Shown here: piece after piece, positions 1 through 64,000 of the stretch
How positions within the stretch are numbered: position 1 is the stretch's first letter
Layout: each line of letters starts with the position of its first letter
Assembly: GCA_028714475.1 (NCBI GenBank)
Contig: JAQTNC010000003.1
Span: forward strand, 15,596-79,595
From: Patescibacteria group bacterium
GTDB taxonomy: Bacteria > Patescibacteriota > Patescibacteriia > SG8-24
DNA: 64,000 nt
Reading direction: 5' to 3'
The notes under the pieces: generated by a model
What the model was told of the DNA's origin: nothing
The model's database searches: none
What the model saw: the letters and a program-made list of their open reading frames with translations, nothing else
Made by a program: the position numbers and the translations under genes

Positions 1-451
1 AATTGCCGGCGGCCTTGATGTCAAAGGCATCGTGCAGCATCTGATGCTGGGCCGGATCGTTCTCGTCGAGCGCGAGGAAATTATCCTTGCCGACGATGTC
101 CGGCAGGACGAACAGGTATAGATGAAGGGCGTGATCGCGGACATTCAAACCGTCCATGGTGAGCCGCCGCAGTTCCAGCGTCTGCTCGGACGGCGTAATG
201 CCGGCCGCGCGTTCGCAGGCCTCGATGGCGCACATCTGATGGGCGTTTGAGCAGGTGCCGCAGATGCGCGACAGGAGTTGCGGCACGGCCATGAGCGGCT
301 TGCCTTCGATGCCCTTGGTATAGAAACGCTTGGCCTCGGCGATGACGTAATGGACGTATTCAACCTTGCCGGCGTCGTTAATGCGAACCGTGACGTCGGC
401 GTTGCCTTCGACCTTGGTCACGTGCTCCAGGGAGATATCTACATTGTGCAT
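1..451 (-). CDS. [NiFe]-hydrogenase large subunit, N-terminal part; the gene continues past the left edge of the window
   Basis: Minus-strand translation from the ATG at 451..449 gives MHNVDISLEHVTKVEGNADVTVRINDAGKVEYVHYVIAEAKRFYTKGIEGKPLMAVPQLLSRICGTCSNAHQMCAIEACERAAG..., which is open to position 1. It carries the N-terminal RxCGxCxxxH (L1) Ni-Fe ligand motif of [NiFe] large subunits. It is absent from the ORF track because it has no in-window stop codon. Confidence 0.75.
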   Translation of the reverse strand, partial: MHNVDISLEHVTKVEGNADVTVRINDAGKVEYVHYVIAEAKRFYTKGIEGKPLMAVPQLLSRICGTCSNAHQMCAIEACERAAGITPSEQTLELRRLTMDGLNVRDHALHLYLFVLPDIVGKDNFLALDENDPAQHQMLHDAFDIKAAGN

Positions 452-496
452 ATGGGTGGTGCAGGGATAAACCCTGCCGCTACGGTTTCATGTGGT

Positions 497-1009
497 TCAG
501 TTACCGGCCTGAATCTGGGCGATCAGCTTCGTGGCGGCCGCGACGAAGGCCTTGGGATCCATCGGGCAACCGCCGACTTCGGCGTCCACCTTGATGACCT
601 CGGAGAGCTTCTGAACCTTTGGGAAGGACTTGAAACGCGTCACCAAGAATTCGATCTCCTTCTTCTGCGCCTCCGAGAAGTTGTTGCGCTGGGCCGACGG
701 CATGCCGGTACAGGCGCAGGAACCGATGGCCACGACGATCTTGGCCAAGCCGCGGATTTTCTTCACCTCCTCGGCATGGTGGTCATTGGCGATGGCCCCC
801 TCGATGAAGGCGATGTCCATCGGCTCCCAGCGGTTGTTCGTCTGCAGGACGCGGGCGTGCACGAACTCAAGCAGGTTCTTCCAGTCCTGCCAATGGTCAT
901 TCAGGATTTCGGTGAAGACGATGGTGCTGTCCTCGCAGCAGGAGTACGAGAACCAGCCGACGCGGATTTTCTTGGCCGGCGCGACGGCCGGATTCGGAGT
1001 GTCAGTCAT
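497..1009 (-). CDS. [NiFe]-hydrogenase small subunit, minimal HoxY/NuoB-like form carrying only the proximal [4Fe-4S] cluster
   Basis: 170 aa. Contains the CCxxE (SYSCCEDS), GSCACTGM and GGCPMDP cysteine motifs typical of NuoB-like / HoxY-like small subunits. It lies immediately upstream of the large subunit. Confidence 0.75.
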   Translation of the reverse strand: MTDTPNPAVAPAKKIRVGWFSYSCCEDSTIVFTEILNDHWQDWKNLLEFVHARVLQTNNRWEPMDIAFIEGAIANDHHAEEVKKIRGLAKIVVAIGSCACTGMPSAQRNNFSEAQKKEIEFLVTRFKSFPKVQKLSEVIKVDAEVGGCPMDPKAFVAAATKLIAQIQAGN

Positions 1010-1034
1010 GGTCGTGACGGTAATTGTTCTTTCT

Positions 1035-2267
1035 TTAAAGAAGGGATTTGAGATCCACTGCCGGGTCGCCCAATTCCTTTAGCCGGCCGGACAGGTCCAC
1101 CTTGTTCTCGATGAGCTTCACGAGACAGCCGATTTCCGGCGTGCGGTTCAGAAGTGTCGCGCCCACGACGCGGTTGTCCTTGAGGATGACGCGGCCGTAG
1201 GCGTTCGCTTCGGCGGAGCCGCGCGGAACGACCTGGCGGCCGGGCACCGGCGCGACGTTGCCGACGAAGGCGATGTTGATGCCGAGCCCGGAAACCGCGT
1301 AGAAGGTGACGAGCTTGTACGGCTTCTTCTCCCCGGTCATGTTGGCGCCGGCCAGCTTGCCCTGCTGTTGGGCGTTGCTCCAGCTGCCGAATTGCACCGT
1401 CTCATCGAAAATCAGGTCGTGATATTCCGCCGCATCGCCCGCCGCCCAGACGTCCGGGACGCTGGTCTCCAGATATTCGTTTACGACCACGCCGCGGCTC
1501 ACCTTGACGCCGCCGTCCGCCGCCCACTTGTGCGGGCAAACGCCGCCGATGCCGACCGCCGCGACCTGACACGGGATGCGCGTGCCGTCCTCGAGCGTCA
1601 CGCCTTCCAGCCTTTCGCCGCCGGTCGCTTCCTTGACGTACTGGCCGCGATAGATCTTCACGCCGGCCTTTTCCAAAGCCGCCTCGATGATGTGGCCGGA
1701 CGTCTCGTCAAGAACCGGATCCCAATAATGCGGTTCACGGATGGAAAGCGCGGTCTCAAGACCCGACAGCCGGAACTGCTCGCACATCTCGAAGCCGATG
1801 GCGCCGCCACCCACGACAATCGCCTGCTTGGCGCCCTTCATGTCCTCCTGGATGCCGCGGAAATCGTCCACCGTGCGCACGTAATGCACGCCGCGCTTGT
1901 CCGCGCCAGGGATGCCCCAGCGACGCGCGCAAATGCCGAGCGCGAGCAGCAGCTTGTCATAAGCCAAAACGGTCCCGTCATCAAGCGTGACGGACTTCGC
2001 GGTTGCATCAAGCTTCGCGGCGGTCCGCCCGGCAATGAGGCGGATGTTGTTCTCCGGATACCACGATTCCTTCTTCAGCCAAATCTGTTCGAACGGCACC
2101 TTCCCGAGGAAGAAATGCGTCTTGGAAATCATGATGCGCGAATAAAGCCGGTACGGTTCGTCGGAGATGATGGTTATCTCCCCGTCCGGATCAGCCTTGC
2201 GGATGGTGTCGGCCGCTGTCGTGCCGGTGATGCCGCCGCCGATGATCAGATATCTGGTCGCGGCCAT
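1035..2267 (-). CDS. FAD-dependent pyridine nucleotide-disulfide oxidoreductase (NADH oxidase / rubredoxin-reductase-like); putative diaphorase partner of the hydrogenase
   Basis: 410 aa. N-terminal Rossmann motif IIGGGITG, a second GxGxxG (VVGGGAIGFE), and AAGDAA near the C-terminal dimerisation region. It sits in the same operon as the hydrogenase subunits. Confidence 0.85.
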   Translation of the reverse strand: MAATRYLIIGGGITGTTAADTIRKADPDGEITIISDEPYRLYSRIMISKTHFFLGKVPFEQIWLKKESWYPENNIRLIAGRTAAKLDATAKSVTLDDGTVLAYDKLLLALGICARRWGIPGADKRGVHYVRTVDDFRGIQEDMKGAKQAIVVGGGAIGFEMCEQFRLSGLETALSIREPHYWDPVLDETSGHIIEAALEKAGVKIYRGQYVKEATGGERLEGVTLEDGTRIPCQVAAVGIGGVCPHKWAADGGVKVSRGVVVNEYLETSVPDVWAAGDAAEYHDLIFDETVQFGSWSNAQQQGKLAGANMTGEKKPYKLVTFYAVSGLGINIAFVGNVAPVPGRQVVPRGSAEANAYGRVILKDNRVVGATLLNRTPEIGCLVKLIENKVDLSGRLKELGDPAVDLKSLL

Positions 2268-2275
2268 AGTCGTGA

Positions 2276-2551
2276 TTACGCTTCCGGGTAAACCTGCTTG
2301 CCCGTTTCGTCGTAGAGGAAAATCGCCTTGACCGGGCAGGACTGCGCGGCGATCAGCAGGGTGTCGTCGTCAACGGACGGATCCTCGAGCTGGGCGCGAT
2401 CAACCGGACCGGAAGAGCGCACGCCGTCCTTGAGCTTGTAGACGGCCTTGTTCTCGGCGTCCAGTTCCATGGCGGCAGGTGCGGCGACGACGCACGGGGT
2501 GGCGCCGATGCAGATGTCGCGCTTGACTTCGACTTTAGCGATTTTGGCCAT
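2276..2551 (-). CDS. Small ferredoxin (single [4Fe-4S]-type)
   Basis: ORF 2276..2644 trimmed to the internal ATG at 2551..2549 (MAKIAKVEVKRDICIGATPC...SCPVKAIFLYDE). Cys spacing matches a one-cluster ferredoxin. It is the first gene of the hydrogenase operon. Confidence 0.7.
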   Translation of the reverse strand: MAKIAKVEVKRDICIGATPCVVAAPAAMELDAENKAVYKLKDGVRSSGPVDRAQLEDPSVDDDTLLIAAQSCPVKAIFLYDETGKQVYPEA

Positions 2552-2587
2552 ATTTTGGCGGGTTATTGTTGATAAATCAGCTTTAAT

Positions 2588-2616
2588 AGTATAGCACGCC
2601 TCCCGCGTATTTGACA
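2588..2616 (-). promoter_or_regulatory. Sigma70-like promoter for the ferredoxin-hydrogenase operon
   Basis: On the minus strand: TGTCAA, a 17 bp spacer, then TATACT, located about 40 bp upstream of the ferredoxin ATG. Confidence 0.4.
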
Positions 2617-2669
2617 GCCAAGAACGGCAGGATTGCCGCTCCAATTATTTGATTTATTGCTTGGTGCCC

Positions 2670-2698
2670 TTGACAAAATCCTCTTAATCTGGCATAAT
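2670..2698 (+). promoter_or_regulatory. Consensus sigma70 promoter (TTGACA-17-CATAAT) driving the divergent plus-strand gene
   Basis: cccTTGACAaaatcctcttaatctggCATAATgc. The shared cccttgacaaaa box is also seen at 31268 and 36615. Confidence 0.55.
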
Positions 2699-2756
2699 GC
2701 GCCCAAACCGCGTTGCCGAAAAAACGGTGGACGCCACAAAAGAAAACGAGGCAAGA

Positions 2757-3752
2757 ATGCCGAACCCGCGACCCACGAGACGAGAACGACAAGAAAGTCT
2801 GGCCAGCGGCCTCGAAGCGACCGCGCTAAACCGCACGGCGGTGAGCGAGCACCACGCGACCGCAAAGGAAGCCCGACGACGCCCCTCGAAAATTGATCGC
2901 CAACGAAGTTTGGGCCGACGTCTCAACCGTGACATGTCGCCGCTCGAGATGAGCCGGCGCCTGGCCGAAGGCGAAAAGGAGCCCCTCCTCGTCTGCGAAC
3001 GCCTCATCCGCCTAGCCCAGCTTCTGGGCGAAAACCAGGCGGAACACGGACAAAGATGCGTCCTCATGGCGCTCGAGGAACTGGAAATCTACGGTCCGGC
3101 CATCGACGACTTCTATCGCCGACTGTGCGGCCAAAACATCGTCCTGACCTATGCCATCCTGCGAGCCTGTTCCAAGTCCGTGCCCGGCTTCACGATTCGG
3201 AAGCTGAAGGCCATGGTGCAGACAGCGCCGCCCGGCAGTCAGCTTTTCTACGACCAGACCCTCGCGGAACTGAAACGGATGTCCCCCCGTCTCATCGACT
3301 GGCAGCGGGCCGAAACGGAGTCACTGGCCTTGCTGAACGTCGTGGAACACCTCAATCCCGACCAGACCCTGGGCGAGATGATTGATATCTTGGCGGGCGA
3401 CGACGAACTGGCGCGGATAACGCTCGATCTGCTCCTTGGCCTGCCGGCCCTGCTCCGTGACGCGCCGTACGTTGCCGCCCAGCGCGCCATCCTTGCGGCC
3501 ATCGATGCCCTCGGCCTCATGGGCGAAGCCATCCATCGTTTCCACGCGCGTACCTGCGGCCGCAACGAACTTCTGACCTACGCGGTCCTGCGAGCAGTCT
3601 CGATGCGCATGCCTGGCTACGACGCCATTGTCGTCAGACGTTACTTTACGCCGGGTTCGGAACTGAAGCTCGACCAAACGGCTGTCCTTGCCGAACTTCA
3701 AGGCAAGATGCTGCGCTTCGATTGGGAGCGCGCCGCCGAAGCCTTGGTCTGA
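2757..3752 (+). CDS. Hypothetical protein built from two internally repeated halves (CGxN-x-LTYAxLRA...P(G)...KL repeat)
   Basis: ORF 2697..3752 with the start moved to the first ATG downstream of the promoter; a weak RBS gaggcaag precedes it. Two approximately 90-aa repeats (CGQNIVLTYAILRACSKSVPGF... and CGRNELLTYAVLRAVSMRMPGY...). No recognised domain. Confidence 0.6.
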   Translation: MPNPRPTRRERQESLASGLEATALNRTAVSEHHATAKEARRRPSKIDRQRSLGRRLNRDMSPLEMSRRLAEGEKEPLLVCERLIRLAQLLGENQAEHGQRCVLMALEELEIYGPAIDDFYRRLCGQNIVLTYAILRACSKSVPGFTIRKLKAMVQTAPPGSQLFYDQTLAELKRMSPRLIDWQRAETESLALLNVVEHLNPDQTLGEMIDILAGDDELARITLDLLLGLPALLRDAPYVAAQRAILAAIDALGLMGEAIHRFHARTCGRNELLTYAVLRAVSMRMPGYDAIVVRRYFTPGSELKLDQTAVLAELQGKMLRFDWERAAEALV

Positions 3753-3765
3753 CGCCGACCGCAAC

Positions 3766-3802
3766 GCCCTCCCCCGGAGCTTTCTGGGAGAGGGCGGTTT
3801 TG
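3766..3802 (+). terminator. Rho-independent terminator
   Basis: The hairpin gccctccc...gggagagggc is followed by ggtttt. Confidence 0.45.
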
Positions 3803-3962
3803 TTCACCTCCGCCGAATACCCCGGGCGTCAGCCCGGGGTTCCTGACGCGTGAATCCCCCGAAGCCCCGCAGTACTGCGGGGCGTAGGGGGCAGTGGGCT
3901 ACGGTGAATGAAACAGGATGGGGCGTTAGATACCCCGGGCGTGAGCCCGGGGAGTCTTCATA
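3800..3962 (+). repeat. R2 repeat element, copy a (about 165 bp, structured; second copy at 31070..31232)
   Basis: ttgttcacctccgcc-aataccccgggcgtcagcccgggg ... tgacgcgtgaatcccccgaag-[variable hairpin]-gggggca..gggctacggtgaatgaa ... gataccccgggcgtgagcccggggagtcttcatat. It is about 85% identical to copy b. Contains two CCCCGGGCGTNAGCCCGGGG hairpins and a CCCCGCAGTACTGCGGGG hairpin. Confidence 0.6.
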
Positions 3963-4037
3963 TCAGGAAACAAATTCGTAGATTCGCTCCGTTTAAGTGC
4001 CTTGTATCTTTCTCCTTTTGGACTTCGGCTCCCCTCT

Positions 4038-6020
4038 TTACCTCCGCGGCAAACACTCCTCGCAGAGGCCGAGTTCCTTGAGGCGCTTGAGATAATCCAC
4101 CATGGTCTGGACGAAGGCGGCGTGGCTCCAGGTGAGCGGCGTGGCCGAGCACTGATCGCCAGTGACGGCATTGAGCTGTTCGGAGAGGACACCCGACGGC
4201 AGGGCGTGAGACGAAACCCAGGTCAGAATCTCCCGCGCGTCCGCCAAGCCGGCCTCGTCCTTGGCGCGGCGGATAAGGTACTGCGCGTACCAAAGCGTGC
4301 AGATGAACCACGGATTGCTCGGCGCGCCTTCGTGATCGCGGAAATAAACGTCACCGACATAGCGCGCGAGGCCCCCCGCCGGGCCCGGCGCCCACAAGGC
4401 GCTTTTCGTCGCCTCCCAAGCGCTCGCGAGCCGCGGATCGCCGCTGTCCAGGACGCCGAACTCCATCACGCCGAACACGGACGAAGCGTCAAGGGTGGCG
4501 TCGCGAACCATTTGACCATCTTCGGTCCAGCGCACGGACTTGAGGAACGCCCCAGACGCCTCGTCATACAGGTATTTTATGATGCCTTCCTTCACCTCGG
4601 CCGCAGCCTTCTCGTACCTCTCCTCGCGCAGATCCTTGCCGAGGATGCGCGAGAATTCCGCCGCCGCCTTGAGTCCGCCGTATACGGAAGCACAGGTGAA
4701 GGTATGCACGGCCCGTCGCTCTTCCCAGAGATCATACGACGGCCGCGGCAACAGCGTCTTTTCGTGCCGGTACTCAACCAGGAAATTCGCCGCTGGCCTG
4801 ATGAACGAGTTATAGATGGACTCGATGAATTCCAAGTCGTGCTTCTGCTGATAGTGGTTGAGCAGCGACATCAGGACGAGTGCCGTTTCGTCCTCCTGGA
4901 TCGGCAAGTGGGCATGGCCCTCGCCGATCCACGGATGCCATGACGAGCCGAGTGACTGGTCGCAGTTGTACTTGTGCATGAGATAGCCGCCCGGCATGAC
5001 GACGCTGTTGCAGAAACGGAAGAATTCCGGCGTGCTCTCAAAGTAGCCGCAAGAATCAAGTGCCTTGGCCACGAAGGCGCCGTCGCGCGGCCACATGTAG
5101 GCGTAGGTATCGCGGCCGTGCTGAAGAAAGTCGGAATCGGCGGCGGCGATGACCGCCCCGCGGTTGTCCACGTGCGTCCGGATGACGAGGAGCGAGGTGC
5201 GGAACAGGTCGGCGAGACTTTGGGGCAAACCCTGAAAATCAAAATGATAGACGTCGAGCCAGGCGCGCCAGAAATCCCCCGTGGTCTTGAGCAGGTGGTC
5301 CGGGGTTCGCTCGATGCAGTACTGATTGATTTCGCGCGCCTCGACCAGGCTGTGGCCGGCGGCAATCCAGTAATGGACGACTGACTCCCCCTTGGCCGGC
5401 AGGCGGAAGGAGACGCCGATGACCGAATCCACCGAACCGTGATCAACGGGATTCTTGGAGAGCACACCGTCCTCCGCGTCGCGCCAGGTACCCTCCAAGC
5501 CGCGATGGTGCGCCGTCCCGATGGCATAGTCGCTGATGGCGCCATTGCAGCACCGGGCATTGATGAGGAAAACGCGCCGGCCCTTGTATTGGACAACGAC
5601 GTTGTCCGTCGGGTCGTAGAAGGCGCTGTTGGCCGTCGTGGTCTCGGAAACCTGAAATTCCTGCGCGAAGAACAAGCGAGCCTCGCGGTCGTTGTCGCGA
5701 CGATTGCGCACGGCCACGCGGCGGATGAACAGGTCCTTCTCGTTGTAGACGATGTCGCGGAACTCCAGCTCCACGCCCAATTCGTCGTTCACCGCCGTGA
5801 CGAGTCCGACCATGGTGCCGGTCTCGTAGCGAACCGTCCGCCGCCAACTCGGGTCGTCCAGCCAGCGAAACGCGCCGTCCACCCACAATCCGACATGGTG
5901 CCGGTGACCGCCGACGTGGTTTTCCTGTCCGACGTGGTCGTAAAAAAGGTCTCGCACTATGCCTTGCGCGTCGAGACAGACGAGAAGCTGGCCGTTGCCG
6001 AGGACGATGGAGCGAGACAT
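4038..6020 (-). CDS. Glycoside hydrolase family 15 (glucoamylase / glucodextranase-like)
   Basis: 660 aa with a GH15-like (alpha/alpha)6 catalytic region (…WPRDGAFVAKAL…, …LWEERRAVHTFT…). Its neighbours are GH57 and GT4 genes. Confidence 0.85.
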   Translation of the reverse strand: MSRSIVLGNGQLLVCLDAQGIVRDLFYDHVGQENHVGGHRHHVGLWVDGAFRWLDDPSWRRTVRYETGTMVGLVTAVNDELGVELEFRDIVYNEKDLFIRRVAVRNRRDNDREARLFFAQEFQVSETTTANSAFYDPTDNVVVQYKGRRVFLINARCCNGAISDYAIGTAHHRGLEGTWRDAEDGVLSKNPVDHGSVDSVIGVSFRLPAKGESVVHYWIAAGHSLVEAREINQYCIERTPDHLLKTTGDFWRAWLDVYHFDFQGLPQSLADLFRTSLLVIRTHVDNRGAVIAAADSDFLQHGRDTYAYMWPRDGAFVAKALDSCGYFESTPEFFRFCNSVVMPGGYLMHKYNCDQSLGSSWHPWIGEGHAHLPIQEDETALVLMSLLNHYQQKHDLEFIESIYNSFIRPAANFLVEYRHEKTLLPRPSYDLWEERRAVHTFTCASVYGGLKAAAEFSRILGKDLREERYEKAAAEVKEGIIKYLYDEASGAFLKSVRWTEDGQMVRDATLDASSVFGVMEFGVLDSGDPRLASAWEATKSALWAPGPAGGLARYVGDVYFRDHEGAPSNPWFICTLWYAQYLIRRAKDEAGLADAREILTWVSSHALPSGVLSEQLNAVTGDQCSATPLTWSHAAFVQTMVDYLKRLKELGLCEECLPRR

Positions 6021-6095
6021 GGGGGTAGTTGGTAGTTTGTAGTTTTTAGTTTGTAGTCGGCATAACGCCCTACAAACTACAAACTCAACATATTA
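6021..6095. repeat. Promoter-proximal tandem plus inverted short repeat (TAGTTTGTAG units and their complement CTACAAACTAC)
   Basis: ggtagtttgtagtttttagtttgtagtcggcataacgccctacaaactacaaactc forms a hairpin directly 5' of the GH15 start codon. Confidence 0.5.
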
Positions 6096-6104
6096 ATTAT
6101 ACCA

Positions 6105-6135
6105 CAAAAAACCGCCCTGGCGGGCGGCTTTTTTG
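6105..6135. terminator. Bidirectional rho-independent terminator
   Basis: aaaaaaCCGCCCtggCGGGCGGcttttttg. The GC hairpin is flanked by A and T runs, and it lies downstream of the minus-strand gene 6140..6526. Confidence 0.8.
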
Positions 6136-6139
6136 TTGG

Positions 6140-6526
6140 TCATTTCTTCTTAGCGACGCGCTTAGCGGATTTTTTCGGCGCCGCGACCCGATCCAACTCA
6201 AGCAGGCGTTTCTCCAGCACCGCGACCGCGTCCGACATGGTGCGCGTTTTTTCCAAGCGCTCCGCTAGCGTCCGGTCGCCGATGACCTCGCGCACCCAGG
6301 CGGCCAGGTCGTTCTTGACGGCGTTCACGTGATGCTCGAAAACCTCGCGCGAGAAACGCGGCAGGACCGAGGCCATCTCCTTCAGGCTCCGCACCACCGG
6401 CCCCTGGCTCACCCAGAAGGCGCGGTAATCCGGCTCGACAATCGCGAGCCATTGGCGCGCCTCCTCCGGCGCCGGTTTTTTACCAGTGGCAGGCTTGGTT
6501 TTAGAAACGATTTTTTTTGTTGCCAT
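6140..6526 (-). CDS. Hypothetical lysine-rich protein
   Basis: 128 aa ORF with compact spacing to the GH57 gene. No recognisable domain. Confidence 0.55.
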   Translation of the reverse strand: MATKKIVSKTKPATGKKPAPEEARQWLAIVEPDYRAFWVSQGPVVRSLKEMASVLPRFSREVFEHHVNAVKNDLAAWVREVIGDRTLAERLEKTRTMSDAVAVLEKRLLELDRVAAPKKSAKRVAKKK

Positions 6527-6529
6527 AGG

Positions 6530-7735
6530 CTATGCTGTTGGTGCGGCTTGAACCCGCAGCCGTAAATCCTCGACGACGTTCATATAACTCACGAACGCGT
6601 CGTAGGGTGATTCGTAAGGATTGAAGTAAGCGTGTACGTCGCCGTCCGCGAACCATTTGGTGCACATGTAGTAGAAATGATCCGAGGTCTGCAAACGGCG
6701 CCAATCGTCGATGACGGCGGCATTGCCGGACTCGAGCACTGGCCGTTCCAGGGAATAGACGGTGTGAAGCGCGTCCTGCTGAAGGCGGTTGCCGCGCCAC
6801 GCGGTCAGGTCCCGCTCGATGTCGGCCCAGGAAACGTAGTCCGGCGCGTCAATCGCGCCGACCGGAGCGAAACGCTCGGCGATTTCCGACGGCGTCGCGA
6901 AGGTGTTGTCCGGATGCTTCAGGATTTCCGCGGGCATCGCTCGAAGGAAATCGAAGATGCCCGTGTCCTCCCACTGGTGCTCGCCGACGGTCTCGTAGTC
7001 CATGAAAAGGTTGACGTTGGTGCCGTTGCCGTTGATCTCGCCCACCCACTTGGCGAACTTCTCGGCCGTCAGCGGCCAGTCGTTCCACTGCCGAGACGAG
7101 AACCGGAAGGCGATGTCGTCGGACAGGCGATAGTTCTTGAGGAGCAGGGCGATTTTCCCGCAGCCGGCCGGGCGGTAAACGAAATCCGGGCTGCGCCAGC
7201 CGAGCAGGCGCTCCGCGCCCTCGGCGAGGACCGCCTTGAAGCCGAGCCGTTCGGCTTCGGCCGCCACCTCGTTCGAATAGATGAGCTCGGTATTGCGGAA
7301 GACCTGCGGCGTGACGCCGAAGAGCCTCTCCACCTTGGCGGTGTGCATGGCCACCTGTCGGCGAAACTCGTCGCGCGAATACAGGAACGACAGCGAGTGA
7401 TGGAAGGTCTCGGCCAGGATTTCCACGCGGCCGGTCGCGACCAAGTCGCGGAAGGAATCCAGCACGTCGGGCGCAAAACGCTCGAACTGCTCCAAGGCCA
7501 CGCCGGAAAAGGAATAAGCCAGCCGGAATTCGGGATGACGCGTCAACAATTCGAGCATCAGCCGGTTGGCCGGCAAATAACACTTGCGCGCCACCCGTTC
7601 GAGGATGAAACGGTTGTTGAGCGACGACGGCGCCTCGTCATTGAAGTAGTCGTGATCGCGGCCGATGCCGAAATGCGCGTACTTCTTGACGCGGAACGGC
7701 TGGTGCACCTGAAAATATAGGCAAATGGCGGGCAT
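6530..7735 (-). CDS. Glycoside hydrolase family 57 (alpha-amylase / 4-alpha-glucanotransferase-type)
   Basis: 401 aa. The N-terminal YFQVHQPFR motif and the overall pattern are typical of GH57. Confidence 0.85.
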   Translation of the reverse strand: MPAICLYFQVHQPFRVKKYAHFGIGRDHDYFNDEAPSSLNNRFILERVARKCYLPANRLMLELLTRHPEFRLAYSFSGVALEQFERFAPDVLDSFRDLVATGRVEILAETFHHSLSFLYSRDEFRRQVAMHTAKVERLFGVTPQVFRNTELIYSNEVAAEAERLGFKAVLAEGAERLLGWRSPDFVYRPAGCGKIALLLKNYRLSDDIAFRFSSRQWNDWPLTAEKFAKWVGEINGNGTNVNLFMDYETVGEHQWEDTGIFDFLRAMPAEILKHPDNTFATPSEIAERFAPVGAIDAPDYVSWADIERDLTAWRGNRLQQDALHTVYSLERPVLESGNAAVIDDWRRLQTSDHFYYMCTKWFADGDVHAYFNPYESPYDAFVSYMNVVEDLRLRVQAAPTA

Positions 7736-7737
7736 GA

Positions 7738-7768
7738 TTTTAGGTTCTAGGTTCTAGGTGCTAGGTTC
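7738..7768. repeat. Tandem octamer repeat (GGTTCTAG x4) between the GT4 stop and the GH57 start
   Basis: ttttaggttctaggttctaggtgctaggttctagtgg. Confidence 0.5.
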
Positions 7769-8982
7769 TAGTGGCCAGACAACAAATTTTCATAAACCTT
7801 CTTGCAGCGGGCGCCGGCTTCGGCCCAACTGCGGCGGGCCACCTCGCGGGGCGCCTCGACGGCCAAGGTCTCGCGCAAGGCCGGATAACGCAGGATGGCG
7901 ATGATCTTCGCGGCCATGTCATCAACATCCCAGAAGTCGGTTTTCAGGCAATGCCGTGCCACCTCGCTCACGCCGGACTGCCGGGAAATCACCGACGGCA
8001 AGCCATATGACTGTGCTTCGAGACAGGTCAGCCCGAACGGCTCGGACACGGACGGCATCACGAAAACGTCGGCGTTCGCGTACGCCGCGGTCAATTCCGC
8101 GCCGCGCAGGAAACCGAGGAAATAAAAACGGTCGGCCACGCCCATCTCTTGGGTCAGTGCTTTCAGCTCGCCTTCCATCTCTCCGGAACCGGAGATGACG
8201 AACGCGGCTTCGGGAATGGCTTCGCTCACGCGGCGGGCGGCCCGCACGAGATAATCCACGCCTTTCTGGATGGTCAACCGACCGACGAAGAGCACGATTT
8301 TTCGACCCTGCCGCTTCAGTTCTGCGATGGCGGCCGGCGGCACGCCGGGCTCGCCAAGCGAATCGCTGGCGTTATGAACGACGGCGATCTTGTCCTCCGG
8401 CACGCCGTAACGCTCGACGAGAATGCGTTTCGTAAAGCCGCTGATGGCAACGACGGCGTCAGCCGCCTCGAAACCGAGCCGTTCGATGTCGTAAACGTCT
8501 TGGTTGGGCAAACCGCCGCCGGTACGGTCGAACTCGGTGGCATGGACATGCACGACGAGCGGCTTGCCGCTCACGCGCTTGGCCTCAAGGCCGGCCAGGT
8601 ACGTCAACCAGTCATGGGCGTGAATGACGTCGTGCGGCTCCTCGGCGGCGATGCGTCCGGCCTGCCGCGCGTACCAGAGAACCTTTTCATATAGGCTGCC
8701 GCCGCCGAATCCGCTGCGACCGACAAAACGCAAACGCCCGCGGAAACGCGCCGCGGGTCCGTATGGGTTGTACAATTCCTCGAATGGACGGCCGTTGGGT
8801 CGTCCGGTCGGGTCAGCAAAGCGAATGCGCGCCGTCGCGCCTTCGGTGTCCATCTTTTCGGGTAACACGAAAGTCACGTCCACACCGACCTCGTGCAAGC
8901 CGCGCACAAGACCCTTGCAGGCGATGCCCAAACCGCCAGCATAATGAGGCGGGAATTCCCACCCAAACATCAGGACGCGCAT
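7768..8982 (-). CDS. Glycosyltransferase family 4 (group-1 GT; putative alpha-glucan / glycogen synthase-like)
   Basis: 404 aa. N-terminal GT-B donor fold (MRVLMFGWEFPPHYAGGLG) and C-terminal EPFGLT..E..G.P GT4 motifs. Confidence 0.85.
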   Translation of the reverse strand: MRVLMFGWEFPPHYAGGLGIACKGLVRGLHEVGVDVTFVLPEKMDTEGATARIRFADPTGRPNGRPFEELYNPYGPAARFRGRLRFVGRSGFGGGSLYEKVLWYARQAGRIAAEEPHDVIHAHDWLTYLAGLEAKRVSGKPLVVHVHATEFDRTGGGLPNQDVYDIERLGFEAADAVVAISGFTKRILVERYGVPEDKIAVVHNASDSLGEPGVPPAAIAELKRQGRKIVLFVGRLTIQKGVDYLVRAARRVSEAIPEAAFVISGSGEMEGELKALTQEMGVADRFYFLGFLRGAELTAAYANADVFVMPSVSEPFGLTCLEAQSYGLPSVISRQSGVSEVARHCLKTDFWDVDDMAAKIIAILRYPALRETLAVEAPREVARRSWAEAGARCKKVYENLLSGH

Positions 8983-9108
8983 ATCTCTTTTCTTCCGCCT
9001 TACCCTGTGGATAAGTACGGTTTATTCCTGCCGCAATTATAGCAGAAATACGCCAAAAATACTCAACTTATTTCAATATTGGGCTAAAAGGCCGTTTGGT
9101 TCAGGTTT

Positions 9109-10146
9109 CTATATTATAAGCATCCCGTCACCGAAGGAAAACAAGCGGTAGCCTAGGCGGACAGCGTGGCGGTAGAGCCGCCTGACCGGTTCCCGTCCGG
9201 CAAAGGCGGCGACCAGCATGAGCAGGCTGGATTTGGGCACATGGAAATTGGTGATAAGGCCGTTCACGAAGGCGAAGCGGTAGCCTTCGCGGATAAAGAG
9301 GTCGGTTTCGCCCGTGAGCCGCGTGAGCCGAGCCTGGCCGGCGGCGGCTGATTCGAGCGTGCGCATCACGGTCGTGCCGACGGCGATGATGGGGCGGCCC
9401 GCCTGCTTGGCGGCGTTCAGCCGGGCGGCCGTCTTCTGGTCGATCCCGTAGCGCTCGACGTGCAACCGGCCGGTTCGCAGTTGCTCCTCGGAGAGCGGCG
9501 CGAAAGTGCCGAGGTTGACATGCAGCGTCACGAAAGCCGTCTCGAAACCTCGCCGCCGCAACTTCGCGAGCAACCGCTTGGTGAAATGCAGCGACGCCGT
9601 GGGCGCGGCCACGGAACCGGGCTCACGGGCAAAGACGGCCTGGTACTCCCGCTTGAGTTCGCTCGGCGTGAGCGGCGAGTGCTTGATGTATGGCGGCAGG
9701 GGCGCTCGCCCACGTTTCTCGAGCAAAGCGATGAACCTCTTCGCGGAAAACTGCGGCCGCAAGAACCAGAAGCGGCCGTCGTGCTTCTCGACCGCCAGCT
9801 TCTCTCCCCCATCAGCCGCGAGTATCGCTCCGAGTTCCAGCTTGCGATCAGCCATGACTTGAATCAATCCTTTGGCTTCTCCTATATATAGAACGTTCAC
9901 CCGTCCGCCGGTCGGCTTACGCAATTCCAGACGAGCCGGCAAGACTTTCGTTTCGTTGAACACCAGCAAGGTACCGGGCGGCAGAAAATCCGGCAAATCA
10001 GCGAACGTCCCTTCAGCGGTTTTTCCGGTTTTTCTGTCGAACGCCAAAAGCCGCGCCGCGTCGCGCGGTTTCGCCGGCCGCTGAGCGATGAGGCTCGGCG
10101 GAAAAGCGTAATCGTAGGGGGCGAGGGTTTGGTCGAAGGTGGGCAT
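9109..10146 (-). CDS. queA: S-adenosylmethionine:tRNA ribosyltransferase-isomerase
   Basis: ORF 9109..10191 trimmed to the ATG at 10146 (MPTFDQTLAPYDYAFPPSLIAQRP...). Full-length QueA signature, and it is adjacent to tgt. Confidence 0.9.
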   Translation of the reverse strand: MPTFDQTLAPYDYAFPPSLIAQRPAKPRDAARLLAFDRKTGKTAEGTFADLPDFLPPGTLLVFNETKVLPARLELRKPTGGRVNVLYIGEAKGLIQVMADRKLELGAILAADGGEKLAVEKHDGRFWFLRPQFSAKRFIALLEKRGRAPLPPYIKHSPLTPSELKREYQAVFAREPGSVAAPTASLHFTKRLLAKLRRRGFETAFVTLHVNLGTFAPLSEEQLRTGRLHVERYGIDQKTAARLNAAKQAGRPIIAVGTTVMRTLESAAAGQARLTRLTGETDLFIREGYRFAFVNGLITNFHVPKSSLLMLVAAFAGREPVRRLYRHAVRLGYRLFSFGDGMLII

Positions 10147-10225
10147 GGTGGTGGTTGGAGAAATAGAGAAACAGAGAGACAGAGTTAGCAAGAAAAATAT
10201 CTTACTCTGTCACTATGTCTCTTTT
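10147..10225. repeat. GAGACAGAG / CTATGTCTC repeat block directly 5' of queA
   Basis: gagaaacagagagacagag...ctctgtcactatgtctc. Related blocks lie at 11363..11410 and 24323..24433. Confidence 0.5.
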
Positions 10226-11362
10226 CTATAACTCTCCCCTTTTAATCTTCCCCCTCATCTCCGCCACGAGCGCGTTGAACCAATACAGGTTGTGGAACGT
10301 GAGCAGGGCGAGGCCGGTGATTTCCTTGGCGCGGACGAGGTGAGACAAGTAAGCGCGGCTGTGTTCCTGACAGACGAAACACGAGCAACGGGCGTCGAGG
10401 GGCTTTCGGTCAGTCAGGAAAACGCTCTTGGTCAGGTCAAGCCGACCGCGCGAGGTGAAGGCAACGCCATGACGAGCGTACTGCGTCGGCACAGTGCAAT
10501 CGAAAGTGTCAACGCCCTCGCGGATGATGTGCCTGATGTCCTCGGGGTGTCCGATGCCCAGCAAGTGTCGCGGCTTGTCGTCAGGCAATTCCTTGACGAC
10601 CCAGCTGATCATCCGGCTCATGAGCGACTTGTCATCACCGAACTCGCCGCCGATGCCGAAACCCTCGAAGTCCATGGAGGCCAAGGTGCGCGCGCTGGCG
10701 CGGCGAAGGACGGAAAATCGGCCGCCCTGCACGACGCCGTACATAGCCTGGTCGCCGCGCGTCCTCGCCTTGAGGCAACGCTCGGCCCAACGGTGCGTGC
10801 GCTCCATGGACAGCCGCGTATATTTCGCGTCGGCCACCGGGGACGTGCACTCGTCGAACGCCACGACGATGTCGGCGCCCAGCGCCTCCTGGATGCGAAT
10901 CGAGTCTTCGGGCGACATGAACAAGCGTCGGCCATCAACGTATGACGTGAAGTGCACGCCCTCTTCGGTAATCTTGAGCCAGGAGGGCTGCTCGCCGCTC
11001 TTCACCCGCGCCTTGGTCTTGCTCTTGAGCACCTTGCCGATGCCGTGATCACGCCCGAAACCCAACGAAAAAACCTGGTAACCGCCGGAGTCGGTCATGA
11101 GCGGCCCATCCCAACCCATGAAACGATGAAGGCCACCGGCTTTCCTGATGACCTGCTCCCCCGGACGAAGATGAAGGTGCAGGGTGTTGTTGATGAGCAG
11201 CCGCGAACCGGCCGCCCGCGCCTGTTCGTTCGTGAGCGTCTTGACCGAGGCTTGTGTTGCCACCGTCACCAAGGCAGGCGTCTCCACCTCACCGTGAGGC
11301 GTGACGATCCGGCCGAGTCGGGCACGACTGCGCTTTGATTTTTTCAGAATCTTGAATTCCAT
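10226..11362 (-). CDS. tgt: Queuine tRNA-ribosyltransferase (tRNA-guanine transglycosylase)
   Basis: 378 aa with the Tgt TIM-barrel and zinc-binding C-terminus (CxCxxC...H). It is in an operon with queA. Confidence 0.9.
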   Translation of the reverse strand: MEFKILKKSKRSRARLGRIVTPHGEVETPALVTVATQASVKTLTNEQARAAGSRLLINNTLHLHLRPGEQVIRKAGGLHRFMGWDGPLMTDSGGYQVFSLGFGRDHGIGKVLKSKTKARVKSGEQPSWLKITEEGVHFTSYVDGRRLFMSPEDSIRIQEALGADIVVAFDECTSPVADAKYTRLSMERTHRWAERCLKARTRGDQAMYGVVQGGRFSVLRRASARTLASMDFEGFGIGGEFGDDKSLMSRMISWVVKELPDDKPRHLLGIGHPEDIRHIIREGVDTFDCTVPTQYARHGVAFTSRGRLDLTKSVFLTDRKPLDARCSCFVCQEHSRAYLSHLVRAKEITGLALLTFHNLYWFNALVAEMRGKIKRGEL

Positions 11363-11423
11363 AGGGGCAGAGACCGAGTATTACGCCAAATCTCTATGTC
11401 TCTTCCAAGGACTCTACCTTAAA

Positions 11424-11448
11424 CGCCGGGCCGTTTCAATGGCCCGGG
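11424..11448 (-). terminator. Rho-independent terminator after histidine kinase 1
   Basis: On the minus strand, cccgggccattgaaacggcccggc is followed by gttt. Confidence 0.45.
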
Positions 11449-11460
11449 TTCAATGAATGA

Positions 11461-14400
11461 TTAGCCTTTCAACGGCAAATCAAACCAGAAGACGCTGCCT
11501 TTCCCCTCCTCGCTCGTGAAGCCGATGCGCCCGCCGTGCTGTTCGATATAATGCTTGGCGATGGACAAGCCAAGTCCTGAAGCGTCTGGCCTCGCGAGCA
11601 GGGCGTTGGTGGCGCGATAGAAACGGCCGAAGACGCGCGGCTGTTCGACGGCCGGGATGCCGATGCCGGTGTCCGCCGCCTCAAACCGAACCCGATCACC
11701 CACGATTCCCAACTTGGCCTTGACCGTGCCGCCGGCCGGCGTGTACGTGATGGCGTTATCAAGAATGACCCGCAGCGCTTCGCGGATCTTTTCCGCGTCA
11801 ATCAGCAATGACGGCATCTCGACGGTCGGCGGCTGGTACTCGACATGCACGTTCTTGGCTTGGCCGGCCCGCACCACCTCCGACATGACGGAAGTGCAGA
11901 GGTCGCCCAGGCCGGTTTCCTCCTTGTTGAGATTAAAGCGGCCCTCCTCGATATCCAAGGCCGCCACCATTTCGCGGATGCGGGCGATGATGGCCGTGTC
12001 CGCGTCCAAGACGACCTGGACGAAATTCTTCTGTTCGGGCTTGAGCTCACCAACCTCGCCTGACAGAAGCGATTCCAGACTCCAACGCATGGAGGTGAGC
12101 GGCATGCGCAGCTGATGTGATACGACCTGGATGAACTTGTGCCGCAGCCGATCGGTCTCGCGCAGGTGCTCCTCAACCTGATGTTTTTCGGTGATGTCCT
12201 CGATCAGGCCGTCCACGACTGCCTCGCCGCTTTCGCTGGTTTTCCCGAACAGCGTCAGCTTGGCCCAAAGCTCCTTGCCCCGACTGGTCCGCATTCTTGT
12301 CTCCGCGTTGCGCAGTTCCCCGGCCTGCTTGACGTCGCCGAGCAGCCGCCGGTATTCCGCGCCGTCGACGAAATACGACTCGACCGATGTCGGCGACAGC
12401 TGTTCAAACGAAGGGACGTCCAAAATGCGGTAAAGCGCCGCGTTGGCAAGCGTGAACCGGTTCGGCGCCGCAACGGTCACGCGGAAAACGCCGGCATTGA
12501 GGTTGTCGAGCAGATACTCGTAGCGACGCCGGGCTTCGGACAGGCGCGCTTCCGCCAGCCGACGCTCGGTGATGTCCTCAATGATACCGTCGTAAAAAAC
12601 CTGGCCGTCCTTTTTCAGGCGGACGGAACTCACGCTGACCCAGATTTCTCGCCCCTTGAGCGTCTTGAGCGGCATCTCGAAATTGCGGATCAAGCCCTTT
12701 TCGGCCATTACCTTCTCAAAGCGCTCGTTGTCCGCGGCATCGCGATAGATGGCGGCGGCCGGCAAGCCTTCGGCCTGCCGGCGGTCGGTGCCGTCAAAAA
12801 TCCGCACGAAAGCGTCGTTACATTCGACCAGCTTGCCGTCGAGACCGGGTGTGCGACGATAAATGCCGACCGTCAGGCTGTCCACGAGCGAGACGTAACG
12901 GGACTGCGATTCGGCCAAGGCGGTTTGGGTCTGCTTGAGGTCCGTGACGTCCACGTCCAAACACACGGCTTGTTGCTGCCCCCCTTCGCCGACGCTGAAG
13001 ACGGTGGACAAGACGTTTCTCATGGCGCCGTTACGGGTTCGCAACTCGCGCTCCGTCGGCCCGGCCGTCTGGCCGGTTTTCATGACGCCCAACAAGGTTC
13101 GGCTGAAAACGGACGCCGTCTTCGCTTCGAAACCCAACTGTTCCACGGTCTTGCCAGCGACTTCCCCGGTCGCGTAACCGTAAAGGCTTTCCGCCGCCCG
13201 ATTCCAGAAAACCAGCCGTCCCTGCCGGTCAAACAGGCTGATGGCTATTTGCGGCGTATTGCTGATGATGTTGCGGAACCCTGCCTCGCTCTGCCGCAAG
13301 CCTTCTTCCGTGCGCACGCGATCGGAGATGTCGCGCAGAACGCTGATGATGCCAGTGGTCTGTCCGCTCTCGTCGCGCTGCACGCGACTCGAAGCCTCGA
13401 CCCACAACACTTCGCCGCGGTCGTTGATGATGCGGAAGCGCGACGGCGTTTCATCGCCCTCCATGACGGAGCGGAAGTGTCCGGTCTCAATTCGCTGGCG
13501 ATCGTCGGGATGAACGTAGTTGAAGATCGATTGGTTCGTCATCGCCGAATCGATGCCGAAATTCCTCTGGAGGGCCGGGCTGAAATAAGTCACCGTGCCT
13601 TTCGGATCAATCTCCAGAATCGCGTCGCGCGACGTCTCGATGATTGATCGGTAGCGCTTTTCGCCGGCCGCCAGCTTTTCCCGGATTCCCCGCCAGTCAG
13701 TGACGTCGTGAGCCACGCCTTGCCCGCCCGTCATGACGCCATCCTGGCCACGGAAAGGGCTGGTCACGAATTCCAGCCAAACGTCACGCCCAGCCCGATC
13801 GCGAAAGCTGAACTCGGCCTTGCCCTCCCGGCCAGTTTTCATGATCTCGTCGAGGTAAGCCACGGCCTGCTCCTGATCGTCAGGCCGAAAGAGTTCCTTG
13901 ACCGGGCGACCGACCAGGCGCTGGGCATCCAGGCCGTAACGGGCCGCACCGGGACCGATAAAGGTCAGGTTCTTTTCCTGATCGAACGAATAAACCAATT
14001 CCGTGGCATTCTCGATGATCTGGCGGTAACGGCGTTCGCTCTCCGAGGCCGCCAAGACCGCCCGCTTGCGGTCCGTGACGTCCCGGATGGTCCAAAGAAC
14101 GATGTTCTGGCCGCCCAACTGCAAGGGAACGGTGATTATTTCCGCCGGTACGGTGGATCCGTCCTGCTTAGTCAGCATGAGATCGAAAGGCCCGGCGGCC
14201 TGACCCACGACGGACTTGGTCAGGATTTGCGTCGTCACGGCCGTCCCCAGCTTTTCCAAGACGCGTATCTTGAAGATGCTGACGCCAACCGTCTCGCCGT
14301 GGGTGTAGCCGGTCAGGAGCTCCGCCAAACGATTGGTGTCCTGGATGAAACCGTGCGCATCCGTCAGCACCAGCCCTTCCGGGGAAACCTCGAAAAAGGC

Positions 14401-15537
14401 CTTGAAGCGCTCTTCGGAAAGCTGCAGTTCCTCGGCCGCCTTTTTCCGATCGCTGATGTCATGGGCGATGCCGGCCAAACCGCGTACCGTGCCGTCGGCA
14501 TCATGAATCGCCGAGACGACTACCTCGAACCACTTGTCCGAATCGGCAGCCGACCATTGGACTTCCAGTTCGGCACTGGGACGAACGCCGGAGAGCACCT
14601 CGTCAACCGCCTTGGTCAGCGCCTGGCGATCCGCCTCGGCCACGACGGCCGCCATCGGCTGACCTATCATCGCCGAGGCGTCCAGACCGTGCCGCCCCGC
14701 TTGCGGACTCACGTAATCGAAACGTCCGTCCTTACCCAAGGAAAAGATTATGTCCCGCTGGTTCTCAACGTAGGCGCGGTAACGGCGTTCGCTGGCCGCC
14801 AGGTCAGCGGCCTTCTTTTCCACCTCGCGCTCCAAGTGATCGTGAACCGCCGCCAGGCGTTCAGCCATGTCATTGAAGGATTCGGACAAGGTGCCGATCT
14901 CGTCGCTGCCCGGCACCGAAACGCGCGTCGAGAAATCTCCGCCGCCGAACCGTCGCACGCCGGAGGTCAAAGCCACGATCGGCGCGGTCAACTGCCGCAG
15001 AATCAGGAATAACAGCAAGGCCAAGGCGCCGAGTACCGACAGCAGGACGATGACATCAGCGGCCATGATGGTGTATCGGAAGCCCTGCAATTCCTTAAGG
15101 CTAAAACCCATCACGACCTGCCAGGTCTCGGCGCCCACGGTCACCGGCGCGACATACAGGCCGAAGGCCTGGCCCGTTTCCAGCCGAATCTGTTCCCCGG
15201 CGGGTGCAACATCCAAGCCCGGAAAATAATCGACCGCCCGCGTGCCCATGAAATCCGTCCGGTCAGCCAAGCTGATGGTGCCGCTGTCGTTAATAAGCCA
15301 CCAGAACAGCAGATCCTCCCGTTCCTTTAGCCGCTCCAGGCTCTCGAACGGCCACTGGCCGCTTCTTGCGCCAGCCGTCAATTCGCTGGTCAGAAAATCC
15401 CCGGCCAAGCGCACCTCGCGCAAATAGTAGGTTTCCGCCTGATTGGCTTGCCAAGAATAAACCGCCGCCATGACGATAACCGTGACCGCCATGACCGTTA
15501 CGAGAACGGCAAAAAAGATTTTTGTGAGGAGTTTCAC
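11461..15537 (-). CDS. Membrane-anchored multi-PAS sensor histidine kinase (2 TM helices, extracytoplasmic domain, HAMP, about 7 PAS/PAC, HisKA, HATPase_c)
   Basis: 1358 aa. N-terminal TM (MKLLTKIFFAVLVTVMAVTVIV) and a second TM. Repeated PAS signatures, an H-box (...FIQVVSHQLRMPLTSM...) and G1/G2 ATPase boxes at the C-terminus. Confidence 0.9.
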   Translation of the reverse strand: MKLLTKIFFAVLVTVMAVTVIVMAAVYSWQANQAETYYLREVRLAGDFLTSELTAGARSGQWPFESLERLKEREDLLFWWLINDSGTISLADRTDFMGTRAVDYFPGLDVAPAGEQIRLETGQAFGLYVAPVTVGAETWQVVMGFSLKELQGFRYTIMAADVIVLLSVLGALALLLFLILRQLTAPIVALTSGVRRFGGGDFSTRVSVPGSDEIGTLSESFNDMAERLAAVHDHLEREVEKKAADLAASERRYRAYVENQRDIIFSLGKDGRFDYVSPQAGRHGLDASAMIGQPMAAVVAEADRQALTKAVDEVLSGVRPSAELEVQWSAADSDKWFEVVVSAIHDADGTVRGLAGIAHDISDRKKAAEELQLSEERFKAFFEVSPEGLVLTDAHGFIQDTNRLAELLTGYTHGETVGVSIFKIRVLEKLGTAVTTQILTKSVVGQAAGPFDLMLTKQDGSTVPAEIITVPLQLGGQNIVLWTIRDVTDRKRAVLAASESERRYRQIIENATELVYSFDQEKNLTFIGPGAARYGLDAQRLVGRPVKELFRPDDQEQAVAYLDEIMKTGREGKAEFSFRDRAGRDVWLEFVTSPFRGQDGVMTGGQGVAHDVTDWRGIREKLAAGEKRYRSIIETSRDAILEIDPKGTVTYFSPALQRNFGIDSAMTNQSIFNYVHPDDRQRIETGHFRSVMEGDETPSRFRIINDRGEVLWVEASSRVQRDESGQTTGIISVLRDISDRVRTEEGLRQSEAGFRNIISNTPQIAISLFDRQGRLVFWNRAAESLYGYATGEVAGKTVEQLGFEAKTASVFSRTLLGVMKTGQTAGPTERELRTRNGAMRNVLSTVFSVGEGGQQQAVCLDVDVTDLKQTQTALAESQSRYVSLVDSLTVGIYRRTPGLDGKLVECNDAFVRIFDGTDRRQAEGLPAAAIYRDAADNERFEKVMAEKGLIRNFEMPLKTLKGREIWVSVSSVRLKKDGQVFYDGIIEDITERRLAEARLSEARRRYEYLLDNLNAGVFRVTVAAPNRFTLANAALYRILDVPSFEQLSPTSVESYFVDGAEYRRLLGDVKQAGELRNAETRMRTSRGKELWAKLTLFGKTSESGEAVVDGLIEDITEKHQVEEHLRETDRLRHKFIQVVSHQLRMPLTSMRWSLESLLSGEVGELKPEQKNFVQVVLDADTAIIARIREMVAALDIEEGRFNLNKEETGLGDLCTSVMSEVVRAGQAKNVHVEYQPPTVEMPSLLIDAEKIREALRVILDNAITYTPAGGTVKAKLGIVGDRVRFEAADTGIGIPAVEQPRVFGRFYRATNALLARPDASGLGLSIAKHYIEQHGGRIGFTSEEGKGSVFWFDLPLKG

Positions 15538-15547
15538 GGAAGTGCTG

Positions 15548-18500
15548 TCAGTGGTTTTGGGGTTGCATGACGACGTCAGTCAAGGGCCGGTGTTGGGCCG
15601 AATCAACCGGCAACTCGAACCAGAAAGTGCTGCCTTCGCCTTCAGTGCTTTCGAAACCAAGTCGGCCCCCATGGCGTTCAGCGAAATAACGGGCGACGTA
15701 CAGCCCGAGTCCCGATGAATCCGGTTTCATGAGCGGCGCGTTGGTGGCGCGATAGAACCTTTCGCCGATGCGGTGCTGTTCGGCCCGCGGGATGCCAATG
15801 CCTCGGTCGGCCACCTCAAAACGGATGGCTTGAGGCGAAAACGACAGCTTGACGGTGATGTGACCGTTTGACGGCGAATAATCGACGGCGTTTTCGAACA
15901 GGGCGGTCATGGCCAGCCGCACCTTGTCCGGATCGGCGTAAACGACGGGCAACGGCCCGGTCGGTTTCACCAAATCCACCGTCAGGATCTTGGCCGCACA
16001 TCGGCTAGCCAGGGAACGGTGAACCGCTTCCCACAGGCTGTCCGCCGAAAACTCCTCTCGATTCAGGACGGTGCGCCCTTCCTGGATGTCCACCGCCGTC
16101 AGCATTTCGCCGATATTCCTGATGACGTCATTGGTCTCGTCACGAACCACCCGCAGGAATTCCTTCTGCGCCGACGGCAGTTCGCCTATTTGACCCTCAA
16201 GCATGGCCTGGATATTCCAGTTCACTGACGCGAGCGGCATCCGCAACTGTTGGGAAACGAACTGATTAAGCTTGTTCTGCAGCCGCTCGGCGTCGCGCAG
16301 CCGCCCTTCAGCCTGCCGGCTGGCGGTGATGTCCTGAACCAAACCATCCAGATAGGCGTGGCCAGCCGCGTCGGTCTGCCGACTGACCGATAACCTTACC
16401 CAGATCTTCCGCCCCTTGAAGGTCTTCACCATGATTTCCTCGTTCTTGAGTTGGCCTATATCGTTCAGCCTGGCTAGCATCTGGCCCCAAGCGGACTCGT
16501 CGACCCTCAAGTCGTTAAGCGGCAAGGTCAACAGATGTTCCAGCGAATCGACCTCGAGCAGGCTGACGGCCGCCGGATTGGCGTATAGGAACTTCCCCTC
16601 TGGGTCGGCCAAACACCGGAAAACGCCGACCGGCAAGCCGGACAACAACGTCTGACTGCGCTCGCGCTCCTCGGCCAATTGCGTTTCCGTCTGCCGCCGC
16701 TCGGTGATATCCTCGACGATGCAGTCGAAATAACCGCCGCTCGGCCCGCGCCGATACACGGCCGTAACCTCGCACAAAATTGGGCGACCCTTCAGTGTCC
16801 TTAGCTGCAAAGGGTAGTCGCGCAATGTCCCCTTTTCCTGCAAATCCTTCTCAAAAGCCTCACGGTCACGGTCGTTGACATACAGGTCGGCAATGGGATG
16901 ACTGTTCAACTCATCCCGCGAGGCCGCCTCGAACATGACGGCGGCGGCGTCATTCAGATCGACGAACCGGCCTTGCGGCCCGGGCGTCCGGCGATAGACG
17001 GCGACCGCGAGGTTGTCGAGCAGGGAGGCATACCTCTGTTGCGATTCCGCGAGTGCCTCCTCGGCGACACGCCTTTCGGTGACGTCACGCAAGGCCCCGA
17101 TGACCCCGTGCGGCTGGCCGTGCTCGTCCAAACGCTGTCGGACGACGGCCTCAAGCCAAACCGCCCGCTCACCGTCGCGCTTCAGGCGCACGATGACGGG
17201 CTGGCCGGACGGATGGCCGCCGTGAGCCATCTCGTCCCGCATCTGCTTTTCCACCCTTGGCCGGTCCTCGTCGGCGACGAAATCCATCAGGGGACGACCG
17301 ACGGCCTTTTCCGGCATCAAGCCCAAGCGGCTGGCCTGGGGACTGACGTAATCCAGGATGCCTTTCGGGTCAACACTGAAAACCACGTCATAAACGTTCT
17401 CGGCCAACAGGCGATAGCGCCGTTCGCTCTCCGCGAGTGCCTTCTCCGCCTCGTGTCGTTCGGTGATGTCGCGCACGAGCGAGATGACGCCGACCGGACG
17501 ACCCTGCTCGTCGCGCTGGACGCGCCCAATCTCCTCGACCCAGAAAATCTTTCCTTGAGGGCTGACGATGCGCATCTGCATCGGGTGCTGTTCGCCGGTG
17601 GTCAGCGTCATCTGGAGTTCCGCCGCGACCCGCTCCCGATCATCCGGATGGATGACTTCCAGGATGTTCCTCCCGATGTCGCCCGGCCCGTAACCGAACC
17701 GGCTGGCTTGCGGACTCAAGAAGGTGATGCGGCCGGTGCCGTCCACCACGTTCACCACGTCACTGGAGCCTTCGACGATGGCGCGATAACGCGCCTCGCT
17801 TTCCATGAGCGCCCCCTCCGCCAGCTTGCGTTCGGTGATGTCGTGAAGAACGCCGGTCAAGCCGATGATTTTCCCTGCCGGGTCGCGCTGGACGTGGTCC
17901 GACTCTTCCATCCAATGAACGTTGCCGGACCGGTCACGCACGCGGAACTCAATACGCACCTCCTCGCCGGTCTCCATCTCTCTCGTGAACATCGCCGCGA
18001 CATTTTCTGCGTCCTCCGCGACAATCAAGCCAATCTCCATGAACGACCGGCCCACGATCTCCTCCGGCGCCCGGCCTAACCGTCGGCATTGGGGGCTGAC
18101 GTAGGTGACCTTGCCGTCGCGATCAAGCGTAAAGATGATGTCCGGGCTGTTCTCGGCAAAGGCGCGGTAGCGAGCCTCGTTTTCGGCAAGTGCCTTCCCG
18201 GCCTTGACGCGGTCGGTGATGTCGCGGGCTATGCCCAACATCATCCGCCGACCCTGCGCCTCAACGGGATAAGCCGTGATCTCGATGCTGATGATGTCGG
18301 CGTGATTCGGCACCTTCGCGCTGAAAACCGTCGGCGGAACCGGCTGGCCGGACGCAACCATTTGGTTGATGCCTTGCAGGATTTTTTCGTCCTCGGGCGT
18401 AGCCGGATCGGTCTTGGCTGCCACCTGGCCGATCAAATCCTCACGGCTCACGCCGTTCAGGGCCGCCATCTGATAATTAACGTCCACGAAGGCGCCTGTT

Positions 18501-21500
18501 TCCACGTCAATCAAATACATCGCGTCCGGCGCCTTTTCGAAAATGACGCGGAAACGCTCCTCAGAAGTGCGCAAGTGTTCCTCCGCCATCCGGCGCCGGG
18601 TTACGTCGCGCATCACGCCGACAAATCCGGACGCCTGACCGGCGGCGTCGCGCTGAATGGCGACGGACGACTCAACCCAACGGGTGACACCGCTCTTGTC
18701 TCGGACGCGGAAGATGACCGGCGCGGCCGATGGCCCGAGCTCCGGCAAGGAACGCCAATACTCCTCGGCCACCTCGCGATCCTCCGGCAGGATGAGGTCG
18801 AGGAAGCGCTTGCCCAGGCACTCCTTCGCTTCATAACCCAATTGCCGCACTTGCGAAGAGCAATAGGTGAGCCATCCGTCAGGGGCGGCGGAAAAGACGA
18901 TCTCGTTGGAGTTGTCGATGATGGTGCGGAGCCGCTGTTCGTTTTCGGCGACGCGTTCCTCGGTCTGCAGGCGCGCGACGACCCCGCCGAAATTCGCCAC
19001 GTAAGCTTCCAAGGCGGCACGGCTCACGGGCGGGATCGTTTCCGCCTGATGGGATGCGAAAAGACAAACGGCCACCAAGCGCTCGGCGTGCCGCACCGGC
19101 AAGACCGCCGCGCAACGCAACCCCTCCTTCTTCATGACCGGACCAGAGGAACCGGCCGACAAGACGGTCGCCTTCAGGTAGGTCGGCGTTCCTTTGGCAA
19201 CCACGGCCAGCAAATCTGAACCTGCCGAATACTGGTAGACTGCCTGGACAAAGCTGTCGCTAAAGTTCCGATGAACGGTGAGCTTGAGCGAACCGTCCGG
19301 TTCGACCAGATAGACCCCGCCGCAATCCACTCCCTCTGCCTGAACAGCGGCCTCAAGCATGATGATGCCGGCTTCGGCCACGGAAGGCGCCAAGGCCAGG
19401 CGCTGGGCGAGCTCGCGCTCCATGTTGACGAGCCCCTCGACGCGCCGGCGTTCGCTGATGTCGCGCAAGGTGCCGATGATGCCGACCATCTGACCCGTCG
19501 GGCTGAAGCGCGCCTTGACCGTCGCCTCCACCCAAATCGGCTCGCCCTGCTCGTTCACGGCTTGGCCAGTCACGACCACCGGTTTCCGCACTTCGGCCAC
19601 ACGGGCCGGATCGGACACGGACGCGGCCTGTTCCCGGTCCTCCGGCACCAGAATCTCGACGAACGGCCGTCCGACGAACTTTTCCGCCTCCTTGCCGAAG
19701 TGCCGAATCTGCGGGCTGACGTATTCGACGCAACCGTCGGTTCCCGCGACAAAAACGGCGTCACTGATGTTTTCCGAATACTCGCGGTACCGCTGTTCCT
19801 CGTCAGCGATCCGCCTTTCCGCGCGCTTCAGTTCAGTGATGTCAGCGGCATAGACGCGGATGGCATCGGGTTCCGCCAAAACCGTCACCGCTTGCCAATA
19901 ACAGGCGTCGCCCACACATACTTCGCGAGCCGCCTGCCCGCTCGACGGCAACCCCTTGACGAAGGCCTCGATGCCCACGAGGAAAGGATGCCCCGAACCG
20001 CGCGCCGCGAGGTCAGGGAAAAGCGCCTTGGCCGCCGGGTTGGCATAGGTGATCTCAAAATGACGATTACATTCGAGCACCGGGTGCGGATTGCGTTCGG
20101 GAAAAGACGACAGCCGTTCCGTCTCCGCCTCCAGGCGCTTGAATTCCGTCATGTCCACGGCCACGCCGCTCATGCCCACGATCTGATCGCCGCGACGCAA
20201 GGGGGTCGTATAGAGGGCGGCCGTGATGACGTGGCCGTCCTTGCCGACCAACCGGTACTCGTTGGCGTGGTGAGTTTCGCCAGCCAACACCTTGGCGATG
20301 TTGGCGGCGGCACGGGCACGATCTTCCGGCGCCACCAAATCCGTGAGCCTGACGCCGGACCGAAAATCCTCGTCCGTGTAGCCGGACAATTCCTTGGCGC
20401 CGCGGTTCCAAAAGACCACCCGCCCCTCCAAATCCGCCGCGAAGACGATTTGCGGCAGGACGTCCATGGATTCGCGGAAGCGCTGTTCGGTTTCGCGCAC
20501 GGCCGACTCGGACTGCCGTTTGGCCTCGCGCAGGCGCAGGATCGCGATGCCGTAGGCCAAATCGTCTGTCAAAGCCATTAGCAAGCCCTCGCTTTCCTTG
20601 TCAAAGGCGTCAACCTCAGATGAAAAAAACTCGATGACGCCGATCGTGCCTTCGGCCAGACGAAGCGGCAAGGTCAGGCTCGATCGCAGGCCTTGCGCCA
20701 AGGCTGCCTGCCGCCACGGCTGGAACGTCGGCTCGGTAGCCAGGTCTTTCGCCAAGACCGGCAAGCCGGTGCGGATGCACGCCCCGGTCGGGCCGCGACC
20801 GCGCTGCGTGTCCGACCAAACCACCTGCAGCTCCTTCAGGAAATCGCCATGGGTGCCCGCGGAGGCGACTGGCCGTACGGTCTTGACCTCGTCTTGCTCG
20901 GCCAGGCCGACCCAAACCAGTCCGTAATCCCCGAAACGCGCGATGATGCTGCAGACGTCGTTCAGAAGAGCCGGCTCGCTGTCCGCCCTGGCCACGGCCT
21001 CATTGACCGCGACCAGGATGCGCAAGGACTTTTCGTGGCCTTTCGCTTGCCGTTCGAGCAGGCGCCGGTTGGTGATGTCGGAGAAAACCGTCACTACCCC
21101 GACGGTCTTGCCGGCCGCATCGCGCAAGGGGGCGGCGTTGACCGACAACATCTTTCGTTTTTCCGCCACGCGAACGGCGAACTCTACGCCCAGGACCGCT
21201 CGGCCGGTGGTCCGAACGACATTGAAAGGCAAGTGTTCTTCCGGGAACGGCCCGCCAGCCACGTCCTCTATCTGCCATCGGAGGTCATTTTGGGGCCGGC
21301 CAATGAATTCGCTGCGGCTGATGCCCAAGACGCCTTCGCCGGCCTCATTCACGAAGGTGAATCGTCCGGCTTCGTCGATCAGCGCCACACCTTCCGGCAC
21401 CGCCTCGATGATGGTCTTCAGCCGATCCGTCTGCTCGCGATTCAGGCGCTCGATTTCCTGCCGCGCGGCCGCGTCATGGATGATGCCGATGATGAGCGAA

Positions 21501-22612
21501 CGCCCCCCTTCCTCAACGGCCGCCAAATCCACTTCTGCCGGCATGTCCGGCTGGTCGCGGCGGCGATAAGCACTCTCGAAGGAAACGCGGCGCTTTTTCA
21601 ACGCCTCCTTCAGGCGCGCGCCGACCAGCTTGTCGAACGGCGCGGCGACGATGTCCTGAAGGTTCATTTCCATGAGTTCGCCGCGCTCGCGGCCGACCGT
21701 CTTGGTCAGGGCACTGTTCACGAAAACGAACCGGCCGTTCTCGTCCACGACATAAATGGCGTCCGCCGTTGAATCCAACAGCCGCGCCTTCAGTGCCAAT
21801 TCATCAACCAGCCGCTGGCGTTCAGTGACGTCCAAACCGGAACTCAAGATGCCAACGACCTGACCTTGGGCATCCCGCAGAATCGTATTGCGCCAAACCA
21901 ACAGCCGCTCCTCGCCGCCATGCGTCACCACCGGGTTCTCGAATGACGGCTGATTCTCGTCTTTCTCCGGCGGCACGGCCATAAGGCGCCGAAACTCCTT
22001 CGTCACGCGCGGCCGAATCGCCGCCGGCAGAAAACTTTCGAACCAGTCCCGACCGACCGCCTCGGCCTTGCTGACGCCCAGGATGTCCGCGCCCGTCTGG
22101 TTGATGGCCGTGACGCGCCCGCTCGCGTCCAAGGCGACCAGCATGGCGTTCGCCGTATCGAAATAGCGTTCGGCCCTGGTCTTCTCGAGGCTGATGGTTT
22201 CCTCGACTTGCCACCGGTCGGTGATGTCCCTTGAGACGACGCAGGCAAATTCCTGTTCGCCGGCCACGACGTAGCTCATGGTGGATTCGACCGGATAAAT
22301 CGTTCCGTCATGACGGCGATGAAACGATTCCATCACCCGGGACTGCCGATTCCTGATGTCGCCCCAGAACTGCTCCCACGTCTCCTTGGTTGCCCCTTCG
22401 CAGAAATCCGTGAGCCGCATCTTCAAAAGGCGGCTGCGGCCGTAACCGAGCGCCTTGACTGCCGCCTCGTTCACATAGTGGATTTCCGCTGACGCACCGA
22501 CCCAATAAACCTCGTCCGCCGAGGCCTCCAAAGTGGCGAGAGCCAACAAACAATCCTGGGCGGCCGTTCCAGCCGTCTTGTTGGCATTTGGAGCCTCTTT
22601 TTCCTGGACCAT
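15548..22612 (-). CDS. Giant cytoplasmic multi-PAS/GAF sensor histidine kinase (2354 aa; roughly 15 or more PAS/GAF modules, HisKA, HATPase_c)
   Basis: Single uninterrupted 7.06 kb ORF. The C-terminal HisKA/HATPase region is paralogous to that of the upstream kinase (FYRATNAPL...GLGLYVARYF vs FYRATNALL...GLGLSIAKHY). No response regulator is adjacent. Confidence 0.9.
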   Translation of the reverse strand: MVQEKEAPNANKTAGTAAQDCLLALATLEASADEVYWVGASAEIHYVNEAAVKALGYGRSRLLKMRLTDFCEGATKETWEQFWGDIRNRQSRVMESFHRRHDGTIYPVESTMSYVVAGEQEFACVVSRDITDRWQVEETISLEKTRAERYFDTANAMLVALDASGRVTAINQTGADILGVSKAEAVGRDWFESFLPAAIRPRVTKEFRRLMAVPPEKDENQPSFENPVVTHGGEERLLVWRNTILRDAQGQVVGILSSGLDVTERQRLVDELALKARLLDSTADAIYVVDENGRFVFVNSALTKTVGRERGELMEMNLQDIVAAPFDKLVGARLKEALKKRRVSFESAYRRRDQPDMPAEVDLAAVEEGGRSLIIGIIHDAAARQEIERLNREQTDRLKTIIEAVPEGVALIDEAGRFTFVNEAGEGVLGISRSEFIGRPQNDLRWQIEDVAGGPFPEEHLPFNVVRTTGRAVLGVEFAVRVAEKRKMLSVNAAPLRDAAGKTVGVVTVFSDITNRRLLERQAKGHEKSLRILVAVNEAVARADSEPALLNDVCSIIARFGDYGLVWVGLAEQDEVKTVRPVASAGTHGDFLKELQVVWSDTQRGRGPTGACIRTGLPVLAKDLATEPTFQPWRQAALAQGLRSSLTLPLRLAEGTIGVIEFFSSEVDAFDKESEGLLMALTDDLAYGIAILRLREAKRQSESAVRETEQRFRESMDVLPQIVFAADLEGRVVFWNRGAKELSGYTDEDFRSGVRLTDLVAPEDRARAAANIAKVLAGETHHANEYRLVGKDGHVITAALYTTPLRRGDQIVGMSGVAVDMTEFKRLEAETERLSSFPERNPHPVLECNRHFEITYANPAAKALFPDLAARGSGHPFLVGIEAFVKGLPSSGQAAREVCVGDACYWQAVTVLAEPDAIRVYAADITELKRAERRIADEEQRYREYSENISDAVFVAGTDGCVEYVSPQIRHFGKEAEKFVGRPFVEILVPEDREQAASVSDPARVAEVRKPVVVTGQAVNEQGEPIWVEATVKARFSPTGQMVGIIGTLRDISERRRVEGLVNMERELAQRLALAPSVAEAGIIMLEAAVQAEGVDCGGVYLVEPDGSLKLTVHRNFSDSFVQAVYQYSAGSDLLAVVAKGTPTYLKATVLSAGSSGPVMKKEGLRCAAVLPVRHAERLVAVCLFASHQAETIPPVSRAALEAYVANFGGVVARLQTEERVAENEQRLRTIIDNSNEIVFSAAPDGWLTYCSSQVRQLGYEAKECLGKRFLDLILPEDREVAEEYWRSLPELGPSAAPVIFRVRDKSGVTRWVESSVAIQRDAAGQASGFVGVMRDVTRRRMAEEHLRTSEERFRVIFEKAPDAMYLIDVETGAFVDVNYQMAALNGVSREDLIGQVAAKTDPATPEDEKILQGINQMVASGQPVPPTVFSAKVPNHADIISIEITAYPVEAQGRRMMLGIARDITDRVKAGKALAENEARYRAFAENSPDIIFTLDRDGKVTYVSPQCRRLGRAPEEIVGRSFMEIGLIVAEDAENVAAMFTREMETGEEVRIEFRVRDRSGNVHWMEESDHVQRDPAGKIIGLTGVLHDITERKLAEGALMESEARYRAIVEGSSDVVNVVDGTGRITFLSPQASRFGYGPGDIGRNILEVIHPDDRERVAAELQMTLTTGEQHPMQMRIVSPQGKIFWVEEIGRVQRDEQGRPVGVISLVRDITERHEAEKALAESERRYRLLAENVYDVVFSVDPKGILDYVSPQASRLGLMPEKAVGRPLMDFVADEDRPRVEKQMRDEMAHGGHPSGQPVIVRLKRDGERAVWLEAVVRQRLDEHGQPHGVIGALRDVTERRVAEEALAESQQRYASLLDNLAVAVYRRTPGPQGRFVDLNDAAAVMFEAASRDELNSHPIADLYVNDRDREAFEKDLQEKGTLRDYPLQLRTLKGRPILCEVTAVYRRGPSGGYFDCIVEDITERRQTETQLAEERERSQTLLSGLPVGVFRCLADPEGKFLYANPAAVSLLEVDSLEHLLTLPLNDLRVDESAWGQMLARLNDIGQLKNEEIMVKTFKGRKIWVRLSVSRQTDAAGHAYLDGLVQDITASRQAEGRLRDAERLQNKLNQFVSQQLRMPLASVNWNIQAMLEGQIGELPSAQKEFLRVVRDETNDVIRNIGEMLTAVDIQEGRTVLNREEFSADSLWEAVHRSLASRCAAKILTVDLVKPTGPLPVVYADPDKVRLAMTALFENAVDYSPSNGHITVKLSFSPQAIRFEVADRGIGIPRAEQHRIGERFYRATNAPLMKPDSSGLGLYVARYFAERHGGRLGFESTEGEGSTFWFELPVDSAQHRPLTDVVMQPQNH

Positions 22613-22789
22613 AGGGTGTCTTGCTCTTGCTGCCGCGGCCTTACATATATCATTAACAGTTTAGCACAAGCTGGCCGCCACCCAAAACGGGATGTCAGGG
22701 AAAGTAAAAAGGTGGAGTTTAGAGTTGAAAGTTAAGGGTGTTTTTGACTTTTTACCCTGCCCTTCTCGCGGCGTCACGGCGCCAATACA

Positions 22790-24322
22790 TCACCGCAAAA
22801 ACACCAGCGCCGCCTGACCGTCCGTGAAGAAAAGGTCGCCGGTCTCGTTCTTGCCCAGGGTCGGGTCAACGACGCCCATGAGATTTGTCTTCTCCACGTT
22901 CCCGGTCGCCGCCAGGTCATTCGTCGTTTTTTCGCGCTCCTTATCCACGGCCGGGTCGATGGAATGTGCCGGCACGAACAGCGAGGATTTCAGCTTCAGC
23001 CCCTTGTCGTAATGAGCCGTACCGACCCAGACGCGGCGTTCGCCGGTCGTCACGAAGGGCGTGCTCCAAAAATGGACGTGATGCCGCTCGCGGATGGTCT
23101 GGCGCAGGGTGGACTGCTCGTAGGCGAAGTCGTTTGGCCGCCCGTTCCAGAAGGCCGGGATGCCCGGTCCGGTCGGGTACGGTCCGTTGGTCAAGCCGGC
23201 CGCGAGCATCCGGCAGAAGCTTTTCGGGTTGATCCGGTCGGTCAACATCCAGCCGGCGTCGGTAAAGGCCTTGTTCACCTGTTCGCGCGTTCCCACCATG
23301 ATGACGTTAATCGGCTCCTTCGTGGCGCCGGTGATGCTTTCGCTCTGCCGCGGCAACTCCGTGAAGAGCCGCGTCGAGATTTCCTCGGGCGCCAGGTAGA
23401 AACTTGCGGCTTGTTCCTCATCCGTCACGGCCTGCAACGGATGGCTGACGAAATACGCCAGGAAAAATCCTGACCAGAGCGCTCCGGCGACAGCGGCATA
23501 GGCCATGAGTCGGCGGCGGCTCAAGATCGGCGCCGGGTCGCGGTGCCGATAGCGCCGGCGGATTTCCAAAGTCGTGATGAGCGCCGTGAGCCAGGCGGCG
23601 CCGGCGGCGTAGCTCGCGAAAACGTCGGACGGCCAATGGGCGCCGAGATAGACGCGCGAGAAGCCGATGGTCATGACCAACGCCGCGCCGGCCACGACCG
23701 TCAGCCAGCGGAGAAGGCGGTGTCGGATCTTGCGGAACAGGAAATAGGTCAACAGCCCGTAAAAGGCCACGGAAACCAGGGTGTGACTGCTCGGGAAGCT
23801 TGACCCATGGGTGTGGACGAGGACATTCACCAGTTCCGGCCGCGGCCGCTGGATGATCCAGCCGACCAGCCAGGCAAACACCTCGGCGCCGGCGACCGAC
23901 ACGATGAGCGCCATCAGGGCATACCGGCGGCGGTCGAGTGCCAGAACCGCGCCGACCGCCGCCACGCCCGCGAAAACCACCGGCCATTCGCCAAGGTCAG
24001 TGACGAGCAGCATGACGCGATTGAAAGCCGGCCCGCGCAGAACCTGTAGGAGGTTGATGATGTTAAGGTCGGACTGCAGGATTGGCTGCGGCCCGATGAA
24101 ATCCACCGTCACGCCGAAGAACAAATAAACGAAAAACGCGGCCACCACGGTGCCGATCGTCAGATACAGGCCAAATTCCTCGTCCGACGTCAGCCGACGA
24201 CGGATGAACTTGACGAGCCGCGGATGACGCGCCAAGAAATGGCGCCACTCGGCGTCATGGGCCACGCCGCGGCTGGCGCCGCGCCAAGCCGATTGGCAAA
24301 CGGATTTGATTAGGCGGAACAT
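22790..24322 (-). CDS. PAP2-family phosphatase fused to a C-terminal LssY-like domain (membrane)
   Basis: 510 aa with multiple TM helices. PAP2 motifs (...PSSHT... SRVYLGAHWPSDV) precede a soluble C-terminal domain. Confidence 0.75.
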   Translation of the reverse strand: MFRLIKSVCQSAWRGASRGVAHDAEWRHFLARHPRLVKFIRRRLTSDEEFGLYLTIGTVVAAFFVYLFFGVTVDFIGPQPILQSDLNIINLLQVLRGPAFNRVMLLVTDLGEWPVVFAGVAAVGAVLALDRRRYALMALIVSVAGAEVFAWLVGWIIQRPRPELVNVLVHTHGSSFPSSHTLVSVAFYGLLTYFLFRKIRHRLLRWLTVVAGAALVMTIGFSRVYLGAHWPSDVFASYAAGAAWLTALITTLEIRRRYRHRDPAPILSRRRLMAYAAVAGALWSGFFLAYFVSHPLQAVTDEEQAASFYLAPEEISTRLFTELPRQSESITGATKEPINVIMVGTREQVNKAFTDAGWMLTDRINPKSFCRMLAAGLTNGPYPTGPGIPAFWNGRPNDFAYEQSTLRQTIRERHHVHFWSTPFVTTGERRVWVGTAHYDKGLKLKSSLFVPAHSIDPAVDKEREKTTNDLAATGNVEKTNLMGVVDPTLGKNETGDLFFTDGQAALVFLR

Positions 24323-24433
24323 GGGTGGGGGGTTGTGGAGAGACAGAGAGACAAAGAGACAGAGAATCAGGGGTGCCTTACCACTATGTCTCTATGTCAC
24401 TATATCACTATGTCACCATGTCTCTATGTCACT
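24323..24433. repeat. GAGAGACAGAG / CACTATGTCTC tandem-repeat block 5' of the PAP2 gene
   Basis: ggagagacagagagacaaagagacagag...cactatgtctctatgtcactatatcactatgtcaccatgtctctatgtcac. Confidence 0.55.
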
Positions 24434-25345
24434 TCAATTCCCGTTTGGCGAATCATCCGGCGGCGCAACGACCGGTTCGGGTTGTCGGAAAATCGCGGCG
24501 AATCGCCTCATGTCTTCGGTCGCCGACACGGACTGCAGGTGAAAGACGGTCTCGTCAGAATTGTTGACGCCGCCGGGGAAAGCGCGCGCCGCTCGGTAGC
24601 CAGCCGCCTTGACTGCCGCCTCCTCCTCGGGCGACGTCACGCCGAACGGATAAGCGAACAGATCCACGATCACACCCAATTCTCGCTCGAGCGCCGTCTT
24701 GCTGCCGGACACTTCGGCAGCCATGGTTTTCTCGTCCTTGACCTTATGAAGGAACGGGTGCGTCTTTGAATGACAACCGATGGTCATGCCGCGGTCAAGA
24801 AGATCGCGCAACTGATCCCAAGTCATGAAGCGCTTGTCGCGGCCAATGGGGTTCGTGAAGACGAAGAAAGTGGCGTTGTAACCGTATTTCTCCAGGATGG
24901 GGGCGGCGTTCGCATACTGGTTTTCCCAGCCGTCGTCGAGCGTGATGACCACGGCCTTGGGCGGCAACACCTTGGCACCGCTCGTGGCCGCGACAAAGTC
25001 AGTGAGCGAAATGACCGCGTAGCCGTTATCGTGCAGAAAACGCATCTGCGTCTCGAAGGCGGTGACCGTAACGTCATAAACGGATTTCGGCTTGTCCTCG
25101 ACCACCTTGTGATAAACCAAAATTGGCGCGGTCACGGCGGTGCCGGACTTGATAGCCGCGACCAGCTCCACTACTGAAGGCGTCACCGTCACGGTCTCGC
25201 TCACCGGCGGTGGCATTTTGGCTTGATATGACTGGATCCTCTCGACGGCATCCTGCGGATCGGCGGCCGGCCAAAGGATGATGGCCGAGAGTGCCGCCAC
25301 CGCGAAGCTGCCAACGGCGATGACGTAAATCAAGTACCTGGGCAT
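24434..25345 (-). CDS. Polysaccharide deacetylase (NodB-homology domain) with an N-terminal signal anchor
   Basis: 303 aa. Contains ILVYHKV...TLDDGW...IGCHSKTHP motifs of the carbohydrate esterase 4 / NodB domain. Confidence 0.85.
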   Translation of the reverse strand: MPRYLIYVIAVGSFAVAALSAIILWPAADPQDAVERIQSYQAKMPPPVSETVTVTPSVVELVAAIKSGTAVTAPILVYHKVVEDKPKSVYDVTVTAFETQMRFLHDNGYAVISLTDFVAATSGAKVLPPKAVVITLDDGWENQYANAAPILEKYGYNATFFVFTNPIGRDKRFMTWDQLRDLLDRGMTIGCHSKTHPFLHKVKDEKTMAAEVSGSKTALERELGVIVDLFAYPFGVTSPEEEAAVKAAGYRAARAFPGGVNNSDETVFHLQSVSATEDMRRFAAIFRQPEPVVAPPDDSPNGN

Positions 25346-25353
25346 AGGGGTAA

Positions 25354-25409
25354 TGGAGTGCTGGAGTGCTGGAGTGCTGGAGTGCTGGAGTGCTGGAGTG
25401 CTGGAGTGC
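25354..25409. repeat. Perfect tandem repeat (GGAGTGCT)x7, followed downstream (25460..25535) by imperfect complementary CTTCAGCACTTCAGTACT copies
   Basis: Seven identical 8-mers were counted directly, starting 8 bp upstream of the deacetylase start codon. A similar CTGGAGT / TTCAGCACT block lies at 28640..28735. Confidence 0.7.
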
Positions 25410-25540
25410 TGGAGTGCTGGCTAATTATGGTGGGTAAATTTTTTGTCAAGTAATTTTTTCTTCAGCACTTCAGTACTTTTGCACTTATGCACTGACTTCT
25501 TCAGCACTTCAGTACTCCCCAACTTCAGCACTACCATGCT

Positions 25541-27157
<1,617 letters not shown>

Positions 27158-27320
27158 ATTAATAAATGCGACCCGACGCCAGCCGGGCCGCTTCCTTCCC
27201 TGCGGCGGAAACAGTGGCTCGAGTCCGTTAAAAGCCCTGATAGCAGGACTATAAGCAAGGCTTAATATACGCTAATCGCCACCTGGCGTCAATGCTCCAC
27301 GGACGGGTCTTTCCTTAGCC

Positions 27321-27354
27321 AACAAAAAACGACGGATCCGAGAGCGGTTCCGTC
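27321..27354 (-). terminator. Rho-independent terminator
   Basis: The hairpin cgacggatccgagagcggttccgtcg, with an A-run on plus (a T-run on the minus-strand RNA). It lies downstream of the gene 27394..27714. Confidence 0.7.
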
Positions 27355-27393
27355 GCTTGGCGCCAAAGGCGCGAGAGGGGCACAGGGTGGCGT

Positions 27394-27714
27394 TCAGTCG
27401 CTGCCGGTAAGTTCGTCGTCGTCCGGCTCGACCGCGCGCGAGGGCATCACCTCGACCCCAGGCCGGAGCTTCCAGCGATTGGTCTTGGCTCCCTCCGGCG
27501 AAGGCTCGATGAAGTGGCCCTCGATGAGCGGCGTTGTCACGGCCGTGGCGACGTCGTAATGGCTCTCTCGACCGTTCGCGTCCACGACGACGGCTTCGGA
27601 CCGCCCCCGTCCGCCGATGAGCAGGAGGTTGCGTTCACGTTGACCCGAGGCCAACAGGGACAGAACTGCGGATGGGCTGCTAATCATTGCGAATTCTCCT
27701 TTGTGACCTACCAT
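27394..27714 (-). CDS. Hypothetical protein
   Basis: 106 aa ORF followed by a clean terminator. No recognisable domain. Confidence 0.45.
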   Translation of the reverse strand: MVGHKGEFAMISSPSAVLSLLASGQRERNLLLIGGRGRSEAVVVDANGRESHYDVATAVTTPLIEGHFIEPSPEGAKTNRWKLRPGVEVMPSRAVEPDDDELTGSD

Positions 27715-27822
27715 TCAAGGCTTACGGGCACCTCGAAAAGACCACAACCTGACTTTTAACCATTTTATTCAATTTGTCAAGCCCGCCTGAACTTCTAAGG
27801 GTTTTCCCTGTCGGGATAGACC

Positions 27823-28626
27823 CTAAGTCGCGTCCACCCCCATCTCGATGGCGCGGCGGATCTGCGGCAGGTCCTCCGGCGCGATTTTCGCCAAGGCGTT
27901 GCCGGGATATTGCTGGATGATGCGCACGCCTTCCTTATCAAGGTCAATGCGGTTCGTACCGGCGAGAATCAAATTTGGTTCGCGGACCTCGCCGGAAAAC
28001 GGCCCGCCGGTGATGAAACAGCGCCGCGCGTCCATGATGACAAGATGCGGCCGTATGACCGAAGCGAGCTCGCCAATCTTTTCCTGCAGATGACCCGCGT
28101 GCAGGGCGAGACGCTCCCCTTTCTTCATGAACCCGATTGCCAGCTTGAGCGCGCCGGTGTATTGGGCATACTTGTGCGTCTTGAGGCAGGGCAAGAAAAT
28201 CACCTTCTCGAAATCGTCGAGAGCGGCGGGAACGGAAATGCATTTCAAATATTTTCCGCCGACCACGTCGCGCTGAACCCAACGGCCGCTGTCGAAGGGA
28301 CTGACGCGCAGCCACGGCCTGGTCTCGGCCAAATACGTTAACCCCGTCTGCTCCATCACGCGACGCGTGTCCGCCACCAAGGTCGAGGAGTCCGCAATCG
28401 TGACTTCCGCGGCGCCAGCGGCTTGGCAGGCATCGGCCACGGCGGCCACGAAGGCCGCGTCGCTTGATGCCGGAAAAGCGTCGGCCGTGTTGCAGTTCAC
28501 CTTCAGCAGGACGCGGTCTCCGAGCGCGATGAACCGGCCGAAACCGCCCAATTGCCCGACCGCTTCGGCAACCGACGCCGCCAAATCACCGCTGAATGTT
28601 GCTTGCCCGATTTTTTCATGATTCAT
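27823..28626 (-). CDS. DUF362-domain protein
   Basis: 267 aa with the LLKVNCN and CLKTHKYAQ motifs characteristic of DUF362. Confidence 0.7.
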   Translation of the reverse strand: MNHEKIGQATFSGDLAASVAEAVGQLGGFGRFIALGDRVLLKVNCNTADAFPASSDAAFVAAVADACQAAGAAEVTIADSSTLVADTRRVMEQTGLTYLAETRPWLRVSPFDSGRWVQRDVVGGKYLKCISVPAALDDFEKVIFLPCLKTHKYAQYTGALKLAIGFMKKGERLALHAGHLQEKIGELASVIRPHLVIMDARRCFITGGPFSGEVREPNLILAGTNRIDLDKEGVRIIQQYPGNALAKIAPEDLPQIRRAIEMGVDAT

Positions 28627-28639
28627 ATGGATAACGCTA

Positions 28640-28735
28640 AAATGCTGGAGTTCTGGATTGCTGAAGAATCTTCAGCGCTTCAGAGCTTCCCCGCTCCAGC
28701 ACTGACATCTTCAGCACTCTTACATAATACCACTT
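28640..28735. repeat. CTGGAGT / TTCAGCACT short-repeat block in the divergent promoter region between the DUF362 and DedA genes
   Basis: gctggagttctggattgctgaagaatcttcagcgcttcagagcttccccgctccagcactgacatcttcagcactc. Same motif family as 25354..25535. Confidence 0.5.
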
Positions 28736-28778
28736 CGACACCTTGAAAGAGCAGCGCGCGTCCGCTAGAATTCAAGCC

Positions 28779-29393
28779 ATGTTCGACGCCCTCGCCAGCT
28801 TCATCACCGTGAACATCGCCGCGTTCGGCTACGCGGCCGTCGTTTTTCTCATGGGCGTGGAGTCGGCCAACCTGCCGGTGCCAAGCGAGATTGTCCTTCC
28901 ATACGCCGGTTTTCTCGTCGCGCAGGGCCAGATGAACTTTCACGCGGCTGCCTTGGCCGGTGCCGTCGGCTGCCTCTGGGGCTCGCTCGTTTCCTATTGG
29001 CTCGGCGTCCGTTTCGGCCGGCCTTTCATCGAGAAACACGGCCGTTGGTTCATGCTCGGGCCAAAGGAGCTCGCCCACGGCGACCGCCTGTTCGCCCGTT
29101 ACGGGCAGACGGCCGCCTTCATCGCCCGCCTTCTGCCGGTCGTGCGCACTTTCATCTCTCTCATCGCCGGCATCTGGCGCATCCGGCTCCTGCCTTTTGC
29201 GATCATGACCTTCATCGGCTCCTGGGCCTGGTCTTACCTGCTCGTCTATGTCGGCTGGAAGCTTGGGCAGAACTGGGAAATGTTGCGCCCGCTCTGGCAC
29301 CGCTTTGACGCCATCATCATTTCCCTTGGTCTGGCCGCCGTGCTCGGCTATGTCATCCATCACGTGCGTCCGTGGCAACGGCCGAAAAGATAG
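28779..29393 (+). CDS. DedA / TVP38 family membrane protein
   Basis: ORF 28743..29393 (TTG start in the track); ATG at 28779 preferred (MFDALASFITVNIAAFGYAAVVFLMGVESANLPVPSE...). DedA signature present. Confidence 0.8.
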   Translation: MFDALASFITVNIAAFGYAAVVFLMGVESANLPVPSEIVLPYAGFLVAQGQMNFHAAALAGAVGCLWGSLVSYWLGVRFGRPFIEKHGRWFMLGPKELAHGDRLFARYGQTAAFIARLLPVVRTFISLIAGIWRIRLLPFAIMTFIGSWAWSYLLVYVGWKLGQNWEMLRPLWHRFDAIIISLGLAAVLGYVIHHVRPWQRPKR

Positions 29394-29409
29394 GACACAA
29401 AGATATTTT

Positions 29410-29906
29410 GTGCGAAGCACACTTTGCGGAATAGATGACTTCATTTCGCGAGGCCGCCCCTCCCGTCGTGACGGGAGGGGCCCGCAGGCCGAGCGCATAC
29501 GATTATTTAGTTGGTGAATGTTTGGTTTCTAGAAGAGGCCGGGCGGGGTCGCCCTTTAAGGCCACTCGACGCCCGCGTCGGCTCGGTCCCCGAGCTTGCC
29601 CTGAACCATTACGGTTCAGGGCTTGTCGAGGGGCGACGCGGGTCGGCGACGTGAGCGACGGCCGCCGCTGGAGCGGCCGAGCGTGCCGTAAGGCACCGGA
29701 CAGAACCTCGCCTCGCTCGGTTCGTCCGATGGTGTGCCTTTCGGCGATCGGTTGCGGCCTTGGCCGCGCCTTTCGGTGTCCGCCCGCGCGCGGGCGGACT
29801 TCGCCGTAAGGGCGACCCCGACGGCCGGACGCCTGTTACTTGTTCTGCCCCTCGACTTCGCTCGGGGAAGAACAGGTATCGCGGGGCGGTGGTCGAAGTG
29901 CACACT
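29410..29906 (+). repeat. R1 structured repeat element, copy A (about 495 bp, with an internal about 100 bp partial duplication)
   Basis: Begins gtgcgaagcacac-tttgcggaa..gacttc..cgcgagg, then a hairpin, then the conserved cccgcaggccgagcgcatacgatt. Ends ...cgcggggcggtggtcgaagtgcacac. Paralogous to elements at 48682, 61614(-) and 62680. Confidence 0.75.
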
Positions 29907-29917
29907 ATAAAATAAAA

Positions 29918-29948
29918 TGCCGGCTACCCGCCGGCGTTTTCGTTTTTT
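29918..29948. terminator. Bidirectional rho-independent terminator
   Basis: aaaatGCCGGCtacccGCCGGCgttttcgtttttt. Confidence 0.8.
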
Positions 29949-30615
29949 ATGTCGGGTTCTGTGGCGATCTATTCTGTCGCCGGTATTCGCGATAGCTGAA
30001 AACAACGATGACGGTAATCGCTATCAATATGCCGAACATCATCACCAGAAACGGCACCGGCGCCGGCAAGCAGGCGCTCAAGGCGATGGCACCCGCGAGC
30101 CAACGGAAAACCAGGCCGCCAAAATGATGCGTCGTCTCCCAAACGGCATCGGACTCAAGCGTCCAAGGCAAGCGCAAGCCGATGGAATAATTGCGTCGCG
30201 TCTGCGGCAAGAGCCAGGCGACTTCCCAAAGGAGCGCGGCCATGGCGACGCTGATGACCGGCACCATCGGCACGGCCACGCCAGCGCCAGCGAGCAGGGT
30301 AGCGGCCTGAAGAAACGCCATGAACAGGACGAACGCCAATCGGAAACGGGCGTAGGCGTTCGCGAACACGGCGATGTTGACGCGGAGCGGATCGAACCGC
30401 GGCACGAACGCGAGCAGTATCGCCAAACCGGCCGTGAAAAGCGGCAGAAACAGCACCGCCGCCGTCCGGCTCCACCAGCCGTCCGGCTGGCCATTCACCC
30501 CCCAGTGCGCAGGCACGACCGCCGGCAGAAAATTCCAAGCCGCCGCGCTGGCGAGCGCGGTCACGACCAAGACGACAACGGAAAGCCAATCGTAGCGGGA
30601 CAGTCGTAGGTTCAT
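29947..30615 (-). CDS. SdpI/YhfL-like integral membrane protein (DUF1648 + SdpI-type)
   Basis: ORF 29947..30732 trimmed to the ATG at 30615 (MNLRLSRYDWLSVVVLVVTALA...). Six predicted TM helices. Confidence 0.6.
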   Translation of the reverse strand: MNLRLSRYDWLSVVVLVVTALASAAAWNFLPAVVPAHWGVNGQPDGWWSRTAAVLFLPLFTAGLAILLAFVPRFDPLRVNIAVFANAYARFRLAFVLFMAFLQAATLLAGAGVAVPMVPVISVAMAALLWEVAWLLPQTRRNYSIGLRLPWTLESDAVWETTHHFGGLVFRWLAGAIALSACLPAPVPFLVMMFGILIAITVIVVFSYREYRRQNRSPQNPT

Positions 30616-30750
30616 ATTTATTGGTCGTCTCCATGATAAGCCGAGAAAGACAAACCGGCAAACGCCCTCCCCTTGACAACCCGACAATAACATGCTAAGA
30701 CGAGGGCAAGCTTCATTTGAAGCCAACCACACACCGAGGAGAACAGTTCC

Positions 30751-31002
30751 ATGAGATTAGCGCTATTCTGCGTCGCTGCAGTCCTGTCTGCCTGTGCCGC
30801 GGCCCCGACGGTCAAGCCGACCACGCCGGCCGATGACGCGGTCTCCGCCGCCTACGATGACAACCTGCCGCCCGGCGAAGACGTCACCTTCAACGAGACC
30901 GGCGTACCGTACACCCAGACGGAGCGCGTGGTTCCACCCACGGACGCCACTCCTAACGATCTGCGCAACCATCGCGAGTTGCGCAACCGACGGGCGCGGT
31001 AG
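30751..31002 (+). CDS. Small lipoprotein
   Basis: 83 aa. RBS gaggag, and a signal peptide with the lipobox LSAC. Confidence 0.7.
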   Translation: MRLALFCVAAVLSACAAAPTVKPTTPADDAVSAAYDDNLPPGEDVTFNETGVPYTQTERVVPPTDATPNDLRNHRELRNRRAR

Positions 31003-31043
31003 CCGAAGTCTCGTCGCCCCCTTGAGCCAAGACCGGCTCCGAA

Positions 31044-31073
31044 GCCCCCAGCATGCTGATGGGGCTTTTTTTG
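31044..31073 (+). terminator. Rho-independent terminator
   Basis: agcccccagcatgctgatggggct followed by ttttttt. Confidence 0.8.
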
Positions 31074-31232
31074 TTCACCTCCGCCAAATACCCCGGGCGT
31101 CAGCCCGGGATTTATGACGCGTGAATCCCCCGAAGTCGCCCGAAGGGTGACGAAGGGGGCATCGGGCTACGGTGAATGAAGTATGAAGGGGTCCTAGATA
31201 CCCCGGGCATGCGCCCGGGGAGTCTTCATATT
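31070..31232 (+). repeat. R2 repeat element, copy b
   Basis: Same architecture as 3800..3962 and about 85% identical to it, except for the variable central hairpin. Confidence 0.6.
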
Positions 31233-31270
31233 TTAAGCGTAATTTCTGGTATCAACGCGTCCCTCCACCC

Positions 31271-31299
31271 TTGACAAAAGGCTGTTTTTGTGCTATATT
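31271..31299 (+). promoter_or_regulatory. Consensus sigma70 promoter (TTGACA-17-TATATT)
   Basis: cccTTGACAaaaggctgtttttgtgcTATATTatc. Confidence 0.55.
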
Positions 31300-31352
31300 A
31301 TCTACAGCAAAAGTCGCGAGGCTGATGCAAAAACCACCGAAAGAGGTAGCCG

Positions 31353-31600
31353 TGAAGTTTCTCAAGACCCTGGCTCTTTCCTCCCTGCTGACCCTTTCCG
31401 CTGCCTGTGCCTCCACCTCCCCGCCCCCGGCGGCTGCCCCGGAGCCTCCCCAGACCGAGGCGGAGCGCGTCTGCGAGCAGACCGGCGAATGTGGCGAGGT
31501 CACCTGGACGGAGCGCGAGCGCCCTGAGCGGCCGCGAAGCGAGGTCGCCATCCCGTACGAGCGGCCGAAAGACCCCTCGGACGCCGATCGCATCCGGTGA
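31353..31600 (+). CDS. Small lipoprotein (GTG start; an alternative ATG lies at 31325)
   Basis: RBS aagagg lies 5 nt upstream of the GTG. VKFLKTLALSSLLTLSAACAST carries the lipobox LSAAC. Confidence 0.6.
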
Positions 31601-31728
31601 GGCAGGACAACTAAGAATCTTCTTCACATGAGGTTGGGCCACTCCCGACCCATGGCCAAAGAACCGCTGTCACACGCGACTGGCGGTTCTTTCAATTTCA
31701 GGCCAGTGTCGGACACCGAACGATCGCG

Positions 31729-32115
31729 CTACCCTCTCCCCTTTTCCTCCAACCGATACGCGTCATCCTCGCCGAATCCGAGATGATGCGCCACTTCGTG
31801 CCAAACCGTCTCGCGGACGACGACGGCGATTTCCGCCGCATCGCCGCCGGCCTCGTCCTCGATGGCCTCGCGGAAAAGGGTGATTTTCCCAGGCAACAAC
31901 CCGCTGATTTCTATCCCCTGTTCCAGCATCGGCACGCCTTCGTACAGGCCAAGCAGGTCGTCGTCCTCGCTCCACAGCCCGTCATCCGTCGCCGCCTGTT
32001 GCGGCGTCGGGCAATCCTCCACGACGATATCCAAATTGACCAGCCGTTCCCGAAACCGCTCGGGGATGGATTTGACCGCCTCGGCGACCAACTGTTCGAA
32101 CTCATTTTCTGTCAT
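31729..32115 (-). CDS. Zincin-like metallopeptidase (DUF1025 / Zincin_1 family, HExxH)
   Basis: 128 aa with TVWHEVAHHLGF. Confidence 0.65.
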   Translation of the reverse strand: MTENEFEQLVAEAVKSIPERFRERLVNLDIVVEDCPTPQQAATDDGLWSEDDDLLGLYEGVPMLEQGIEISGLLPGKITLFREAIEDEAGGDAAEIAVVVRETVWHEVAHHLGFGEDDAYRLEEKGRG

Positions 32116-32211
32116 AAAAACAGGCCTTTCAAAAACTACCCGGCAGTTTTGACCCCAAATCTACCCGGCAGTTTTTCACTACGGCGACCAACTGTTCGAA
32201 TTCGGCGAGAT

Positions 32212-32418
32212 TCACAGGTTGAAATTGCCGACGCTGCCCATGGACTGCAGGAAGGTCGGGATGGCGAACAAGAGGCCGATGACCGGCAAAATAAGCGTCA
32301 CCAGCGCCAAAATGACCGTCCAAAGGAAATACAGCCGCAGCTTGTCCACGGATCGGGCGGCCGCGTCCACGCGTTCCTGCAGGTTGTCGAGGCGCTTGAT
32401 GAGTTCTTTGTCTTCCAT
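32212..32418 (-). CDS. Small hydrophobic protein (68 aa, one TM)
   Basis: MEDKELIKRLDNLQERVDAAARSVDKLRLYFLWTVILALVTLILPVIGLLFAIPTFLQS. Its start abuts the palindromic motif pair. Confidence 0.45.
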   Translation of the reverse strand: MEDKELIKRLDNLQERVDAAARSVDKLRLYFLWTVILALVTLILPVIGLLFAIPTFLQSMGSVGNFNL

Positions 32419-32523
32419 ATTATTGGTAGCGGCAGGGCTTGTCCCTGCGCCACCATAAACGAACGGCTGGATTGACGTTGCCGAGGCGTTAAGGTGGTGG
32501 CGGGGTAAACCCGCCCGCTACTG
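32405..32523. repeat. Pair of inverted copies of the GTAGCGG-CAGGG-loop-CCCTG-CGCCACC palindromic motif, about 50 bp apart
   Basis: ggtagcggcagggcttgtccctgcgccacc ... ggtggtggcggggtaaacccgcccgctactgg. Confidence 0.6.
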
Positions 32524-32657
32524 GTTATATTTATAGGCAGAATTTGCCTCTGTGCCACTTTATTATACCGCAAATCACCCTGCCGACCACTGGCCACCGC
32601 CAAACGACAACCAAAACGGCGCCCCGTCGGGACGCCGCTGTTCACTAAAATTATTCA

Positions 32658-33278
32658 TCATTTAAGCGCCACTGTTTGGGTGGCCGCCTGCTTGGGCGCC
32701 GGCTCCATCTCGTTCCAGAGACGTTCGCCAAGACGCGTGACGGAAGCCGCGTAGCCGTTAGCGATGCCGCAACCGTTATGACACTGGATGGCGTAGCGCG
32801 GGTATTTCGGGTAGCCGTTGCTTTCCATGTATGAAATCGTCCAGTTGGCCGAACAGCGCCAGTCCTGGGCGCAGGACAGGGAAACCCTATGGGTCTTGAT
32901 GTGAATCTGGAAACAGCCTTGGGCCAAGCCGTGGTCGCCGACGGCCGTGCAGTCGAAAACCGACTCGCGCCGGGCCATGCCGAGGAGCGCCTTGGCGCAA
33001 GCTTCGCCGTAGCCGCGGTCTCGGCAGACGTCGAGCAGAACCTCCTTGAGAGGTGGCGGTTTCTCCGGTCCGAGAACGGGTCGCTTCGGGTCGAGCAAGC
33101 CGGCATTGACGCCTTGGGTATTGAGAAGAGGACCGATGTAGTCCTGCCCAAGACCCGCCGCCACGACCGGTTTGGCCAGGGCGACGAACAACAGGGCATA
33201 AACGGCCCAAGCGAGGGTCTGGTTAATCCAGGGCCTTTCCCGGTACCAGGCACGTGATTTTCTGACAGATTGTTTCAT
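32658..33278 (-). CDS. Putative lytic transglycosylase (SLT-like) with an N-terminal membrane anchor
   Basis: 206 aa. RRESVFD...GDHGLAQGCFQI resembles the SLT catalytic E-S ... GLMQ motif. Tentative call. Confidence 0.5.
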   Translation of the reverse strand: MKQSVRKSRAWYRERPWINQTLAWAVYALLFVALAKPVVAAGLGQDYIGPLLNTQGVNAGLLDPKRPVLGPEKPPPLKEVLLDVCRDRGYGEACAKALLGMARRESVFDCTAVGDHGLAQGCFQIHIKTHRVSLSCAQDWRCSANWTISYMESNGYPKYPRYAIQCHNGCGIANGYAASVTRLGERLWNEMEPAPKQAATQTVALK

Positions 33279-33411
33279 ATCAAAGCGACCGCTTTCGCGG
33301 CCGACGGCTTACCTTACACCATCTGCCGAAAAATGTCAACCCCCCGAGCAGCCAATAATGACAAAAAATGGCTTAAATAAGCCATTTAACCTAAGCGTGT
33401 TTTTCAAAAAA

Positions 33412-34371
33412 TCACTCCAAACGACACTGAAAGCGCAGGCTAGCCATATCGCCGGCCGACAGGCTGGAAACCCCGCCTTCATTGAGACGGTACATGATGT
33501 CTTCTGGGGCATCGGTGTGCTCAAGACCCAAAGCATGACCGAATTCGTGGATGAGAACCCTCACGAGCTGGGTCTGGTTCTGGAATTCGTAGATATCGAT
33601 GCTTTCCACCCCTCCCTCGTTCCGGTAACGCCCCTCCTCGAACTCCCGACCCCGGGAATCAGCCACGTCGCCGTACTCGTCGGCCTTCAGGTTCAGCTCC
33701 TTGGCCAAGCCATTCAGGGTCGTAACCATGGCGTTTATCTGAACAGCTGTTTTGTTCATCTCGTCAGCCTCGGCATTGAGGCGCGAAATGTCGGCATTGA
33801 GCTGATCCTTCGTCTGGTTAAGGCGCTGCGCCTCGCCGGGCGTCGCGCCGCCTCGGCTATTCCAATATTCCACCTGCCCCTGCAAATCAGCCCGCCTCGC
33901 CTCAATGCTTTTCGCGTCGGCCTCATGAGCGGTTTTCTTGGCGTCAAAATCCGCCTTCGTCTGCTCGTACTTTGCATGCAGGGCGTCATAACCCTGGCGA
34001 TTCCGCTGGATGTCAATGCCCATCTCGCCCAAACGGTCAGTGGCCTGTTGGCGGTAATCGTAAAGCAGGTTGACCGTAACCTCCCCTCCGGCACCCTCGG
34101 CAAAGACCGGCCGGCCGACGGCTTTGTCCCAAACCGCCGCCGCATCGCCCACAGCCAACTCAAACTGTTCGCGGCTCATGCCGAACCGATCGTCAACCTG
34201 GCCGATTGAATATTCAATTGGCTGGCGGCAAGGAAAATATTCTCGCCAAAACAGGCGGTAGGCCTCCTTCAAGTCGGCTCGATATAACCAAAAGGCGCCA
34301 CCTAAAAACACCAAAAGCAACAAGTCCAAGATAATAATCAGGGGGCGTCGCATATCATTCGGTGGCCTCAA
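33412..34371 (-). CDS. Matrixin-like zinc metalloprotease (metzincin, HEFGHALGLEH) with a coiled-coil region and an N-terminal TM
   Basis: 319 aa with the HExxHxxGxxH motif and a Met-turn region. Confidence 0.75.
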   Translation of the reverse strand: MRPPNDMRRPLIIILDLLLLVFLGGAFWLYRADLKEAYRLFWREYFPCRQPIEYSIGQVDDRFGMSREQFELAVGDAAAVWDKAVGRPVFAEGAGGEVTVNLLYDYRQQATDRLGEMGIDIQRNRQGYDALHAKYEQTKADFDAKKTAHEADAKSIEARRADLQGQVEYWNSRGGATPGEAQRLNQTKDQLNADISRLNAEADEMNKTAVQINAMVTTLNGLAKELNLKADEYGDVADSRGREFEEGRYRNEGGVESIDIYEFQNQTQLVRVLIHEFGHALGLEHTDAPEDIMYRLNEGGVSSLSAGDMASLRFQCRLE

Positions 34372-34874
34372 TACAACCGTCCGCCGCGCTTCTTCCAGTC
34401 ACGGAAAACGGCTTCACTGTCCGCCGGAGTCGCCGGATGCTTGACCGTGACTAACTTGCGCCGACTGCCGGGCAGGGCTAATTCGCGGTACAGGAACGCG
34501 TCCCGGAAACCGAATTTCGCCGCCACGCGCCGCGACAGGCCGTAATAGACGACCGCCACGCCGGACCAATAGGCAGCCGCGAGGCACATCGGGCACGGCT
34601 CGGACGAGGCGATGAGCACACAACCGATAAGATGCGGCGATTTCAGGCGGCGTCCGGCGGCCGTCAAGGCGTTCATCTCGGCGTGACGCGTCGGGTCAGA
34701 GTCGCGCAGGACCGTGTTGTGACCACGGCCAATCACCTTGCCGTCCTTGATGACGACCGCGCCAAACGGGCCACCGTGGCCGGCCTGACTGCCTAGGCGA
34801 GCCTCAAGAAGCGCGTCCCGAATGGCCGCCGCTCCCCCGTCGCCAGGTAGGCCCTTTATCATGATTTTTTTCAT
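34368..34874 (-). CDS. Nucleoside deaminase (CMP/dCMP-type zinc deaminase; TadA / guanine-deaminase-like)
   Basis: 168 aa with the HAEMNAL and PCPMC zinc-binding motifs. Confidence 0.85.
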   Translation of the reverse strand: MKKIMIKGLPGDGGAAAIRDALLEARLGSQAGHGGPFGAVVIKDGKVIGRGHNTVLRDSDPTRHAEMNALTAAGRRLKSPHLIGCVLIASSEPCPMCLAAAYWSGVAVVYYGLSRRVAAKFGFRDAFLYRELALPGSRRKLVTVKHPATPADSEAVFRDWKKRGGRLY

Positions 34875-34884
34875 ATATCCTTAG

Positions 34885-35649
34885 CTATGCCAGCACCCGT
34901 GGCGCGACACGTTGGCCGCCAGCAAAATTTACCTTATGGATGACGTCCTTACGCTCGATGACCACGGTCCAGCCGGCCCTCTTGGCGTACCGGTAAAGCC
35001 GTTGGTTCGGGTTGAAGCAAACGGGGCGGTCAACGAGCTTGAGGAAGCGGATGTCGCTTTCCGTGTCGCCCACGCCGACTGACCCAGCCAGGGTCAGGTT
35101 TTCGAGGCGCACGGCGCGCTTCAGGATTTTCGCCTTGTCGGAGATGATGTCCAGATACTCCGTCCGGCCGGTACAGCGTCCGTCGGCGTCGGTTTCGTAG
35201 ATGCGGCCGTAAACCTTGTCGAAACCGAGGCGGGTGCAAAACGGCATGACGACATCGTGCGGCGAATGGGAGATGGCGACGAGGAAATAGCCGCGCTTCT
35301 TCAGGTCGCGCACCAAATCGCGGGTGTATCGATAGACGCGGTTCTGACGAAAGGCCACCACCTGCCGGGCCACGTGGAGAAAGTCCGCCCGGCGCAATCC
35401 CTTAAGGTGGCTGTCAAAAGCCGTCACCACGTCATGAATGTACTCGTCGTACGACCCCTCACGATCCAGCCATCGGCGGAACGAACGGGAATAGCTTCGG
35501 CGCAGCCGCTCGCCGTTCGGACCGAACAGCCCGGCCTGGATCATGGCCTCCGTCACCTCGATGAGCAGGCTGGAACGGAAAATCGTGCCATCAATGTCGA
35601 AGAAGGCCGCTTTTCGTTTTTTCCGACTGGACGGGCGCGGGATGACCAT
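34885..35649 (-). CDS. HAD-IB family hydrolase
   Basis: 254 aa with FFDIDGTIF motif I and GDTESD motif IV. Confidence 0.8.
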   Translation of the reverse strand: MVIPRPSSRKKRKAAFFDIDGTIFRSSLLIEVTEAMIQAGLFGPNGERLRRSYSRSFRRWLDREGSYDEYIHDVVTAFDSHLKGLRRADFLHVARQVVAFRQNRVYRYTRDLVRDLKKRGYFLVAISHSPHDVVMPFCTRLGFDKVYGRIYETDADGRCTGRTEYLDIISDKAKILKRAVRLENLTLAGSVGVGDTESDIRFLKLVDRPVCFNPNQRLYRYAKRAGWTVVIERKDVIHKVNFAGGQRVAPRVLA

Positions 35650-35668
35650 AACAGGCCGGTGACCGGCA

Positions 35669-36469
35669 TCAGTTCCCGCTGATGCGCGTCGCGACCGTGT
35701 TCATGGTGCCGGCCGCGTCGGTGGTCTTGACGAGGCCGATGCCCGCCACCCACCACTGATACGTCACGGACTTCGACGGCTGTGGCGGCGTCGGCATGCC
35801 GGGAACGGTGGCGGTCGAGGTCGTCTCACTCTCCACCTTGAGCGCGCGGAATTTTCCGGCCGGCACCTCGACATCCTCTTCCGCCGTCACCTTGTTCTTC
35901 GCCGTGACCTTCCCGGCAACCTGCCCCTTAAGCCCGGGGACATTCATGCCGGAATAATCCATCACCGTCTCGTAGGTCGTCGTCCATTCGGAGCCGACCG
36001 CGAGCGACTTGGGCATCATGTCGCCGACCACGTTTTTCGTTTCCGTCTTGACCGTGCCGGTCATGGCGCCGCCGAGATCGAGATAGCCGTCCGTGCGGAT
36101 GTTGCCCTTGTCGCAAATGATGTTTTGCGTGGCGGTGAAGCTCTTCGGATACGTGAAGGCGAAGGACAGCTTGGCCGAGGCGTCCGTCACGTCGCTCTGC
36201 TTCATGACGTAATCGAACGAGCGGCCGGCGGCATCCACGCGATAGGCGATCTCGTAGCCGTTCTTGAGCGGGAAATACGGATGGCGGCAGAGGTTGCTTT
36301 CGGGCGTAACGGCGGTCGGGGCGGCGGGCGCCGCGGCCGATGGCGCTTGAGCCGAAGGCGCCGCGGGTTTTGGCGCGGGCGGGGTGGCGGACTTATTGCC
36401 GCAGCCGGCACCCAACAAGGCAAGTGCCAAGAGGGGCGCTGTCAATGCGACGACAGACAATTTTTTCAT
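35669..36469 (-). CDS. Lipoprotein with an Ala/Pro-rich linker
   Basis: ORF 35669..36691 trimmed to the ATG at 36469 (MKKLSVVALTAPLLALALLGAGCGN; lipobox LGAGC). Confidence 0.65.
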   Translation of the reverse strand: MKKLSVVALTAPLLALALLGAGCGNKSATPPAPKPAAPSAQAPSAAAPAAPTAVTPESNLCRHPYFPLKNGYEIAYRVDAAGRSFDYVMKQSDVTDASAKLSFAFTYPKSFTATQNIICDKGNIRTDGYLDLGGAMTGTVKTETKNVVGDMMPKSLAVGSEWTTTYETVMDYSGMNVPGLKGQVAGKVTAKNKVTAEEDVEVPAGKFRALKVESETTSTATVPGMPTPPQPSKSVTYQWWVAGIGLVKTTDAAGTMNTVATRISGN

Positions 36470-36617
36470 ACAGATAAAAAATATTTGAATATCGTTGATT
36501 AACGCGGCTCTGGATTTTGCCGCCCATATAGAATACCAACCGCCGACCGCGTCGGCAAACGATGCCAAGCGGCCGACGTTCCTCAAACCAAGCATTTTCC
36601 TTTTGCTGCCCCGCCTC

Positions 36618-36646
36618 TTGACAAAAAGCGGCATTCCTGCTAATTT
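36618..36646 (+). promoter_or_regulatory. Consensus sigma70 promoter (TTGACA-17-TAATTT)
   Basis: cctcTTGACAaaaagcggcattcctgcTAATTTtg, about 60 bp upstream of the ATG at 36706. Confidence 0.5.
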
Positions 36647-36705
36647 TGCCGCGACCGAAAATGGGTGGTGGTAAAACACCCCACAGAACACACAGGAGAT
36701 TCAGC

Positions 36706-37824
36706 ATGAAACGTTTTCCGTATGTGACCGCGCTTCTTTCGGCCTTGTTCCTTGCCCATTCCGCGTTCGCACTCGACGAGCAACCGGCGGCCACCGAGGC
36801 CGCTCCCGCGGATTCGGCTCCGGCATCCGCCGAGGCCGCTCCGGCTCCGGCTCCCGTAGAGCCAGCGCCTGCCGAGGCTACTCCCGCTGCGGCCCCGGCA
36901 CCTGCTGCCGAGCCCAAGGCTGCCGAGGCCGCTCCGGCCGCTGCTCCGGCTCCGGCTCCCGCCGACGACGCCGAGAAGGTGGCCTTGCTGGCCAAGCTGA
37001 ACGCGCAAGAGGCGCTGCTGCGAAAGCAGAGTCTCCAACTCAGCCAGCAGTCCGGGTTGATCAGCAACATGGGGAGGTCGCACGAGTCGCTACAAGAGCA
37101 GAACACCGCCCTGACCAAGGAGCTCAACCGGCCGTGGCACTTCAACTACATCGAGTTGGGTGTCACCACGGATTCGGGAATGAAACCCAACGGCGTCTCG
37201 TTCAGCTACTCGCACGCCTTCCCGCTCTTCCCCAAGACCTTGAGCGACCGGCTGGGACTCCTGCTCACGCTCCAACTGCCACCCCTGCTGCCGAACGTGC
37301 AGTATGGGCAAGCGGACGGCCAAACGGTGCTCGACGTCTACTACGGCGCCAGCCTCGGACCGGTCGTGGAGGTCGTCCGTGACTTCCTGAACGTGAGCGT
37401 CCAGGCCGGCGCCTTCGTGGACGTGCAGGCCAGGGCCTACAGCAACGCCTCGACGCCGGAGCTGGAGAAGCTGCTGACAGCCAGCGGCAGTATCGACGCC
37501 AACGGCGCCGTGCTCCCGACTTGGGGGTACATGATTACGCCCAAGGCGCGCATCACCCTGAAGGCCCTCACCCTGGGATTCGGGATGGAGTTCTACCGTC
37601 TCGACCAAGAGATCGGCAAGCTCACGCCTGGAATCCTGGTGAACAACCCCGTGGTGGGGTTCGACCCGAACTCGGTCAACCAGAACACGACTGTCGCCCA
37701 AGGCCAAAGCATGGTGAACGACGCCGTGAACCACACCGTCAACACCGACAATCTCGGCAAGGGGCAGTCGGTGCCCGGCCAGTGGCGCCAGCGATTCGTG
37801 TTCTCGTTCGGTCTCAACTTCTAG
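36706..37824 (+). CDS. Secreted protein: signal peptide, Ala/Pro-rich linker, coiled coil, and a C-terminal beta-rich domain ending in Phe (putative outer-membrane beta-barrel)
   Basis: ORF 36646..37824 trimmed to the ATG at 36706 with RBS aggag. MKRFPYVTALLSALFLAHSAFA-LDE is a signal peptide. The C-terminus ...QRFVFSFGLNF ends in an aromatic residue typical of OMPs. Confidence 0.7.
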   Translation: MKRFPYVTALLSALFLAHSAFALDEQPAATEAAPADSAPASAEAAPAPAPVEPAPAEATPAAAPAPAAEPKAAEAAPAAAPAPAPADDAEKVALLAKLNAQEALLRKQSLQLSQQSGLISNMGRSHESLQEQNTALTKELNRPWHFNYIELGVTTDSGMKPNGVSFSYSHAFPLFPKTLSDRLGLLLTLQLPPLLPNVQYGQADGQTVLDVYYGASLGPVVEVVRDFLNVSVQAGAFVDVQARAYSNASTPELEKLLTASGSIDANGAVLPTWGYMITPKARITLKALTLGFGMEFYRLDQEIGKLTPGILVNNPVVGFDPNSVNQNTTVAQGQSMVNDAVNHTVNTDNLGKGQSVPGQWRQRFVFSFGLNF

Positions 37825-37930
37825 AGCACGTCAGCCCTCTCGGTCGCCGTCTCCACGGCCACCGAGCGGCGACTCGCCAGCGAGCCTCGTCCCACCCTCG
37901 GGACAGGCTCGCTATTGTTTTTGCGGGAAT

Positions 37931-38071
37931 GAGAGCGTTGAAAAAATCAACAAATTCTTGTCATTGCGAGGAGGCCCGCAGGCCGACGAAGCAATCCCGA
38001 GCTTAACCTGGACGGGATTGCTTCGGCCTCCGGCCTCGCAATGACAGCAAATGGAGTTTTTCAACGCTCTC
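37931..38071. repeat. About 140 bp near-perfect palindrome (about 65 bp arms) between two co-directional genes
   Basis: gagagcgttgaaaaaatcaacaaattcttgtcattgcgaggaggcccgcaggccgacgaagcaatcccg -loop- cgggattgcttcggcctccggcctcgcaatgacagcaaatggagtttttcaacgctctc. Confidence 0.7.
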
Positions 38072-38141
38072 GGAACGAGGCTTGACTTTCGCCGTCCGCG
38101 GTGCTAGTTTCCATCCAAACCGTCGAACCAGGAGGCTGACG

Positions 38142-38804
38142 ATGGAACTCGCTGTTATCTTGAGCGGGGCGGCCATTGTTGCCCACCTGCTCGCGTACGC
38201 CCTTTACCTGTGGCTCGTCTGCCGCCGTCCGCCCGAGCGCGCGGAGGCCGCTGGACGCTGGTCGGTCTTCAACGTCCGACCGGACCCCAAAGCCGCGTCA
38301 TGGCTGCCGTGGATTTACATTGCCGCGCTCAACTCCACGAGCTTCCACAGCATGACGAATGACTGGCTCAAGGCCATGCCGATGTTCACGCCGGTGCTTG
38401 GCTGCCTGGCCGTCACTGTCGCAACCGCCTGGCTGAAGCGTTGGGGCACAATGCCGCTCACCGATCTGACTTCGTTCGCCGTGGCCATCGCCGCCACTAC
38501 GGTCTGGGCCGTGAGCCGCGAGGCGCAGTACGCCAACCTCTCGCTCCAGCTCGCGGCCATCATCTCGTTCGCCCCGATCATTCTCGGCCTGCTCCGACGA
38601 ACCGACCGGGAGAATCCTCTGCCGTGGCTCGTCTTCTCGGCCGCGTACCTGCTGAACGGCTCCGTGGTCGTTCTCCGCTGGTCCGGCCATTGGCAGGACG
38701 CCGTGGCGTTATCCGTGGATTTCTCCGGCCATCTCCTCATCGGCCTCCTGGCCCTGCGCGCGCCGCGCGCCGCGAAGCCAGCGCTCCGACCCCTCTCGGC
38801 CTAA
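38142..38804 (+). CDS. Hypothetical integral membrane protein
   Basis: ORF 38082..38804 trimmed to the ATG at 38142, which is preceded by aggagg. Six hydrophobic segments. Confidence 0.6.
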   Translation: MELAVILSGAAIVAHLLAYALYLWLVCRRPPERAEAAGRWSVFNVRPDPKAASWLPWIYIAALNSTSFHSMTNDWLKAMPMFTPVLGCLAVTVATAWLKRWGTMPLTDLTSFAVAIAATTVWAVSREAQYANLSLQLAAIISFAPIILGLLRRTDRENPLPWLVFSAAYLLNGSVVVLRWSGHWQDAVALSVDFSGHLLIGLLALRAPRAAKPALRPLSA

Positions 38805-38873
38805 AGCCTGGAGGGGGTTTTGTTTGCCTACCAAAAAGCCTGCCGGATGAAATCCAGGCAGGCCGGGGGCGCG

Positions 38874-39296
38874 TCAGCATTCGAAACTGACTGCGGGAGA
38901 AGGGAGCGGCAGGGCGTAGAGGGTCAGGTCGTTGCCAACGATGACCAACGCGTAGAATCTCCCCTCCGGCGGCGGCTGGCGCAACTGGGCAACGGCGGCC
39001 GGGGAACATTCTGCGATGCTTATGGCCGTATCAGGCCCGACTGCACGGCAGGCGACCCGGCGAGCGCCAGGATTTACCGCGCGGTCGTTTGGCTGTCCGC
39101 CAGACTGGCCTGCCTCAACGACATCCGTCACCACGTCAGCCAATATGGCGAACATCCGAGGGTCAGTCACATCGAGAGCCAAGACCACGAAATCCGTAGG
39201 CGAGTAACCTTGGGCTAACGCTTCGCTGGCCAGCCCATCCAATTTGGCGCGCACCTGACTGAAAACGGAAGCACATGGTTGTGAAATCGGCATCAT
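38874..39296 (-). CDS. Hypothetical protein
   Basis: 140 aa. RBS aggagg precedes the ATG at 39296. Confidence 0.5.
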   Translation of the reverse strand: MMPISQPCASVFSQVRAKLDGLASEALAQGYSPTDFVVLALDVTDPRMFAILADVVTDVVEAGQSGGQPNDRAVNPGARRVACRAVGPDTAISIAECSPAAVAQLRQPPPEGRFYALVIVGNDLTLYALPLPSPAVSFEC

Positions 39297-39429
39297 TGTT
39301 CGACCTCCTATGAAGCGAAATCTTCGGCTGTTGCGCCCATTTAATCAGAAATCATACATTTTGTCAACCGGCATGCCTAACGAACAGGCTTTCAGGGCAA
39401 CAACCGGAGAATCCCCGGTCTGCCAAACT

Positions 39430-39471
39430 AAAAGGGGCGTGAGCGGTAACCAGCCGGTTACCCTCACGCCC
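39430..39471 (-). terminator. Rho-independent terminator after pepD
   Basis: The hairpin ggggcgtgagcggtaacc / ggttaccctcacgccc with a T-run on the minus-strand RNA. Confidence 0.65.
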
Positions 39472-39489
39472 GCGTTTGACGAATCGTCC

Positions 39490-41022
39490 TCAGCTCGCGG
39501 CGAGGATCGCCTTGAGCAGTCTCCAGAACCGTTTCACCGACGCTGTCTCAACGTACTCGTCCGGCGAGTGAACATTGCACATCGTCGGGCCGAAGGAGAC
39601 GATCTTGGCGCTCGGCAGACTCTGGGCGAGGAGGGCACACTCGAGTCCGGCATGCATCGTCTGAACGTCCGGCATCACGCCTAACGTCTCAAGGTGAATT
39701 TGCTTCACATTCCGAAGCAGGCCGAAATCGTATTTCGGTGGCCAGGCCGGAAAAACGTTACCGACTGTCATTCGTCCGCCCGCCAAGGCGAACAGCGCTT
39801 CCATGGACCGCGCCACGGCGTCCATTTCCGGCATGACCGAGCTTCGGAACATGCTCGTGATGCAGGCTTGGCGCCCGTCGAACCGCAGGAGTCCGACGTT
39901 GTTCGATGTCTGGACGACCAAGGATTCGGCGTTCGGATCGACCGCGAGAACGCCATTCGGCAGGGCGGACAGAACGCGAAGCAGCTTGAATTCGCTCAAA
40001 CTGGACGCCACCCGTTCCGCTGGCAAACGACGAACCCGCACGAAACAGATGCGAAGTTTCGGTTTTCGAAGGCCATATTCCTTGGCGATGGCGGCCGCTT
40101 CACGCGCTACCGCGTCAGATACCGTCTTGAAATCGCTGCCGTGACCGAGGATGAGCCGCGCCGACGCGTCGCGAGGGATGGCATTGGCCGCCTCGCCGCC
40201 CTGCATGGAAAGCAGGTGAAACGAGCTTGGCGGGAGCGACAGCAAAATCCGCGCGAGCAGCTTGATGGCGTTGCCACGGCCGCGATGGATATCGTCACCG
40301 GAATGTCCGCCCGCGAGATTGCTCACCGACAGACAGCAGGCCTTGTTCGACTCCACGGCTCGGAGAGTGCTGAACCTGCAAGGCAGGACGCCCTCGGCCT
40401 GTCCACCGCCCGCACACCCCACGTAAACGATGTTTTCGCTTTCAGAATCGAGGTTGATGACGCGACGACTCTTGAGACGGCTGAAATCGAAACCCTTGAT
40501 GCCGCCAAAACCGACTTCCTCGTCGGCGGTGAACAGCAACTCCAACGGCCCATGCTTCAAGCCACGGTCCGACATGATGGCGAGCATGGCCGCCACACCG
40601 ATGCCGTTGTCCGCACCGAGGCTCGTGCCGTCGGCGTACAGTCGCTTGCCTTTGCGTACGAGCCCGATGGCGTCAGTCGCGAAGTTGTGACGGACACCCT
40701 TCCTTTTCACGCACACCATGTCAAGATGACACTGCACGCAAAGCGGCGCCCAACGCTCGCAGCCACGACTGGCTGGAACGAGGACAAGGACGTTGCCCGC
40801 GTCGTCGAGCGATGCAGACAAATTGTTCACATCTGCCTTTTCCATCACCAGATGCGCGGCCGGCCCTTCGTGACCAGACCGTCGTGGCCTTTCACAGAGC
40901 TCCGCGAAATTTCTCCACAATGCTACCGGCTTCAAGCCGGCCACAACTCGAAGATTCCTTCTTAGTTTTCCCACGGTCCTTCTCCCTCGTTGATAGAAAC
41001 GATTCAATTGGCAAAAGACCAA
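39490..41022 (-). CDS. pepD: Aminoacyl-histidine (Xaa-His) dipeptidase, M20C family
   Basis: 510 aa. The N-terminal LKPVALWRNFAELCERPRRSGHE matches the PepD start region, and M20 metal ligands are present. The true start may be an internal GTG about 30 codons downstream. Confidence 0.8.
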   Translation of the reverse strand: MVFCQLNRFYQRGRRTVGKLRRNLRVVAGLKPVALWRNFAELCERPRRSGHEGPAAHLVMEKADVNNLSASLDDAGNVLVLVPASRGCERWAPLCVQCHLDMVCVKRKGVRHNFATDAIGLVRKGKRLYADGTSLGADNGIGVAAMLAIMSDRGLKHGPLELLFTADEEVGFGGIKGFDFSRLKSRRVINLDSESENIVYVGCAGGGQAEGVLPCRFSTLRAVESNKACCLSVSNLAGGHSGDDIHRGRGNAIKLLARILLSLPPSSFHLLSMQGGEAANAIPRDASARLILGHGSDFKTVSDAVAREAAAIAKEYGLRKPKLRICFVRVRRLPAERVASSLSEFKLLRVLSALPNGVLAVDPNAESLVVQTSNNVGLLRFDGRQACITSMFRSSVMPEMDAVARSMEALFALAGGRMTVGNVFPAWPPKYDFGLLRNVKQIHLETLGVMPDVQTMHAGLECALLAQSLPSAKIVSFGPTMCNVHSPDEYVETASVKRFWRLLKAILAAS

Positions 41023-41142
41023 CGATATCTTCCCGAACCTTAGTGGAAAACGACCCGACCGTCAACATGCCGCGCACGCATATCTTGTTGACAGGAAACC
41101 GCCCCGTGTTAAGCTGTGGCCAGCTCATTAAGGAGGCCATCA

Positions 41143-42081
41143 GTGGCTAAAATCATCGTTACGCCCGAACGTCTTGCTGCCATCCTGCCGTACGTCTGCG
41201 ACCACGAAACCAGCAGCGACCCTGATGGTTGGACGCCGGAAAACCCTCTCCACGGCCACTGCGCCGTGGTCGCTCTCGTCGCGCAGAGTCTGTTCGGCGG
41301 GGAGCTCGTGCGGGGTTCGCTCGCCGGATACCCAAAATGGGCCCACCTGCGGTCGCATTACTGGAACCGGTTGGGGTCAGACCAGGAAGTCCGATTCGCG
41401 GATTTCACCGCCGCCCAGTTCGGCAACGACCGTCCGGATTTCGGCCTCGACGTGGAGTTGAGGCCCCGCGACTACGTCATCGGGTATCCGGAGACGGCGC
41501 GGCGCTACGAAATCCTGACCTGGCGCATAGCGTCCGAACTCCTCGAGCCGGGTCCGCTCGCGGACGACGGCATCCACCGTCTCTGCCTGAAAACGGCCGT
41601 GCGGTCACCATGCCAGAAGATGCGCTTCGGCGCCGTCCTCACGCGCGCGGGACGAATCGTCAACGCCGACTGCAACCGGACCATCACGGCCCTCTTCTCG
41701 CTGTGCAAACCGCAATGCATCCGGCTCGGCATCCAGTCTCGGACCGAGTCCATGATCGGCGCCTGCGCTCACGCGGAGGAAGGAGCCGTGTGGGGAGCAA
41801 TCCACGAGGGCATTCCGCCCAGTGAGTGCGAACTCTACGTGGCTGGCCTCGACATGCGCGGCGTGCCGATCTTGAGGGATGAGCCAGAGTACACTTGCCT
41901 GCGCTGCGCGGTCATGATGCACCACGCCCGCCTTGGCGCCATCTACGTTCCGATGGCAACCGGCTGGGCTCGCCTCTCGGCGGATGATGCCCTCGTCACC
42001 GCCAAGCGCTACGCTCTCGGCGAAAAGAAGCTCGACCCCGACCATGTCGCGGCCGCCCTAAAGCAACTAGGAATACCCTGA
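41143..42081 (+). CDS. Two-domain protein: N-terminal domain of unknown function fused to a C-terminal dCMP/cytidine-deaminase-fold domain
   Basis: GTG start 6 nt after RBS aaggagg (the track ORF starts at 41116). The C-terminal half has FGAVLTR..G.IV..DCN, CAHAEEGAV and TCLRCAVMM (H-A-E / PCxxC zinc motifs). Confidence 0.65.
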   Translation: MAKIIVTPERLAAILPYVCDHETSSDPDGWTPENPLHGHCAVVALVAQSLFGGELVRGSLAGYPKWAHLRSHYWNRLGSDQEVRFADFTAAQFGNDRPDFGLDVELRPRDYVIGYPETARRYEILTWRIASELLEPGPLADDGIHRLCLKTAVRSPCQKMRFGAVLTRAGRIVNADCNRTITALFSLCKPQCIRLGIQSRTESMIGACAHAEEGAVWGAIHEGIPPSECELYVAGLDMRGVPILRDEPEYTCLRCAVMMHHARLGAIYVPMATGWARLSADDALVTAKRYALGEKKLDPDHVAAALKQLGIP

Positions 42082-42199
42082 CTTCTCGCCCACCTTCAAC
42101 AGCCGCCCCAGCGGCTGTTTCTAGTTGGAAAATATTCAGCATAACTAAAGACGCCGTCGGGAGTATCCCAACCGCGTCGTGAGCCCGCGCTGACACCAC

Positions 42200-42838
42200 T
42201 CAACGAGGAACGGTGTTGTTCAGCCGGTCGCCGGCATCGCCCAGACCGGGCAAAATGAAGCCCCTATCGTCGAGGCCGTCATCAACAGCGGCCACGTAGA
42301 TGTCCACGTCAGGGTGAGCGTCAGACAGGCGCTGCACGCCTTCCGGAGCCGCTATCAACCCGACGAAGACAACACGCGATGCCCCGCGTTGCTTGAGTAG
42401 ATCCACGGCCACCACGGCCGAACCGCCCGTGGCCAGCATCGGATCCAGGACAAAACAGGTTCTGCCTTCCAGGCTCTCCGGCAAGTAGCGGTCACTGTCG
42501 AGCACTGGCTGACAGGTCCGCTCGTCCCGATGAAGCCCGAGGGGGCGGAGTTCCGTGTCCGGCAGAAGTTCCTGAAAACCCTTGAGCAGACCCTCACCCG
42601 CCCGCAGAACCGGAACCAGAACGACTGACTCCAGGGTTATTCCATCGGCCATTTCGCCGAGCGGCGTAACCACCTGGGTCGGATAGAAGTCCAAACCCTG
42701 CGTTGCCGCGCTGGCCAAAGGACCCGAAATCGCCCCCATCAGTCTCCTGAACTCGTCCGGCGGCGTTTTCTCGTCGCGCAGCCTCGTCAACAGAGCCGCT
42801 GCCGCGTTGTGATGCAAAATGTGCAATCTTTCGTTCAT
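42200..42838 (-). CDS. upp: Uracil phosphoribosyltransferase
   Basis: ORF 42200..42958 trimmed to MNERLHILHHN... UPRTase PRPP-binding motif VLDPMLATGGS. Confidence 0.9.
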   Translation of the reverse strand: MNERLHILHHNAAAALLTRLRDEKTPPDEFRRLMGAISGPLASAATQGLDFYPTQVVTPLGEMADGITLESVVLVPVLRAGEGLLKGFQELLPDTELRPLGLHRDERTCQPVLDSDRYLPESLEGRTCFVLDPMLATGGSAVVAVDLLKQRGASRVVFVGLIAAPEGVQRLSDAHPDVDIYVAAVDDGLDDRGFILPGLGDAGDRLNNTVPR

Positions 42839-42954
42839 GGTCGGTGCCTCCAAATACTGATGACCACCCCTTTTATAACAGCGCCGATGTGTTGCGTCAA
42901 GCGGCAAGAAATGCAAAAAAGAGGGCCGACGCCCCTTCTTTCCCCTCCCCCTTT

Positions 42955-43617
42955 TCACCTTTTCACTCGCGGCAAAAACGGCCAGTTCGGCGTCGCGACG
43001 AGCGTGACTGGCTCGTCGCCGACCACCTTACTAAAGGTGAGCGAACGGGCGAAGAGGGCGATGGTGCGGTCGAGCCGTTCGCGGGAGCCGTACTTCACGT
43101 CGCCGAGAATCGGGCAGCCGAGTGTGCTCATGGCGAGGCGGATTTGGTGCGAGCGGCCGGTTTCCGGCTCGATTTCCACGAGCGAACGGCCGTTTTCCGT
43201 GGCGAGCACGCGATAGGTCAGCTTGGCATATTGCGCGCCGGGTTTTTCATAAGCGTAGCCGCGGGCCACGTTCGTCTTCTTGTTTTTCTCAATCCACTGG
43301 ATAACTTCGCCGGATTTTTCCTTCGGCTCCCCTTCCACGACCGCCCAGTAGATTTTTTTCGTCTCGCGCTCGCGAAACTGCTCCGAAAGCCGCGCCGCGC
43401 CCTTGCTGGTCTTCGCGAACACGACGATGCCGCCGACCGGACGATCTAGGCGATGAACCAGGCCGACATACGCCTCGCCCGGCTTGTTGTATTTTTCCTT
43501 CAGATATTTCTTCACCTCATCCAAAAGCGACGGGTCGCCGGTCAAATCGCCCTGCACCGGCATCCCGGCGGGCTTCACGACGGCGATGCTGTGGTTGTCC
43601 TCGTACAAAATTTCCAT
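42955..43617 (-). CDS. RluA-family pseudouridine synthase
   Basis: 220 aa with the HRLDRPVGG catalytic Asp motif. Confidence 0.85.
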   Translation of the reverse strand: MEILYEDNHSIAVVKPAGMPVQGDLTGDPSLLDEVKKYLKEKYNKPGEAYVGLVHRLDRPVGGIVVFAKTSKGAARLSEQFRERETKKIYWAVVEGEPKEKSGEVIQWIEKNKKTNVARGYAYEKPGAQYAKLTYRVLATENGRSLVEIEPETGRSHQIRLAMSTLGCPILGDVKYGSRERLDRTIALFARSLTFSKVVGDEPVTLVATPNWPFLPRVKR

Positions 43618-43635
43618 GCTGATGATATAAATTGT

Positions 43636-43735
43636 AGCGGCCGGGCTTGTCCCGGCACCACCTTAGACGAACTAATGAATTTATAAGCGGTGATGCGTTT
43701 TTGGTGGGGCAGGGATAAACCCTGCCGCTACAATT
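43636..43735. repeat. Pair of inverted copies of the palindromic motif (GTAGCGGCCGGGCTTGTCCCGGCACCACC ... GGTGGGGCAGGGATAAACCCTGCCGCTAC), 35 bp apart
   Basis: Direct reading of the sequence. The same motif is found at 455..485 and at 32405/32490. Confidence 0.6.
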
Positions 43736-44596
43736 TTAGATGACCGCGCGGACGGTGATGCCAGCCGGCAGAAGGAAGCCGCGTGGGGATTTTTCCTGCA
43801 GGACCAATTCTACGCTTTCAATGCTCGCGGCATCAGGAAAAACGTCGCGCACGGCCTGCTCGACGGCGATGGCCGGAAAACCCATGGAGTAGGCGTTGAG
43901 CAGAAGCAGGCCGCCGGGTTTCAAGATTATCCGGCACGAATGCAATAGCGGCAGGAGGTCAGACTCAAAACGCCACAGCTCCTTATTCGGTCCGCGCCCA
44001 AACGCGGGTGGATCCATGATGATGGCGTCATAGATTCGTTCACGCCGTGCCTCGCGCATCACGAATGTCGCGGCGTCGTCCTCAATCCACCGGACCGGAC
44101 GGTCGGCAAATCCGGAAAGCTCGGCGTTGTGTTTCGCCGCCGCAATGGCCGGCCGGCTCGCGTCCAGGTGCACGACCGACGCGCCAGCGCTCAAGGCCGC
44201 GAGCGTCGCTCCACCGGTATAGCCGAAAAGATTCAACACCTGCGCCTCCGGCTTCAACCAACCGCGTAGGTACGCCCAGTTCGCCGCCTGTTCAGGAAAA
44301 ACGCCGGTGTGCTTGAAGGACGAGAGGCGCAAGCCGAACTTGAGATTCTCCCAGCGCACGCTCCAGTCATCCGGCGGATTATTGCGCACCTGCCAGGAGC
44401 CTTCCTCGCCGCGCTGTTCGAATCGCGCCACCGCCCGTTCCCAAACTTCCGGCAAACCCGGCGACCACAAAGCATGCGGCTCCGGCCGCGCCACCACGAC
44501 CGCGCCGAACCGTTCGCATTTCATCTGGTCGCCGCTGTCGAGGAGCTCATAGTCCTGCCAGACGGCGATTTCCCTGTTTAATGTCTCACCGGCCAT
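43736..44596 (-). CDS. Class I SAM-dependent rRNA methyltransferase (RlmI/RlmK-like)
   Basis: 286 aa with SAM-binding motifs VLNLFGYTGGA...DPPAF. Confidence 0.8.
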   Translation of the reverse strand: MAGETLNREIAVWQDYELLDSGDQMKCERFGAVVVARPEPHALWSPGLPEVWERAVARFEQRGEEGSWQVRNNPPDDWSVRWENLKFGLRLSSFKHTGVFPEQAANWAYLRGWLKPEAQVLNLFGYTGGATLAALSAGASVVHLDASRPAIAAAKHNAELSGFADRPVRWIEDDAATFVMREARRERIYDAIIMDPPAFGRGPNKELWRFESDLLPLLHSCRIILKPGGLLLLNAYSMGFPAIAVEQAVRDVFPDAASIESVELVLQEKSPRGFLLPAGITVRAVI

Positions 44597-44686
44597 AGGT
44601 CAATTTATGCAAATTTATCAGAAGTGGTGGTTTCTTTCAACGTTACAACACGAGCCGCATGGAAGCCCATGCGGCTCAAGGTGCGT

Positions 44687-45235
44687 CTACTGCTTGGTCT
44701 CTGCTGGCGCCAGCTCTGGCGCGACGGCCGTGATGGCCATCAATTCCTGCCGCAGTTTGGCAAGCGCCGCCTGGTAAAGGCGGACGTATTGTTCTTCTAC
44801 CTCGGCGGTCTGTCGGTCGCACGCCTGATGTGCCTCGAGACAACGAACGTACTCGGGCGTGGCCATGACCAGGCTTCTGAAAGACGGGTACAGCCCGTCC
44901 CAGATGCGCCGGCCAAACAGGCATTCCAAGGCGTGGAACGAGTAAGTGACGCCCTCCTTCATTTCGGCAGCCATTTGCCGAATGAAGTCCGGTTGGGTCG
45001 AGACGAATTCCCTGGCCACCCGGGCATCGACATCATCCTTGGCAGGAAAATGATAATGAACGTTTTCGCCGAGCTGGGCGACCAGCTTCTGCTCGCAGAA
45101 CCTCCGGGCCTCGTCCACCAAGTGCGGAGGAATCGGTTCCGCGCCCGCGTTGGGCTCGGTCGCCTCGGCAGATTCGGCAGTCATCCGGGAAACGGCGGCG
45201 GAAACATCAGCAGACCCCAAATCATGTGTTTTCAT
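44687..45235 (-). CDS. Hypothetical protein
   Basis: 182 aa. No recognisable domain. Confidence 0.5.
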   Translation of the reverse strand: MKTHDLGSADVSAAVSRMTAESAEATEPNAGAEPIPPHLVDEARRFCEQKLVAQLGENVHYHFPAKDDVDARVAREFVSTQPDFIRQMAAEMKEGVTYSFHALECLFGRRIWDGLYPSFRSLVMATPEYVRCLEAHQACDRQTAEVEEQYVRLYQAALAKLRQELMAITAVAPELAPAETKQ

Positions 45236-45574
45236 TTGAACCTCACCCAGGCGTTGGTTTTACTCAATGATCTCACGCACACCGACAGGATATAGGCAGT
45301 TGCCGCCATCGTCAATAGCACCCCTGGTTTCGTCCGGTATGTCCGAGCGCCGTAATTCACCCAATCGCCTCGTGCCTACCCTTCAGTGCGCGCGACGGCA
45401 AGGTTTTTTCCGTCCGCCCAACTCGCTTCATGTCGAACACAAAACCAGCCGAAGCCGGTAGTTGATTACTGGTCAGAAAAGCCGCCCAGGAAGGCCCGAG
45501 CGGCTCAATCAAATAGAAAGAGAACCAGAAAGCCACTCAGGAGAAATCCAGAGTGGCCCCATAAGAAAGTCGAG

Positions 45575-46213
45575 CTAGTCGACCTTGACCGCGGTGTAGT
45601 CGCCGTCCGGCGAGCACATCGATTCGAGCTGATAGCGACAAAGGTCTTGATAGACGACATCGTCCCAGGTTCGGCTCAGCGTTCTGGCGTCGATGTCCGG
45701 CCAGATGCCGCGCGCGACCCGGAGCATGAACTCCAAGTGTTCGTTCAGGACCTGTCCGGCCATGCGTCGGTCAACGGCCTCGCGGTCTTCCGTCCGGCAC
45801 ACCAGCCTGGCGCGAAAGATCTCGATGAGCCGCTTGGCGCAGTAAGTCCTGGCCATGTTGACGCGCACGAAAGCCGGATCAGAGAGGGACATGACCAGAC
45901 CCGGCAGCATCTCCCAGCGAAGGCGGCTGCCGAAAGCGTTCTCGAGTCCGACCTCGTCGTGGTTGTGCCAGCCTTCTGTCTCGAGGACCAGACCCGCCAC
46001 GTAGTCAGAGTGAAGGTCGACGCATGCTTCGGCCGCAAACCAATCCGGTATGTCGCGCCGCGCCGACTCGCATGGCACATTACTGTTGAAAAGTAGCCAA
46101 GCCAGCCTCTTCGTGCAGTATCTTTTGACCTGCGCTGCCCAATCAGTTTCCTGTTCCATCGATTCCTCCTCCTTGACGGCCGGATGCCGAGAAAGGACGT
46201 TGACTGCCAACAC
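45575..46213 (-). CDS. Hypothetical protein (the start may be at MEQETDW, 46159)
   Basis: 212 aa. No recognisable domain. Confidence 0.5.
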   Translation of the reverse strand: MLAVNVLSRHPAVKEEESMEQETDWAAQVKRYCTKRLAWLLFNSNVPCESARRDIPDWFAAEACVDLHSDYVAGLVLETEGWHNHDEVGLENAFGSRLRWEMLPGLVMSLSDPAFVRVNMARTYCAKRLIEIFRARLVCRTEDREAVDRRMAGQVLNEHLEFMLRVARGIWPDIDARTLSRTWDDVVYQDLCRYQLESMCSPDGDYTAVKVD

Positions 46214-46371
46214 CCTACTCTTTGGCCGCGATTATGTCAACAAAGGCAGATGAACGCCTTGACCGCCGCTCCCCTTACCAGTCGAAAACGCCCTATTTCA
46301 TCGTTTCGGAATCAAAAAAGCTGGTTCGGAATAAACCAACATTAATAAATCGCTCGAATTGCCCGACACCT

Positions 46372-46788
46372 TCACCACCCGTTTTGAGGAGGTCTCCGCA
46401 GCTTCTTTTGCTCGCTTTGACGGCGCTTGTCGTCTAGGCGTTTCTGCTTCTGCGCGCGGCTTATTTTCGTGGGCCGCCGCGTTTTTTTCGGCGTAAGCGC
46501 ACGGGCGACCAAATCCTGAAGCCGTCTCACTGCCTCATCACGATTTTGATACTGTGACCGCTCGGCGTCGGCGACAATGATGATCTCGTCGTCCGCGTTC
46601 AACCGATGTCCGGCCGCCTTGCGGATGAGAGCCTTCTGCTCTTCCGCAAAAACACCCGACTCCCCCACTCGCCACCGCAACTGAACCTTGCTCGATGTCT
46701 TGTTCACCTTCTGCCCTCCGGGACCAGAAGAACGGACGAAGTCGAGGTGGAGTTCGTGCGCGGGAATCGAATTCATGTCGCGGTTCAT
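46372..46788 (-). CDS. arfB: Alternative ribosome-rescue factor, peptidyl-tRNA hydrolase ArfB (YaeJ)
   Basis: 138 aa with the GGQ motif (SSGPGGQKVNKTSS) and a basic C-terminal tail. Confidence 0.85.
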   Translation of the reverse strand: MNRDMNSIPAHELHLDFVRSSGPGGQKVNKTSSKVQLRWRVGESGVFAEEQKALIRKAAGHRLNADDEIIIVADAERSQYQNRDEAVRRLQDLVARALTPKKTRRPTKISRAQKQKRLDDKRRQSEQKKLRRPPQNGW

Positions 46789-46800
46789 AACGGAAAACGG

Positions 46801-47334
46801 CTACTTCAATTTCTTGACCATCCTCACGGAGTAATCCTCGTAGCCGTGCCGTTCGTAAAACCGGTGCGCGTCCCCGTTGGCCGCCATGCAGGTGAGAGCG
46901 ATGTAATCGCACTTCTGCGACCGGAAATATTCCTCCATCGCGGCCATGAGCCGTTCGCCGACCCCCTTGCCGCGGTGCGCCTCGGCCACTAACAGATCCG
47001 AAACGTAAGCCCGCCGGCGCCGGTAACACTCGACCTGTTCGTCGCAATCCTCGTTCTTGAAAAATCCGGCAATCGCGCCGACCACCGCGCCGTCGCTTTC
47101 AGCCACCAAAATCCGGCCGGACTTTTCCTGAACCGTCTTGAACTGCATCTGGAAGTACTTTTCCTTGTCAAACTCTTCATACGGAACGTACTGCTTGAGC
47201 TGGTCGATCTGCGCGATAAAATCCTGTAACCGCGCCAGCAACTCCGCCACCGCCGCCGCGTCGCGGTCCTCGTATTCACGGATGGAAACTTCGCTGTTTG
47301 TTGTTGTCGTCATAATGATGGTGGTTTTATGCAT
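46801..47334 (-). CDS. GNAT family N-acetyltransferase
   Basis: 177 aa with the acetyl-CoA motif (AEAHRGKGVGERLM). Confidence 0.8.
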   Translation of the reverse strand: MHKTTIIMTTTTNSEVSIREYEDRDAAAVAELLARLQDFIAQIDQLKQYVPYEEFDKEKYFQMQFKTVQEKSGRILVAESDGAVVGAIAGFFKNEDCDEQVECYRRRRAYVSDLLVAEAHRGKGVGERLMAAMEEYFRSQKCDYIALTCMAANGDAHRFYERHGYEDYSVRMVKKLK

Positions 47335-47409
47335 TATACAACAAAGCGCCCCGAGCAGAATATGCCAAGGGCGCGAATGTCTCGAAAAACAAAAAGGGCG
47401 GCGACGCCG

Positions 47410-47628
47410 TTACGACCACGGCGACTTCAGGGCCGCCCACCGCGCGATAGACGAGGCGGCTTCCTGCACCTCCGGGCTCTCATGACCCGTGCCGCGCCCG
47501 GTCAACCGCAGCGCAATCTCTTTCGCGACAGGACCTATTTGATCGATTTGTGCCTGAACATCCGGGGCGTCCGGATATTCAGCCAAATACGCCAGAACCG
47601 TCGCTTCGGTGCCAGAAAGAACAATCAC
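47410..47628 (-). CDS. Hypothetical small protein
   Basis: 72 aa ORF. Weak call. Confidence 0.3.
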   Translation of the reverse strand: MIVLSGTEATVLAYLAEYPDAPDVQAQIDQIGPVAKEIALRLTGRGTGHESPEVQEAASSIARWAALKSPWS

Positions 47629-47918
47629 GTTTCAGCTCCTCAATGTCTGGTTGGGCTAACCTGGGGCAAGCTTGCCGCAAACACGTCAAAATGTCAACGA
47701 TTGTTGCCGCATACAAAAACCCGAGACGCTTTAGGTCTCAGGCTTTTGGCGGGGGTGTAAGGCGCGGCCATGCGCCTTTCGGCGATAGGTGGCGCCCGTA
47801 GGCGCTTACTCCATGGTCCGGTCGGCTCCGCCGATCGGCCGCGCCGCAGGAGTCGAAAGTCGACTCCTTTCGCGCCCCATACACAAATTCCCCCGCCCAA
47901 AACGGGAGGGGGAATTTG

Positions 47919-47992
47919 TGGCGGGGGCTGTAGGAGTCGAACCTACCACAGCGGTTTTGGAGACCGCAGTTATACCGATTAACTAAACCCCC
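47919..47992 (-). tRNA. tRNA-Trp (anticodon CCA)
   Basis: Manual fold: acceptor GGGGGTT / AGCCCCC, anticodon loop CTCCAAA, T-arm GTAGG-TTCGACT-CCTAC, encoded CCA. Followed by a strong hairpin cacaaattccccc...gggggaatttgtg at 47882..47920. Confidence 0.85.
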
Positions 47993-48118
47993 ATGAATAA
48001 CTGGCTGACTGTCGTTAATTTCCAAAGGGTGAAGCTGGGTCGCCTTAATGCTACGGAACGTAGAATACTTTAGCCACTATCCCAAGGCTTGGCAATACCA
48101 AACGAAAGAGAGCCACCA

Positions 48119-48364
48119 TCACCACTCCCGATATGTCGTATCCGAGCGCCTCTCAATGGCCAACACCCGCCATCCGTCGGCCTTCCGCAAAAAGATTATC
48201 CGCAACTCGCCATGGCGTACCCGATAGACGTCGTCGCTTCCATGCAGTTTCTTGATATCCAGGCCGGCCAAGTGCCCGGCCTCAACAGCCTCGATAATTC
48301 TAGCAACAGAAACAACCTCCTTGGCGCTCATCTTGCGAATCGCCTTTTGGATGCGGTCAACCAT
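48119..48364 (-). CDS. RelE/ParE-family type II toxin
   Basis: ORF 48119..48484 trimmed to MVDRIQKAIRK... The C-terminal YRVRHGELRIIFLRKADGWRVLAIERRSD matches RelE/ParE. Confidence 0.75.
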   Translation of the reverse strand: MVDRIQKAIRKMSAKEVVSVARIIEAVEAGHLAGLDIKKLHGSDDVYRVRHGELRIIFLRKADGWRVLAIERRSDTTYREW

Positions 48365-48371
48365 AGCGTGG

Positions 48372-48593
48372 CTAGCGCCGTTTGAGCCGCGTGAGCAGCT
48401 CCTTGGCCGAGATGCCGTTCTTGCGGAAAGACGTGAAGTCAACGACGGTTTCCCAGCCGTCCTGCTCCACCGGTCCAACGGCAAAAATGGGCTTGGATCG
48501 CCTCATAACCATGAACGACTTGCCCGCCGCCACTTGGCGCACGTACGTTGCCATGTTTTCACGAAATTCCCTTAATCCAACGGCTGCTACCAT
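48372..48593 (-). CDS. Type II antitoxin (Phd/YefM-like)
   Basis: 73 aa and 7 bp upstream of the toxin. LREFRENMATYVRQVAAGKSFMVMRRSKPIFAV resembles Phd/YefM N-termini. Confidence 0.6.
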   Translation of the reverse strand: MVAAVGLREFRENMATYVRQVAAGKSFMVMRRSKPIFAVGPVEQDGWETVVDFTSFRKNGISAKELLTRLKRR

Positions 48594-48681
48594 ATAATCC
48601 CATGTTAATCTTTAGATTAACCTTATTGTAACCCCCTGTCGCCCTCCAAGTCAACACCGCGATACGTACAATAAATAAATC

Positions 48682-48987
48682 GTGCGAAGCACACTATGCG
48701 GAAAAATGACTTCTTATCGCGAGGTCTGGCGACGCCCAGCGTCGCCGCCGCAGGCCGAGCGCGCATACGATTTTTTTTGGGGAGGTGGCGCGGAGGCCGC
48801 CGCCCCTAGCGTCATCTTAGAGCTTCCGTAGGAGCCGTTCGTCTGGAGGCCGCAGGCCGCGACCGGAATGAGGGAGCGGCGCGGCCGCAAGGCGGAGGCG
48901 GCGACACAGGAAGCGACCTGATGACGCGGGGCGGCGGCCGGAAGCGCCCGGCGACCTTCTGGATTCCCCCGCAAAGCGGGACTTCAC
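48682..48987 (+). repeat. R1 structured repeat element, copy C (conserved 5' and 3' modules, divergent middle)
   Basis: Begins gtgcgaagcacac-tatgcggaa..gacttc..cgcgagg, then hairpin ggcgacgcccagcgtcgcc, then gccgcaggccgagcgcgcatacgatt. Ends ...cgcggggcggcggccggaagcgcccggcgaccttctggattccc. Confidence 0.7.
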
Positions 48988-49082
48988 ATCATATTACATT
49001 AAGGTTGGTCGCGGTTTTCGCCGGAATGACGGCATGCGACCACAACGCCAAACCCCCCGCAGTATTGCGGGGGGTTTAAACT

Positions 49083-49238
49083 CTACTTCGTCTCCTTGTG
49101 CGGCGCGTGGCCCTTGCAGTGCTTACAGAACTTCGAGAGCTCCAGGCGATCCTTGGTGTTCTTCTTGTTCTTCCGCGAGTTGTAGTTGACGCGATGGCAC
49201 TTGGTGCACTCGATCTTGATGATATTTTCCTGGGACAT
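49083..49238 (-). CDS. rpmG: 50S ribosomal protein L33
   Basis: ORF 49083..49328 trimmed to MSQENIIKIECTKCHRVNYNSRKNKKNTKDRLELSKFCKHCKGHAPHKETK. CxxC...CxxC zinc-ribbon L33. A hairpin ccccccgcagtattgcgggggg follows the stop. Confidence 0.85.
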   Translation of the reverse strand: MSQENIIKIECTKCHRVNYNSRKNKKNTKDRLELSKFCKHCKGHAPHKETK

Positions 49239-49341
49239 AATTGTATGGTTACTTGCGGACGTTATCAGTCTTCGATGATTTTGTCCAGACACCGTTATTT
49301 CGGCGGAGCCCACCCAAGGCGAGCCCATGTTATCTTTTTGC

Positions 49342-49417
49342 TGGAGCCGACGGAGGGATTCGAACCCACGACCCGCACTTTACAAAAGTGCCGCTCTGCC
49401 AGCTGAGCTACGTCGGC
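49342..49417 (-). tRNA. tRNA-Thr (anticodon TGT)
   Basis: Manual fold: GCCGACG-TA-GCTC-AGCTGGCA-GAGC-G-GCACT-TTTGTAA-AGTGC-GGGTC-GTGGG-TTCGAAT-CCCTC-CGTCGGC-T-CCA. One U-U mismatch in the T-stem. Confidence 0.8.
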
Positions 49418-49418
49418 G

Positions 49419-49503
49419 TGGTGGGCAGTCTAGGATTCGAACCTAGGAAGGCGAAGCCAGCAGATTTACAGTCTGCCCCGTTTGACCGCTCCGGAAACTG
49501 CCC
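49419..49503 (-). tRNA. tRNA-Tyr (anticodon GTA), long variable arm
   Basis: GGGCAGT..CCGG-AGCGGTCAAA..GCAGA-CTGTAAA-TCTGC-[13-nt variable arm]-CTAGG-TTCGAAT-CCTAG-ACTGCCC-A-CCA. Confidence 0.85.
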
Positions 49504-49504
49504 A

Positions 49505-49560
49505 TGGGGGGATATGTTGACAGTTATTAGTTGTTGGTTGTTGGTTACAACTAACAACTA
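49505..49560. repeat. Tandem heptamer plus inverted copy (AGTTGTTGGTTGTTGG / CAACTAACAACTAACAACC) directly 5' of tRNA-Tyr
   Basis: gttgacagttattagttgttggttgttggttacaactaacaactaacaacc. Confidence 0.5.
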
Positions 49561-49736
49561 ACAACCAAGAACCAATAACCGCGTCTTTCCACCCGCCGCC
49601 GAATTTCGGGTTTGTGCCCCGAATTTCAGCGACGGGTGGACCCCACTTCGCCTAGGCTTCGTGGGGTTGTACCACTCTTCGATGAATCTTCTAAATGACG
49701 AGTCCGTTTGGCTCGCCACCCGAAGCTTTAGCGAAG

Positions 49737-49785
49737 GGTGGAGCCGACGACCGGGTTCGAACCGGTGACCTCCCCGCATTTTTCC
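49737..49785 (-). pseudogene. tRNA-Thr 3'-half fragment (T-arm plus acceptor 3' strand) fused to GGAAAAATGCGG
   Basis: The minus strand reads GGAAAAATGCGGGGAGGTCACCGGTTCGAACCCGGTCGTCGGCTCCA, identical to the 3' 35 nt of the neighbouring tRNA-Thr(GGT). Confidence 0.6.
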
Positions 49786-49861
49786 TGGAGCCGACGACCG
49801 GGTTCGAACCGGTGACCTTCTCCTTACCATGGAGATGCTCTACCAGCTGAGCTACGTCGGC
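49786..49861 (-). tRNA. tRNA-Thr (anticodon GGT)
   Basis: GCCGACG-TA-GCTC-AGCTGGTA-GAGC-A-TCTCC-ATGGTAA-GGAGA-AGGTC-ACCGG-TTCGAAC-CCGGT-CGTCGGC-T-CCA. Confidence 0.75.
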
Positions 49862-50241
49862 ACGAGGAAATATGCGGGGAAAGAACTGACTTAGCCCTCG
49901 GTCGTCGGCTCCCTGCGGAAAAATGCGGGGTGCTCTACCAGCTGAGCTACGTCGGCGTGATCGATTTTTTTTACTATGTGCAAGGACCTGGGCTGAACCG
50001 GTGACCTCCCCGCGTTGCCGCGGGGTGCTCTACCAGCTGAGCTACGTCGGCACGAGGAAATATGCGGGGAAAGAACTGACTTAGCCCTCGGTCGTCGGCT
50101 CCCTGCGGAAAAATGCGGGGTGCTCTACCAGCTGAGCTACGTCGGCGTGATCGATTTTTTTTACTATGTGCAAGGACCTGGGCTGAACCGGTGACCTCCC
50201 CGCGTTGCCGCGGGGTGCTCTACCAACTGAGCTACGTCGGC
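49862..50241 (-). repeat. Two tandem 190 bp repeat units (about 99% identical), each carrying two tRNA-Thr 5'-half-like fragments (acceptor + D-arm) joined to non-tRNA hairpins
   Basis: Unit 49861..50050 recurs at 50051..50240 with 1 mismatch. Fragments GCCGACGTAGCTCAGCTGGTAGAGCACC are followed by CCCGCGGCAACGCGGGG or CCGCATTTTTCCGCAGGGAGCCGACGACCG. Confidence 0.8.
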
Positions 50242-50485
50242 ACGCTCACTTGCCGCCTGCGCTATCGTTCGGGCTCGCCCATTTTGAAGGCTCGCCCTCA
50301 CTGGTGCACAGGCGCCGCTCGCTCCTGGCCGGCGCTGCGCGCCGTGCCAAGTTACATATAGGTGTCGCCCATCGCAGGGGCGCGCTGGGCGACTTTTTTA
50401 ATACGCCAATCTACCCGACTTATTCTAACCTCTTCCAGAAAAAAAACAACCCTGCCTTATTCGCTGGAAAAAGGCTGAATCCGAA

Positions 50486-51454
50486 CTAACTGACGCCGGG
50501 GCCTTCTGTCGGGCTAGGGGAAACGTCCGCCACGGAAGGCGTTTCGATCGGTTTTTCCGCCGGTTTATGTGCCACCACCGGCGCTGGCAAGGCCGCAATG
50601 CGCTCCTCCAAGGCACCCAGCTTCTGGTTGTCCGGATTTGCGGCCTTTAGTCGCCCCAAAACCTCCTCGGCCCGCGCCTTGTCGCCTACCAGTATACACG
50701 CTTCGAGCAGCAAATCAAGGGTCCGGGGGTTGGCCGGCTCATGTGCCGCCGCCATCTCCAAAGCCGCCTTGGCCTTCTCCCCCTCCCCCAACTGCCGACA
50801 AGCCGCCGCCAGACTCGCGTAATTCTTGGAGACGAAAGCCGCCTGCGCCGCCGGAGCGTCACAGGGATACTCCAAAGACACGTGCCGCGGCTGTTGCCCG
50901 CGCCCGCGTCGCCCGCAACACTCCCTGATGCTGGATCTGGCGAGAAAATCGTACGCCTCCCGCGCCTGAAGGTAATTCTTCTGCCCAAAATAGAGATCGC
51001 CCAACACGCGATAAGCGTCGAGGTTCTTGGGGTCGAGACCGATGGCCTCGACCAGCAGTTTTTCCGCTTCGCCCTCTTTCCCCGCCTGATCAACCAAGGC
51101 CGCCGCCCGCTCGATGAGTCTGGCCGCTTTCAGCCGTTTCTCGAAAGCGGTGGGCTGTTTGCCCGGACGCTGGTACATCTTATCGAGCGACAGGAGCCGA
51201 CCATACGCGACGCGGAAACCGTCACGCAGGCGTTCCCAAACGGGCTTCAGCGCCGCCCCCAACAAGCGCGTCCGCTCCGCGGCCACGCGCCGGACCCGGG
51301 ACTCGATGATTTCCTTCTTCTTTTTCGTTTCCCGTTCCTTGGGCAGGGCTTCGGCGTCGATCATCGTGAGCTGCGGAAACTTGCGCGCCACAATCACGCC
51401 GATGCCGACGAGACAAAGAGCGATGACGATGAGGATGGCGATGTAGAACAGCAT
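50486..51454 (-). CDS. TPR-repeat protein with an N-terminal transmembrane anchor
   Basis: ORF 50486..51616 trimmed to MLFYIAILIVIALCLVGIGVIVA... so it does not overrun tpiA. TPR-like helical repeats. Confidence 0.65.
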   Translation of the reverse strand: MLFYIAILIVIALCLVGIGVIVARKFPQLTMIDAEALPKERETKKKKEIIESRVRRVAAERTRLLGAALKPVWERLRDGFRVAYGRLLSLDKMYQRPGKQPTAFEKRLKAARLIERAAALVDQAGKEGEAEKLLVEAIGLDPKNLDAYRVLGDLYFGQKNYLQAREAYDFLARSSIRECCGRRGRGQQPRHVSLEYPCDAPAAQAAFVSKNYASLAAACRQLGEGEKAKAALEMAAAHEPANPRTLDLLLEACILVGDKARAEEVLGRLKAANPDNQKLGALEERIAALPAPVVAHKPAEKPIETPSVADVSPSPTEGPGVS

Positions 51455-51485
51455 GGAGTGGGTGATGTCCACCTTGGGCGGACCG

Positions 51486-52271
51486 CTACGGTTTAATTGA
51501 ATCAGCGGCGATCTCCGCCAGCCGCACGAACTCGTCGGCCTTGAGCGCCGCGCCGCCGACGAGCGCGCCGTGAATGACGTCGAAGGAGAGGAAGCCGGCC
51601 AGGTTGGTCGAATCAACCGAACCGCCGTAAATCACGGAGAACTGCCGCTCGACGATGTCGTTCGGGTAGAGATCAAACAGCGTTTGAATAATGAGATTGT
51701 GCATGGAAGCGGCGTCCTCCGGCGCGACCGCCTGGCCGGTGCCGATGACCCAACGCGGTTCGTAAGCGATGACGATGCGTTGCGTCCCAACCGGGCGGAT
51801 GTTCGCGAGCGCGGCTCGCACCTGCCCGATGACGACGGCATCGCGCCTTCCGGCCGTGCGCTCCTCGCGCGTTTCGCCGACGCAGACGATGGGGTTAATG
51901 CCGCTGCGCATGAGCGCCGCGACCTTGCGGTTCACCATCTCGTCGGTCTCGTTCAGGAATCCCCGCCGTTCCGAATGCCCGACGATGCACCATTCGCAGC
52001 CGAGCTGCTTGAGCGTGACCGGGGAGACTTCGCCGGTGTAGGCGCCCTTGTCCTCCCAGAAGCAGTCCTGCGCCCCGAGCCACACCGCTGTCCCTTTCAC
52101 GACCGGATGCACGCGCTCCAAGGCGACGTGCGACGGGCACAGCACCACGGTCACGTCCGAGCGCGTCGCTCCCTGGCCGGCCCAGCGCCGCACGACTTCC
52201 TGCGCTAGCGCCTCGCTCGCCGCGTCATCGAGCTGCATCTTCCAGTTGGCGATGATGAAAACGTTCTTCAT
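51486..52271 (-). CDS. tpiA: Triosephosphate isomerase
   Basis: 261 aa with the ANWKM, VCVGETREER, YEPRWVIGTG and YGGSV motifs. Confidence 0.9.
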   Translation of the reverse strand: MKNVFIIANWKMQLDDAASEALAQEVVRRWAGQGATRSDVTVVLCPSHVALERVHPVVKGTAVWLGAQDCFWEDKGAYTGEVSPVTLKQLGCEWCIVGHSERRGFLNETDEMVNRKVAALMRSGINPIVCVGETREERTAGRRDAVVIGQVRAALANIRPVGTQRIVIAYEPRWVIGTGQAVAPEDAASMHNLIIQTLFDLYPNDIVERQFSVIYGGSVDSTNLAGFLSFDVIHGALVGGAALKADEFVRLAEIAADSIKP

Positions 52272-53548
52272 AGGGATTTGGCATGCGCCAGAAACTTGTC
52301 GCCCTTGTCATACGGGCCGATGAGCGCGAGGGTCATCCGCTCGCGGCGGAAGATGTCGTGCGCCACGCGCTGAACCTGCGCCGGCGTCACCGCAAAAATC
52401 TTCTTCAGCTTCTCTTCCGGCGACTCGGTCTTGCGGATGAGGAGTTCCTGCTTGGCGTACCAGTCAGCGAGCCGGCTCGAATCCTCAAGCGCCAGCGTCA
52501 GACGCCCTTTGATGTTCTCCTTAGCGCGACTCAACTCGGCCGCCGCGACCGGCTTCTCGCTGATGCGCTTCAGCTCGCGGACGATGAGCTGAAGCCCCTT
52601 CTCGAACTTGTCCTTGGCCAGGCCGGCCTGAACCATCAGGTTGCCGATGTCCTGATACGGGTTGACCGAGGAGTGGACGAAATATGCCAAGCCCGCCTTC
52701 TCGCGCACGGTCGTGAAGAGGCGCGAACTCATCGTGCCGCCGAGGATGTTGCTCATGACGTTGAGCGCCGCCATGCGCTCGTCGCCGTAGGCGTACGCCG
52801 GAAAGCCGAGGGCCATCTGGACCTGCTCGGTTTCGCGGGTGCGCAACTTGACGCGCGGGGCGCGGTAGCCGGCTTTCTTTAGCTCGAAACGCCGGTAATT
52901 CGCGCCGGAGCGCCGCGCGGGACGGGTGCCGAAATGCTTCTCCAGCAATTCCGTGACTGCGGCCTCGTCGAACCGCCCGGCCACGGCAATGACCGTCCGT
53001 TCCGGCACGTAATATTCGTCGCGGTACTTGAGCAGGGGCTTGCGGTCAATGCCGTTCATGGTCTCGACCGAGCCGGCGATGCTGCGCCCGAGCGGCGACC
53101 CGCGATACAGCTCCTCCTCCATGAGCGTGTCCACGAGCATCATCGGGTTGTCCTCGTACATGCGGATCTCCTCGATGATGACGTTGCGCTCGGACCGCAA
53201 GTCCGTCTCGCGGTAAAGCGAGCCGTGGAGCATGTCGGAAAGCATGTCCGCCGCGAGCCCGAATTGATCCGCCGGCAGCTTGATGTAATAGCCGGTATAA
53301 TCCTTGCCAGTGAAGGCGTTGTACTCCGCGCCGACTGAATCGAGATCGCGCGAGATGTCCATGGTCGTCGGGCGGCGCTCGGTGCCCTTGAACATCATGT
53401 GCTCGATGTAGTGCGAGGCGCCGTTCAGCTTGAGAGTCTCGTAGCGCGAGCCGATCTCGTACTGGACGAGCAGGGTCACGGCCTGGGTGTCGTGGCTCGG
53501 CACCAACACGACGCGCGTGCCGTTTTTGAGTTTAATCAATTTGAACAT
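52268..53548 (-). CDS. M16-family zinc peptidase (pitrilysin/insulinase-like)
   Basis: 426 aa with the inverted zincin HxxEH motif (HYIEHMMFKGT). Confidence 0.85.
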   Translation of the reverse strand: MFKLIKLKNGTRVVLVPSHDTQAVTLLVQYEIGSRYETLKLNGASHYIEHMMFKGTERRPTTMDISRDLDSVGAEYNAFTGKDYTGYYIKLPADQFGLAADMLSDMLHGSLYRETDLRSERNVIIEEIRMYEDNPMMLVDTLMEEELYRGSPLGRSIAGSVETMNGIDRKPLLKYRDEYYVPERTVIAVAGRFDEAAVTELLEKHFGTRPARRSGANYRRFELKKAGYRAPRVKLRTRETEQVQMALGFPAYAYGDERMAALNVMSNILGGTMSSRLFTTVREKAGLAYFVHSSVNPYQDIGNLMVQAGLAKDKFEKGLQLIVRELKRISEKPVAAAELSRAKENIKGRLTLALEDSSRLADWYAKQELLIRKTESPEEKLKKIFAVTPAQVQRVAHDIFRRERMTLALIGPYDKGDKFLAHAKSL

Positions 53549-53690
53549 AATTTGGTTAGCCCCTCGACTCCCCCGGGTCGCGGCCCGGGGTCGCTCAGGG
53601 TCCGCTCGGGGAAAAATATATTCTGGCCCGACCTTGCTTGCCCCGTGGACGCGAAGCGTCTTTACGGGGTGGAGGGCCTTCTGGAGACGA

Positions 53691-55097
53691 CTACTCGCCT
53701 AGCCTCTCCGCAATCATCGTCGGCAACTCCGCGATGGCGACGCGCTCCTGTTTCATCGTGTCACGGTCGCGCACGGTCACGGTCTGGTCGTCGAGCGTCT
53801 CGAAATCCACGGTCACGCACCACGGCGTGCCGATTTCGTCGTGACGGCGATACGACTTGCCGATGTTGCCGCCACTCTCCCGCTCGGTCATGAAGCGGCC
53901 ACGCAGGAGGTTGTGCACCTCGTCAGCCTTGGCCGTCAGCTCCGGCTTGTTCTTCGCGAGTTGACAAATGGCGACCTTCACCGGCGCGAGCCGCGGGTCG
54001 AGCCTTAGCACCGTGCGCGTCTCGCCCTCCTTCACCTCTTCTTCCGTATAGGCCTGATCGAGGAACATCAGGAACAGCCGGTTCAAACCGACCGAAGTCT
54101 CGACGATGTGCGGGATGTAACGCTCCTTGGTCGCCTCGTCGAAGTAGCTCAAGTCCACGCCGGAGAATTTCGAATGCTGGGACAAATCCCAATCGCCACG
54201 GGCATGGATGCCCTCGACCTCCTTGAATCCGCCGAGCGCGTTGAAGCTGTACTCGATGTCATACGCGGCCGAGGCGTAATGCGCCAGCTTCTCGTGCTTG
54301 TACCAGCGGATCTGCTCCGGCTTGATGCCGTACTTCAGGAACCACGCCCAGCGCACCTCGCGCCACATTTCGTATGCCTTGTCGGTCATCGACGGATGGA
54401 TGAAATACTGCATCTCCATCTGTTCGAACTCGCGCGTACGGAAGATAAACTGCCGCGCCACGATCTCGTTCCTAAACGCCTTGCCGACCTGCGCGATGCC
54501 GAACGGAATCTTCGGATGCAGGCTGTCGAGCGTGTTCTTGTATTCCAAATAGATGCCGCCGCAGGTTTCCGGCCGCAGATAGACGACGTTCTCCTCGGTC
54601 AGTGCCTCGGTCGGCGAGCCGAGGTTGGATTTCACCATGAGCGAGAAGACTTTCGCCTCGGTCAAATCCTTCGAGCCGCAGGACGGACACTTGAGCTTGC
54701 CTTCGGCGCGCAAGCCGTCGAGATACCCGTTGATGACCTCGATGGTCTGCTTGTCAGCGTTGATGCCGTAGTCCTCAAGCAGATGGTCGGCGCGGAAGCG
54801 ATTCTTACACTCACGACAATCCACCATCGGGTCATTGAACCCACCGACGTGCCCGGACGCGACCCAAGTCTGCGGATGCATGAAAATGGCGCTGTCGAGC
54901 CCGATTACGTCGTCGCGCAGCTGGATCATCTCCTTCCACCAAGCGTCGCGAATGTTGTTCTTGAGGAGCGCGCCGTAGTGACCATAGTCGTAAATGGCGC
55001 CGAGACCGCCGTAAATCTCCGAAGACGGGAAGACGAAGCCGCGCCGCTTGCAGAGGGCGACCAGTTTCTCCATTGTCTGTTCATTAGCCATAGTCAA
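53691..55097 (-). CDS. glyQS: Glycine--tRNA ligase (alpha2 dimeric class II type)
   Basis: 468 aa. Class II motifs, and the N-terminal GFVFPSSEIYGGLGAIYDYGHYGALLKNN is typical of archaeal/eukaryal-type GlyRS. Confidence 0.9.
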   Translation of the reverse strand: MTMANEQTMEKLVALCKRRGFVFPSSEIYGGLGAIYDYGHYGALLKNNIRDAWWKEMIQLRDDVIGLDSAIFMHPQTWVASGHVGGFNDPMVDCRECKNRFRADHLLEDYGINADKQTIEVINGYLDGLRAEGKLKCPSCGSKDLTEAKVFSLMVKSNLGSPTEALTEENVVYLRPETCGGIYLEYKNTLDSLHPKIPFGIAQVGKAFRNEIVARQFIFRTREFEQMEMQYFIHPSMTDKAYEMWREVRWAWFLKYGIKPEQIRWYKHEKLAHYASAAYDIEYSFNALGGFKEVEGIHARGDWDLSQHSKFSGVDLSYFDEATKERYIPHIVETSVGLNRLFLMFLDQAYTEEEVKEGETRTVLRLDPRLAPVKVAICQLAKNKPELTAKADEVHNLLRGRFMTERESGGNIGKSYRRHDEIGTPWCVTVDFETLDDQTVTVRDRDTMKQERVAIAELPTMIAERLGE

Positions 55098-55193
55098 AAA
55101 AGATGATATTTGCGCTGAATAAAAATATCATGCCGACGCGGTTGGGGCAAGCGGCGGTTATGCCTGGGGGAAGCTAAAAAACAGGTGCCATTC

Positions 55194-55222
55194 TTGACAG
55201 AAAGGGTAATTTATGCTATTAT
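55194..55222 (+). promoter_or_regulatory. Consensus sigma70 promoter (TTGACA-17-TATTAT)
   Basis: ttcTTGACAgaaagggtaatttatgcTATTATttc. Confidence 0.55.
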
Positions 55223-55279
55223 TTCTTTCAAGAAGCTAACGCCCGAACCAAAAAATGGGCAGAAAATCGGAGCAGGAAG

Positions 55280-55561
55280 ATGAACGAGTCCAAAAAGGCA
55301 GATCCTCGTAGCTGGAAAAAATGGCTACAGAATGGCGCGGTGGGCATCCCTGGTGTAGAAATTCAACGCGTAAGAGGACAATTCGCACTCATGCGAACCA
55401 CCAAGTCAATGAGTGTCCGAAACCTGCTAGATGCCGTTGAGGGTTTGGGCCTGCGCCAAGCAACAGTGGAGGAGTTGGTAGCCTACTCGGGCGACACAAT
55501 TCCCTACCTACCAAATCGGTTCGTTGGGCCGTCTACCCGTTTCTTGGCTGTCAGGAAATAG
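55280..55561 (+). CDS. Hypothetical protein (93 aa)
   Basis: Preceded by a consensus promoter and RBS ggagcaggaag, and followed by a terminator. Confidence 0.55.
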   Translation: MNESKKADPRSWKKWLQNGAVGIPGVEIQRVRGQFALMRTTKSMSVRNLLDAVEGLGLRQATVEELVAYSGDTIPYLPNRFVGPSTRFLAVRK

Positions 55562-55580
55562 CACCCTGAGGAAAACATTC

Positions 55581-55620
55581 GCGACCGACGAAGGCGCTTC
55601 TCCGCTTGGAGAGGCGCCGC
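55581..55620 (+). terminator. Rho-independent terminator
   Basis: ggcgcttctcc-gcttg-gagaggcgcc followed by gcgttgtttt. Confidence 0.55.
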
Positions 55621-55738
55621 GTTGTTTTATGGCGCGGTTTGGGCAAGCGGGATAGCGCCATCACACTTGACGGGTGGTGATAAATAAGTAAAAATTGCGG
55701 TGCGGGCGGGTTTCCGGCCGTACTTCTAGGAGGGACCT

Positions 55739-56446
55739 ATGAGTTTCACAAAACGACAAGTCGCGATGGCTATTGACCATACGGCTCTCAAGCAGGTGGT
55801 TGGCCCGGAGCAAATCCGGCAGCTTTGCGCGGAGGCCAAGCAACATGGCTTTGGGACAGTATGCGTAAACCCGGCCTGGGTCAGCCTGTGCGATTCGTTG
55901 CTGGCAGACTCGGCCGTTCGCATCTGCTCCGTCGTGGGTTTCCCGCTGGGCGAAAACCACACCGACACCAAGGTCTTCGAGGCTCTCAAAGCCATGCAAG
56001 AAGGTGCCGATGAAGTGGACATGGTCATCGCCATTGGCCAACTCATCGCCGGTGACGACGCCTACGTGCGCGATGACATCGCCGCGGTCGCGAGAGCCGT
56101 CAAGTCGCGCGGGAAAACCCTGAAGGTCATCATCGAAACGTGCCTGTTGAGCGATGACCAGAAGAAGCTCGCCTGCCGACTCATCGCCGAAGCCGCTGCG
56201 GAAGTGGAGCTCGTCAACATCTTCGCCAAGACCAGTACTGGTTTCGGCGCAAGCGGCGCTACAGTCGCGGACGTCACGCTCATGCGCGAGGCCCTCGTCG
56301 GCACGCCTGTCCAAATCAAGGCGGCGGGCGGTTGCAAGACGTGGGAAGACGCGGTCGCCCTCATGGAAGCCGGCGCCACGCGCCTCGGCACCTCGTCCGG
56401 AGTCGCCATCGTCACCGGCGCCCCGGCGGACGCGGGCAGCTACTGA
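55739..56446 (+). CDS. deoC: Deoxyribose-phosphate aldolase
   Basis: 235 aa. RBS aggagg. The Schiff-base lysine context (VKVIIET...) and the TSTGF / KAAGG motifs are present. Confidence 0.9.
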   Translation: MSFTKRQVAMAIDHTALKQVVGPEQIRQLCAEAKQHGFGTVCVNPAWVSLCDSLLADSAVRICSVVGFPLGENHTDTKVFEALKAMQEGADEVDMVIAIGQLIAGDDAYVRDDIAAVARAVKSRGKTLKVIIETCLLSDDQKKLACRLIAEAAAEVELVNIFAKTSTGFGASGATVADVTLMREALVGTPVQIKAAGGCKTWEDAVALMEAGATRLGTSSGVAIVTGAPADAGSY

Positions 56447-56682
56447 CGCCGCGCCCGACAACTCTCCCTGAGCCACCCTCGGCTCCCCGACCGCGCCCGT
56501 TCTACGACGACGCGGTTTTGTTTTCCTTCAACCGCCGACAATTCTACCGGTGCCTGTCCCCCTTATCCACAGGGACAGTCCCTTTGGGGACTGTCCCCTT
56601 AACATAAAAACCCGTGGCCAAAACGCCACGGGCCTCCTCCTGAAAAAATATTCCTGAAAAACGATCTGGAGAGGAACCCGGG

Positions 56683-56945
56683 CTTTGCCGAAGCTGCCTA
56701 GGCAATGGTGCCTCGTTCGGCTGCTGCCAGTCGGAACCGGCGGCGGCCGAGTCGGCGCCTCCCCTGAACCGTTATGGTTCAGGGGTCCCTCCTCCATGTC
56801 GCTTGTCAGGAACGCTGTTATGTTGCGAATCACCACCCGGAAAACAAGATGGAGATGGAACCTAGGCTTTGCCGAAGCTGCCTAGGCAATGGTGCCTCGT
56901 TCGGCTGCTGCCAGTCGGAACCGGCGGCGGCCGAGTCGGCGCCTC
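56683..56945 (+). repeat. Two direct copies of an about 95-130 bp repeat (56683..56762 and 56866..56945), each followed by a CTCC-TCCAT-TCGCTT box. Flanked by hairpins gggacagtccctttggggactgtccc (56559..56588) and ccctgaaccgttatggttcagggg
   Basis: ctttgccgaagctgcctaggcaatggtgcctcgttcggctgctgccagtcggaaccggcggcggccgagtcggcgcctcc occurs twice. The track ORFs in it (MPKLPRQWCLV...) are duplicated and probably non-coding. Confidence 0.65.
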
Positions 56946-57222
56946 CTCAACCCACCGAGGCGGATTAAGGCTCCCCCCTCCATTTCGCTTTCAAGGTGTT
57001 CATTTTCGAACAGATAACCATAGCACAAAAAACCCTTCTTGTCAAGGGTCGGCGGCATTATTTGAACACGGATTTTATTCAGCAAAATCGCGTCAAATAC
57101 AGACGAAAATTAATCAACAACTGGGCCATATTTGACATTCACTCTCCCCACAGATAATCTTCAGCCGGTCGGCCGGTCCAACCAACCCACCGATCCGCAA
57201 CTAGAACAGCAAAGGAGCCTCC

Positions 57223-57360
57223 ATGGCCGTCTATCATGGCTGTGTAAGTCCGGCTACGAAACACCAACGCCAATTGAGGAACAAGCGGGTAGCAGGCGTT
57301 ACGCTGATGGTCTTTGGCGTGCTGATGCTGGTCATCGGCGTGCTCATCCTCTTCATCTAA
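57223..57360 (+). CDS. Small membrane protein (45 aa), not in the ORF track
   Basis: Strong RBS aaaggag lies 6 nt before the ATG. MAVYHGCVSPATKHQRQLRNKRVAGVTLMVFGVLMLVIGVLILFI has a single TM helix. A hairpin + TTTTT follows the stop. Confidence 0.45.
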   Translation: MAVYHGCVSPATKHQRQLRNKRVAGVTLMVFGVLMLVIGVLILFI

Positions 57361-57674
57361 ACCGGAGTCGAGCCTCTCTCGCCGCCGACTGCCGCATCAC
57401 CCACCCTTGGGTCGCGCCGGTCGGTTTTTGTATACTCGAATTGGAATGAATTCGTGGATACCCTCCTTCGCCTGACGGCTACGGAGGGTAGGTCGACCCG
57501 GCGGAGCCGCCAGCGGGGGCTGGCGCGGAGGGCCGTCCCGAGGGCGCGGGCGGAACGCGCCCGGCCCGGAGCGCCTGCCCGCGCGGGCGGCGGAGCGGGT
57601 CGCGAGCGGCCCGGACCCGCCCGGTCTCCACACTAAACGACGAAGAACCGTTTATTTAGAAAACCGTCAACCAC

Positions 57675-57699
57675 TAAAAACGCCCCGTTGCCGGGGCGT
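57675..57699 (-). terminator. Rho-independent terminator after frr
   Basis: acgccccg-ttgc-cggggcgt with an A-run on plus (a T-run on the transcript). Confidence 0.8.
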
Positions 57700-57714
57700 C
57701 TTACCAACTAATAC

Positions 57715-58272
57715 CTAAATCGTCATTATCTCTTTCTCTTTCTCCTCCCCCATCTCCTTGATCTTCTCATTCCACCCGGCGGCGGTCTTGTCGAGCGCTT
57801 CGAGCAGACGGTACTTCTCGTCCTCGCCGATCTCCTTGCTCTTCTCGGCCTCGACAATCTCCGACTTCGCGGCCTCGCGCACGCCGCGGACGCCGATGCG
57901 TGCCTGCTCGAGCTTCTCGCCCATGATCTTGATGAGATCGCGGCGCGATTCCTCGGTGAGCGGTTGGAGCGAGATGCGGATGAGCTTGCCCTGGACGTTC
58001 GGGGTCAGGCCAACATTGGCGTCGGCGATGGCCCGCTCGATGTCCTTGACCACGTTCTTGTCCCACGGGTCGATGTTGATGGTACGGCTGTCCGGCGTCG
58101 AGATCGACGCCAAGCCCTTGATCTGCGTCCGCGAGCCGTACGCCTCGACCATGATGTTCTCGACGAGCGCCGGCGTGGCGCGGCCGGTCCGGAGCCCGCC
58201 GAGCTCGAGCTTGAGGAAATCGATGGCGTCCTGGAATTCCTGCTGATGAGCGGAGATGATGTCGCTTGGCAT
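57715..58272 (-). CDS. frr: Ribosome recycling factor
   Basis: 185 aa with canonical RRF sequence (…NVGLTPNVQGKLIRISLQPLTEESRRDLIKI…). Confidence 0.9.
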   Translation of the reverse strand: MPSDIISAHQQEFQDAIDFLKLELGGLRTGRATPALVENIMVEAYGSRTQIKGLASISTPDSRTINIDPWDKNVVKDIERAIADANVGLTPNVQGKLIRISLQPLTEESRRDLIKIMGEKLEQARIGVRGVREAAKSEIVEAEKSKEIGEDEKYRLLEALDKTAAGWNEKIKEMGEEKEKEIMTI

Positions 58273-58273
58273 A

Positions 58274-59350
58274 TTATTTCTTGAATTTGGTCGTACCCAT
58301 ATAGAGGATGGCCGAGTTGGCGCGATCCACCAGCAGCTGCGTCGCGGCGCGCGTGGTCACGAGCTTCTTCGGCACCCAGTTGAGGCCGCCGTCGCTCGTG
58401 CGATGAAAGGTCGTCGCCGTGCCGTAGTAGATGACGTTCGCGTCACGCGGATCGAGGGCGAGCGAATAGATGGCCGAGCCGCCCGGCGGCGTGAGCAGGT
58501 TGATGGCCTCCCAATTCTCGCCGTTGTCCTTGGAGCGGATGAGGCCGTACTTCGAGGCCAGGATGATCGTCTTCGGATCCGCCACGCTGACGGCGAAATC
58601 GCGGAATTCCTTGGCCCCATCGAAATCCTTGTACTTCTCGCTCAAGTCCAACCAGGTCGGGGTCATGCCGCCGTCGTCCGTGCGCCAGACACCGTGCTTC
58701 AGACTGCAGACGTACATCTGCCTCGAATCAATCGGGTTGAAGGCAATCTTCACGACCTCGGTGCCGAAATTGTCCACCTTCTCCCAGGACTTGCCGCCGT
58801 CGGTGCTGCGGAGCAGGTCGCCGGCGTCCTCGCCAAGCCAGACGATATCCGGATTGAACCAGTCAACGGTCACGGCGGACGTCTTGCGCTCAGGTCGGGC
58901 ATCAACGAAAACGGCGGTCCAGGTGCGCGAACAGTCGTCGGTCTTCATCAGGCGGTTGCCGCTCGTCGCATAGATCGTGCACTTATTCTTCGGATGAACG
59001 GCGATGCCCGCGACCATGCCGCTCTTGAGCCCGGGCGCCTGTGCCCAGGATTCGCCGCCGTCGTAGGAGTAAAGGATGCCGGCGTCAGCCGTGCCGACGT
59101 AGAGCGCGTTCGGGTCCTGCGGATCCTGCGCCAGTGCGGACACGGACAGGCCGCTGAAGCTCTTCTTTTCCCCGGTCGCGGTCAGGATGGCGGTTTTCTG
59201 CACCCAAGTCTCGCCGCGGTCGCCGGATTTGAAGACGCCGCCGTCCGAGCCGGAATTATCCGAACCGGAACCGCCGACGGTGACGCAGCCCGCGCCCATA
59301 AGCGCCAAGGTCGCCAAAACGCAGACCAAAATTTTATATCTCGTGTTCAT
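58274..59350 (-). CDS. BNR/Asp-box repeat lipoprotein (Ycf48-like beta-propeller)
   Basis: ORF 58274..59500 trimmed to MNTRYKILVCVLATLALMGAGC (lipobox). Five S-x-D-x-G-x-(S/T)-W Asp-boxes (SGDRGETW, SYDGGESW, STDGGKSW, SKDNGENW, TSDGGLNW). Confidence 0.75.
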   Translation of the reverse strand: MNTRYKILVCVLATLALMGAGCVTVGGSGSDNSGSDGGVFKSGDRGETWVQKTAILTATGEKKSFSGLSVSALAQDPQDPNALYVGTADAGILYSYDGGESWAQAPGLKSGMVAGIAVHPKNKCTIYATSGNRLMKTDDCSRTWTAVFVDARPERKTSAVTVDWFNPDIVWLGEDAGDLLRSTDGGKSWEKVDNFGTEVVKIAFNPIDSRQMYVCSLKHGVWRTDDGGMTPTWLDLSEKYKDFDGAKEFRDFAVSVADPKTIILASKYGLIRSKDNGENWEAINLLTPPGGSAIYSLALDPRDANVIYYGTATTFHRTSDGGLNWVPKKLVTTRAATQLLVDRANSAILYMGTTKFKK

Positions 59351-59496
59351 AACAAATGATAGATTGACCTCGACGCCGACGATTTCGTCTGCCGTCCAGG
59401 CATGAGGCATTAACGGGAAAATCTTATCATGGCTGATATTTAAGCGGAAGACCTGACAAAAAATACAGAGATGCGGGGTGGCTTTTTTGCGTCCAG

Positions 59497-60540
59497 TCAC
59501 TTAGCTGTTGCCGCCGCGAGACAGCCGAGGGCGACGCGGCCAGCGACGTTCTCCGACAGCATCCGGCGGCTTTCCTCCAAGGCTTCCAACGTCGCCGCAA
59601 TGCGGCTCGACCCAACTCGGCTGGCCCAGGCGGCGATGCGTTCGCGCACGTCAAGATGCGTCACGAGTTCAGGACACCCGTTCGCCGCGAAAAGCGCGTC
59701 CTGCAGGAGTTCGGCGAGCAGGGCCAGCGTTTCGCGAGCGCGGTCGGTCGCTTCGTTGAACGGCAATTTCTCCGGCACGTTCGACTCCAGCGCGAGCCAA
59801 CGGTCGGCGAGCCCGGCTTCCAGCGCGTCGAGCAAGCGGTTGCGCTGATCCAACATGGCGGCCAGCCTATCCGGTTCGTTGAAATAGGTCAGGGCCCGGC
59901 CAGGACAGCCGGACGACAATCTGGCGAGGAGTTGCGCATCTTCATCCGTCGCTCCGGCCGCGCGCATCGCTTCGGCAATTGCCTCCTCCGGCACGCGGCC
60001 CAGCGCCACAATCTGACAGCGCGATCGCACTGTCGGCAAGACGCTATCCGCCGAATCCGCCGTGAGCAGGAGCACGGTCTTTTCCTTCGGCTCCTCCAGA
60101 CTCTTCAGAAGCGCGTTGCCGGACTCCTTGTTGAGATGTTGGGCGCCTTCGAGCACGACCGCTTTCCATCCGCTGCCCATCGCGCCGAGCGACAGCCATC
60201 CGACCAGATGCTGAACCTGTTCAAGCGCGATGTCCTTGCGTGGCTTGCCGGTCTTGGGATCATCGCCGCGTTCAACGAGCAGGAAGTCAGGATGAATCTC
60301 CGGTCGTTCGGCGCCGAGCACGCGTCCGACAAACCACCGCGCGAGCGTCGCCTTGCCCACGCCATCCGGACCGGTCAACAGATACGCATGCGCCAACTTT
60401 CCGTTCGTCCACGCGCGGTCGAGAAAACTCGTGATCTGCCCGTGGCCAATCACGTTCCGGTTCACGGCGATCTTCCGCCTTTGGGTCGCGCCTTTCGACC
60501 CTGCGTCAGGTCCAGCTGATCTCGTTTTCCTCACCGGCAT
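59497..60540 (-). CDS. holB: DNA polymerase III subunit delta'
   Basis: ORF 59497..60654 trimmed to MPVRKTRS... AAA+ clamp-loader fold (HAYLLTGPDGVGKATLA) without a functional Walker B/arginine-finger context typical of delta'. Confidence 0.75.
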   Translation of the reverse strand: MPVRKTRSAGPDAGSKGATQRRKIAVNRNVIGHGQITSFLDRAWTNGKLAHAYLLTGPDGVGKATLARWFVGRVLGAERPEIHPDFLLVERGDDPKTGKPRKDIALEQVQHLVGWLSLGAMGSGWKAVVLEGAQHLNKESGNALLKSLEEPKEKTVLLLTADSADSVLPTVRSRCQIVALGRVPEEAIAEAMRAAGATDEDAQLLARLSSGCPGRALTYFNEPDRLAAMLDQRNRLLDALEAGLADRWLALESNVPEKLPFNEATDRARETLALLAELLQDALFAANGCPELVTHLDVRERIAAWASRVGSSRIAATLEALEESRRMLSENVAGRVALGCLAAATAK

Positions 60541-60846
60541 AGCAGGAAAAGGATAACAAATCTGCCTTGATGCGTTAAATGACGCTTCAAGTCTTGTGAC
60601 GCAGATATTCGAGCCATTGAAATGTAGCGACCGCCTTGAGCGGTGCCCGCCCAAGGCAAAAGAAATCTTTTTCGAAATCCTCTGTGGATAACTTTTTACT
60701 TAAAAATAATAACGATGTGAATATTTGCTTCTATTTAGCCATTTTTTTGAAATGTTTCCGTATCATGTCAATTATTTGACACTTTCTAATCTGGTCGGTA
60801 ATGTCTCCGCAACCCATGGGTTCCTTTCATTCCCCTAGCCGCCATT

Positions 60847-61386
60847 ATGGGCAAAGACAAAACCCCTTCCGCCGCCAGCACGTCGGTGGAAACGGCTCCG
60901 AACAGCGAGCAGCAAGCGGCCGTCGCGGCCGCCATCGCCAGCTTTCGGGGGCTTGGTTCGCTGCGCCTCACTTTCTGTGACCGCTCGCCCAATCCTTACG
61001 CCGACGAAACAAAATCCTTAATCGACATCTATGTTGACGACAAAGGCCACGAATACTGGTTCGACCCTACCGCTGACCGGCTGGTCCAAGTTGGTCCGCA
61101 CGCGGGTCGCCATCAAAAGGCACTTCAAGTTAAATCAGCCGATCGCCTGCCGGTCGCGCGCCTCCGCGAGCTAGCGCTGGAACTCGCCGGCAAGGCCGTG
61201 GAGAATTTCCAGACGCGCCGCGAGAACCTTCATCCGCTCGAGGACAACCGCAAGGGGCAGATCTATTTCTTCCGGTGGGACGATTTCTCACAGCCCGTGA
61301 AGGAATCCGAGATGCCGCCGTTCCTGCAGGTCGCGCTCTACGCCGACGGCCGCTTGGCCAGCTTCACCGATACTCTGCGACATTAG
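60847..61386 (+). CDS. Hypothetical protein
   Basis: 179 aa. No recognisable domain. Confidence 0.5.
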   Translation: MGKDKTPSAASTSVETAPNSEQQAAVAAAIASFRGLGSLRLTFCDRSPNPYADETKSLIDIYVDDKGHEYWFDPTADRLVQVGPHAGRHQKALQVKSADRLPVARLRELALELAGKAVENFQTRRENLHPLEDNRKGQIYFFRWDDFSQPVKESEMPPFLQVALYADGRLASFTDTLRH

Positions 61387-61613
61387 AATAGACACCGGCA
61401 CGGAGATTGACTGCCGGCCGGAATAAAACAAAAAGAGGCCTCGTCGCATCCTCCCGCTGGGTGCAAGCGGAAAACCAATACAGAAACCCGAAATCGTCCG
61501 CCTTTTCGGCAAATCGCTCCTTTCGAAGCATGACAAGACACGCAAAACCGGTCCGTTTCGTGGGAGAGGGACCGGTTTGCGTTTGCGACAATAAATAATT
61601 ACCCATCTATTGC

Positions 61614-62000
61614 CACCACCCCCGCGAAAGCGGGGGCCCAGAAACAACACGTGCGCTCCGGCCGCCGCCCCGCGGCATAATGTTCTTCCACGAGCGGAGC
61701 GAAGCGGAGTCGAGGGGCAGAACACGAACAACGTCCGGCCGGTCGGGGCCGCCCTTACGGCACGCTCGCCGCTCCGGCGGCGGCTTCGCTCGACTTCGCT
61801 CGCGATGTCCCCCCGCAGTACTGCGGGGGGCACCAAGCCATCGCTCGCTCGAACGGCCTTAAAGGGCGGCCCCGCCCGACCTCATCCAGAAACTCACCTC
61901 AACCTATAATAGATAAGCGCTCGGCCTGCGGGGGCCGCCAAGCATGGCGGCCCGGCCTCGCGTAATGAAGACATCTTTTCCGCAAGGTGTGCTACGCACG
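61614..62000 (-). repeat. R1 structured repeat element, copy D (inverted orientation; its 5' end faces the low-GC cargo)
   Basis: Reverse complement reads cgtgcgtagcacacc-ttgcggaa..gtcttc..cgcgagg, then hairpin gggccgccatgcttggcggccc, then ccgcaggccgagcgc ... ccccccgcagtactgcgggggg ... gccgcggggcggcggccggagcgc. Confidence 0.7.
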
Positions 62001-62045
62001 TTTAAAAAAGGACAAATCCAAAAGATTTTCTAATCGCTGAAAATG

Positions 62046-62633
62046 CTAACAACAATTAGCGAAAAAAAGTTCGTCATCTTCGGCAATCGGCATCCACGGT
62101 CCCAACATTCTCACATCGCCATCTTTAAATGAGACTTCAACATCGATGCCCTGCTTTCTAGTTTTATAAACCAATTTGTCAATCGAAAATATATCCTTTT
62201 CATTTGAACGAATTTCAAGAGGTATATCACTAATGTGCTTTAACAGCCATTCTTGAAAATCAAACCATTTCGGCAATCTAACGATATCATCAGGCAATTT
62301 ATTCAATTTCAATACCGCACATAATTCCCTTCGCAGAGAATATAGGAGCGCGAAATCGGATAATTCTTTTCTTAAGGTCGCGTTTGGCTGCGTTAAATAT
62401 TGTTCAAACTTATCTAGCCAATATCTTGCACAAGACCAACGCAACGCATTATGTACTGACCAATTCCGAAATAGTGTTACTTGTCTAAATTGATCATCGT
62501 CTGATATTCCATCTCTTTCAAACAATCGGCCCAACTGCACCAGTATATATACTACGTCACTTTCACTATCAATATTGCCATGAATCTTTTTAGACAACTT
62601 TTCCAATATTTCATCTGTCATACAATATTGCAT
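62046..62633 (-). CDS. Orphan hypothetical protein in an about 0.7 kb low-GC (about 35-40%) foreign segment
   Basis: 195 aa ORF (MQYCMTDEILEKLSKKIHGN...). Sharp compositional contrast with the high-GC flanks. No recognisable motif. Confidence 0.6.
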   Translation of the reverse strand: MQYCMTDEILEKLSKKIHGNIDSESDVVYILVQLGRLFERDGISDDDQFRQVTLFRNWSVHNALRWSCARYWLDKFEQYLTQPNATLRKELSDFALLYSLRRELCAVLKLNKLPDDIVRLPKWFDFQEWLLKHISDIPLEIRSNEKDIFSIDKLVYKTRKQGIDVEVSFKDGDVRMLGPWMPIAEDDELFFANCC

Positions 62634-62679
62634 CTTATGCTTAACACCCTCGCGTACTTCAATAATATTTCATACTTTC

Positions 62680-63050
62680 CTTGCGGACGACTTGTCATCC
62701 TTACGCGAGGCCAAGCGGCGCCTAATGCGCCGCTCCCGCAGGCCGAGCGCATACATTTTAAAGGGGTTGGGGTTGTTTTCAAGGCGAGGCCGGGCGGGGT
62801 CGCCCTTTAAGGCCACTCGACGCCCGCGTCGGCTCGGTTCCCCCGCAGTACTGCGGGGGACGACGCGGGTCGGCGACGTGAGCGAAGGCCGCCGCTGGAG
62901 CGGCCGAGCGTGCCGTAAGGGCGACCCCGCCCGGCCGGACGTCCGTTATTTGTTCTTCCCCTCGACTTAGCTCGGGGCAGAACGCTTGCCGCGGGGCGGC
63001 GGCCGGAAGCGCCGGCTGTTCCTGGATTCCCACCTTCGCGGGAATGGCGT
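62680..63050 (+). repeat. R1 structured repeat element, copy B (5' end faces the low-GC cargo; 3' end abuts the murD stop codon)
   Basis: cttgcggacgacttgtcatccttacgcgagg, then hairpin agcggcgcctaatgcgccgct, then cccgcaggccgagcgcatac ... ccccgcagtactgcgggg ... gccgcggggcggcggccggaagcgccggctgttcctggattccc. Confidence 0.7.
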
Positions 63051-64000
63051 TCATTTTTTCCCCTTCACCCCACGCACAAACTGCTCCCCCCGATCAAATT
63101 CGTTGATGAACATTCCAAAACTCGCGCAGCCGGGCGAGAGCAAGACGATGTCGCCGCGGGAGGCGCAGACGCGGGCGGCAGCGAGGGCATCGTTCATTGA
63201 GCCCGCGACCAAATATGGCGTCTTGGCGCGCACGGCGTTCAAAGCCGCAACCATTTTCGGTGTCGCGGTGCCGTCAAAGAAAACGATCGCCTTGGCATAA
63301 CGCTTGGCTTCCTTGGCCCAATCGTCGAAACGCAGGGCCTTGTCCGCGCCGCCGGCGAGCAAGATGATTCTTTTCTTTTTCCCGCCGAGCGCCTTGAGCG
63401 CCGCGATAGCGGCATCCGGCGCGGTCGCGGTCGTGTCGTTAATATATGTAACCCCGCCCTTCACGGCGATTTCTTCCAGCCGATTCGGCACACCGCGAAA
63501 AGCGCGCACCGTAGCCGCAATGGTTTTGGCTGGCACGTCGAGCGCCATCGCTGCCGCCGTCGCCGCCAAAACGTTGGCAACATTATGCTGACCGAGCAGT
63601 TTGATGGAGCTAACCGGAAAAATCCGACGCAGCTTGCCGCCGACGGAAAAGACGACGAACCCGGCAACCACGGAACACCCTTCGCCGCTGCGCATCGGAT
63701 GCCCCGAAAACCAGATGACTTTCGGTCCAGCGGCCCTTTTCTCCAACAATCTCTCCCCCATCGCCCGGACCCGCGCGTCGTCGTGGTTGAGAACGGCGAC
63801 GTCGCCGGTTTTTTGTGAAGTGACAATCAATTCCTTTGCCCGCGCGTAATCATCAATGTCGCGATAGGTGTTTAGATGGTCCTCCTTGATGTTGGTGATG
63901 ACCGCGACGTGAGGGCTCAAGCGATGCTGTTCCAGTCCTTCAACCTGCCAAGAGGAAAGCTCCAATACTACCGGTGGCGGAATCAGGCGCCGGCGACGGG
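63051..64000 (-). CDS. murD: UDP-N-acetylmuramoyl-L-alanine--D-glutamate ligase, C-terminal approximately 315 aa; the gene continues past the right edge of the window
   Basis: Mur-ligase central and C-terminal domains (VAVITNIKEDHLNTY...). The frame remains open from 63965 to 64000; the track start is a TTG. Confidence 0.85.
   Translation of the reverse strand, partial: RRRRLIPPPVVLELSSWQVEGLEQHRLSPHVAVITNIKEDHLNTYRDIDDYARAKELIVTSQKTGDVAVLNHDDARVRAMGERLLEKRAAGPKVIWFSGHPMRSGEGCSVVAGFVVFSVGGKLRRIFPVSSIKLLGQHNVANVLAATAAAMALDVPAKTIAATVRAFRGVPNRLEEIAVKGGVTYINDTTATAPDAAIAALKALGGKKKRIILLAGGADKALRFDDWAKEAKRYAKAIVFFDGTATPKMVAALNAVRAKTPYLVAGSMNDALAAARVCASRGDIVLLSPGCASFGMFINEFDRGEQFVRGVKGKK

Follow-up and report, generated by a model that had tools for sequence, protein, structure and literature searches.

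The window analysed here, a 64,000-nucleotide stretch of DNA from a Patescibacteria group bacterium, begins with four tightly spaced genes on the minus strand, which encode a ferredoxin, an FAD flavoprotein, a hydrogenase small subunit and the start of a [NiFe]-hydrogenase large subunit, with intergenic gaps, in this order, of 8, 25 and 45 nt. The ferredoxin is a predicted single-cluster protein of 91 aa (2276..2551; Pfam Fer4_15, E = 3.6e-9), and the flavoprotein, a putative ferredoxin–NAD(P)+ reductase (FdR) of 410 aa (1035..2267), contains the domains Pyr_redox_2 (3e-53), Pyr_redox (1.6e-12) and Reductase_C (2.6e-7). They are followed by a minimal small subunit of 170 aa (497..1009; Pfam Oxidored_q6, E = 1e-20) and by the N-terminal 150 codons of the large subunit (1..451; Pfam NiFeSe_Hases, E = 5e-11). 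The initial annotation had described a four-gene hydrogenase operon at this place, including a one-cluster ferredoxin and a 410-aa two-Rossmann protein, and all four genes are present on this strand with matching Pfam domains. The identities of the four proteins, together with their intact metal ligands and conserved synteny, make up the observed part of this analysis. A promoter-like site on the same strand (2588..2617; CTGTCA-18-TATACT, with TG before the -10 hexamer) is located 36 nt upstream of the ferredoxin ATG; it is a consensus match only, with nine of the 12 hexamer positions matched, and such sites were found at two per 3 kb versus 0.7 expected from shuffles. No terminator-like site was found on the operon's strand.

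Large subunit and hydrogenase group

The large-subunit gene starts at 451 and is cut by the left edge of the window; it is absent from the list of open reading frames because it runs past this edge, as had been supposed. The full large subunit (P0001, 432 aa) was recovered from public contigs; it is identical to the window translation over 150 aa (residues 1–150) and to contig L001 over 354 aa, and its C-terminal end reads ...RAYDPCMSCASHFLKVNWLG. The L1 motif RICGTCSNAH noted earlier is located at residues 62–71, and the C-terminal DPCxxC motif, for which recovery of the full subunit had been proposed, is present as DPCMSCASH and is invariant in 80/80 relatives, as are Cys64, Cys67, Cys418, Cys421 and His424. 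At the level of sequence, the large subunit therefore keeps all four Ni/Fe cysteines expected of a competent [NiFe]-hydrogenase. The C-terminal His is followed by a conserved tail of 6–8 residues.

The best PDB match of P0001 is the α-subunit of P. furiosus SHI (9nez_D; 2e-66), with 33% identity over the full length, followed by Mvh (7e-48), HydL (7t2r; 6e-40), Hox (7e-38) and, at a comparable level, Frh (2e-37). In NCBIfam, ShyA/HydA (239–249 bits, far under the equivalog cutoffs of 700–880 bits) rank above VhuA (141 bits) and FrhA (131 bits). The order of the matches by group is 3b, 3c and 3d/3a, with groups 1/2 far behind, and neither group 4 nor NuoD appears among the NCBIfam and PDB matches listed. 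By these search scores, the large subunit appears to be closest to the characterized group 3b enzymes.

Small subunit and putative redox partner proteins

The small subunit, which is 100% identical to NCBI entry PHT12_01515 (Patescibacteria group bacterium), contains all of the motifs quoted earlier, namely S-C-C-E-D (residues 23–27), G-S-C-A-C-T-G (96–102) and G-G-C-P (146–149), the first of which takes the position of CxxC. Cys24, Cys98 and Cys148 are invariant, as are Glu26 and Asp27, and Cys25 is kept in 60/64 sequences; Cys100, the second cysteine of GSCAC, is poorly kept (13/68 sequences, with Val in most), and the number of conserved cysteines is only four. The 120 closest homologs are all single-domain proteins of 147–186 aa (family median 166 aa), and none of them is fused to a ferredoxin or an FdR. 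The NCBIfam matches are HydD (4.5e-18) and FrhG (1e-15), and the alignment to the δ-subunit of P. furiosus SHI (261 aa) covers residues 3–147 only, i.e. the N-terminal ~150.

The AF2 model of the small subunit (pLDDT 82.6) matches HoxY (5xf9_C; TM 0.70/0.67) and HydS (7t2r_E; TM 0.68/0.65) over the whole length, whereas in the comparison with the SHI δ-subunit only about half is covered (TM 0.67/0.45). The model also resembles NuoB/PSST and MbhJ, and the tandem-Cys motif is NuoB-like. Judged from sequence and model, the 170-aa small subunit is HoxY/HydS-sized and has predicted ligand sites for a single Fe–S cluster, the proximal one, in agreement with the initial annotation; the ligands of this [4Fe-4S] cluster would be the tandem Cys24-Cys25, Cys98 and Cys148. 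With a proximal cluster only, the small subunit would require an external Fe–S partner.

The ferredoxin displays the cysteine pattern C14-I-G-A-T-P-C20...C72-P, i.e. C-x2-A-x2-C...C-P. Exactly three cysteines (Cys14, Cys20 and Cys72) are invariant in 51/51 orthologs, with Ala17 in 49/51. All 51 ferredoxins are predicted to be of the three-cysteine [3Fe-4S] type, with Ala at the fourth, CxxC position; this cluster assignment is based on the CxxAxxC...CP pattern, which we take to be typical of the [3Fe-4S] ferredoxins of P450 systems.

The flavoprotein contains the motifs IIGGGITG and VVGGGAIGFE of the FAD and NAD(P) Rossmann folds, and its Reductase_C match (31.5 bits) exceeds the cutoff of 25. 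The best PDB matches are 3fg2, 3lxd, BphA4 and PdR (1e-38 to 2e-46) and the best NCBIfam matches are PadH, HcaD, the N-terminus of NirB and AndAa, whereas NADH oxidases and CoA-disulfide reductases match at ~1e-21 to 1e-26, which is 15–25 orders of magnitude weaker than the ferredoxin reductases. The 55 FdR orthologs share neither a conserved cysteine at the Nox/CoADR active-site position (Cys42/43) nor any conserved cysteine pair; the motif EPxxLYSRxMLSKP occupies this region, and the sole semi-conserved cysteine is Cys233 (47/55 orthologs). Since the flavoprotein has no redox-active cysteine, its identity as an NADH oxidase or disulfide reductase is excluded. The description 'NADH-oxidase-like disulfide oxidoreductase' in the initial annotation is thus abandoned: with a Reductase_C domain and best matches to ferredoxin, putidaredoxin and rubredoxin reductases, the protein is classified by homology as a ferredoxin–NAD(P)+ reductase of the PdR/BphA4/PuR type, within the glutathione-reductase-like PdR/BphA4/AIF family.

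This assignment bears directly on a sulfur-linked function, in which the locus would encode a sulfhydrogenase or an NAD(P)H sulfur or persulfide reductase, and the flavoprotein, as an NSR/CoADR/Npsr-type enzyme, would use electrons from H2 to reduce S0, polysulfide or CoA persulfide. Relatives are annotated as 'sulfhydrogenase' or 'hydrogenase/sulfur reductase', and the flavoprotein belongs to the PF07992 superfamily together with CoADR and NSR and gives a weak PDB match to the CoA-persulfide reductase 8a56 (5e-25). However, the ferredoxin-reductase C-terminal domain and the far better scores of the ferredoxin reductases speak against such a function, which is largely refuted by the missing catalytic cysteines and which we regard as very improbable. 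Moreover, neither AsrA/AsrB-like β- and γ-subunits (the Pyrococcus subunits related to bacterial sulfite reductases) nor NuoEFG-like families were found in the window operon or in the Pfam-annotated L003–L009, and none is recurrent in the 82 related loci. The absence of HoxFU or HydBG partners, remarked on earlier, likewise holds for the operon, and no such genes recur in the related neighbourhoods.

Gene neighbourhoods of related loci

The 82 related loci were surveyed for FdR and ferredoxin genes, and 80 neighbourhoods within 10 kb were surveyed for membrane and Hyp genes. FdR was found in 55/82 loci, with the ferredoxin directly upstream of it in 50 of the 55, and the partnership with an FAD protein and a ferredoxin is therefore conserved beyond the window. 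Across the 82 neighbourhoods, the operon's ferredoxin type is the only recurrent small Fe–S protein and FdR is the only recurrent nucleotide-binding flavoprotein. Among the 27 loci without FdR, the available upstream sequence is shorter than 3 kb in 15 and reaches at least 8 kb in six that still show no FdR; four or five compact loci contain FdR but no ferredoxin in cis.

Two arrangements are found. FdR immediately precedes the small-subunit gene in 28 loci, the window among them, with gaps of 12–218 nt, whereas in 27/55 loci the Fd–FdR pair is outside the hydrogenase transcription unit. The co-transcription described in the initial annotation is thus upheld in the window, but in about half of the relatives Fd–FdR is a separate transcription unit with NifS/NifU. 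Most of the 27 separated loci (21) have the same-strand order NifS>NifU>(Nfu>)Fd>FdR>, and an opposite-strand ACD-OFORb-OFORa block, encoding an ADP-forming acetyl-CoA synthetase (ACD) and the β- and α-subunits of a two-subunit 2-oxoacid:ferredoxin oxidoreductase (OFOR), is located between this unit and the hydrogenase genes SSU>LSU>. The OFOR has no Fer4 domain or ferredoxin domain of its own.

Because Fd–FdR follows NifS/NifU/Nfu in these 21 loci, it could serve Fe–S assembly or be a general redox pair. The enzyme might accordingly be a ferredoxin-dependent, fermentative H2-evolving hydrogenase with OFOR-reduced ferredoxin as the donor, in which FdR is no subunit, and the ferredoxin and FdR would be redox-island neighbours only, serving NifS/NifU Fe–S assembly (like Fdx/FdxR in ISC) and Fd:NAD(P)+ exchange. 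We consider this a tentative alternative of rather low probability. It is favoured by the separation from SSU>LSU> by ACD-OFORb-OFORa, by an OFOR devoid of its own ferredoxin domain and by a small subunit devoid of fusions or extra docking domains; on the other hand, FdR adjoins the small-subunit gene in 28 loci, and of the 24 of these with at least 2.5 kb of upstream sequence, 17 have no NifS, NifU or Nfu gene directly upstream, so that the link between FdR and the hydrogenase persists without NifSU. This alternative and the interpretation favoured below share the step from the ferredoxin to the small subunit and differ only in the role of FdR.

Maturation genes are represented by a HycI-like protease gene downstream in 55 loci and by a HypC-like DUF6390 protein that recurs beside the hydrogenase genes, and a NicO-like Ni permease is present in four loci. 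The HycI-type protease, matching the tail of 6–8 residues on the large subunit, and the NicO-like permease argue for an active Ni enzyme. HypA–F genes were found neither within 10 kb in the 80 loci nor in the 64-kb window, which counts against the favoured interpretation. No Nuo/Mrp-like membrane subunits were found within 10 kb in the 80 loci, no membrane subunit other than an EamA transporter is recurrent, and no Tat motif was found. Together with best PDB and NCBIfam matches to the α- and δ-subunits of group 3b sulfhydrogenases, this supports the earlier view of a cytoplasmic group 3-type enzyme.

The same data were considered with respect to a degenerate or non-catalytic module (Ehr-like or sensory), and to a membrane-bound group 4 complex with its remaining subunits encoded beyond the window. 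Such proposals would be compatible with the tandem-Cys motif, which is NuoB-like, with the model matches to NuoB/PSST and MbhJ, with the lack of Hyp genes nearby and with the large PAS histidine kinases located 11–22 kb from the operon in the window. However, all 80 relatives keep the four Ni/Fe cysteines and the His of the cleavage site, and the genes for the HycI-like protease and the HypC-like protein are conserved neighbours of the hydrogenase genes; sensory hydrogenases lack the C-terminal extension. The group 4 alternative, already raised in the initial annotation, finds nothing in its favour either in the large-subunit matches listed, which fall in groups 3b, 3c and 3d/3a far ahead of groups 1/2, or in the membrane genes of the 80 neighbourhoods. 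A degenerate or group 4 module is thus highly unlikely.

Proposed electron transfer and comparison with known systems

The closest relatives of the operon are all Patescibacteria MAGs. In these ultra-small bacteria (CPR), Jaffe et al. (2020; BMC Biol 18:69, PMC7304191) described a hydrogenase clade, 'hyd2', the function of which was left 'uncertain'. Its small subunit is truncated, at a mean of 164 aa, β- and γ-subunits are not encoded nearby, and its neighbours include the PF07992-containing fam013, an Fe–S family in a subset and fam002, a family with HypC-like homology. By its origin, its small-subunit length of 170 aa, its lack of β- and γ-subunits and its PF07992, Fe–S and HypC-like neighbours, the operon fits this clade, no observation made here speaks against it, and fam002 is probably the DUF6390 protein found here. 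The novelty implied earlier for the partner combination is therefore not retained, as the arrangement was already reported for hyd2 (PMC7304191). To that report, the present analysis adds the assignment of the partners (a reductase of the FdR type and a ferredoxin with three cysteines), counts of their co-occurrence, the motif S-C-C-E-D and the genomic context of OFOR, ACD, NifSU and HycI.

On balance, and with modest confidence, we favour the interpretation that the operon encodes a soluble, cytoplasmic two-subunit [NiFe]-hydrogenase of the hyd2 clade (Patescibacteria-specific and related to group 3b), the ancestral diaphorase of which is replaced by a chain of FdR and a [3Fe-4S] ferredoxin. 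FdR and the small ferredoxin would stand in for the AsrA/AsrB-like β- and γ-subunits and for the small-subunit domain that holds the medial and distal clusters; two-component chains of this type usually deliver electrons to P450s and Rieske dioxygenases. The electron would be transferred reversibly from NAD(P)H to the FAD of FdR, then to the [3Fe-4S] ferredoxin, further to the proximal cluster and finally to the Ni–Fe site, in equilibrium with H2; what we infer comprises the types of cluster, the direction in which electrons flow, the stable or transient docking of the ferredoxin and the preference for NADH or NADPH. An OFOR without a ferredoxin domain and an ACD, which many relatives have in the same gene cluster, suggest that the ferredoxin would most likely be a hub shared by FdR and OFOR, and a fermenting, non-respiring cell would thereby vent electrons from NAD(P)H and 2-oxoacids as H2 and gain ATP from acetyl-CoA. 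Two points of energetics speak against this scheme: H2 formation from NAD(P)H is endergonic unless the H2 level stays low, and the potential of a [3Fe-4S] cluster is often too positive to reduce protons.

With the same wiring, H2 from the host or community could instead be oxidized, which would provide a cell poor in other reductants with reduced ferredoxin and NAD(P)H. Group 3 enzymes can work in both directions, as can the proposed chain by its chemistry, and many relatives were sampled from groundwater or sediment, in which H2 is available; however, the clustering with OFOR and ACD and the glycogen/starch-degrading genes that the window also holds fit fermentative electron disposal better, and H2 uptake appears improbable.

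The favoured two-subunit hydrogenase with its FdR–ferredoxin chain can be compared with several characterized systems. It resembles the NAD(P)-linked group 3b enzymes (P. furiosus SHI and T. kodakarensis Hyh; 9nez, 5yxy) in its large subunit, which is collinear at 33% identity, shares the L1 and C-terminal motifs and likewise ends shortly after the His, and in the flavodoxin-like domain of the small subunit, which is the best sequence match. It differs in having neither the β (Fe–S) nor the γ (FAD/[2Fe-2S], AsrB-like) subunit of the heterotetramer, in lacking the C-terminal ~90 residues of the δ-subunit (~250–260 aa) that bear further clusters, and in having CC-E-D instead of CxxC. The group 3d HoxFUYH and bifurcating HydABCSL complexes (5xf9, 7t2r) are comparable in their small subunits, since HoxY/HydS are 178–179 aa in length with the proximal cluster only (TM 0.65–0.70), but their NuoE/F/G-like FMN/Fe–S electron acceptors are absent from the window and the related neighbourhoods, and their large subunits are less similar (1e-38 to 1e-40 versus 1e-66 for group 3b). 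The likeness to group 4 is confined to the small subunit, the tandem-Cys motif and fold of which resemble NuoB and MbhJ.

On the electron-donor side, the class I P450 and Rieske dioxygenase chains (PdR-Pdx, BphA4-BphA3, PuR 3fg2 and ArR 3lxd) have the same reductase fold and domain set, and the CxxAxxC...CP pattern of the ferredoxin recalls the actinobacterial pairs of FdR and [3Fe-4S] Fdx. Here, however, the terminal partner is a hydrogenase and not an oxygenase, and in the nucleotide site the canonical Glu gives way to a hydrophobic residue, after which Arg-Glu is conserved. The best NCBIfam match of FdR is PadH of phenylglyoxylate:NAD+ oxidoreductase (1e-64; 219 bits, against an equivalog cutoff of 475 bits), and AorC of the A. 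aromaticum tungsten aldehyde oxidoreductase (8c0z_E) is a strong PDB match (3e-33). PadH and AorC are FdR-type FAD subunits of multi-subunit oxidoreductases and couple NAD(H) via ferredoxin-like Fe–S proteins to a low-potential catalytic core. Although the core here is a NiFe hydrogenase, with a free single-cluster ferredoxin in place of a polyferredoxin subunit, their working principle, from FdR to a ferredoxin-like protein and on to a low-potential core, is the one by which the operon may operate.

The operon and its hydrogenase subunits

Four collinear genes lie on the minus strand of 1..2616, separated by gaps of 8, 25 and 45 nt: a ferredoxin of 91 amino acids (2551..2276; Pfam Fer4_15, 3.6e-9), a flavoprotein of 410 amino acids (2267..1035; Pyr_redox_2, 3e-53, and Reductase_C, 2.6e-7), a hydrogenase small subunit of 170 amino acids (1009..497; Oxidored_q6, 1e-20) and the first 150 codons of an [NiFe] large subunit that runs off the window edge (451..1; NiFeSe_Hases, 5e-11). 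Upstream of the ferredoxin gene, 36 nt from its start, is a promoter-like sequence (CTGTCA-18-TATACT, with TG in front), and no terminator-like site was found on the operon's strand. With the genes in place and the Pfam matches unambiguous, the four-gene hydrogenase operon proposed in the initial annotation is borne out; the motifs it listed were all found in the window, but the second Cys of the small-subunit motif GSCAC is not conserved among relatives.

Looked up by exact match, the small subunit led to a public 4.4-kb contig (L001) with an operon of identical layout and 354 amino acids of the large subunit, and a homology search yielded a 432-amino-acid protein (P0001) that is 100% identical across this stretch and ends in ...RAYDPCMSCASHFLKVNWLG. 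C64, C67, C418, C421 and His424 of the large subunit are invariant in 80 relatives, with a tail of 6–8 residues after the His. As P0001 is complete and C418 and C421 are invariant, the C-terminal Ni ligands are present, and the invariance of the Ni/Fe ligands contradicts a non-catalytic reading. P0001 is collinear with the α-subunit of SHI, the group 3b sulfhydrogenase of P. furiosus (2e-66, 33% identity across 417 aligned positions), followed in order of similarity by Mvh (3c), HydABCSL, Hox (3d), Frh (3a) and then groups 1 and 2; the NCBIfam ranking is headed by ShyA/HydA at 239–249 bits, far under the equivalog cutoffs. Since SHI α is the closest match and no membrane subunits recur in the neighbourhoods of relatives, the assignment as a group 3-like enzyme stands and a group 4 reading is contradicted.

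No twin-arginine motif was found in the small subunit, and its alignment to SHI δ (261 amino acids) is confined to the N-terminal ~150 residues of the latter. Across 68 sequences, C24, C98, C148 and the pair E26–D27 are invariant, and C25 is kept in 60 of 64. The motif S-C-C-E-D-[NS]-T has the counterparts S-C-Y-G-C in SHI δ and G-C-T-G-D in FrhG, and its tandem cysteines recall NuoB, in which adjacent cysteines bind cluster N2. The AF2 model (pLDDT 82.6) can be superposed on HoxY (5xf9_C; TM 0.70/0.67) and HydS (7t2r_E; TM 0.68/0.65) along their whole length but spans only about half of SHI δ (TM 0.67/0.45), the next structural matches being NuoB/PSST and MbhJ. The 120 closest homologs are all single-domain proteins of 147–186 amino acids. 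Taken together, the alignment, the four conserved cysteines, the HoxY/HydS-sized model and the homolog sizes indicate that the subunit carries the proximal cluster only, as had been proposed, and that an external Fe–S partner is needed. No fusions pointing to ferredoxin docking were found among these 120 homologs or in 82 loci of relatives; apparent long ORFs were rejected as fusions, as they are upstream start-codon extensions.

Several other features of the window were observed. A 351-amino-acid ORF without a Pfam match (2697-3752, plus strand) diverges from the operon and contains an apparent internal duplication of two ~40-residue segments (...C-G-[QR]-N-x-x-L-T-Y-A-[IV]-L-R-A...); translation probably begins further downstream than its first start codon, as that codon overlaps with a promoter-like site close to the consensus (TTGACA-17-CATAAT, 2670-2698). 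A glycogen/starch cluster at 4038-8982 (minus strand) encodes a GH15 glucoamylase-like protein (660 amino acids), a DUF5752-like protein (128), a GH57 protein (401) and a GT4 glycogen-synthase-like transferase (404), and the relative order of GH57, a ~112–128-amino-acid protein and GH15 is kept upstream of the operon in L003, the closest long relative; the cluster is consistent with a hydrogenase fed by sugar fermentation. Next to each other at 11461-15537 and 15548-22612 (both minus strand) are the genes for two very large sensor histidine kinases, of 1358 and 2354 amino acids, the latter with at least 13 PAS domains and a GAF domain; they would be unusual ballast if the genome is small, as is presumed for Patescibacteria. 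Four tRNA genes (Trp-CCA, Thr-TGT, Tyr-GTA and Thr-GGT) are clustered at 47919-49861 (minus strand).

The flavoprotein, the ferredoxin and their gene neighbourhoods

The flavoprotein contains a Reductase_C domain, and its top NCBIfam matches are PadH, HcaD and AndAa. The closest solved structures are palustrisredoxin reductase (3fg2; 2e-46), ArR (3lxd), BphA4, putidaredoxin reductase and AorC (8c0z_E; 3e-33), whereas NADH oxidases and CoA-disulfide reductases (Nox/CoADR) reach only about 1e-21 to 1e-26. The active-site position of Nox/CoADR, which falls in the motif EPxxLYSRxMLSKP, has no conserved Cys among 55 orthologs, and C233 is the only semi-conserved Cys. The earlier label of NADH-oxidase-like disulfide oxidoreductase is therefore abandoned; judged by its sequence, the flavoprotein is an FAD ferredoxin–NAD(P)+ reductase (FdR). 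At the nucleotide-specificity position, aligned to 3fg2, a hydrophobic residue replaces the canonical Glu and is followed by a conserved Arg177–Glu178, which leaves the predicted preference for NADH or NADPH ambiguous.

The ferredoxin has exactly three invariant cysteines in all 51 orthologs (C-I-G-A-x-x-C ... C-P); in 49 of them an Ala occupies the fourth-ligand position. We take this to be a [3Fe–4S] pattern, as in P450-type ferredoxins.

Relatives were collected with one genome per species, and at least 565 genomes contain them; the best 80 loci belong to Patescibacteria or unclassified MAGs, except for a few TPA-assembly bins labelled Gammaproteobacteria. Gene neighbourhoods were compared across 82 non-redundant loci, using ORF clustering and BLAST. 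FdR occurs in 55 of them; the other 27 include 15 loci whose upstream sequence is shorter than 3 kb and only six in which it reaches 8 kb or more. The ferredoxin adjoins FdR in 50 of the 55 FdR-bearing loci. No uncalled ferredoxin ORF was found upstream of FdR in the compact ferredoxin-less loci L005, L007, L019 and L056; a small uncalled Cys-rich ORF, MAEEKLFKCAKCAKEKKKEEGMYVLEGTAFCCKECCGVPSKNERKEKKANVCEFC, lies upstream of FdR in the first of these, a Parcubacteria locus (L005:5855-6270, plus strand).

In 28 loci FdR abuts the small-subunit gene, as in the window, with gaps of 12–218 nt, and of the 24 such loci whose upstream sequence is long enough, 17 have no Nif gene immediately upstream. 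The ferredoxin–FdR pair is located elsewhere in 27 loci; in 21 of these it is downstream of NifS–NifU–(Nfu) on the same strand, and in 21 of the 27 opposite-strand genes for ADP-forming acetyl-CoA synthetase (ACD) and a two-subunit 2-oxoacid:ferredoxin oxidoreductase (OFOR) lie between it and the hydrogenase. The recurrent order of this 'redox island' is NifS>NifU>(Nfu>)Fd>FdR> <ACD <OFOR beta <OFOR alpha SSU>LSU>, where Fd is the ferredoxin and SSU and LSU are the hydrogenase subunits (L024, L025, L030, L037, L039-L041, L044, L045, L055, L066, L067, L070, L074, L076, L078-L080, L082, L084 and L086), and the OFOR of the island consists of two subunits and has no ferredoxin domain. These two arrangements bear on the main rival explanation, that the ferredoxin and FdR are a general redox pair, serving Fe–S assembly and ferredoxin:NAD(P) exchange, and are not hydrogenase subunits; this rival retains the ferredoxin-to-hydrogenase step. 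No β/γ-like or NuoEFG-like family recurs in the 82 loci, and a sulfhydrogenase reading is contradicted by the missing β/γ-like family together with the absence of a conserved Nox/CoADR-type Cys in FdR.

A NicO-like nickel permease is encoded beside or between the hydrogenase genes in four loci (L048:6968-7654, plus strand; L018; L026; and one more), which supports a nickel enzyme.

Candidate maturation genes

No HypA–F gene turned up within 10 kb of the 80 loci or in the 64-kb window. A downstream syntenic block (families f18-f25), shared by six loci and encoding proteins that resemble HypE/F/A/B/D in size, was rejected as a hyp operon, as its Pfam matches are PAP2, Dus, ClpB, SerRS and FtsQ-like. 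Downstream of the hydrogenase and convergent with it are a ~125-amino-acid protein in 55 of the 82 loci (L003:9344-9709, minus strand), DUF6390 (PF19927, ~243 amino acids) in 56 (L003:9706-10437, minus strand; L090:2626-3357, plus strand) and an EamA transporter in 35. The ~125-amino-acid protein has no precomputed Pfam match in public gene tables, and a profile search of its family against PDB sequences gave no protease match; since 18 of 32 members match Pfam HycI (PF01750) and the GN..D, D and HD positions are invariant, it is predicted to be a short HycI-type hydrogenase maturation protease.

DUF6390, for which no literature was found, is conserved as strongly as the large subunit (60–89% identity). 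In its AF2 model (pLDDT 74.8) the C-terminus forms an OB-like β domain, the top PDB match of which is HypC from T. kodakarensis (2z1c_B; probability 1.0, TM 0.71 on the target, E 6e-3). The invariant Cys with which this domain starts, in D-x-C-R-I-S-W-G-K-V, recalls the N-terminal M-C-x-x-x-P-G-K-V of HypC, and DUF6390 may be considered a candidate lineage-specific chaperone of the large subunit. In 17 loci (e.g. L076:11401-11853, plus strand) the gene that directly follows the large-subunit gene encodes a ~150-amino-acid Cys-containing protein without a Pfam match, a remote, shorter DUF6390 homolog (hhalign probability 96%, E 1.7e-9) in which the N-terminal motif and the HypC-like C-terminal portion are retained; it accompanies DUF6390 in some loci and is present without it in others. 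The window organism has EamA and DUF6390 genes (L090, from a sample shared with the window), and both are also found on a 111,814-bp NCBI contig bearing an identical small subunit (PHT12_01515); its own protease gene did not appear on the short Logan contigs (L001, L002 and L090) that exact-protein look-ups retrieved.

Proposed electron transfer and relation to known hydrogenases

In the best-supported model, a soluble two-subunit NiFe core would be fed by a chain of a P450-style FdR and a [3Fe–4S] ferredoxin; the analysis sharpens this hypothesis of the wiring. The electron would be transferred from NAD(P)H to FAD, then to the ferredoxin, further to the proximal cluster and finally to the NiFe site, in equilibrium with H2, and OFOR probably also donates electrons to the operon-type ferredoxin. 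H2 would serve as the fermentative electron sink, with ATP obtained from acetyl-CoA. The FdR-like subunits PadH and AorC provide precedents for the principle of FdR-type wiring.

Patescibacteria account for much of bacterial diversity; they lack respiration, hardly any are in culture, and their redox balance in fermentation is inferred from genes only. The clade is widespread (at least 565 species-representative genomes), and routine annotation names its members 'sulfhydrogenase' or 'F420-reducing hydrogenase', neither of which they are by gene content. If the FdR/[3Fe–4S] ferredoxin wiring is true, these four proteins would form a route to H2 from NAD(P)H, and also from 2-oxoacids via OFOR, and the carriers would produce H2, on which their partners or neighbours could draw. 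As a target for expression in biotechnology, the module is close to the minimum size for an NAD(P)H-linked NiFe hydrogenase, and the HypC-like DUF6390 offers a lead on NiFe cofactor insertion in reduced genomes.

Two CPR hydrogenase clades related to group 3b, hyd1 and hyd2, were defined by Jaffe et al. (2020; PMC7304191). In that study hyd2 has a truncated small subunit (mean 164 amino acids), no proximal β/γ subunits, neighbours that include some fam013 members with PF07992, an Fe–S family (fam390) in a subset and a family with HypC homology, and a function that 'remains uncertain'. All the features described for hyd2 are matched by the window operon, which is thus a hyd2 member by description, and the novelty of arrangement implied by the initial annotation is accordingly withdrawn. 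The enzyme modelled by Valentin-Alvarado et al. (2024) is of the four-subunit hyd1 type, not hyd2, and the later papers found treat the four-subunit form or give bare 'group 3b' counts. Beyond Jaffe et al. (2020), no literature tying a ferredoxin reductase to CPR hydrogenases was found, and the literature yielded nothing useful on Hyp genes in CPR.

In conclusion, the window operon is genuine and was read correctly, and it belongs to a clade that is known but uncharacterised. We tentatively suggest, as a possibility that is far from assured, that hyd2 is a distinct, unnamed subgroup of group 3 [NiFe]-hydrogenases and the smallest modular form known, in which a two-subunit catalytic core has a free [3Fe–4S] ferredoxin as its direct physiological partner in place of the lost medial and distal clusters, FdR provides the link to NAD(P)H and OFOR that to 2-oxoacids, and maturation is aided by the lineage-specific HypC-like DUF6390 and its short paralog, possibly with a reduced or non-canonical Hyp set in these genome-reduced Patescibacteria.

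What the first reader, a model, noticed from the sequence alone, without database searches (positions are those of the whole stretch)
29410..29906. R1: novel 350-500 bp structured repeat family (4 copies) with compensatory base changes in a conserved hairpin, suggesting a functional RNA or RNA-like mobile element
Copies lie at 29410..29906, 48682..48987, 61614..62000 (minus) and 62680..63050. They share a 5' module (gtgcgaagcacac-NttgcggaaN-gacttc-N-cgcgagg, then a hairpin, then cccgcaggccgagcgcatacgatt) and a 3' module (cgcggggcggcggccggaagcgcc...ttcctggattccc, then a hairpin). The middle region diverges. The first hairpin has four entirely different sequences: cccctcccgtc/gacgggagggg, agcggcgc/gcgccgct, ggcgacg/cgtcgcc and gggccgcca/tggcggccc. 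Each one is perfectly self-complementary at the same position, directly before the invariant cccgcaggccgagcgc. That is textbook covariation and is not expected from decaying MITE copies. No ORF, reverse transcriptase, transposase or IscB/TnpB gene accompanies them in this window.
Basis: seen in the sequence. Interest (0 to 1): 0.75.

Follow-up and report, generated by a model that had tools for sequence, protein, structure and literature searches.

The report
Modular hairpin-built intergenic repeat family
Four copies of an undescribed 300-500 bp non-coding repeat, made of interchangeable stem-loop modules behind a strongly conserved 95-base head, lie between housekeeping genes of an uncultured (probably Patescibacteria) bacterium; its folded single strand is clearly under selection, but whether it is an RNA gene family or selfish mosaic DNA is still open.

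Summary
Four R1 copies lie at the stated coordinates. Nine more were found in one related MAG and in five metagenome contigs, making 13. No Rfam family matches.

Each copy has three parts:
- a conserved ~95-nt 5' module: a GTGC-GNA-GCAC mini-hairpin, a helix CGC-GA-GGCC/GGCC-GA-GCG with an invariant tandem G.A, a variable cap hairpin (P2), and an invariant CCGCA bulge;
- an AT-rich linker;
- one of at least three GC-rich multi-helix bodies.

Base-pair covariation is real in P2 and in the commonest body. The + strand folds better in 12 of 13 copies.

The "four entirely different hairpins" are not stepwise covariation. They are wholesale cap swapping in a mosaic element. Modules recombine, and c1 and c4 have 93-96% identical body blocks but unrelated caps. 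One palindromic cap also recurs in another repeat family and on its own.

The orthologous DedA-SdpI spacer in a relative is empty. About 160 kb of relatives lack R1. No transposase, RT or IscB/TnpB adjoins any copy.

Best reading (0.45): a non-autonomous BIME/RIME/REPIN-like mosaic element whose folded single strand is the selected form. Main rival (0.3): a sibling family of structured ncRNA genes. RNA-seq and a whole-genome census would decide.

The parts
29410..29906 (+). R1 copy c1 (497 nt). Parts: box 29410-29422; P1 5' strand CGCGAGGCC 29447-29455; P2 cap 29457-29480; CCCGCA bulge; P1 3' strand about 29487-29495; AT-rich linker about 29497-29535; type-A body with a ~110-nt extra hairpin block (about 29690-29800) and a different H4 cap; truncated 3' module.
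   Evidence: (CM 94.7 bits)
48682..48987 (+). R1 copy c2 (about 306 nt). Parts: box 48682-48694; CGCGAGG 48718-48724; P2 cap 48728-48746; CCGAGCG 48755-48761; U-rich linker; body folded as one long imperfect hairpin whose 3' strand is the '3' module' (48925-48947); terminal hairpin CCCGC-AAA-GCGGG 48968-48980.
   Evidence: 87.1 bits; z = -6.6
61614..62000 (-). R1 copy c3 (about 387 nt, minus strand). Parts: box 61987-61999; CGCGAGG 61956-61962; P2 cap 61933-61952; CCGAGCG 61918-61924; type-A body with H4 cap CCCGCAGTACTGCGGG at 61812-61827; 3' module 61657-61683; terminal hairpin 61618-61638.
   Evidence: I1-I3, I9; 105.3 bits
62679..63050 (+). R1 copy c4 (about 372 nt), which has no box. Parts: CCTTGCGG 62679-62686; CGCGAGG 62704-62710; P2 cap 62714-62734; CCGAGCG 62743-62749; type-A body with H4 cap at 62842-62857; hairpin with loop TCGACTTAGCTC about 62950-62985; 3' module 62990-63012; REP-like terminal hairpin ATTCCC-N8-GGGAAT 63026-63045, which abuts the stop codon of the Mur-ligase-like gene.
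   Evidence: 85.5 bits; z = -4.8
62046..62633 (-). AT-rich orphan ORF (195 aa) lying exactly between the two head-to-head 5' modules of c3 and c4. It is probably a later insertion into an R1 doublet. The doublet in locus L027 has only about 11 nt at this junction.
   Evidence: no Pfam; only itself in 5.8 billion proteins; no PADLOC
49052..49077 (.). Stand-alone copy of the palindromic cap hairpin (CCCCCCGCAGTATTGCGGGGGG), here at the 3' end of the L33 gene. The same cap forms H4 of c3 and c4 and the tip of repeat R2a (3866).

Best explanation
R1 is a lineage-restricted, non-autonomous, dispersed mosaic element in the style of BIME, RIME, REPIN or BOX elements. It is assembled from stem-loop modules, and its folded single strand is the form under selection.

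Shown:
- Each copy has a strongly conserved ~95-nt head. The head contains a GTGC-GNA-GCAC mini-hairpin, a partly conserved GGAAGA...TCTTCC hairpin, a helix P1 with an invariant tandem G.A, an exchangeable GC-rich cap P2, and an invariant CCGCA bulge.
- The head is followed by an AT-rich linker.
- The linker is followed by one of at least three alternative multi-helix bodies, with optional REP-like hairpins at the 3' end.
- The helices keep pairing through compensatory changes.
- Modules and caps are reshuffled between copies.
- Copies are present or absent at orthologous sites.

Inferred:
- Copies spread by copy-and-paste and recombination, using an enzyme encoded elsewhere in the genome. The enzyme would recognise the conserved head as a folded single strand. 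Candidates are HUH, RAYT or IS200-like ssDNA enzymes, or an RNA-level route.
- The terminal caps are replaced by gene conversion or by tiny palindromic units.
- Once inserted, the elements are probably transcribed, mostly as the + strand, from the AT-rich flank or linker or by read-through. They would then behave as stable structured RNA segments next to gene 3' ends.
For: Family and anatomy:
- There are 13 copies with the same head.
- P1 with its tandem G.A is predicted in all 13.
- P2 covaries: 5 of 6 pairs change on both sides, and 0 of 500 shuffles reach this.
- The type-A body has 52 consensus pairs, 15 of them with double changes. 89% of cells are paired, against 40-47% when the partners are slid. 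0 of 500 shuffles reach this.

Single-strand signal:
- The + strand minimum free energy is lower than the reverse strand's in 12 of 13 copies, and G exceeds C in 13 of 13.
- The body consensus energy is -62.5 forward against -53.0 reverse-complement, with 13 G.U cells against 4 A.C cells.

Mosaicism:
- The c3 cap is 93% identical to the L126 cap, but their bodies are 35% identical.
- c1 and c4 share body blocks at 93-96% but have unrelated P2 and H4 caps, and c1 carries a 110-nt nested block.
- The cap CCCCGCAGTACTGCGGGG recurs in c3, c4 and repeat R2a, and once on its own.
- R2 also swaps its cap.
- The 3' hairpin of c4 matches repeats on Azospirillum plasmids.

Patchy presence:
- The DedA-SdpI spacer is 51 bp in L166, against 553 bp with c1 in the window.
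- There are no copies in about 160 kb of relatives at 61-73% protein identity.
- Logan contigs break inside the repeat.

Precedent and context:
- Compensatory change is documented for mobile REP doublets (PMC3116915).
- Neighbouring genes are housekeeping genes, and no consistent orientation rule holds.
Against: - No terminal inverted repeats or target-site duplications were found.
- No transposase was seen near any copy, and the rest of the genome could not be searched.
- Copies within the genome are as divergent as copies between genomes: leader identity is 62-87% within the genome and up to 91% between genomes. So there is no sign of a recent burst.
- The body is a multi-branched fold with conserved unpaired junction bases (UCGGA, GCUYGGU, GUGAGCGAA). 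P1 keeps a non-canonical tandem G.A. Both look more like a functional RNA than like a transposase substrate.
- The head is 84-87% identical between organisms whose ArfB proteins are only 59% identical. Purifying selection on an RNA would also explain this.
Confidence: 0.45

Rival explanations
1. R1 copies are a sibling family of independently transcribed, trans-acting structured non-coding RNAs of 200-500 nt. They would share a promoter-proximal 5' domain and carry different 3' domains. Multiplicity and mosaicism would come from duplication and gene conversion, not transposition.
For: - Covarying helices occur in two domains, with conserved junction nucleotides and an invariant tandem G.A.
- Folding asymmetry and G.U excess favour the + strand.
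- Folding z-scores are -4.8 and -6.6.
- The head is conserved between hosts whose proteins are only 59-73% identical.
- AT-rich, -10-like hexamers lie just upstream of the head. A sigma-70-like site (TTAACA-16-TAATAT) lies in front of c4.
- Paralogues are old rather than near-identical.
Against: - No conserved -35/-10 pair and no conserved terminator were found.
- The head alone shows no strand preference: -17.4 forward against -17.7 reverse.
- Bodies are not homologous across all copies; there are at least three types, and c2's body is one long hairpin.
- Copies carry nested insertions and REP-like pieces shared with unrelated bacteria.
- R1 is absent from about 160 kb of fairly close relatives and from an orthologous spacer.
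- Four copies in 64 kb is a lot for a regulatory sRNA family.
Confidence: 0.3
2. R1 acts purely at the DNA level. It would be palindromic binding or extrusion sites, for example for nucleoid proteins, gyrase, a replication or nicking enzyme, or a dimeric regulator that binds GTGC-N3-GCAC and the TTGCGG...CCGCAA half-sites.
For: - The box GCGNAGC has the signature of the very stable DNA GNA mini-hairpin, with a fully variable middle base in 9 of 10 boxes (the stability of d(GCGAAGC) is from my own knowledge).
- TTGCGG and CCGCA form an invariant inverted pair.
- The recurrent cap is a perfect palindrome including its loop.
- BIMEs are known protein-binding sites, as stated in the abstract of PMC2817692 listed.
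Against: - Strand asymmetry and G.U-only pairs are not expected for double-stranded palindromes.
- Long-range helices closing about 150 nt, and a four-way junction, are implausible as cruciforms.
- The mismatch in P1 is conserved as G.A on both strands rather than being corrected.
Confidence: 0.1
3. The 5' module is a cis-regulatory leader, attenuator or riboswitch that controls what lies downstream. Three mutually exclusive pairings would act as a switch: CUUGCG with CGCGAG, CGCGAGGCC with GGCCGAGCG, and UUGCGG with CCGCAG.
For: - The alternative helices can be drawn from invariant bases.
- A GC-rich P1/P2 stem is followed by a U-rich linker in several copies; c2 has U8.
- Three copies sit upstream of a co-oriented gene: L027-, L133 and L051b.
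Against: - 9-10 of 13 copies point at the 3' end of a convergent gene, not at a downstream ORF.
- The U-run is 4-8 nt from the stem.
- CCGCA is mutated to CCGAA in at least two copies without compensation.
- No covariation can be scored, because the candidate switch bases are invariant.
Confidence: 0.05
4. R1 is a degenerate relative of a known RNA-based mobile or guide system: an ORF-less group II intron, an IscB/TnpB omega-RNA (HEARO), a retron ncRNA or an IS110 bridge RNA.
For: - The element starts with GUGCG, like the group II intron 5' consensus GUGYG (consensus from my own knowledge).
- It is multi-copy and of a similar size.
Against: - No hit to any Rfam group II, HEARO, retron or IS-associated model, even at E <= 10.
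- No domain V-like hairpin is present.
- No RT, IscB, TnpB or recombinase gene lies next to any of the 13 copies.
- Three copies lack the GUGCG box altogether.
Confidence: 0.03

Closest known systems
BIME / RIME (bacterial or Rhizobium-specific intergenic mosaic elements) and REPINs
   Same: All are intergenic, non-coding, GC-rich stem-loop modules combined in variable mosaics. They occur singly and as inverted doublets (c3/c4, L027). Presence among relatives is patchy, arms change in a compensatory way (PMC3116915), and no transposase lies inside the element.
   Different: - R1 is 200-500 nt with a unique ~95-nt head conserved in primary sequence, not a 20-40-nt palindrome.
- No GTAG or CGTC tag was seen.
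- The bodies are multi-branched folds with conserved junction bases and a conserved tandem G.A.
- Copy number and a RAYT partner are unknown.
BOX elements of Streptococcus pneumoniae and ERIC / Correia-type repeats
   Same: They have a modular layout, with a conserved 5' module, variable middle modules and a conserved 3' module. They are predicted to form stable secondary structure, sit near gene ends, and have an unknown mobilising enzyme (own knowledge).
   Different: - There is no sequence similarity.
- R1 has no terminal inverted repeats.
- R1's 3' end is not constant.
- The host is a different phylum.
Small dispersed repeats of cyanobacteria (Elhai et al. 2008, Genome Res 18:1484; listed in the references of PMC3733652; content from my own knowledge)
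   Same: These are very small palindromic units found at the tips of hairpins inside larger repeats and structured RNAs, and they replace one another at the same position. This matches the cap swapping at P2 and H4 and the recurring cap CCCCGCAGTACTGCGGGG.
   Different: Those units are defined 21-27-nt families present in hundreds of copies. Here only one cap recurs (four times in the window); the other caps are unique.
Large multi-copy structured ncRNAs such as HEARO (the IscB omega-RNA), and sibling sRNA families
   Same: They are similar in size, occur in several copies per genome, have covarying helices with conserved loops and junctions, and are G-rich on the folded strand.
   Different: - No Rfam hit.
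- No associated protein gene.
- Bodies are not homologous among all copies.
- No defined promoter or terminator.

Membership tests
Any Rfam 15 RNA family | Match to the family covariance model at or near its gathering score | tested here: not met
   Only four tRNAs pass gathering thresholds in the window. Relaxed scans of c1, c3/c4 and five related loci give only scattered hits far below threshold, with no family recurring.
MITE | Terminal inverted repeats at the two ends of one element | tested here: not met
   Inverted repeats are found only between different copies (c3 against c4 or c1), never between the ends of one copy. The 5' and 3' ends read are unrelated.
MITE | Target-site duplication flanking the element | tested here: not met
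   The flanks of all copies, aligned at the box, show only an AT-rich ...RAY preference and no direct repeat with the 3' flank. The 3' boundary is imprecise, so very short duplications cannot be excluded.
REP / BIME | Unit is a 20-40-nt imperfect palindrome, often with a GTAG or CGTC tag | tested here: inconclusive
   Component hairpins are REP-like: ATTCCC-N8-GGGAAT at 63026, which matches Azospirillum plasmid repeats, and the CCCCGCAGTACTGCGGGG cap. No GTAG or CGTC tag was seen in the sequences read, and the conserved head is not a simple palindrome.
REP / BIME / REPIN | A RAYT (TnpA-REP) gene in the same genome and a high copy number | not testable with these tools
   Only 64 kb of the 111.8-kb contig is available.
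REPIN | Two inverted units separated by a short spacer that pair into one long hairpin | tested here: inconclusive
   Head-to-head doublets exist: c3/c4, with arms 78-95% complementary in blocks, and L027 +/-. However, the partners carry different caps and bodies, and c3/c4 are split by a 680-bp insert.
Group II intron | 5' GUGYG together with a domain V/VI catalytic hairpin and 3' AY | tested here: not met
   GUGCG is present in 10 of 13 copies. No Intron_gpII or D1-D4 model hits even at E <= 10, and no domain V-like hairpin appears in the folds.
IscB/TnpB omega-RNA (HEARO), retron ncRNA, IS110 bridge RNA | The RNA is encoded next to its effector gene (IscB/TnpB, RT, or DEDD recombinase) | tested here: not met
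   Neighbours are DedA, SdpI, L33, a Mur-ligase-like gene, RRF, DnaK/DnaJ, Dut, ValS, ArfB and ABC-F. No Rfam hit.
Riboswitch / 5' leader | Constant position upstream of, and co-oriented with, the regulated gene | tested here: not met
   Only 3 of 13 copies precede a co-oriented ORF. 9-10 of 13 face the 3' end of a convergent gene.
Structured functional RNA (generic) | Helices maintained by compensatory substitutions beyond what shuffled or slid controls give | tested here: met
   P2: 5 of 6 pairs change on both sides. Body: 15 of 52 pairs. 0 of 500 shuffles reach either value, and slid controls give at most 5. Caveats: few sequences, related copies, and the same signal is known for mobile hairpin DNA.
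Structured functional RNA (generic) | Evidence of transcription with defined ends | not testable with these tools
   No expression data are available. Consensus scans give only weak, non-conserved promoter and terminator candidates.

The most novel reading that the evidence does not exclude
R1 is a new class of large, modular, multi-copy structured RNA of Patescibacteria-like bacteria. The invariant 5' domain (mini-hairpin, tandem-G.A helix, CCGCA bulge) would be a protein- or RNA-recognition handle. The interchangeable bodies would be functional payloads. The RNA itself could be the intermediate that spreads the element, which would make it an RNA-structured mobile element with no known enzyme family.
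Probability: 0.25. Interest if true: 0.75.

Novelty: new variant of a known kind. Interest (0 to 1): 0.55.

Why it matters
The host seems to belong to the Patescibacteria (CPR). Proteins identical to the window's carry that name at NCBI. These bacteria have small genomes, and little is known about their regulation.

Here, 2.4% of a 64-kb stretch is occupied by one family of highly structured non-coding elements. The head of the element is conserved better than the neighbouring proteins.

- If the copies are RNA genes, they would be a new and unusually modular ncRNA class in a poorly understood phylum.
- If they are mobile, they would be a mosaic element with no inverted-repeat ends. Its visible cap and module swapping offers a natural system for studying how hairpin-based repeats evolve and which enzyme moves them.

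In practice, the family breaks short-read assemblies: Logan contigs end inside it.

Tried and rejected
1. My first genome-collection pattern (CGCGAGG-N12-42-CCGCAGGCCGAGCGC) was too GC-rich and too loose. Only L027 and L051 were true hits.
2. Viral and phage origin: three viral-contig scans and a phage BLAST found nothing true.
3. Plasmid BLAST matched only the 42-nt REP-like 3' hairpin.
4. Coding potential: the window copies read M-T/S-S-F/Y/L-R-E-A from an ATG or TTG inside the head. However, the frame differs after the cap, and relatives lack the start codon. Rejected on my reading.
5. Sigma-54, sigma-32 and ECF-type promoter readings of the head: the spacings do not fit (reading only). The sigma-70 scan gave non-conserved sites.
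6. Pseudoknot between UUGCGG and CCGCAG: at least two copies have CCGAAG without compensation, so it is unsupported.
7. Synteny of c2 with the L152 copy through a shared ArfB gene: the intervening genes differ, so the copies are not orthologous.
8. ORF195 as cargo of a composite element: it is an orphan with no homologues, so the idea could not be tested.
9. More sequence from the source contig: NCBI contigs are not retrievable through the look-up tool.
10. Literature search for peptide-like translations of the widespread hairpin motifs found nothing.
11. Elhai et al. 2008 is not held in the library.

Full report
**Observation.**
- A MAFFT alignment shows an almost invariant head, a variable middle and a partly shared tail.
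- CCGCAGGCCGAGCGC occurs exactly four times in the window, against 0.9 matches expected at up to 2 mismatches.
- The box GTGCGAAGCACAC is in c1, c2 and c3 but not in c4.
- The 23-mer of the '3' module' is exact only in c2 and c4. c3 has a shorter variant and c1 a truncated one.
- The four quoted hairpins are correct.
- Whole elements fold much better than dinucleotide shuffles: z = -4.8 for c4 and -6.6 for c2.
- Logan contigs from two sequencing runs carry identical fragments and end inside the repeat. The family is therefore real and repeated in that genome.

**Relatives.** My first genome-wide pattern was too loose and wasted that scan.
- BLAST of the returned loci still picked out two contigs of one MAG with four copies: L027, a head-to-head pair, and L051, two copies.
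- A stricter pattern on JGI metagenomes gave five more true copies: L126, L133, L134, L140 and L152.
- Nothing true turned up in viral contigs, phages or plasmids, apart from a 42-nt REP-like match of c4's last hairpin to Azospirillum plasmids.
- No Rfam family matches at gathering or relaxed thresholds.

**Anatomy of the head (about 95 nt; alignment A2).**
- The box is GTGC-GNA-GCAC, and the middle loop base is free to vary.
- YTTGCGGAAGA...TCTTC forms a partly conserved hairpin.
- Helix P1 is CGC-GA-GGCC paired with GGCC-GA-GCG. It is predicted in all 13 copies, with an invariant 2x2 tandem G.A.
- The cap hairpin P2 sits inside P1.
- An invariant unpaired CCGCA lies on the 3' side.
- P1 never varies except for one C-to-U change that keeps a G.U pair.
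- In P2, 5 of 6 shared pairs change on both sides. No shuffle out of 500 reaches this, and slid controls give much less. Clear stepwise compensation is visible among related caps, for example GGCCGCCA/TGGCGGCC against GGCGGCCA/TGGCCGCC against GGCCGACA/TGTCGGCC.
- A covariance model built from ten heads finds only the known copies. It scores 85-105 bits for typical copies and 34-55 bits for two copies with enlarged cap regions. The 13th copy, L051b, which has a much enlarged cap region, was found only by the sequence pattern.

**Bodies.** An AT-rich linker follows the head. After it come at least three unrelated kinds of GC-rich body.
- The commonest kind, type A, is in c1, c3, c4, L027+, L140 and L133.
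- Type A has a consensus fold of 52 pairs in six helices around a multi-way junction.
- Conserved unpaired stretches include UCGGA, GCUYGGU, GUGAGCGAA and a YGGA loop.
- 15 pairs change on both sides. 89% of cells are paired, against 40-47% for slid partners, and 0 of 500 shuffles reach the observed score.

**Which strand folds.**
- The + strand folds more stably than its complement in 12 of 13 copies, and G exceeds C in all 13.
- The type-A consensus energy is -62.5 forward against -53.0 reverse-complement, with 13 G.U cells against 4 A.C cells.
- The head alone shows no preference: -17.4 against -17.7.
- This argues for a single-stranded form, mostly of the + strand. It cannot separate RNA from ssDNA.

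Cap type and body type assort independently.
- The c3 cap is 90-93% identical to the caps of L140 and L126, but the c3 body is 35% identical to that of L126.
- c1 and c4 share body blocks at 93-96% (D13 and D15). Yet their P2 caps and H4 caps are unrelated, and c1 carries an extra ~110-nt block of hairpins inserted at a GUAA loop.
- The H4 cap of c3 and c4, CCCCGCAGTACTGCGGGG, is a perfect palindrome. It also caps a hairpin in an unrelated repeat (R2a at 3866) and stands alone behind the L33 gene (49056).
- The second R2 copy has a different cap at the same place.
- So the 'four entirely different sequences' reflect replacement of terminal caps, not gradual covariation. Comparable behaviour was described for very small dispersed repeats in cyanobacteria (Elhai et al. 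2008; own knowledge; reference listed in PMC3733652).

**Genomic behaviour.**
- Neighbours of all copies are housekeeping genes. No transposase, RT, IscB or TnpB is adjacent.
- No orientation rule relative to genes holds. 9-10 of 13 copies point at the 3' end of a convergent gene, and 3 precede a co-oriented ORF.
- In a relative with 70% identical DedA and the same DedA-SdpI gene pair, the spacer is 51 bp and holds only a terminator. In the window it is 553 bp and contains c1.
- The model finds no copy in about 160 kb from relatives at 61-73% protein identity.
- The head is nevertheless 84-87% identical between the window and L152, whose ArfB proteins are 59% identical.
- c3 and c4 lie head to head around an AT-rich orphan ORF. 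L027 has the same doublet, with one box and only about 11 nt at the junction. The ORF therefore looks like a later insertion.
- No terminal inverted repeats or target duplications were found.

**Host.** Proteins identical to the window's are named 'Patescibacteria group bacterium' at NCBI. ArfB homologues come from Uhrbacteria and Magasanikbacteria-type genomes. The GTDB MAG that holds L027 and L051 is labelled Gammaproteobacteria, so the labels conflict.

**Interpretation.** Selection on a folded single strand is well supported. What the fold is for is not known.
- I favour (0.45) a non-autonomous mosaic repeat of the BIME, RIME or REPIN kind. Its conserved head would be the handle for an enzyme encoded elsewhere, and its caps and bodies would be exchanged by recombination. 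The reasons are the patchy distribution, the empty orthologous site, the module shuffling, the nested blocks, the REP-like parts shared with other bacteria, and the lack of a conserved promoter or terminator. Compensatory change is compatible with this reading (PMC3116915).
- The main rival (0.3) is a sibling family of structured ncRNA genes. It is favoured by the multi-branched body with conserved junction bases, the invariant tandem G.A, the strand asymmetry, the old divergence of paralogues, and the cross-host conservation of the head.
- The two readings are not exclusive. An RNA-structured mobile element remains possible (about 0.25).
- DNA-only palindromes, a cis-regulatory leader, and degenerate group II, omega-RNA or retron relatives are unlikely, for the reasons listed under the rival explanations.

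**Verdict.** R1 is real, undescribed and well structured, so it is worth following up. Interest 0.55; new variant of a known kind.

Noticed in passing
window 3798-3963 and 31069-31231: A second structured repeat family (R2) has two copies, 85-94% identical over about 165 nt and rich in CCCCGGGC...GCCCGGGG hairpins. It has no Rfam hit. One terminal hairpin is CCCCGCAGTACTGCGGGG in one copy and an unrelated TCGCCCGAAGGGTGA in the other. This is the same cap swapping seen in R1.
   Followed up: partly
window 3866, 49056, 61812, 62842: A 16-22-nt perfect or near-perfect palindrome, CCC(CC)GCAGTA(C/T)TGCGGG(GG), recurs four times. It acts as a hairpin cap inside R1 (c3, c4) and inside R2a, and stands alone behind the L33 gene. 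It may be a tiny mobile palindromic unit or a favoured terminator hairpin.
   Followed up: partly
window 455-488, 32426-32461, 32493-32526, 43629-43669, 43696-43736: A third repeat (GGTGGTGCAGGGATAAACCCTGCCGCTAC and its complement) occurs singly and as two inverted doublets with spacers of about 26-31 nt. This layout looks like a REPIN (D17, I4, I5, I11).
   Followed up: no
window 49836-50241 (minus strand), upstream of tRNA-Thr(GGT) at 49786-49861: A 190-nt unit is repeated twice at 100% identity. It contains tRNA-like pseudo-copies: four extra copies of the first ~38 nt of the tRNA-Thr gene, with degenerate or replaced 3' halves. Neither ARAGORN nor Rfam calls them tRNAs.
   Followed up: partly
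window 62046-62633 (-): An AT-rich (about 37% GC) orphan ORF of 195 aa sits in a GC-rich (about 60-65% GC) region. It has no Pfam or PADLOC hit and no homologue other than itself in 5.8 billion proteins. It is inserted exactly between two head-to-head R1 copies.
   Followed up: yes
window 25339-25428 and 25450-25532: An 8-bp tandem repeat (GGAGTGCT) runs for about 11 units. It is followed by a related 8-bp periodic stretch on the other strand pattern (CACTTCAG-like). Both lie in the spacer between two ORFs (D2, D7).
   Followed up: no
window 11461-22612 (-): Two giant ORFs (1358 and 2354 aa) have internal repeats with a 372-384-nt period (D1, D6, D11). They look like arrays of roughly 125-aa, PAS-like sensor modules. 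This is unusual for a genome labelled Patescibacteria.
   Followed up: no
window 56673-56762 and 56857-56946: A 90-nt direct repeat, 98% identical, with copies 184 nt apart in an intergenic region (D8).
   Followed up: no
L168 10640-11040: The spacer after DedA in a relative (67% identity) holds a different mosaic of widespread REP-like units of the GTCATTCCGG...CCGGAATCC and GTCATTGCGAG... types. The orthologous region is therefore a repeat sink in more than one lineage.
   Followed up: no
taxonomy labels of window, L027/L051: Proteins identical to the window's are named 'Patescibacteria group bacterium' at NCBI. The related R1-bearing MAG is labelled 'uncultured Gammaproteobacteria', and the nearest named DedA homologues are Melainabacteria. 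The taxonomic placement of this lineage is inconsistent across sources.
   Followed up: partly

Follow-up and report, generated by a model that had tools for sequence, protein, structure and literature searches.

The spacer between rpmG and the tRNA-Trp gene in the window (the whole 64,000-nt stretch of DNA that was analysed, from an uncultured member of the Patescibacteria) holds a putative type II toxin-antitoxin (TA) cassette and a degenerate copy (copy C) of R1, an intergenic repeat. These two were probably added independently of each other to a spacer that most of the relatives examined keep very short. The case is one of an ordinary selfish-gene insertion, and the TA pair is of a well-known kind. 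The gene order on the minus strand is tRNA-Thr(GGT), tRNA-Tyr, tRNA-Thr(TGT), rpmG, R1 copy C, antitoxin, toxin and tRNA-Trp, and the rpmG stop codon is separated from the 5' end of tRNA-Trp by 1090 nt. An earlier sequence-only reading had placed the antitoxin, the toxin and R1 copy C in a gap of about 1.1 kb, as measured here. The coordinates of all features are listed in Table 1.

Table 1. Positions in the window of the genes, regulatory sites and repeat copies discussed in the text.
Feature	Position	Strand	Evidence
Terminator-like hairpin directly after tRNA-Trp	47908-47890	-	
tRNA-Trp (CCA), CCA end encoded	47919-47992	-	ARAGORN; Rfam tRNA, 59.2 bits
Spacer between toxin stop and tRNA-Trp, 126 nt, 46% GC	47993-48118	-	composition
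Promoter-like TTGCCA-17-TAAAGT, candidate for tRNA-Trp	48095-48067	-	consensus scan
Predicted RelE-type toxin gene, 81 aa (PHT12_01725, hypothetical protein in source MAG)	48119-48364	-	homologues, profile, predicted fold
Predicted Phd/YefM-type antitoxin gene, 73 aa	48372-48593	-	profile, model, homologues
Predicted cassette promoter/operator	48604-48654	-	promoter scan, 10/12 matches
Perfect palindrome GTTAATCT-TT-AGATTAAC, between -10 and ATG	48604-48621	-	candidate operator
Cassette -10, TACAAT	48630-48625	-	promoter scan
Cassette -35, TTGACT	48654-48649	-	promoter scan
R1 copy C, degenerate	~48666-48975	+	BLAST vs other copies, alignments
R1 copy C head, conserved stem CGCGAGG...CCGCAGGCCGAGCGC around variable hairpin	48666-48776	+	
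R1 copy C tail piece	48922-48968	+	
GC-rich hairpin (AAACCCCCCGCA/TGCGGGGGGTTT), 5 nt past rpmG stop	49050-49077	-	perfect 12-nt inverted repeat
rpmG (ribosomal protein L33), 51 aa	49083-49238	-	Pfam PF00471 Ribosomal_L33, 8.8e-17; TIGR01023, 4.3e-16
tRNA-Thr(TGT)	49342-49417	-	ARAGORN + Rfam
tRNA-Tyr (GTA), 1 nt from tRNA-Thr(TGT)	49419-49503	-	ARAGORN + Rfam
tRNA-Thr(GGT), first gene of the array	49786-49861	-	ARAGORN; Rfam, 69.4 bits
R1 copy B1, inverted relative to B2, flanking ORF195	61616-62015		
R1 copy B2, inverted relative to B1, flanking ORF195	62660-63047		

The order tRNA-Thr/Tyr/Thr-rpmG-tRNA-Trp was kept in the relatives, in line with its earlier description as a conserved arrangement. 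The absence of tuf and of a following secE/nusG, which had also been reported, was confirmed as well: tuf cannot fit because only 103 nt separate tRNA-Thr(TGT) and rpmG, and beyond tRNA-Trp lie a 72-aa ORF and the genes for a GNAT acetyltransferase and an RF-1-domain protein. The genes on both sides of the insert are intact. The hairpin downstream of rpmG is likely the terminator of this gene, and a promoter-like site lies upstream of tRNA-Trp, in the 126 nt that follow the toxin gene.

The rpmG-tRNA-Trp gap was compared with that of 11 Patescibacteria loci in which tRNA-Trp lies directly downstream. In 7 of these 11 the gap was 8-179 nt (locus L009, 8 nt; L023, 29; L017, 80; L010, 82; L012, 95; L069, 127; L013, 179), in contrast to the 1090 nt observed here, and two of the seven (L012 and L013) have the upstream tpiA and TPR-protein synteny in common with the window. 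The relatives in this comparison had an L33 identity of 63-75% or less, with 73-75% for the nearest ones, and an exact-protein look-up for sister strains found no identical L33 protein on record. The synteny comparison that the sequence-only reading had proposed thus supports the view that the 1.09-kb filling is an addition relative to most relatives, that is, an insertion. The direction and the order of the two insertion events are inferred.

The remaining four relatives (L011, L014, L018 and L019) have spacers of 434-746 nt, and three of these four hold other small genes. An HTH ORF family is found in both L011 and L019 (35% identity, E 2e-36), which belong to two distant classes, and GIY-YIG genes are found in L014 and L015. 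Such long spacers would agree with an ancestral filling that the lineage kept and the relatives examined lost, with no insertion at all, and the homology of the HTH ORF across two distant classes makes an old residency of some gene possible. However, the long spacers contain nothing related to the TA pair or R1, and the TA family occurs at many other loci in other genomes, but never at this one. Short spacers moreover occur in more than one separate lineage, among them L012 and L013, in which the upstream synteny is conserved. Ancestral residency followed by loss is therefore extremely unlikely, and insertion into a short spacer is the preferred reading.

The insertion had been described as a small mobile insertion at a tRNA-proximal hotspot, and one part of this description stands. 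The filling is an addition when set against the 7 of 11 short gaps, and other small genes recur in the same spacer, which indicates that, across the phylum, a variety of small selfish genes have repeatedly moved into the spacers of this array. In contrast, a classical tRNA-targeted island was rejected: the insert stops 126 nt short of the 5' end of tRNA-Trp, on its upstream side, and neither an adjacent integrase nor a duplicated tRNA-Trp segment was found. A recombinase-like candidate ORF, read from the sequence, adjoins tRNA-Trp in L010.

The toxin itself gave no match in Pfam, NCBIfam or PADLOC. Because its own Pfam/NCBIfam matches were absent, it was assigned to a family via its homologues, profiles, PHROGs and the predicted fold. 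PHROG 1213 ('RelE-like toxin') matched the toxin at 4.9e-7, and PF05016 was matched by 27 of 44 toxin homologues (1.1e-6 at best). When the toxin family profile was compared with structures, RelE3 (3bpq, 8.4e-6) and aRelE (1wmi, 9.5e-5) were recovered. The AF2 model of the toxin (pLDDT 87) consists of two helices (H2-10 and H14-28) and four strands (E36-39, E46-51, E54-61 and E64-72), arranged as two N-terminal helices on a four-stranded antiparallel sheet, i.e., the microbial-RNase-like fold. In Foldseek the leading structures were 3bpq, 1wmi, HigB (6af4) and RelE (4fxe). The top 17 were all RelE/HigB-type toxin structures with TM 0.62-0.74, and ParE structures appeared at ranks 43 and 49. 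The choice between RelE, ParE and HigB, which had been left for a profile assignment, therefore falls in favour of a RelE-type toxin, with 3bpq and 1wmi as the best matches and ParE no higher than rank 43. An identity with HigBA was rejected: the gene order here is antitoxin to toxin, the antitoxin has a Phd fold, and HigB 6af4 is a neighbour at the level of the fold only. The toxin is accordingly modelled as a RelE-superfamily protein with a RelE fold.

The basic catalytic residues of E. coli RelE are K52/K54, R61 and R81, together with Y87, and ParE is without them. The residues R48, R55, R73, D75 and T77 are invariant in the toxin family, and Y78 is nearly invariant. Alignment with E. coli RelE by hhalign paired R48 with K52, R55 with R61 and R73 with R81, at a probability of only 40% and with the alignment ending at R81. 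Y78 falls near the position of Y87 in E. coli RelE, although the hhalign alignment ends before this C-terminal tyrosine.

The antitoxin is annotated by NCBI as a 60-aa protein (PHT12_01730). The longer start is supported by homologues of 72-74 aa, which align across 97-99% of the 73-aa form. The match to PF02604 was below the cut-off (19.8 vs 29.8 bits, E 6.6e-4), as was that to TIGR01552 (18.3 vs 20.8 bits), and the best match of this type among the antitoxin homologues reached 26.2 bits. The antitoxin family profile matched the N-terminal domain of VapB46 (6jqy, 2.4e-5) and also VapB5 (3dbo). In the AF2 model, which was built from 7 sequences and has an overall pLDDT of 70, residues 1-40 form a beta-alpha-alpha-beta-beta unit with pLDDT 80-85, while the C-terminus is of low confidence (residues 45-58, pLDDT <50). 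Foldseek aligned the model with 6jqy (TM 0.86, rmsd 1.4 A), Phd (3hs2/4zlx) and YefM (2a6q). The earlier description of the antitoxin as Phd/YefM-like thus agrees with the VapB46/VapB5 profile matches and with the Foldseek matches to VapB46, Phd and YefM, at sub-cut-off Pfam/TIGRFAM scores, and its N-terminal domain is predicted to be of the Phd/YefM type.

The two genes lie on the same strand, with the antitoxin upstream and a gap of 7 nt between them (48372/48364). Judged by its sequence, the pair has the type II toxin-antitoxin architecture of a conserved upstream antitoxin and a toxin. Together with a predicted sigma-70-like promoter of its own, it would form a cassette of ~535 nt (48654-48119, minus strand). 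A pair of 72-74 aa and 79-82 aa recurs at L003, L197, L198, L201, L203 and L205, and at L204 the downstream ORF of the pair is cut by the contig end. The cassette family was found in 8 other genomic contexts, at a different site in every other Patescibacteria genome examined: next to a Fic TA and rpsO in L003, flanked by ftsX and murI in L198, adjoining queC in L201, downstream of yidD in L203, ahead of an aspartyl-tRNA synthetase-type gene in L205, and in 3 more. The TTG of the -35 element and the palindrome TAATCTnAAGATTA are kept upstream of 8 family members in different genomes, and the DNA likeness among cassettes is confined to the interval from ~48632 to ~48132. The mobile unit therefore appears to be promoter-operator-antitoxin-toxin, in a Patescibacteria-wide family that moves as this unit into unrelated intergenic sites. 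In composition (55-57% GC, GC3 0.67-0.72) the TA pair is near the neighbouring host genes.

Among known systems, the archaeal RelBE pairs of Methanocaldococcus jannaschii (RelE3-RelB3, 3bpq) and Pyrococcus horikoshii (aRelE-aRelB, 1wmi) gave the best profile and fold matches for the toxin (TM ~0.70), and the archaeal RelEs are like it in size (81-90 aa) and in the alpha-alpha-beta4 layout. They differ in that the antitoxin here resembles Phd, YefM and VapB46 and not archaeal RelB, and the toxin identity is 21-24%. A YefM/Phd-fold antitoxin upstream of a RelE-superfamily toxin is also found in M. tuberculosis RelBE2 (Rv2865-Rv2866, 3g5o) and E. coli YefM-YoeB (2a6q), and both chains of 3g5o were in the Foldseek lists (toxin, rank 10; antitoxin, rank 31). 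This likeness is at the level of the fold only, with 7-12% identity. The YoeB C-terminus carries a His-Tyr pair, whereas the C-terminal motif of the toxin here is ERRSDTTY, without such a pair. The antitoxin N-terminal domain superposes on that of phage P1 Phd-Doc (3hs2, 4zlx, 4zm2) with an rmsd of ~1.5 A over 40 residues, and the cassette resembles this system further in its palindromic candidate operator between promoter and start codon, to which the antitoxin would bind. In contrast to the Doc/Fic kinase of Phd-Doc, the toxin here is a predicted RelE-type RNase. The antitoxin N-terminal domain most likely dimerises on GTTAATCT-TT-AGATTAAC and represses the operon, while the C-terminal half most likely wraps and neutralises the toxin. 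The most likely action of the toxin, upon loss of the labile antitoxin, would be mRNA cleavage at the A site of the ribosome.

The window contains four R1 copies (A, B1, B2 and C) at three loci. R1 is a GC-rich, hairpin-rich mosaic of ~390 nt (~510 nt in copy A, which has an extra insert of ~110 nt), strictly intergenic and present in both orientations. The copies are mutually 73-75% identical. Each of the four copies contains the invariant 15-mer CCGCAGGCCGAGCGC once, and the window has no further exact match; 6 matches were counted when up to 2 mismatches were allowed, versus 0.9 expected by chance. In the head of R1, an outer stem with a fixed asymmetric loop of 5 nt encloses a hairpin that varies in sequence but keeps its pairing (compensatory changes in 6 of 19 pairs among the four copies). 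Copy C is the shortest and the most degenerate copy, is without the AT-rich island, and is significantly similar to the others in two parts only: the head of ~100 nt (75% identity to copy A, E 1e-11; copy B1, E 2e-10) and the 47-nt tail piece (85% identity to copy B2, E 1e-6). Two independent Logan assemblies break at 48823, inside this copy. A covariance model of the head, searched against the entire window without filters, returned only the four known copies.

Searches of 74 other loci, of phage and plasmid collections and of viral contigs did not find R1. In Rfam, tRNAs were the only matches at the gathering threshold, and the four copies gave nothing credible up to E 5. In metagenomes at least 120 stretches matched the pattern CGCGAGG-N15-40-CGCAGGCCGAGCGC, and BLAST with full R1 copies identified no real R1 among the matches listed. 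These pattern matches were therefore attributed to chance in GC-rich DNA. R1 is known only from this genome. A coding function was rejected, as the ORFs amount to Arg-rich read-through of GC-rich sequence and B1 and C do not preserve the frame. Mosaic intergenic repeats built of hairpin modules with optional inserts are represented by BIME/REP in enterobacteria and BOX in Streptococcus pneumoniae. R1 is like these in being intergenic, in its two orientations, stable hairpin modules and optional inserts, and in having diverged with the pairing kept. It differs from REP in its ~390 nt, far longer than a REP unit, in having no sequence in common with known families, and in that a REP-associated transposase was not seen.

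Copy C lies right next to the cassette promoter: ~12 nt separate the end of its head at 48666 from the -35 element at 48654. This proximity, the lack of both the TA pair and R1 in the rpmG-tRNA-Trp spacer of all relatives examined, and the flanking of a foreign-looking gene of 36% GC, ORF195, by the inverted copies B1 and B2 would fit a joint arrival of R1 and the TA pair in a single small mobile element, with R1 as its non-coding end or carrier. However, R1 was found beside the cassette family in none of its 8 other contexts, the tRNA-Trp side of the cassette here is without R1, and copy C is more decayed than any other copy. Copy A, in turn, sits between two ordinary convergent genes, and the arms around ORF195 (74%) are no closer to each other than unlinked copies. 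Terminal inverted repeats and target-site duplications were detected neither at copy C nor, when the ends were inspected, at the other three copies. A MITE or an IS-derived element was rejected on the same grounds, given also the low identity of the copies. Joint arrival is thus unlikely. The link of R1 to mobile DNA, which the sequence-only reading had drawn, finds no support beyond adjacency in view of these findings and the absence of R1 from the 74 loci, and nothing shows a joint arrival. The TA-homologue loci without R1 and the short, most diverged state of copy C instead suggest that R1 and the TA pair are independent. For ORF195, searches of Pfam, PHROG, PADLOC and PDB profiles gave no match.

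The R1 head ends 2 nt from the stop codon of a dedA-like gene at copy A, and at B1 and B2 the distance from the head to the adjacent end of ORF195 is ~30 nt. Since copy C lies ~12 nt from the cassette -35 and the other R1 locus flanks a foreign low-GC gene, R1 may be functionally linked to the acquisition of genes. In one form of this link, R1 would be a resident structured element at whose head end foreign cassettes (the TA pair, ORF195) dock or recombine, loosely like integron attC/attI. The head terminus coincides with a gene-end junction at all three R1 loci, and the conserved stem with its compensated variable hairpin would also suit such a site. There are only four copies, however, so that the junction pattern might reflect nothing more than where the repeat ends. 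None of the copies in the window has a recombinase gene beside it, the R1 sequence is unlike the attC consensus, the Rfam and DNA searches were without relatives, and copy A adjoins an ordinary membrane-protein gene. Docking of cassettes at R1 is accordingly very unlikely. It is also improbable that R1 is a new structured intergenic element in the broader sense, with the head as a docking/recombination site or as a small RNA gene of ~100 nt. The small RNA version may have its own promoter in the AT-rich island, plus a terminator; if true, a transcript of ~100 nt would be expected to start near GCGCUCGGCCUGCGG and to end at the GUGC-GAA-GCAC hairpin. Under the preferred reading of two independent additions, copy C is a worn copy of an intergenic repeat, with the likely rpmG terminator on one side and the promoter of the cassette on the other.

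Patescibacteria are often described as poor in toxin-antitoxin systems. The cassette adds a delimited, uncharacterised RelE/Phd-type subfamily that is widespread in this phylum, with its mobile unit defined as promoter, operator and two genes. This is useful for annotation and for gene-flow studies in reduced genomes, and leaves current views unchanged. Scrambled tRNA fragments adjoin the array, with tRNA half-fragments upstream of tRNA-Thr(GGT). A split-tRNA reading of these half-fragments was rejected: their 14-nt complementarity takes in the would-be anticodon loop, the implied loop has A33 and U37, and the units fail to fold as tRNAs. The scrambled tRNA fragments and the R1 repeat are the only parts of the region that possibly hide something new.

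All features of the array, from tpiA to the tRNA-Trp region, lie on the minus strand. rpmG and tRNA-Trp are 1090 nt apart, in agreement with the about 1.1 kb estimated in the sequence-only reading, which had also reported tuf and secE/nusG to be missing. Both absences hold. The interval between tRNA-Thr(TGT) and rpmG is 103 nt, so tuf cannot fit, and a 72-aa ORF, a GNAT acetyltransferase and an RF-1-domain protein (all minus strand) are found 3' of the array instead of secE/nusG. In Gammaproteobacteria and Bacilli, the conserved tRNA-Thr/Tyr/(Gly)/Thr block belongs to the tufB operon, and rpmG and tRNA-Trp head the secE operon (PMC8046335). In contrast to these operons, the array described here is without tuf and secE, and this arrangement is common to the Patescibacteria loci examined.

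Features of the tRNA/rpmG array and repeats in the window
Feature	Position	Strand	Remark
tpiA	52271-51486	-	
TPR membrane protein	stop at 50486	-	
tRNA-like fragment block	50241-49862	-	
tRNA-Thr(GGT)	49861-49786	-	
tRNA-Tyr	49503-49419	-	
tRNA-Thr(TGT)	49417-49342	-	
rpmG	49238-49083	-	
GC-rich hairpin	49077-49050	-	3' of rpmG
R1 copy C	48666-48975	+	after hairpin; in array order about 48975-48666
Promoter-like site	48654-48625	-	
Perfect palindrome	48621-48604	-	
73-aa ORF (antitoxin)	48593-48372	-	
81-aa ORF (toxin)	48364-48119	-	
Spacer, toxin to tRNA-Trp			126 nt
tRNA-Trp	47992-47919	-	
R1 copy A	29395-29905	+	extra ~110 nt at 29694-29802
R1 copy B1	61616-62015	-	
R1 copy B2	62660-63047	+	
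Promoter-like, R1 copy A	29502-29531		TAGAAA-18-AATAAT
Promoter-like, R1 copy B1	61904-61909		perfect TATAAT
Promoter-like, R1 copy B2	62755-62782		TTGAAA-16-TAAAAT
ORF195	62046-62633	-	
Two-copy intergenic repeat family	3798-3963 and 31069-31231		~165 nt, 85-94% identity
Hairpin family (GGTGGTGCAGGGATAAACCCTGCCGCTAC)	455-488, 32426-32526, 43629-43736 among sites		five places
Tandem duplication	56673-56946		184 nt
8-nt tandem array (GGAGTGCT)	25339-25428		

For comparison of the array, 68 rpmG loci were taken from a set of species-representative genomes that does not include the genome of the window; the closest L33 among them was 73-75% identical to that of the window. Where tRNA-Trp follows rpmG in the same orientation, the Patescibacteria loci had gaps of 8 to 746 nt: 8 (L009), 29 (L023), 80 (L017), 82 (L010), 95 (L012), 127 (L069), 179 (L013), 434 (L018), 732 (L014), 744 (L019) and 746 nt (L011; L numbers denote loci fetched from other genomes or assemblies). 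L012 and L013 are the best available stand-ins for an empty site. They have upstream genes in common with the window: the TPR membrane protein (30% identity in both) and, in L012, TpiA (47% identity). In L011 (442-1131, Falkowbacteria MAG) and L019 (6229-6912, Saccharibacteria MAG), the spacer is filled by homologous HTH_23-domain ORFs of 227-229 aa (35% identity, E 2e-36). The L014 spacer contains a GIY-YIG gene (6554-6859, Pfam-confirmed) and a 139-aa ORF, and that of L018 a 91-aa ORF without a match. Homologues of the toxin-antitoxin (TA) cassette were located at unrelated sites in the other genomes examined, never in the rpmG to tRNA-Trp spacer. The short gaps, the differing spacer contents and the unrelated sites of the homologues support the reading of the TA cassette as an insertion into a repeatedly colonised spacer. 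A classical tRNA-targeted island was rejected: the cassette lies upstream of tRNA-Trp, and neither an integrase nor a duplicated piece of tRNA-Trp accompanies it. In GC and GC3, the TA genes fall just short of the host values, and therefore the event is not compositionally recent. Of note, ORFs read from translation were also seen at other positions of the array, namely a GIY-YIG-like ORF between tRNA-Tyr and tRNA-Thr(TGT) in L015 (5493-5792, translation only), a small ORF between the same two genes in L012, and a resolvase-like 525-aa ORF directly 3' of tRNA-Trp in L010 (6295-7872).

The exact toxin sequence is recorded in a 'Patescibacteria group bacterium' MAG (locus tag PHT12_01725). The 81-aa protein itself had no match in Pfam, NCBIfam or PADLOC, and matched PHROG 1213 'RelE-like toxin' (4.9e-7). 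Its 43 homologues (78-94 aa, 43-58% identity) come, where named, mostly from Candidatus Uhrbacteria. PF05016 was matched by 27 of the 44 family members, and the family profile matched the solved archaeal RelE structures 3bpq_B (8.4e-6) and 1wmi_A (9.5e-5). The AlphaFold model, computed on the family alignment, was confident (pLDDT 87), with two helices followed by four strands. Its leading Foldseek matches in the PDB were M. jannaschii RelE3, P. horikoshii aRelE, S. pneumoniae HigB, E. coli RelE and M. tuberculosis RelE1/RelE2 (TM 0.62-0.74). The family-invariant R48, R55 and R73 pair with K52, R61 and R81 of E. coli RelE, at a profile-profile probability of only 40%, and the nearly invariant Y78, five residues past R73, falls near the position of Y87. 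Based on the PHROG match, the family profile, the model fold and the invariant residues, we called the 81-aa protein a predicted RelE-type toxin. ParE and HigB identities were rejected on this evidence, with ParE first appearing at Foldseek rank 43.

The 73-aa antitoxin remained under the Pfam and TIGRFAM cut-offs for Phd/YefM. The start of its public 60-aa annotation (PHT12_01730) is probably too late, because homologues of 72-74 aa cover 97-99% of the 73-aa form (start at 48593). The family profile matched the Phd/YefM-type N-terminal domains of VapB46 (2.4e-5) and VapB5. In the predicted model, residues 1-40 form a beta-alpha-alpha-beta-beta domain (pLDDT 80-85), and the C-terminal half is poorly predicted. 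Foldseek matched this model to the VapB46 N-terminal domain (TM 0.86, rmsd 1.4 A), and further to Phd of phage P1 and YefM. Profile, model and Foldseek agree on a Phd/YefM-type N-terminal domain. Both proteins matched M. tuberculosis RelBE2 (3g5o), a known pairing of a Phd/YefM-fold antitoxin with a RelE-fold toxin.

RelE/Phd-type TA pairs as such are textbook systems; this pair belongs to a divergent, mostly unannotated subfamily spread through Patescibacteria. Upstream sequences of eight members of the family, taken from different genomes, align with an invariant -35 TTG and a conserved palindrome TAATCTnAAGATTA just 5' of the start codon. In the window, the promoter-like site TTGACT-18-TACAAT is followed by the palindrome GTTAATCT-TT-AGATTAAC. 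This upstream conservation, together with DNA similarity among TA cassettes that is limited to about 48632-48132, defines a mobile unit of promoter, operator, antitoxin and toxin of roughly 535 nt. By analogy with Phd/YefM and RelE systems, the operon would be repressed by an antitoxin dimer bound to the palindrome, either by itself or in complex with the toxin, and the C-terminal part of the antitoxin would neutralise the toxin. Upon degradation of the antitoxin, the toxin would cleave mRNA on the ribosome.

The intergenic repeat R1 is a real family. CCGCAGGCCGAGCGC is present exactly in all four copies (A, B1, B2 and C), which are 73-75% identical over their alignable parts; the inverted pair B1/B2 (74%) is no closer than unlinked copies. 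Two ordinary convergent genes flank copy A. Divergence is greatest in copy C, also the shortest: it is significantly similar to the others only in the head and a 47-nt tail piece, and its AT-rich island is short by about 19 nt. On either strand, the R1 head folds into an outer stem that is constant among the copies (CGC/GCG, GGCC/GGCC) and carries a 5-nt asymmetric loop. The stem encloses a strong hairpin that differs in sequence in each copy but keeps its pairing (double changes in 6 of 19 pairs, although a set of four is too small for statistics). Neither terminal inverted repeats nor duplications at the flanks were found at the copies, R1 had no match in Rfam or in phages, plasmids and viral contigs, and 74 other fetched loci contained no copy. 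A pattern scan of metagenomes gave chance matches only, among the matches listed. R1 is best read as a mosaic intergenic repeat resident in the genome, with a REP/BIME- or BOX-like organisation; copy C would then be an old one that has nothing to do with how the TA cassette arrived. This is the weakest step, because there are only four copies from one genome. For a Patescibacteria genome of small size, repeats are abundant here, and an argument from R1 adjacency alone is weaker for it. Of the sequence-only reading, the observation is confirmed and the interpretation holds in part: the evidence supports both the TA assignment and an insertion at a recurrently used spot, and for the link of R1 to mobile DNA it does not go beyond adjacency.

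The AT-rich island of R1 resembles a promoter on the strand reading from tail to head. At the head end of copies A (29409-29421) and C (48682-48694), a small hairpin GTGC-GAA-GCAC is followed by a T-rich run. Such a promoter-like island and terminal hairpin would give a ~100-nt transcript over the conserved head; the promoter-like part is lost in copy C and the small hairpin in copy B2. Two independent Logan assemblies with the exact toxin (SRR22315509 and SRR22315508; L001 and L002) both begin at 48823, inside copy C. This break fits a repeat-induced or strain-variation cause, and copies closer to C may be present elsewhere in the genome. The private ~110-nt insert of copy A shares 35 nt (80% identity) with 47771-47805, part of a hairpin-rich 280-nt region 3' of tRNA-Trp, and the two may represent another small repeat module.

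ORF195, a 195-aa ORF, is located exactly between the inverted copies B1/B2 (61616-63047), whose heads face it. Its GC content is 36% (GC3 0.34), compared to 60% for the genome. It had no match in Pfam, PHROG, PADLOC or PDB profiles, and a word-indexed search found only ORF195 itself. An exhaustive search found 222 remote relatives (among the 150 listed, 24-41% identity and mostly 170-230 aa), with E24, W58, H61 and W123 invariant. ORF195 thus belongs to a family of unknown function.

The residual novelty is R1 and the tRNA fragment block beside the array. Directly upstream of tRNA-Thr(GGT) (49739-50241, minus strand), four 95-nt units are arranged as a-b-a-b, with the 190-nt a-b pair duplicated at 100% identity. 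Each unit opens with the 5'-terminal 32 nt of a tRNA, comprising the acceptor and D arms of tRNA-Thr(GGT) with a different anticodon stem. In unit a, a 7-bp stem with a GCAA tetraloop replaces the anticodon arm and the 3' part is degenerate; its Rfam tRNA score (22-24 bits) is under the cut-off of 29. Unit b runs on into an inverted, degenerate copy of the tRNA 3' end. Directly 3' of the intact tRNA-Thr(GGT) are GGAAAAAT and a 39-nt tRNA 3' part including CCA. The gap between the TPR-protein gene and tRNA-Thr(GGT) is 624 nt here compared to 146 nt in L012, and the block had no match among 205 fetched loci. It resembles scars left by recurrent recombination in tRNA-Thr genes; the alternative of a split tRNA was weighed and rejected. 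Elsewhere in the window, 11461-22612 holds two long minus-strand ORFs (1358 and 2354 aa) with internal repeats of about 372-384 nt period.
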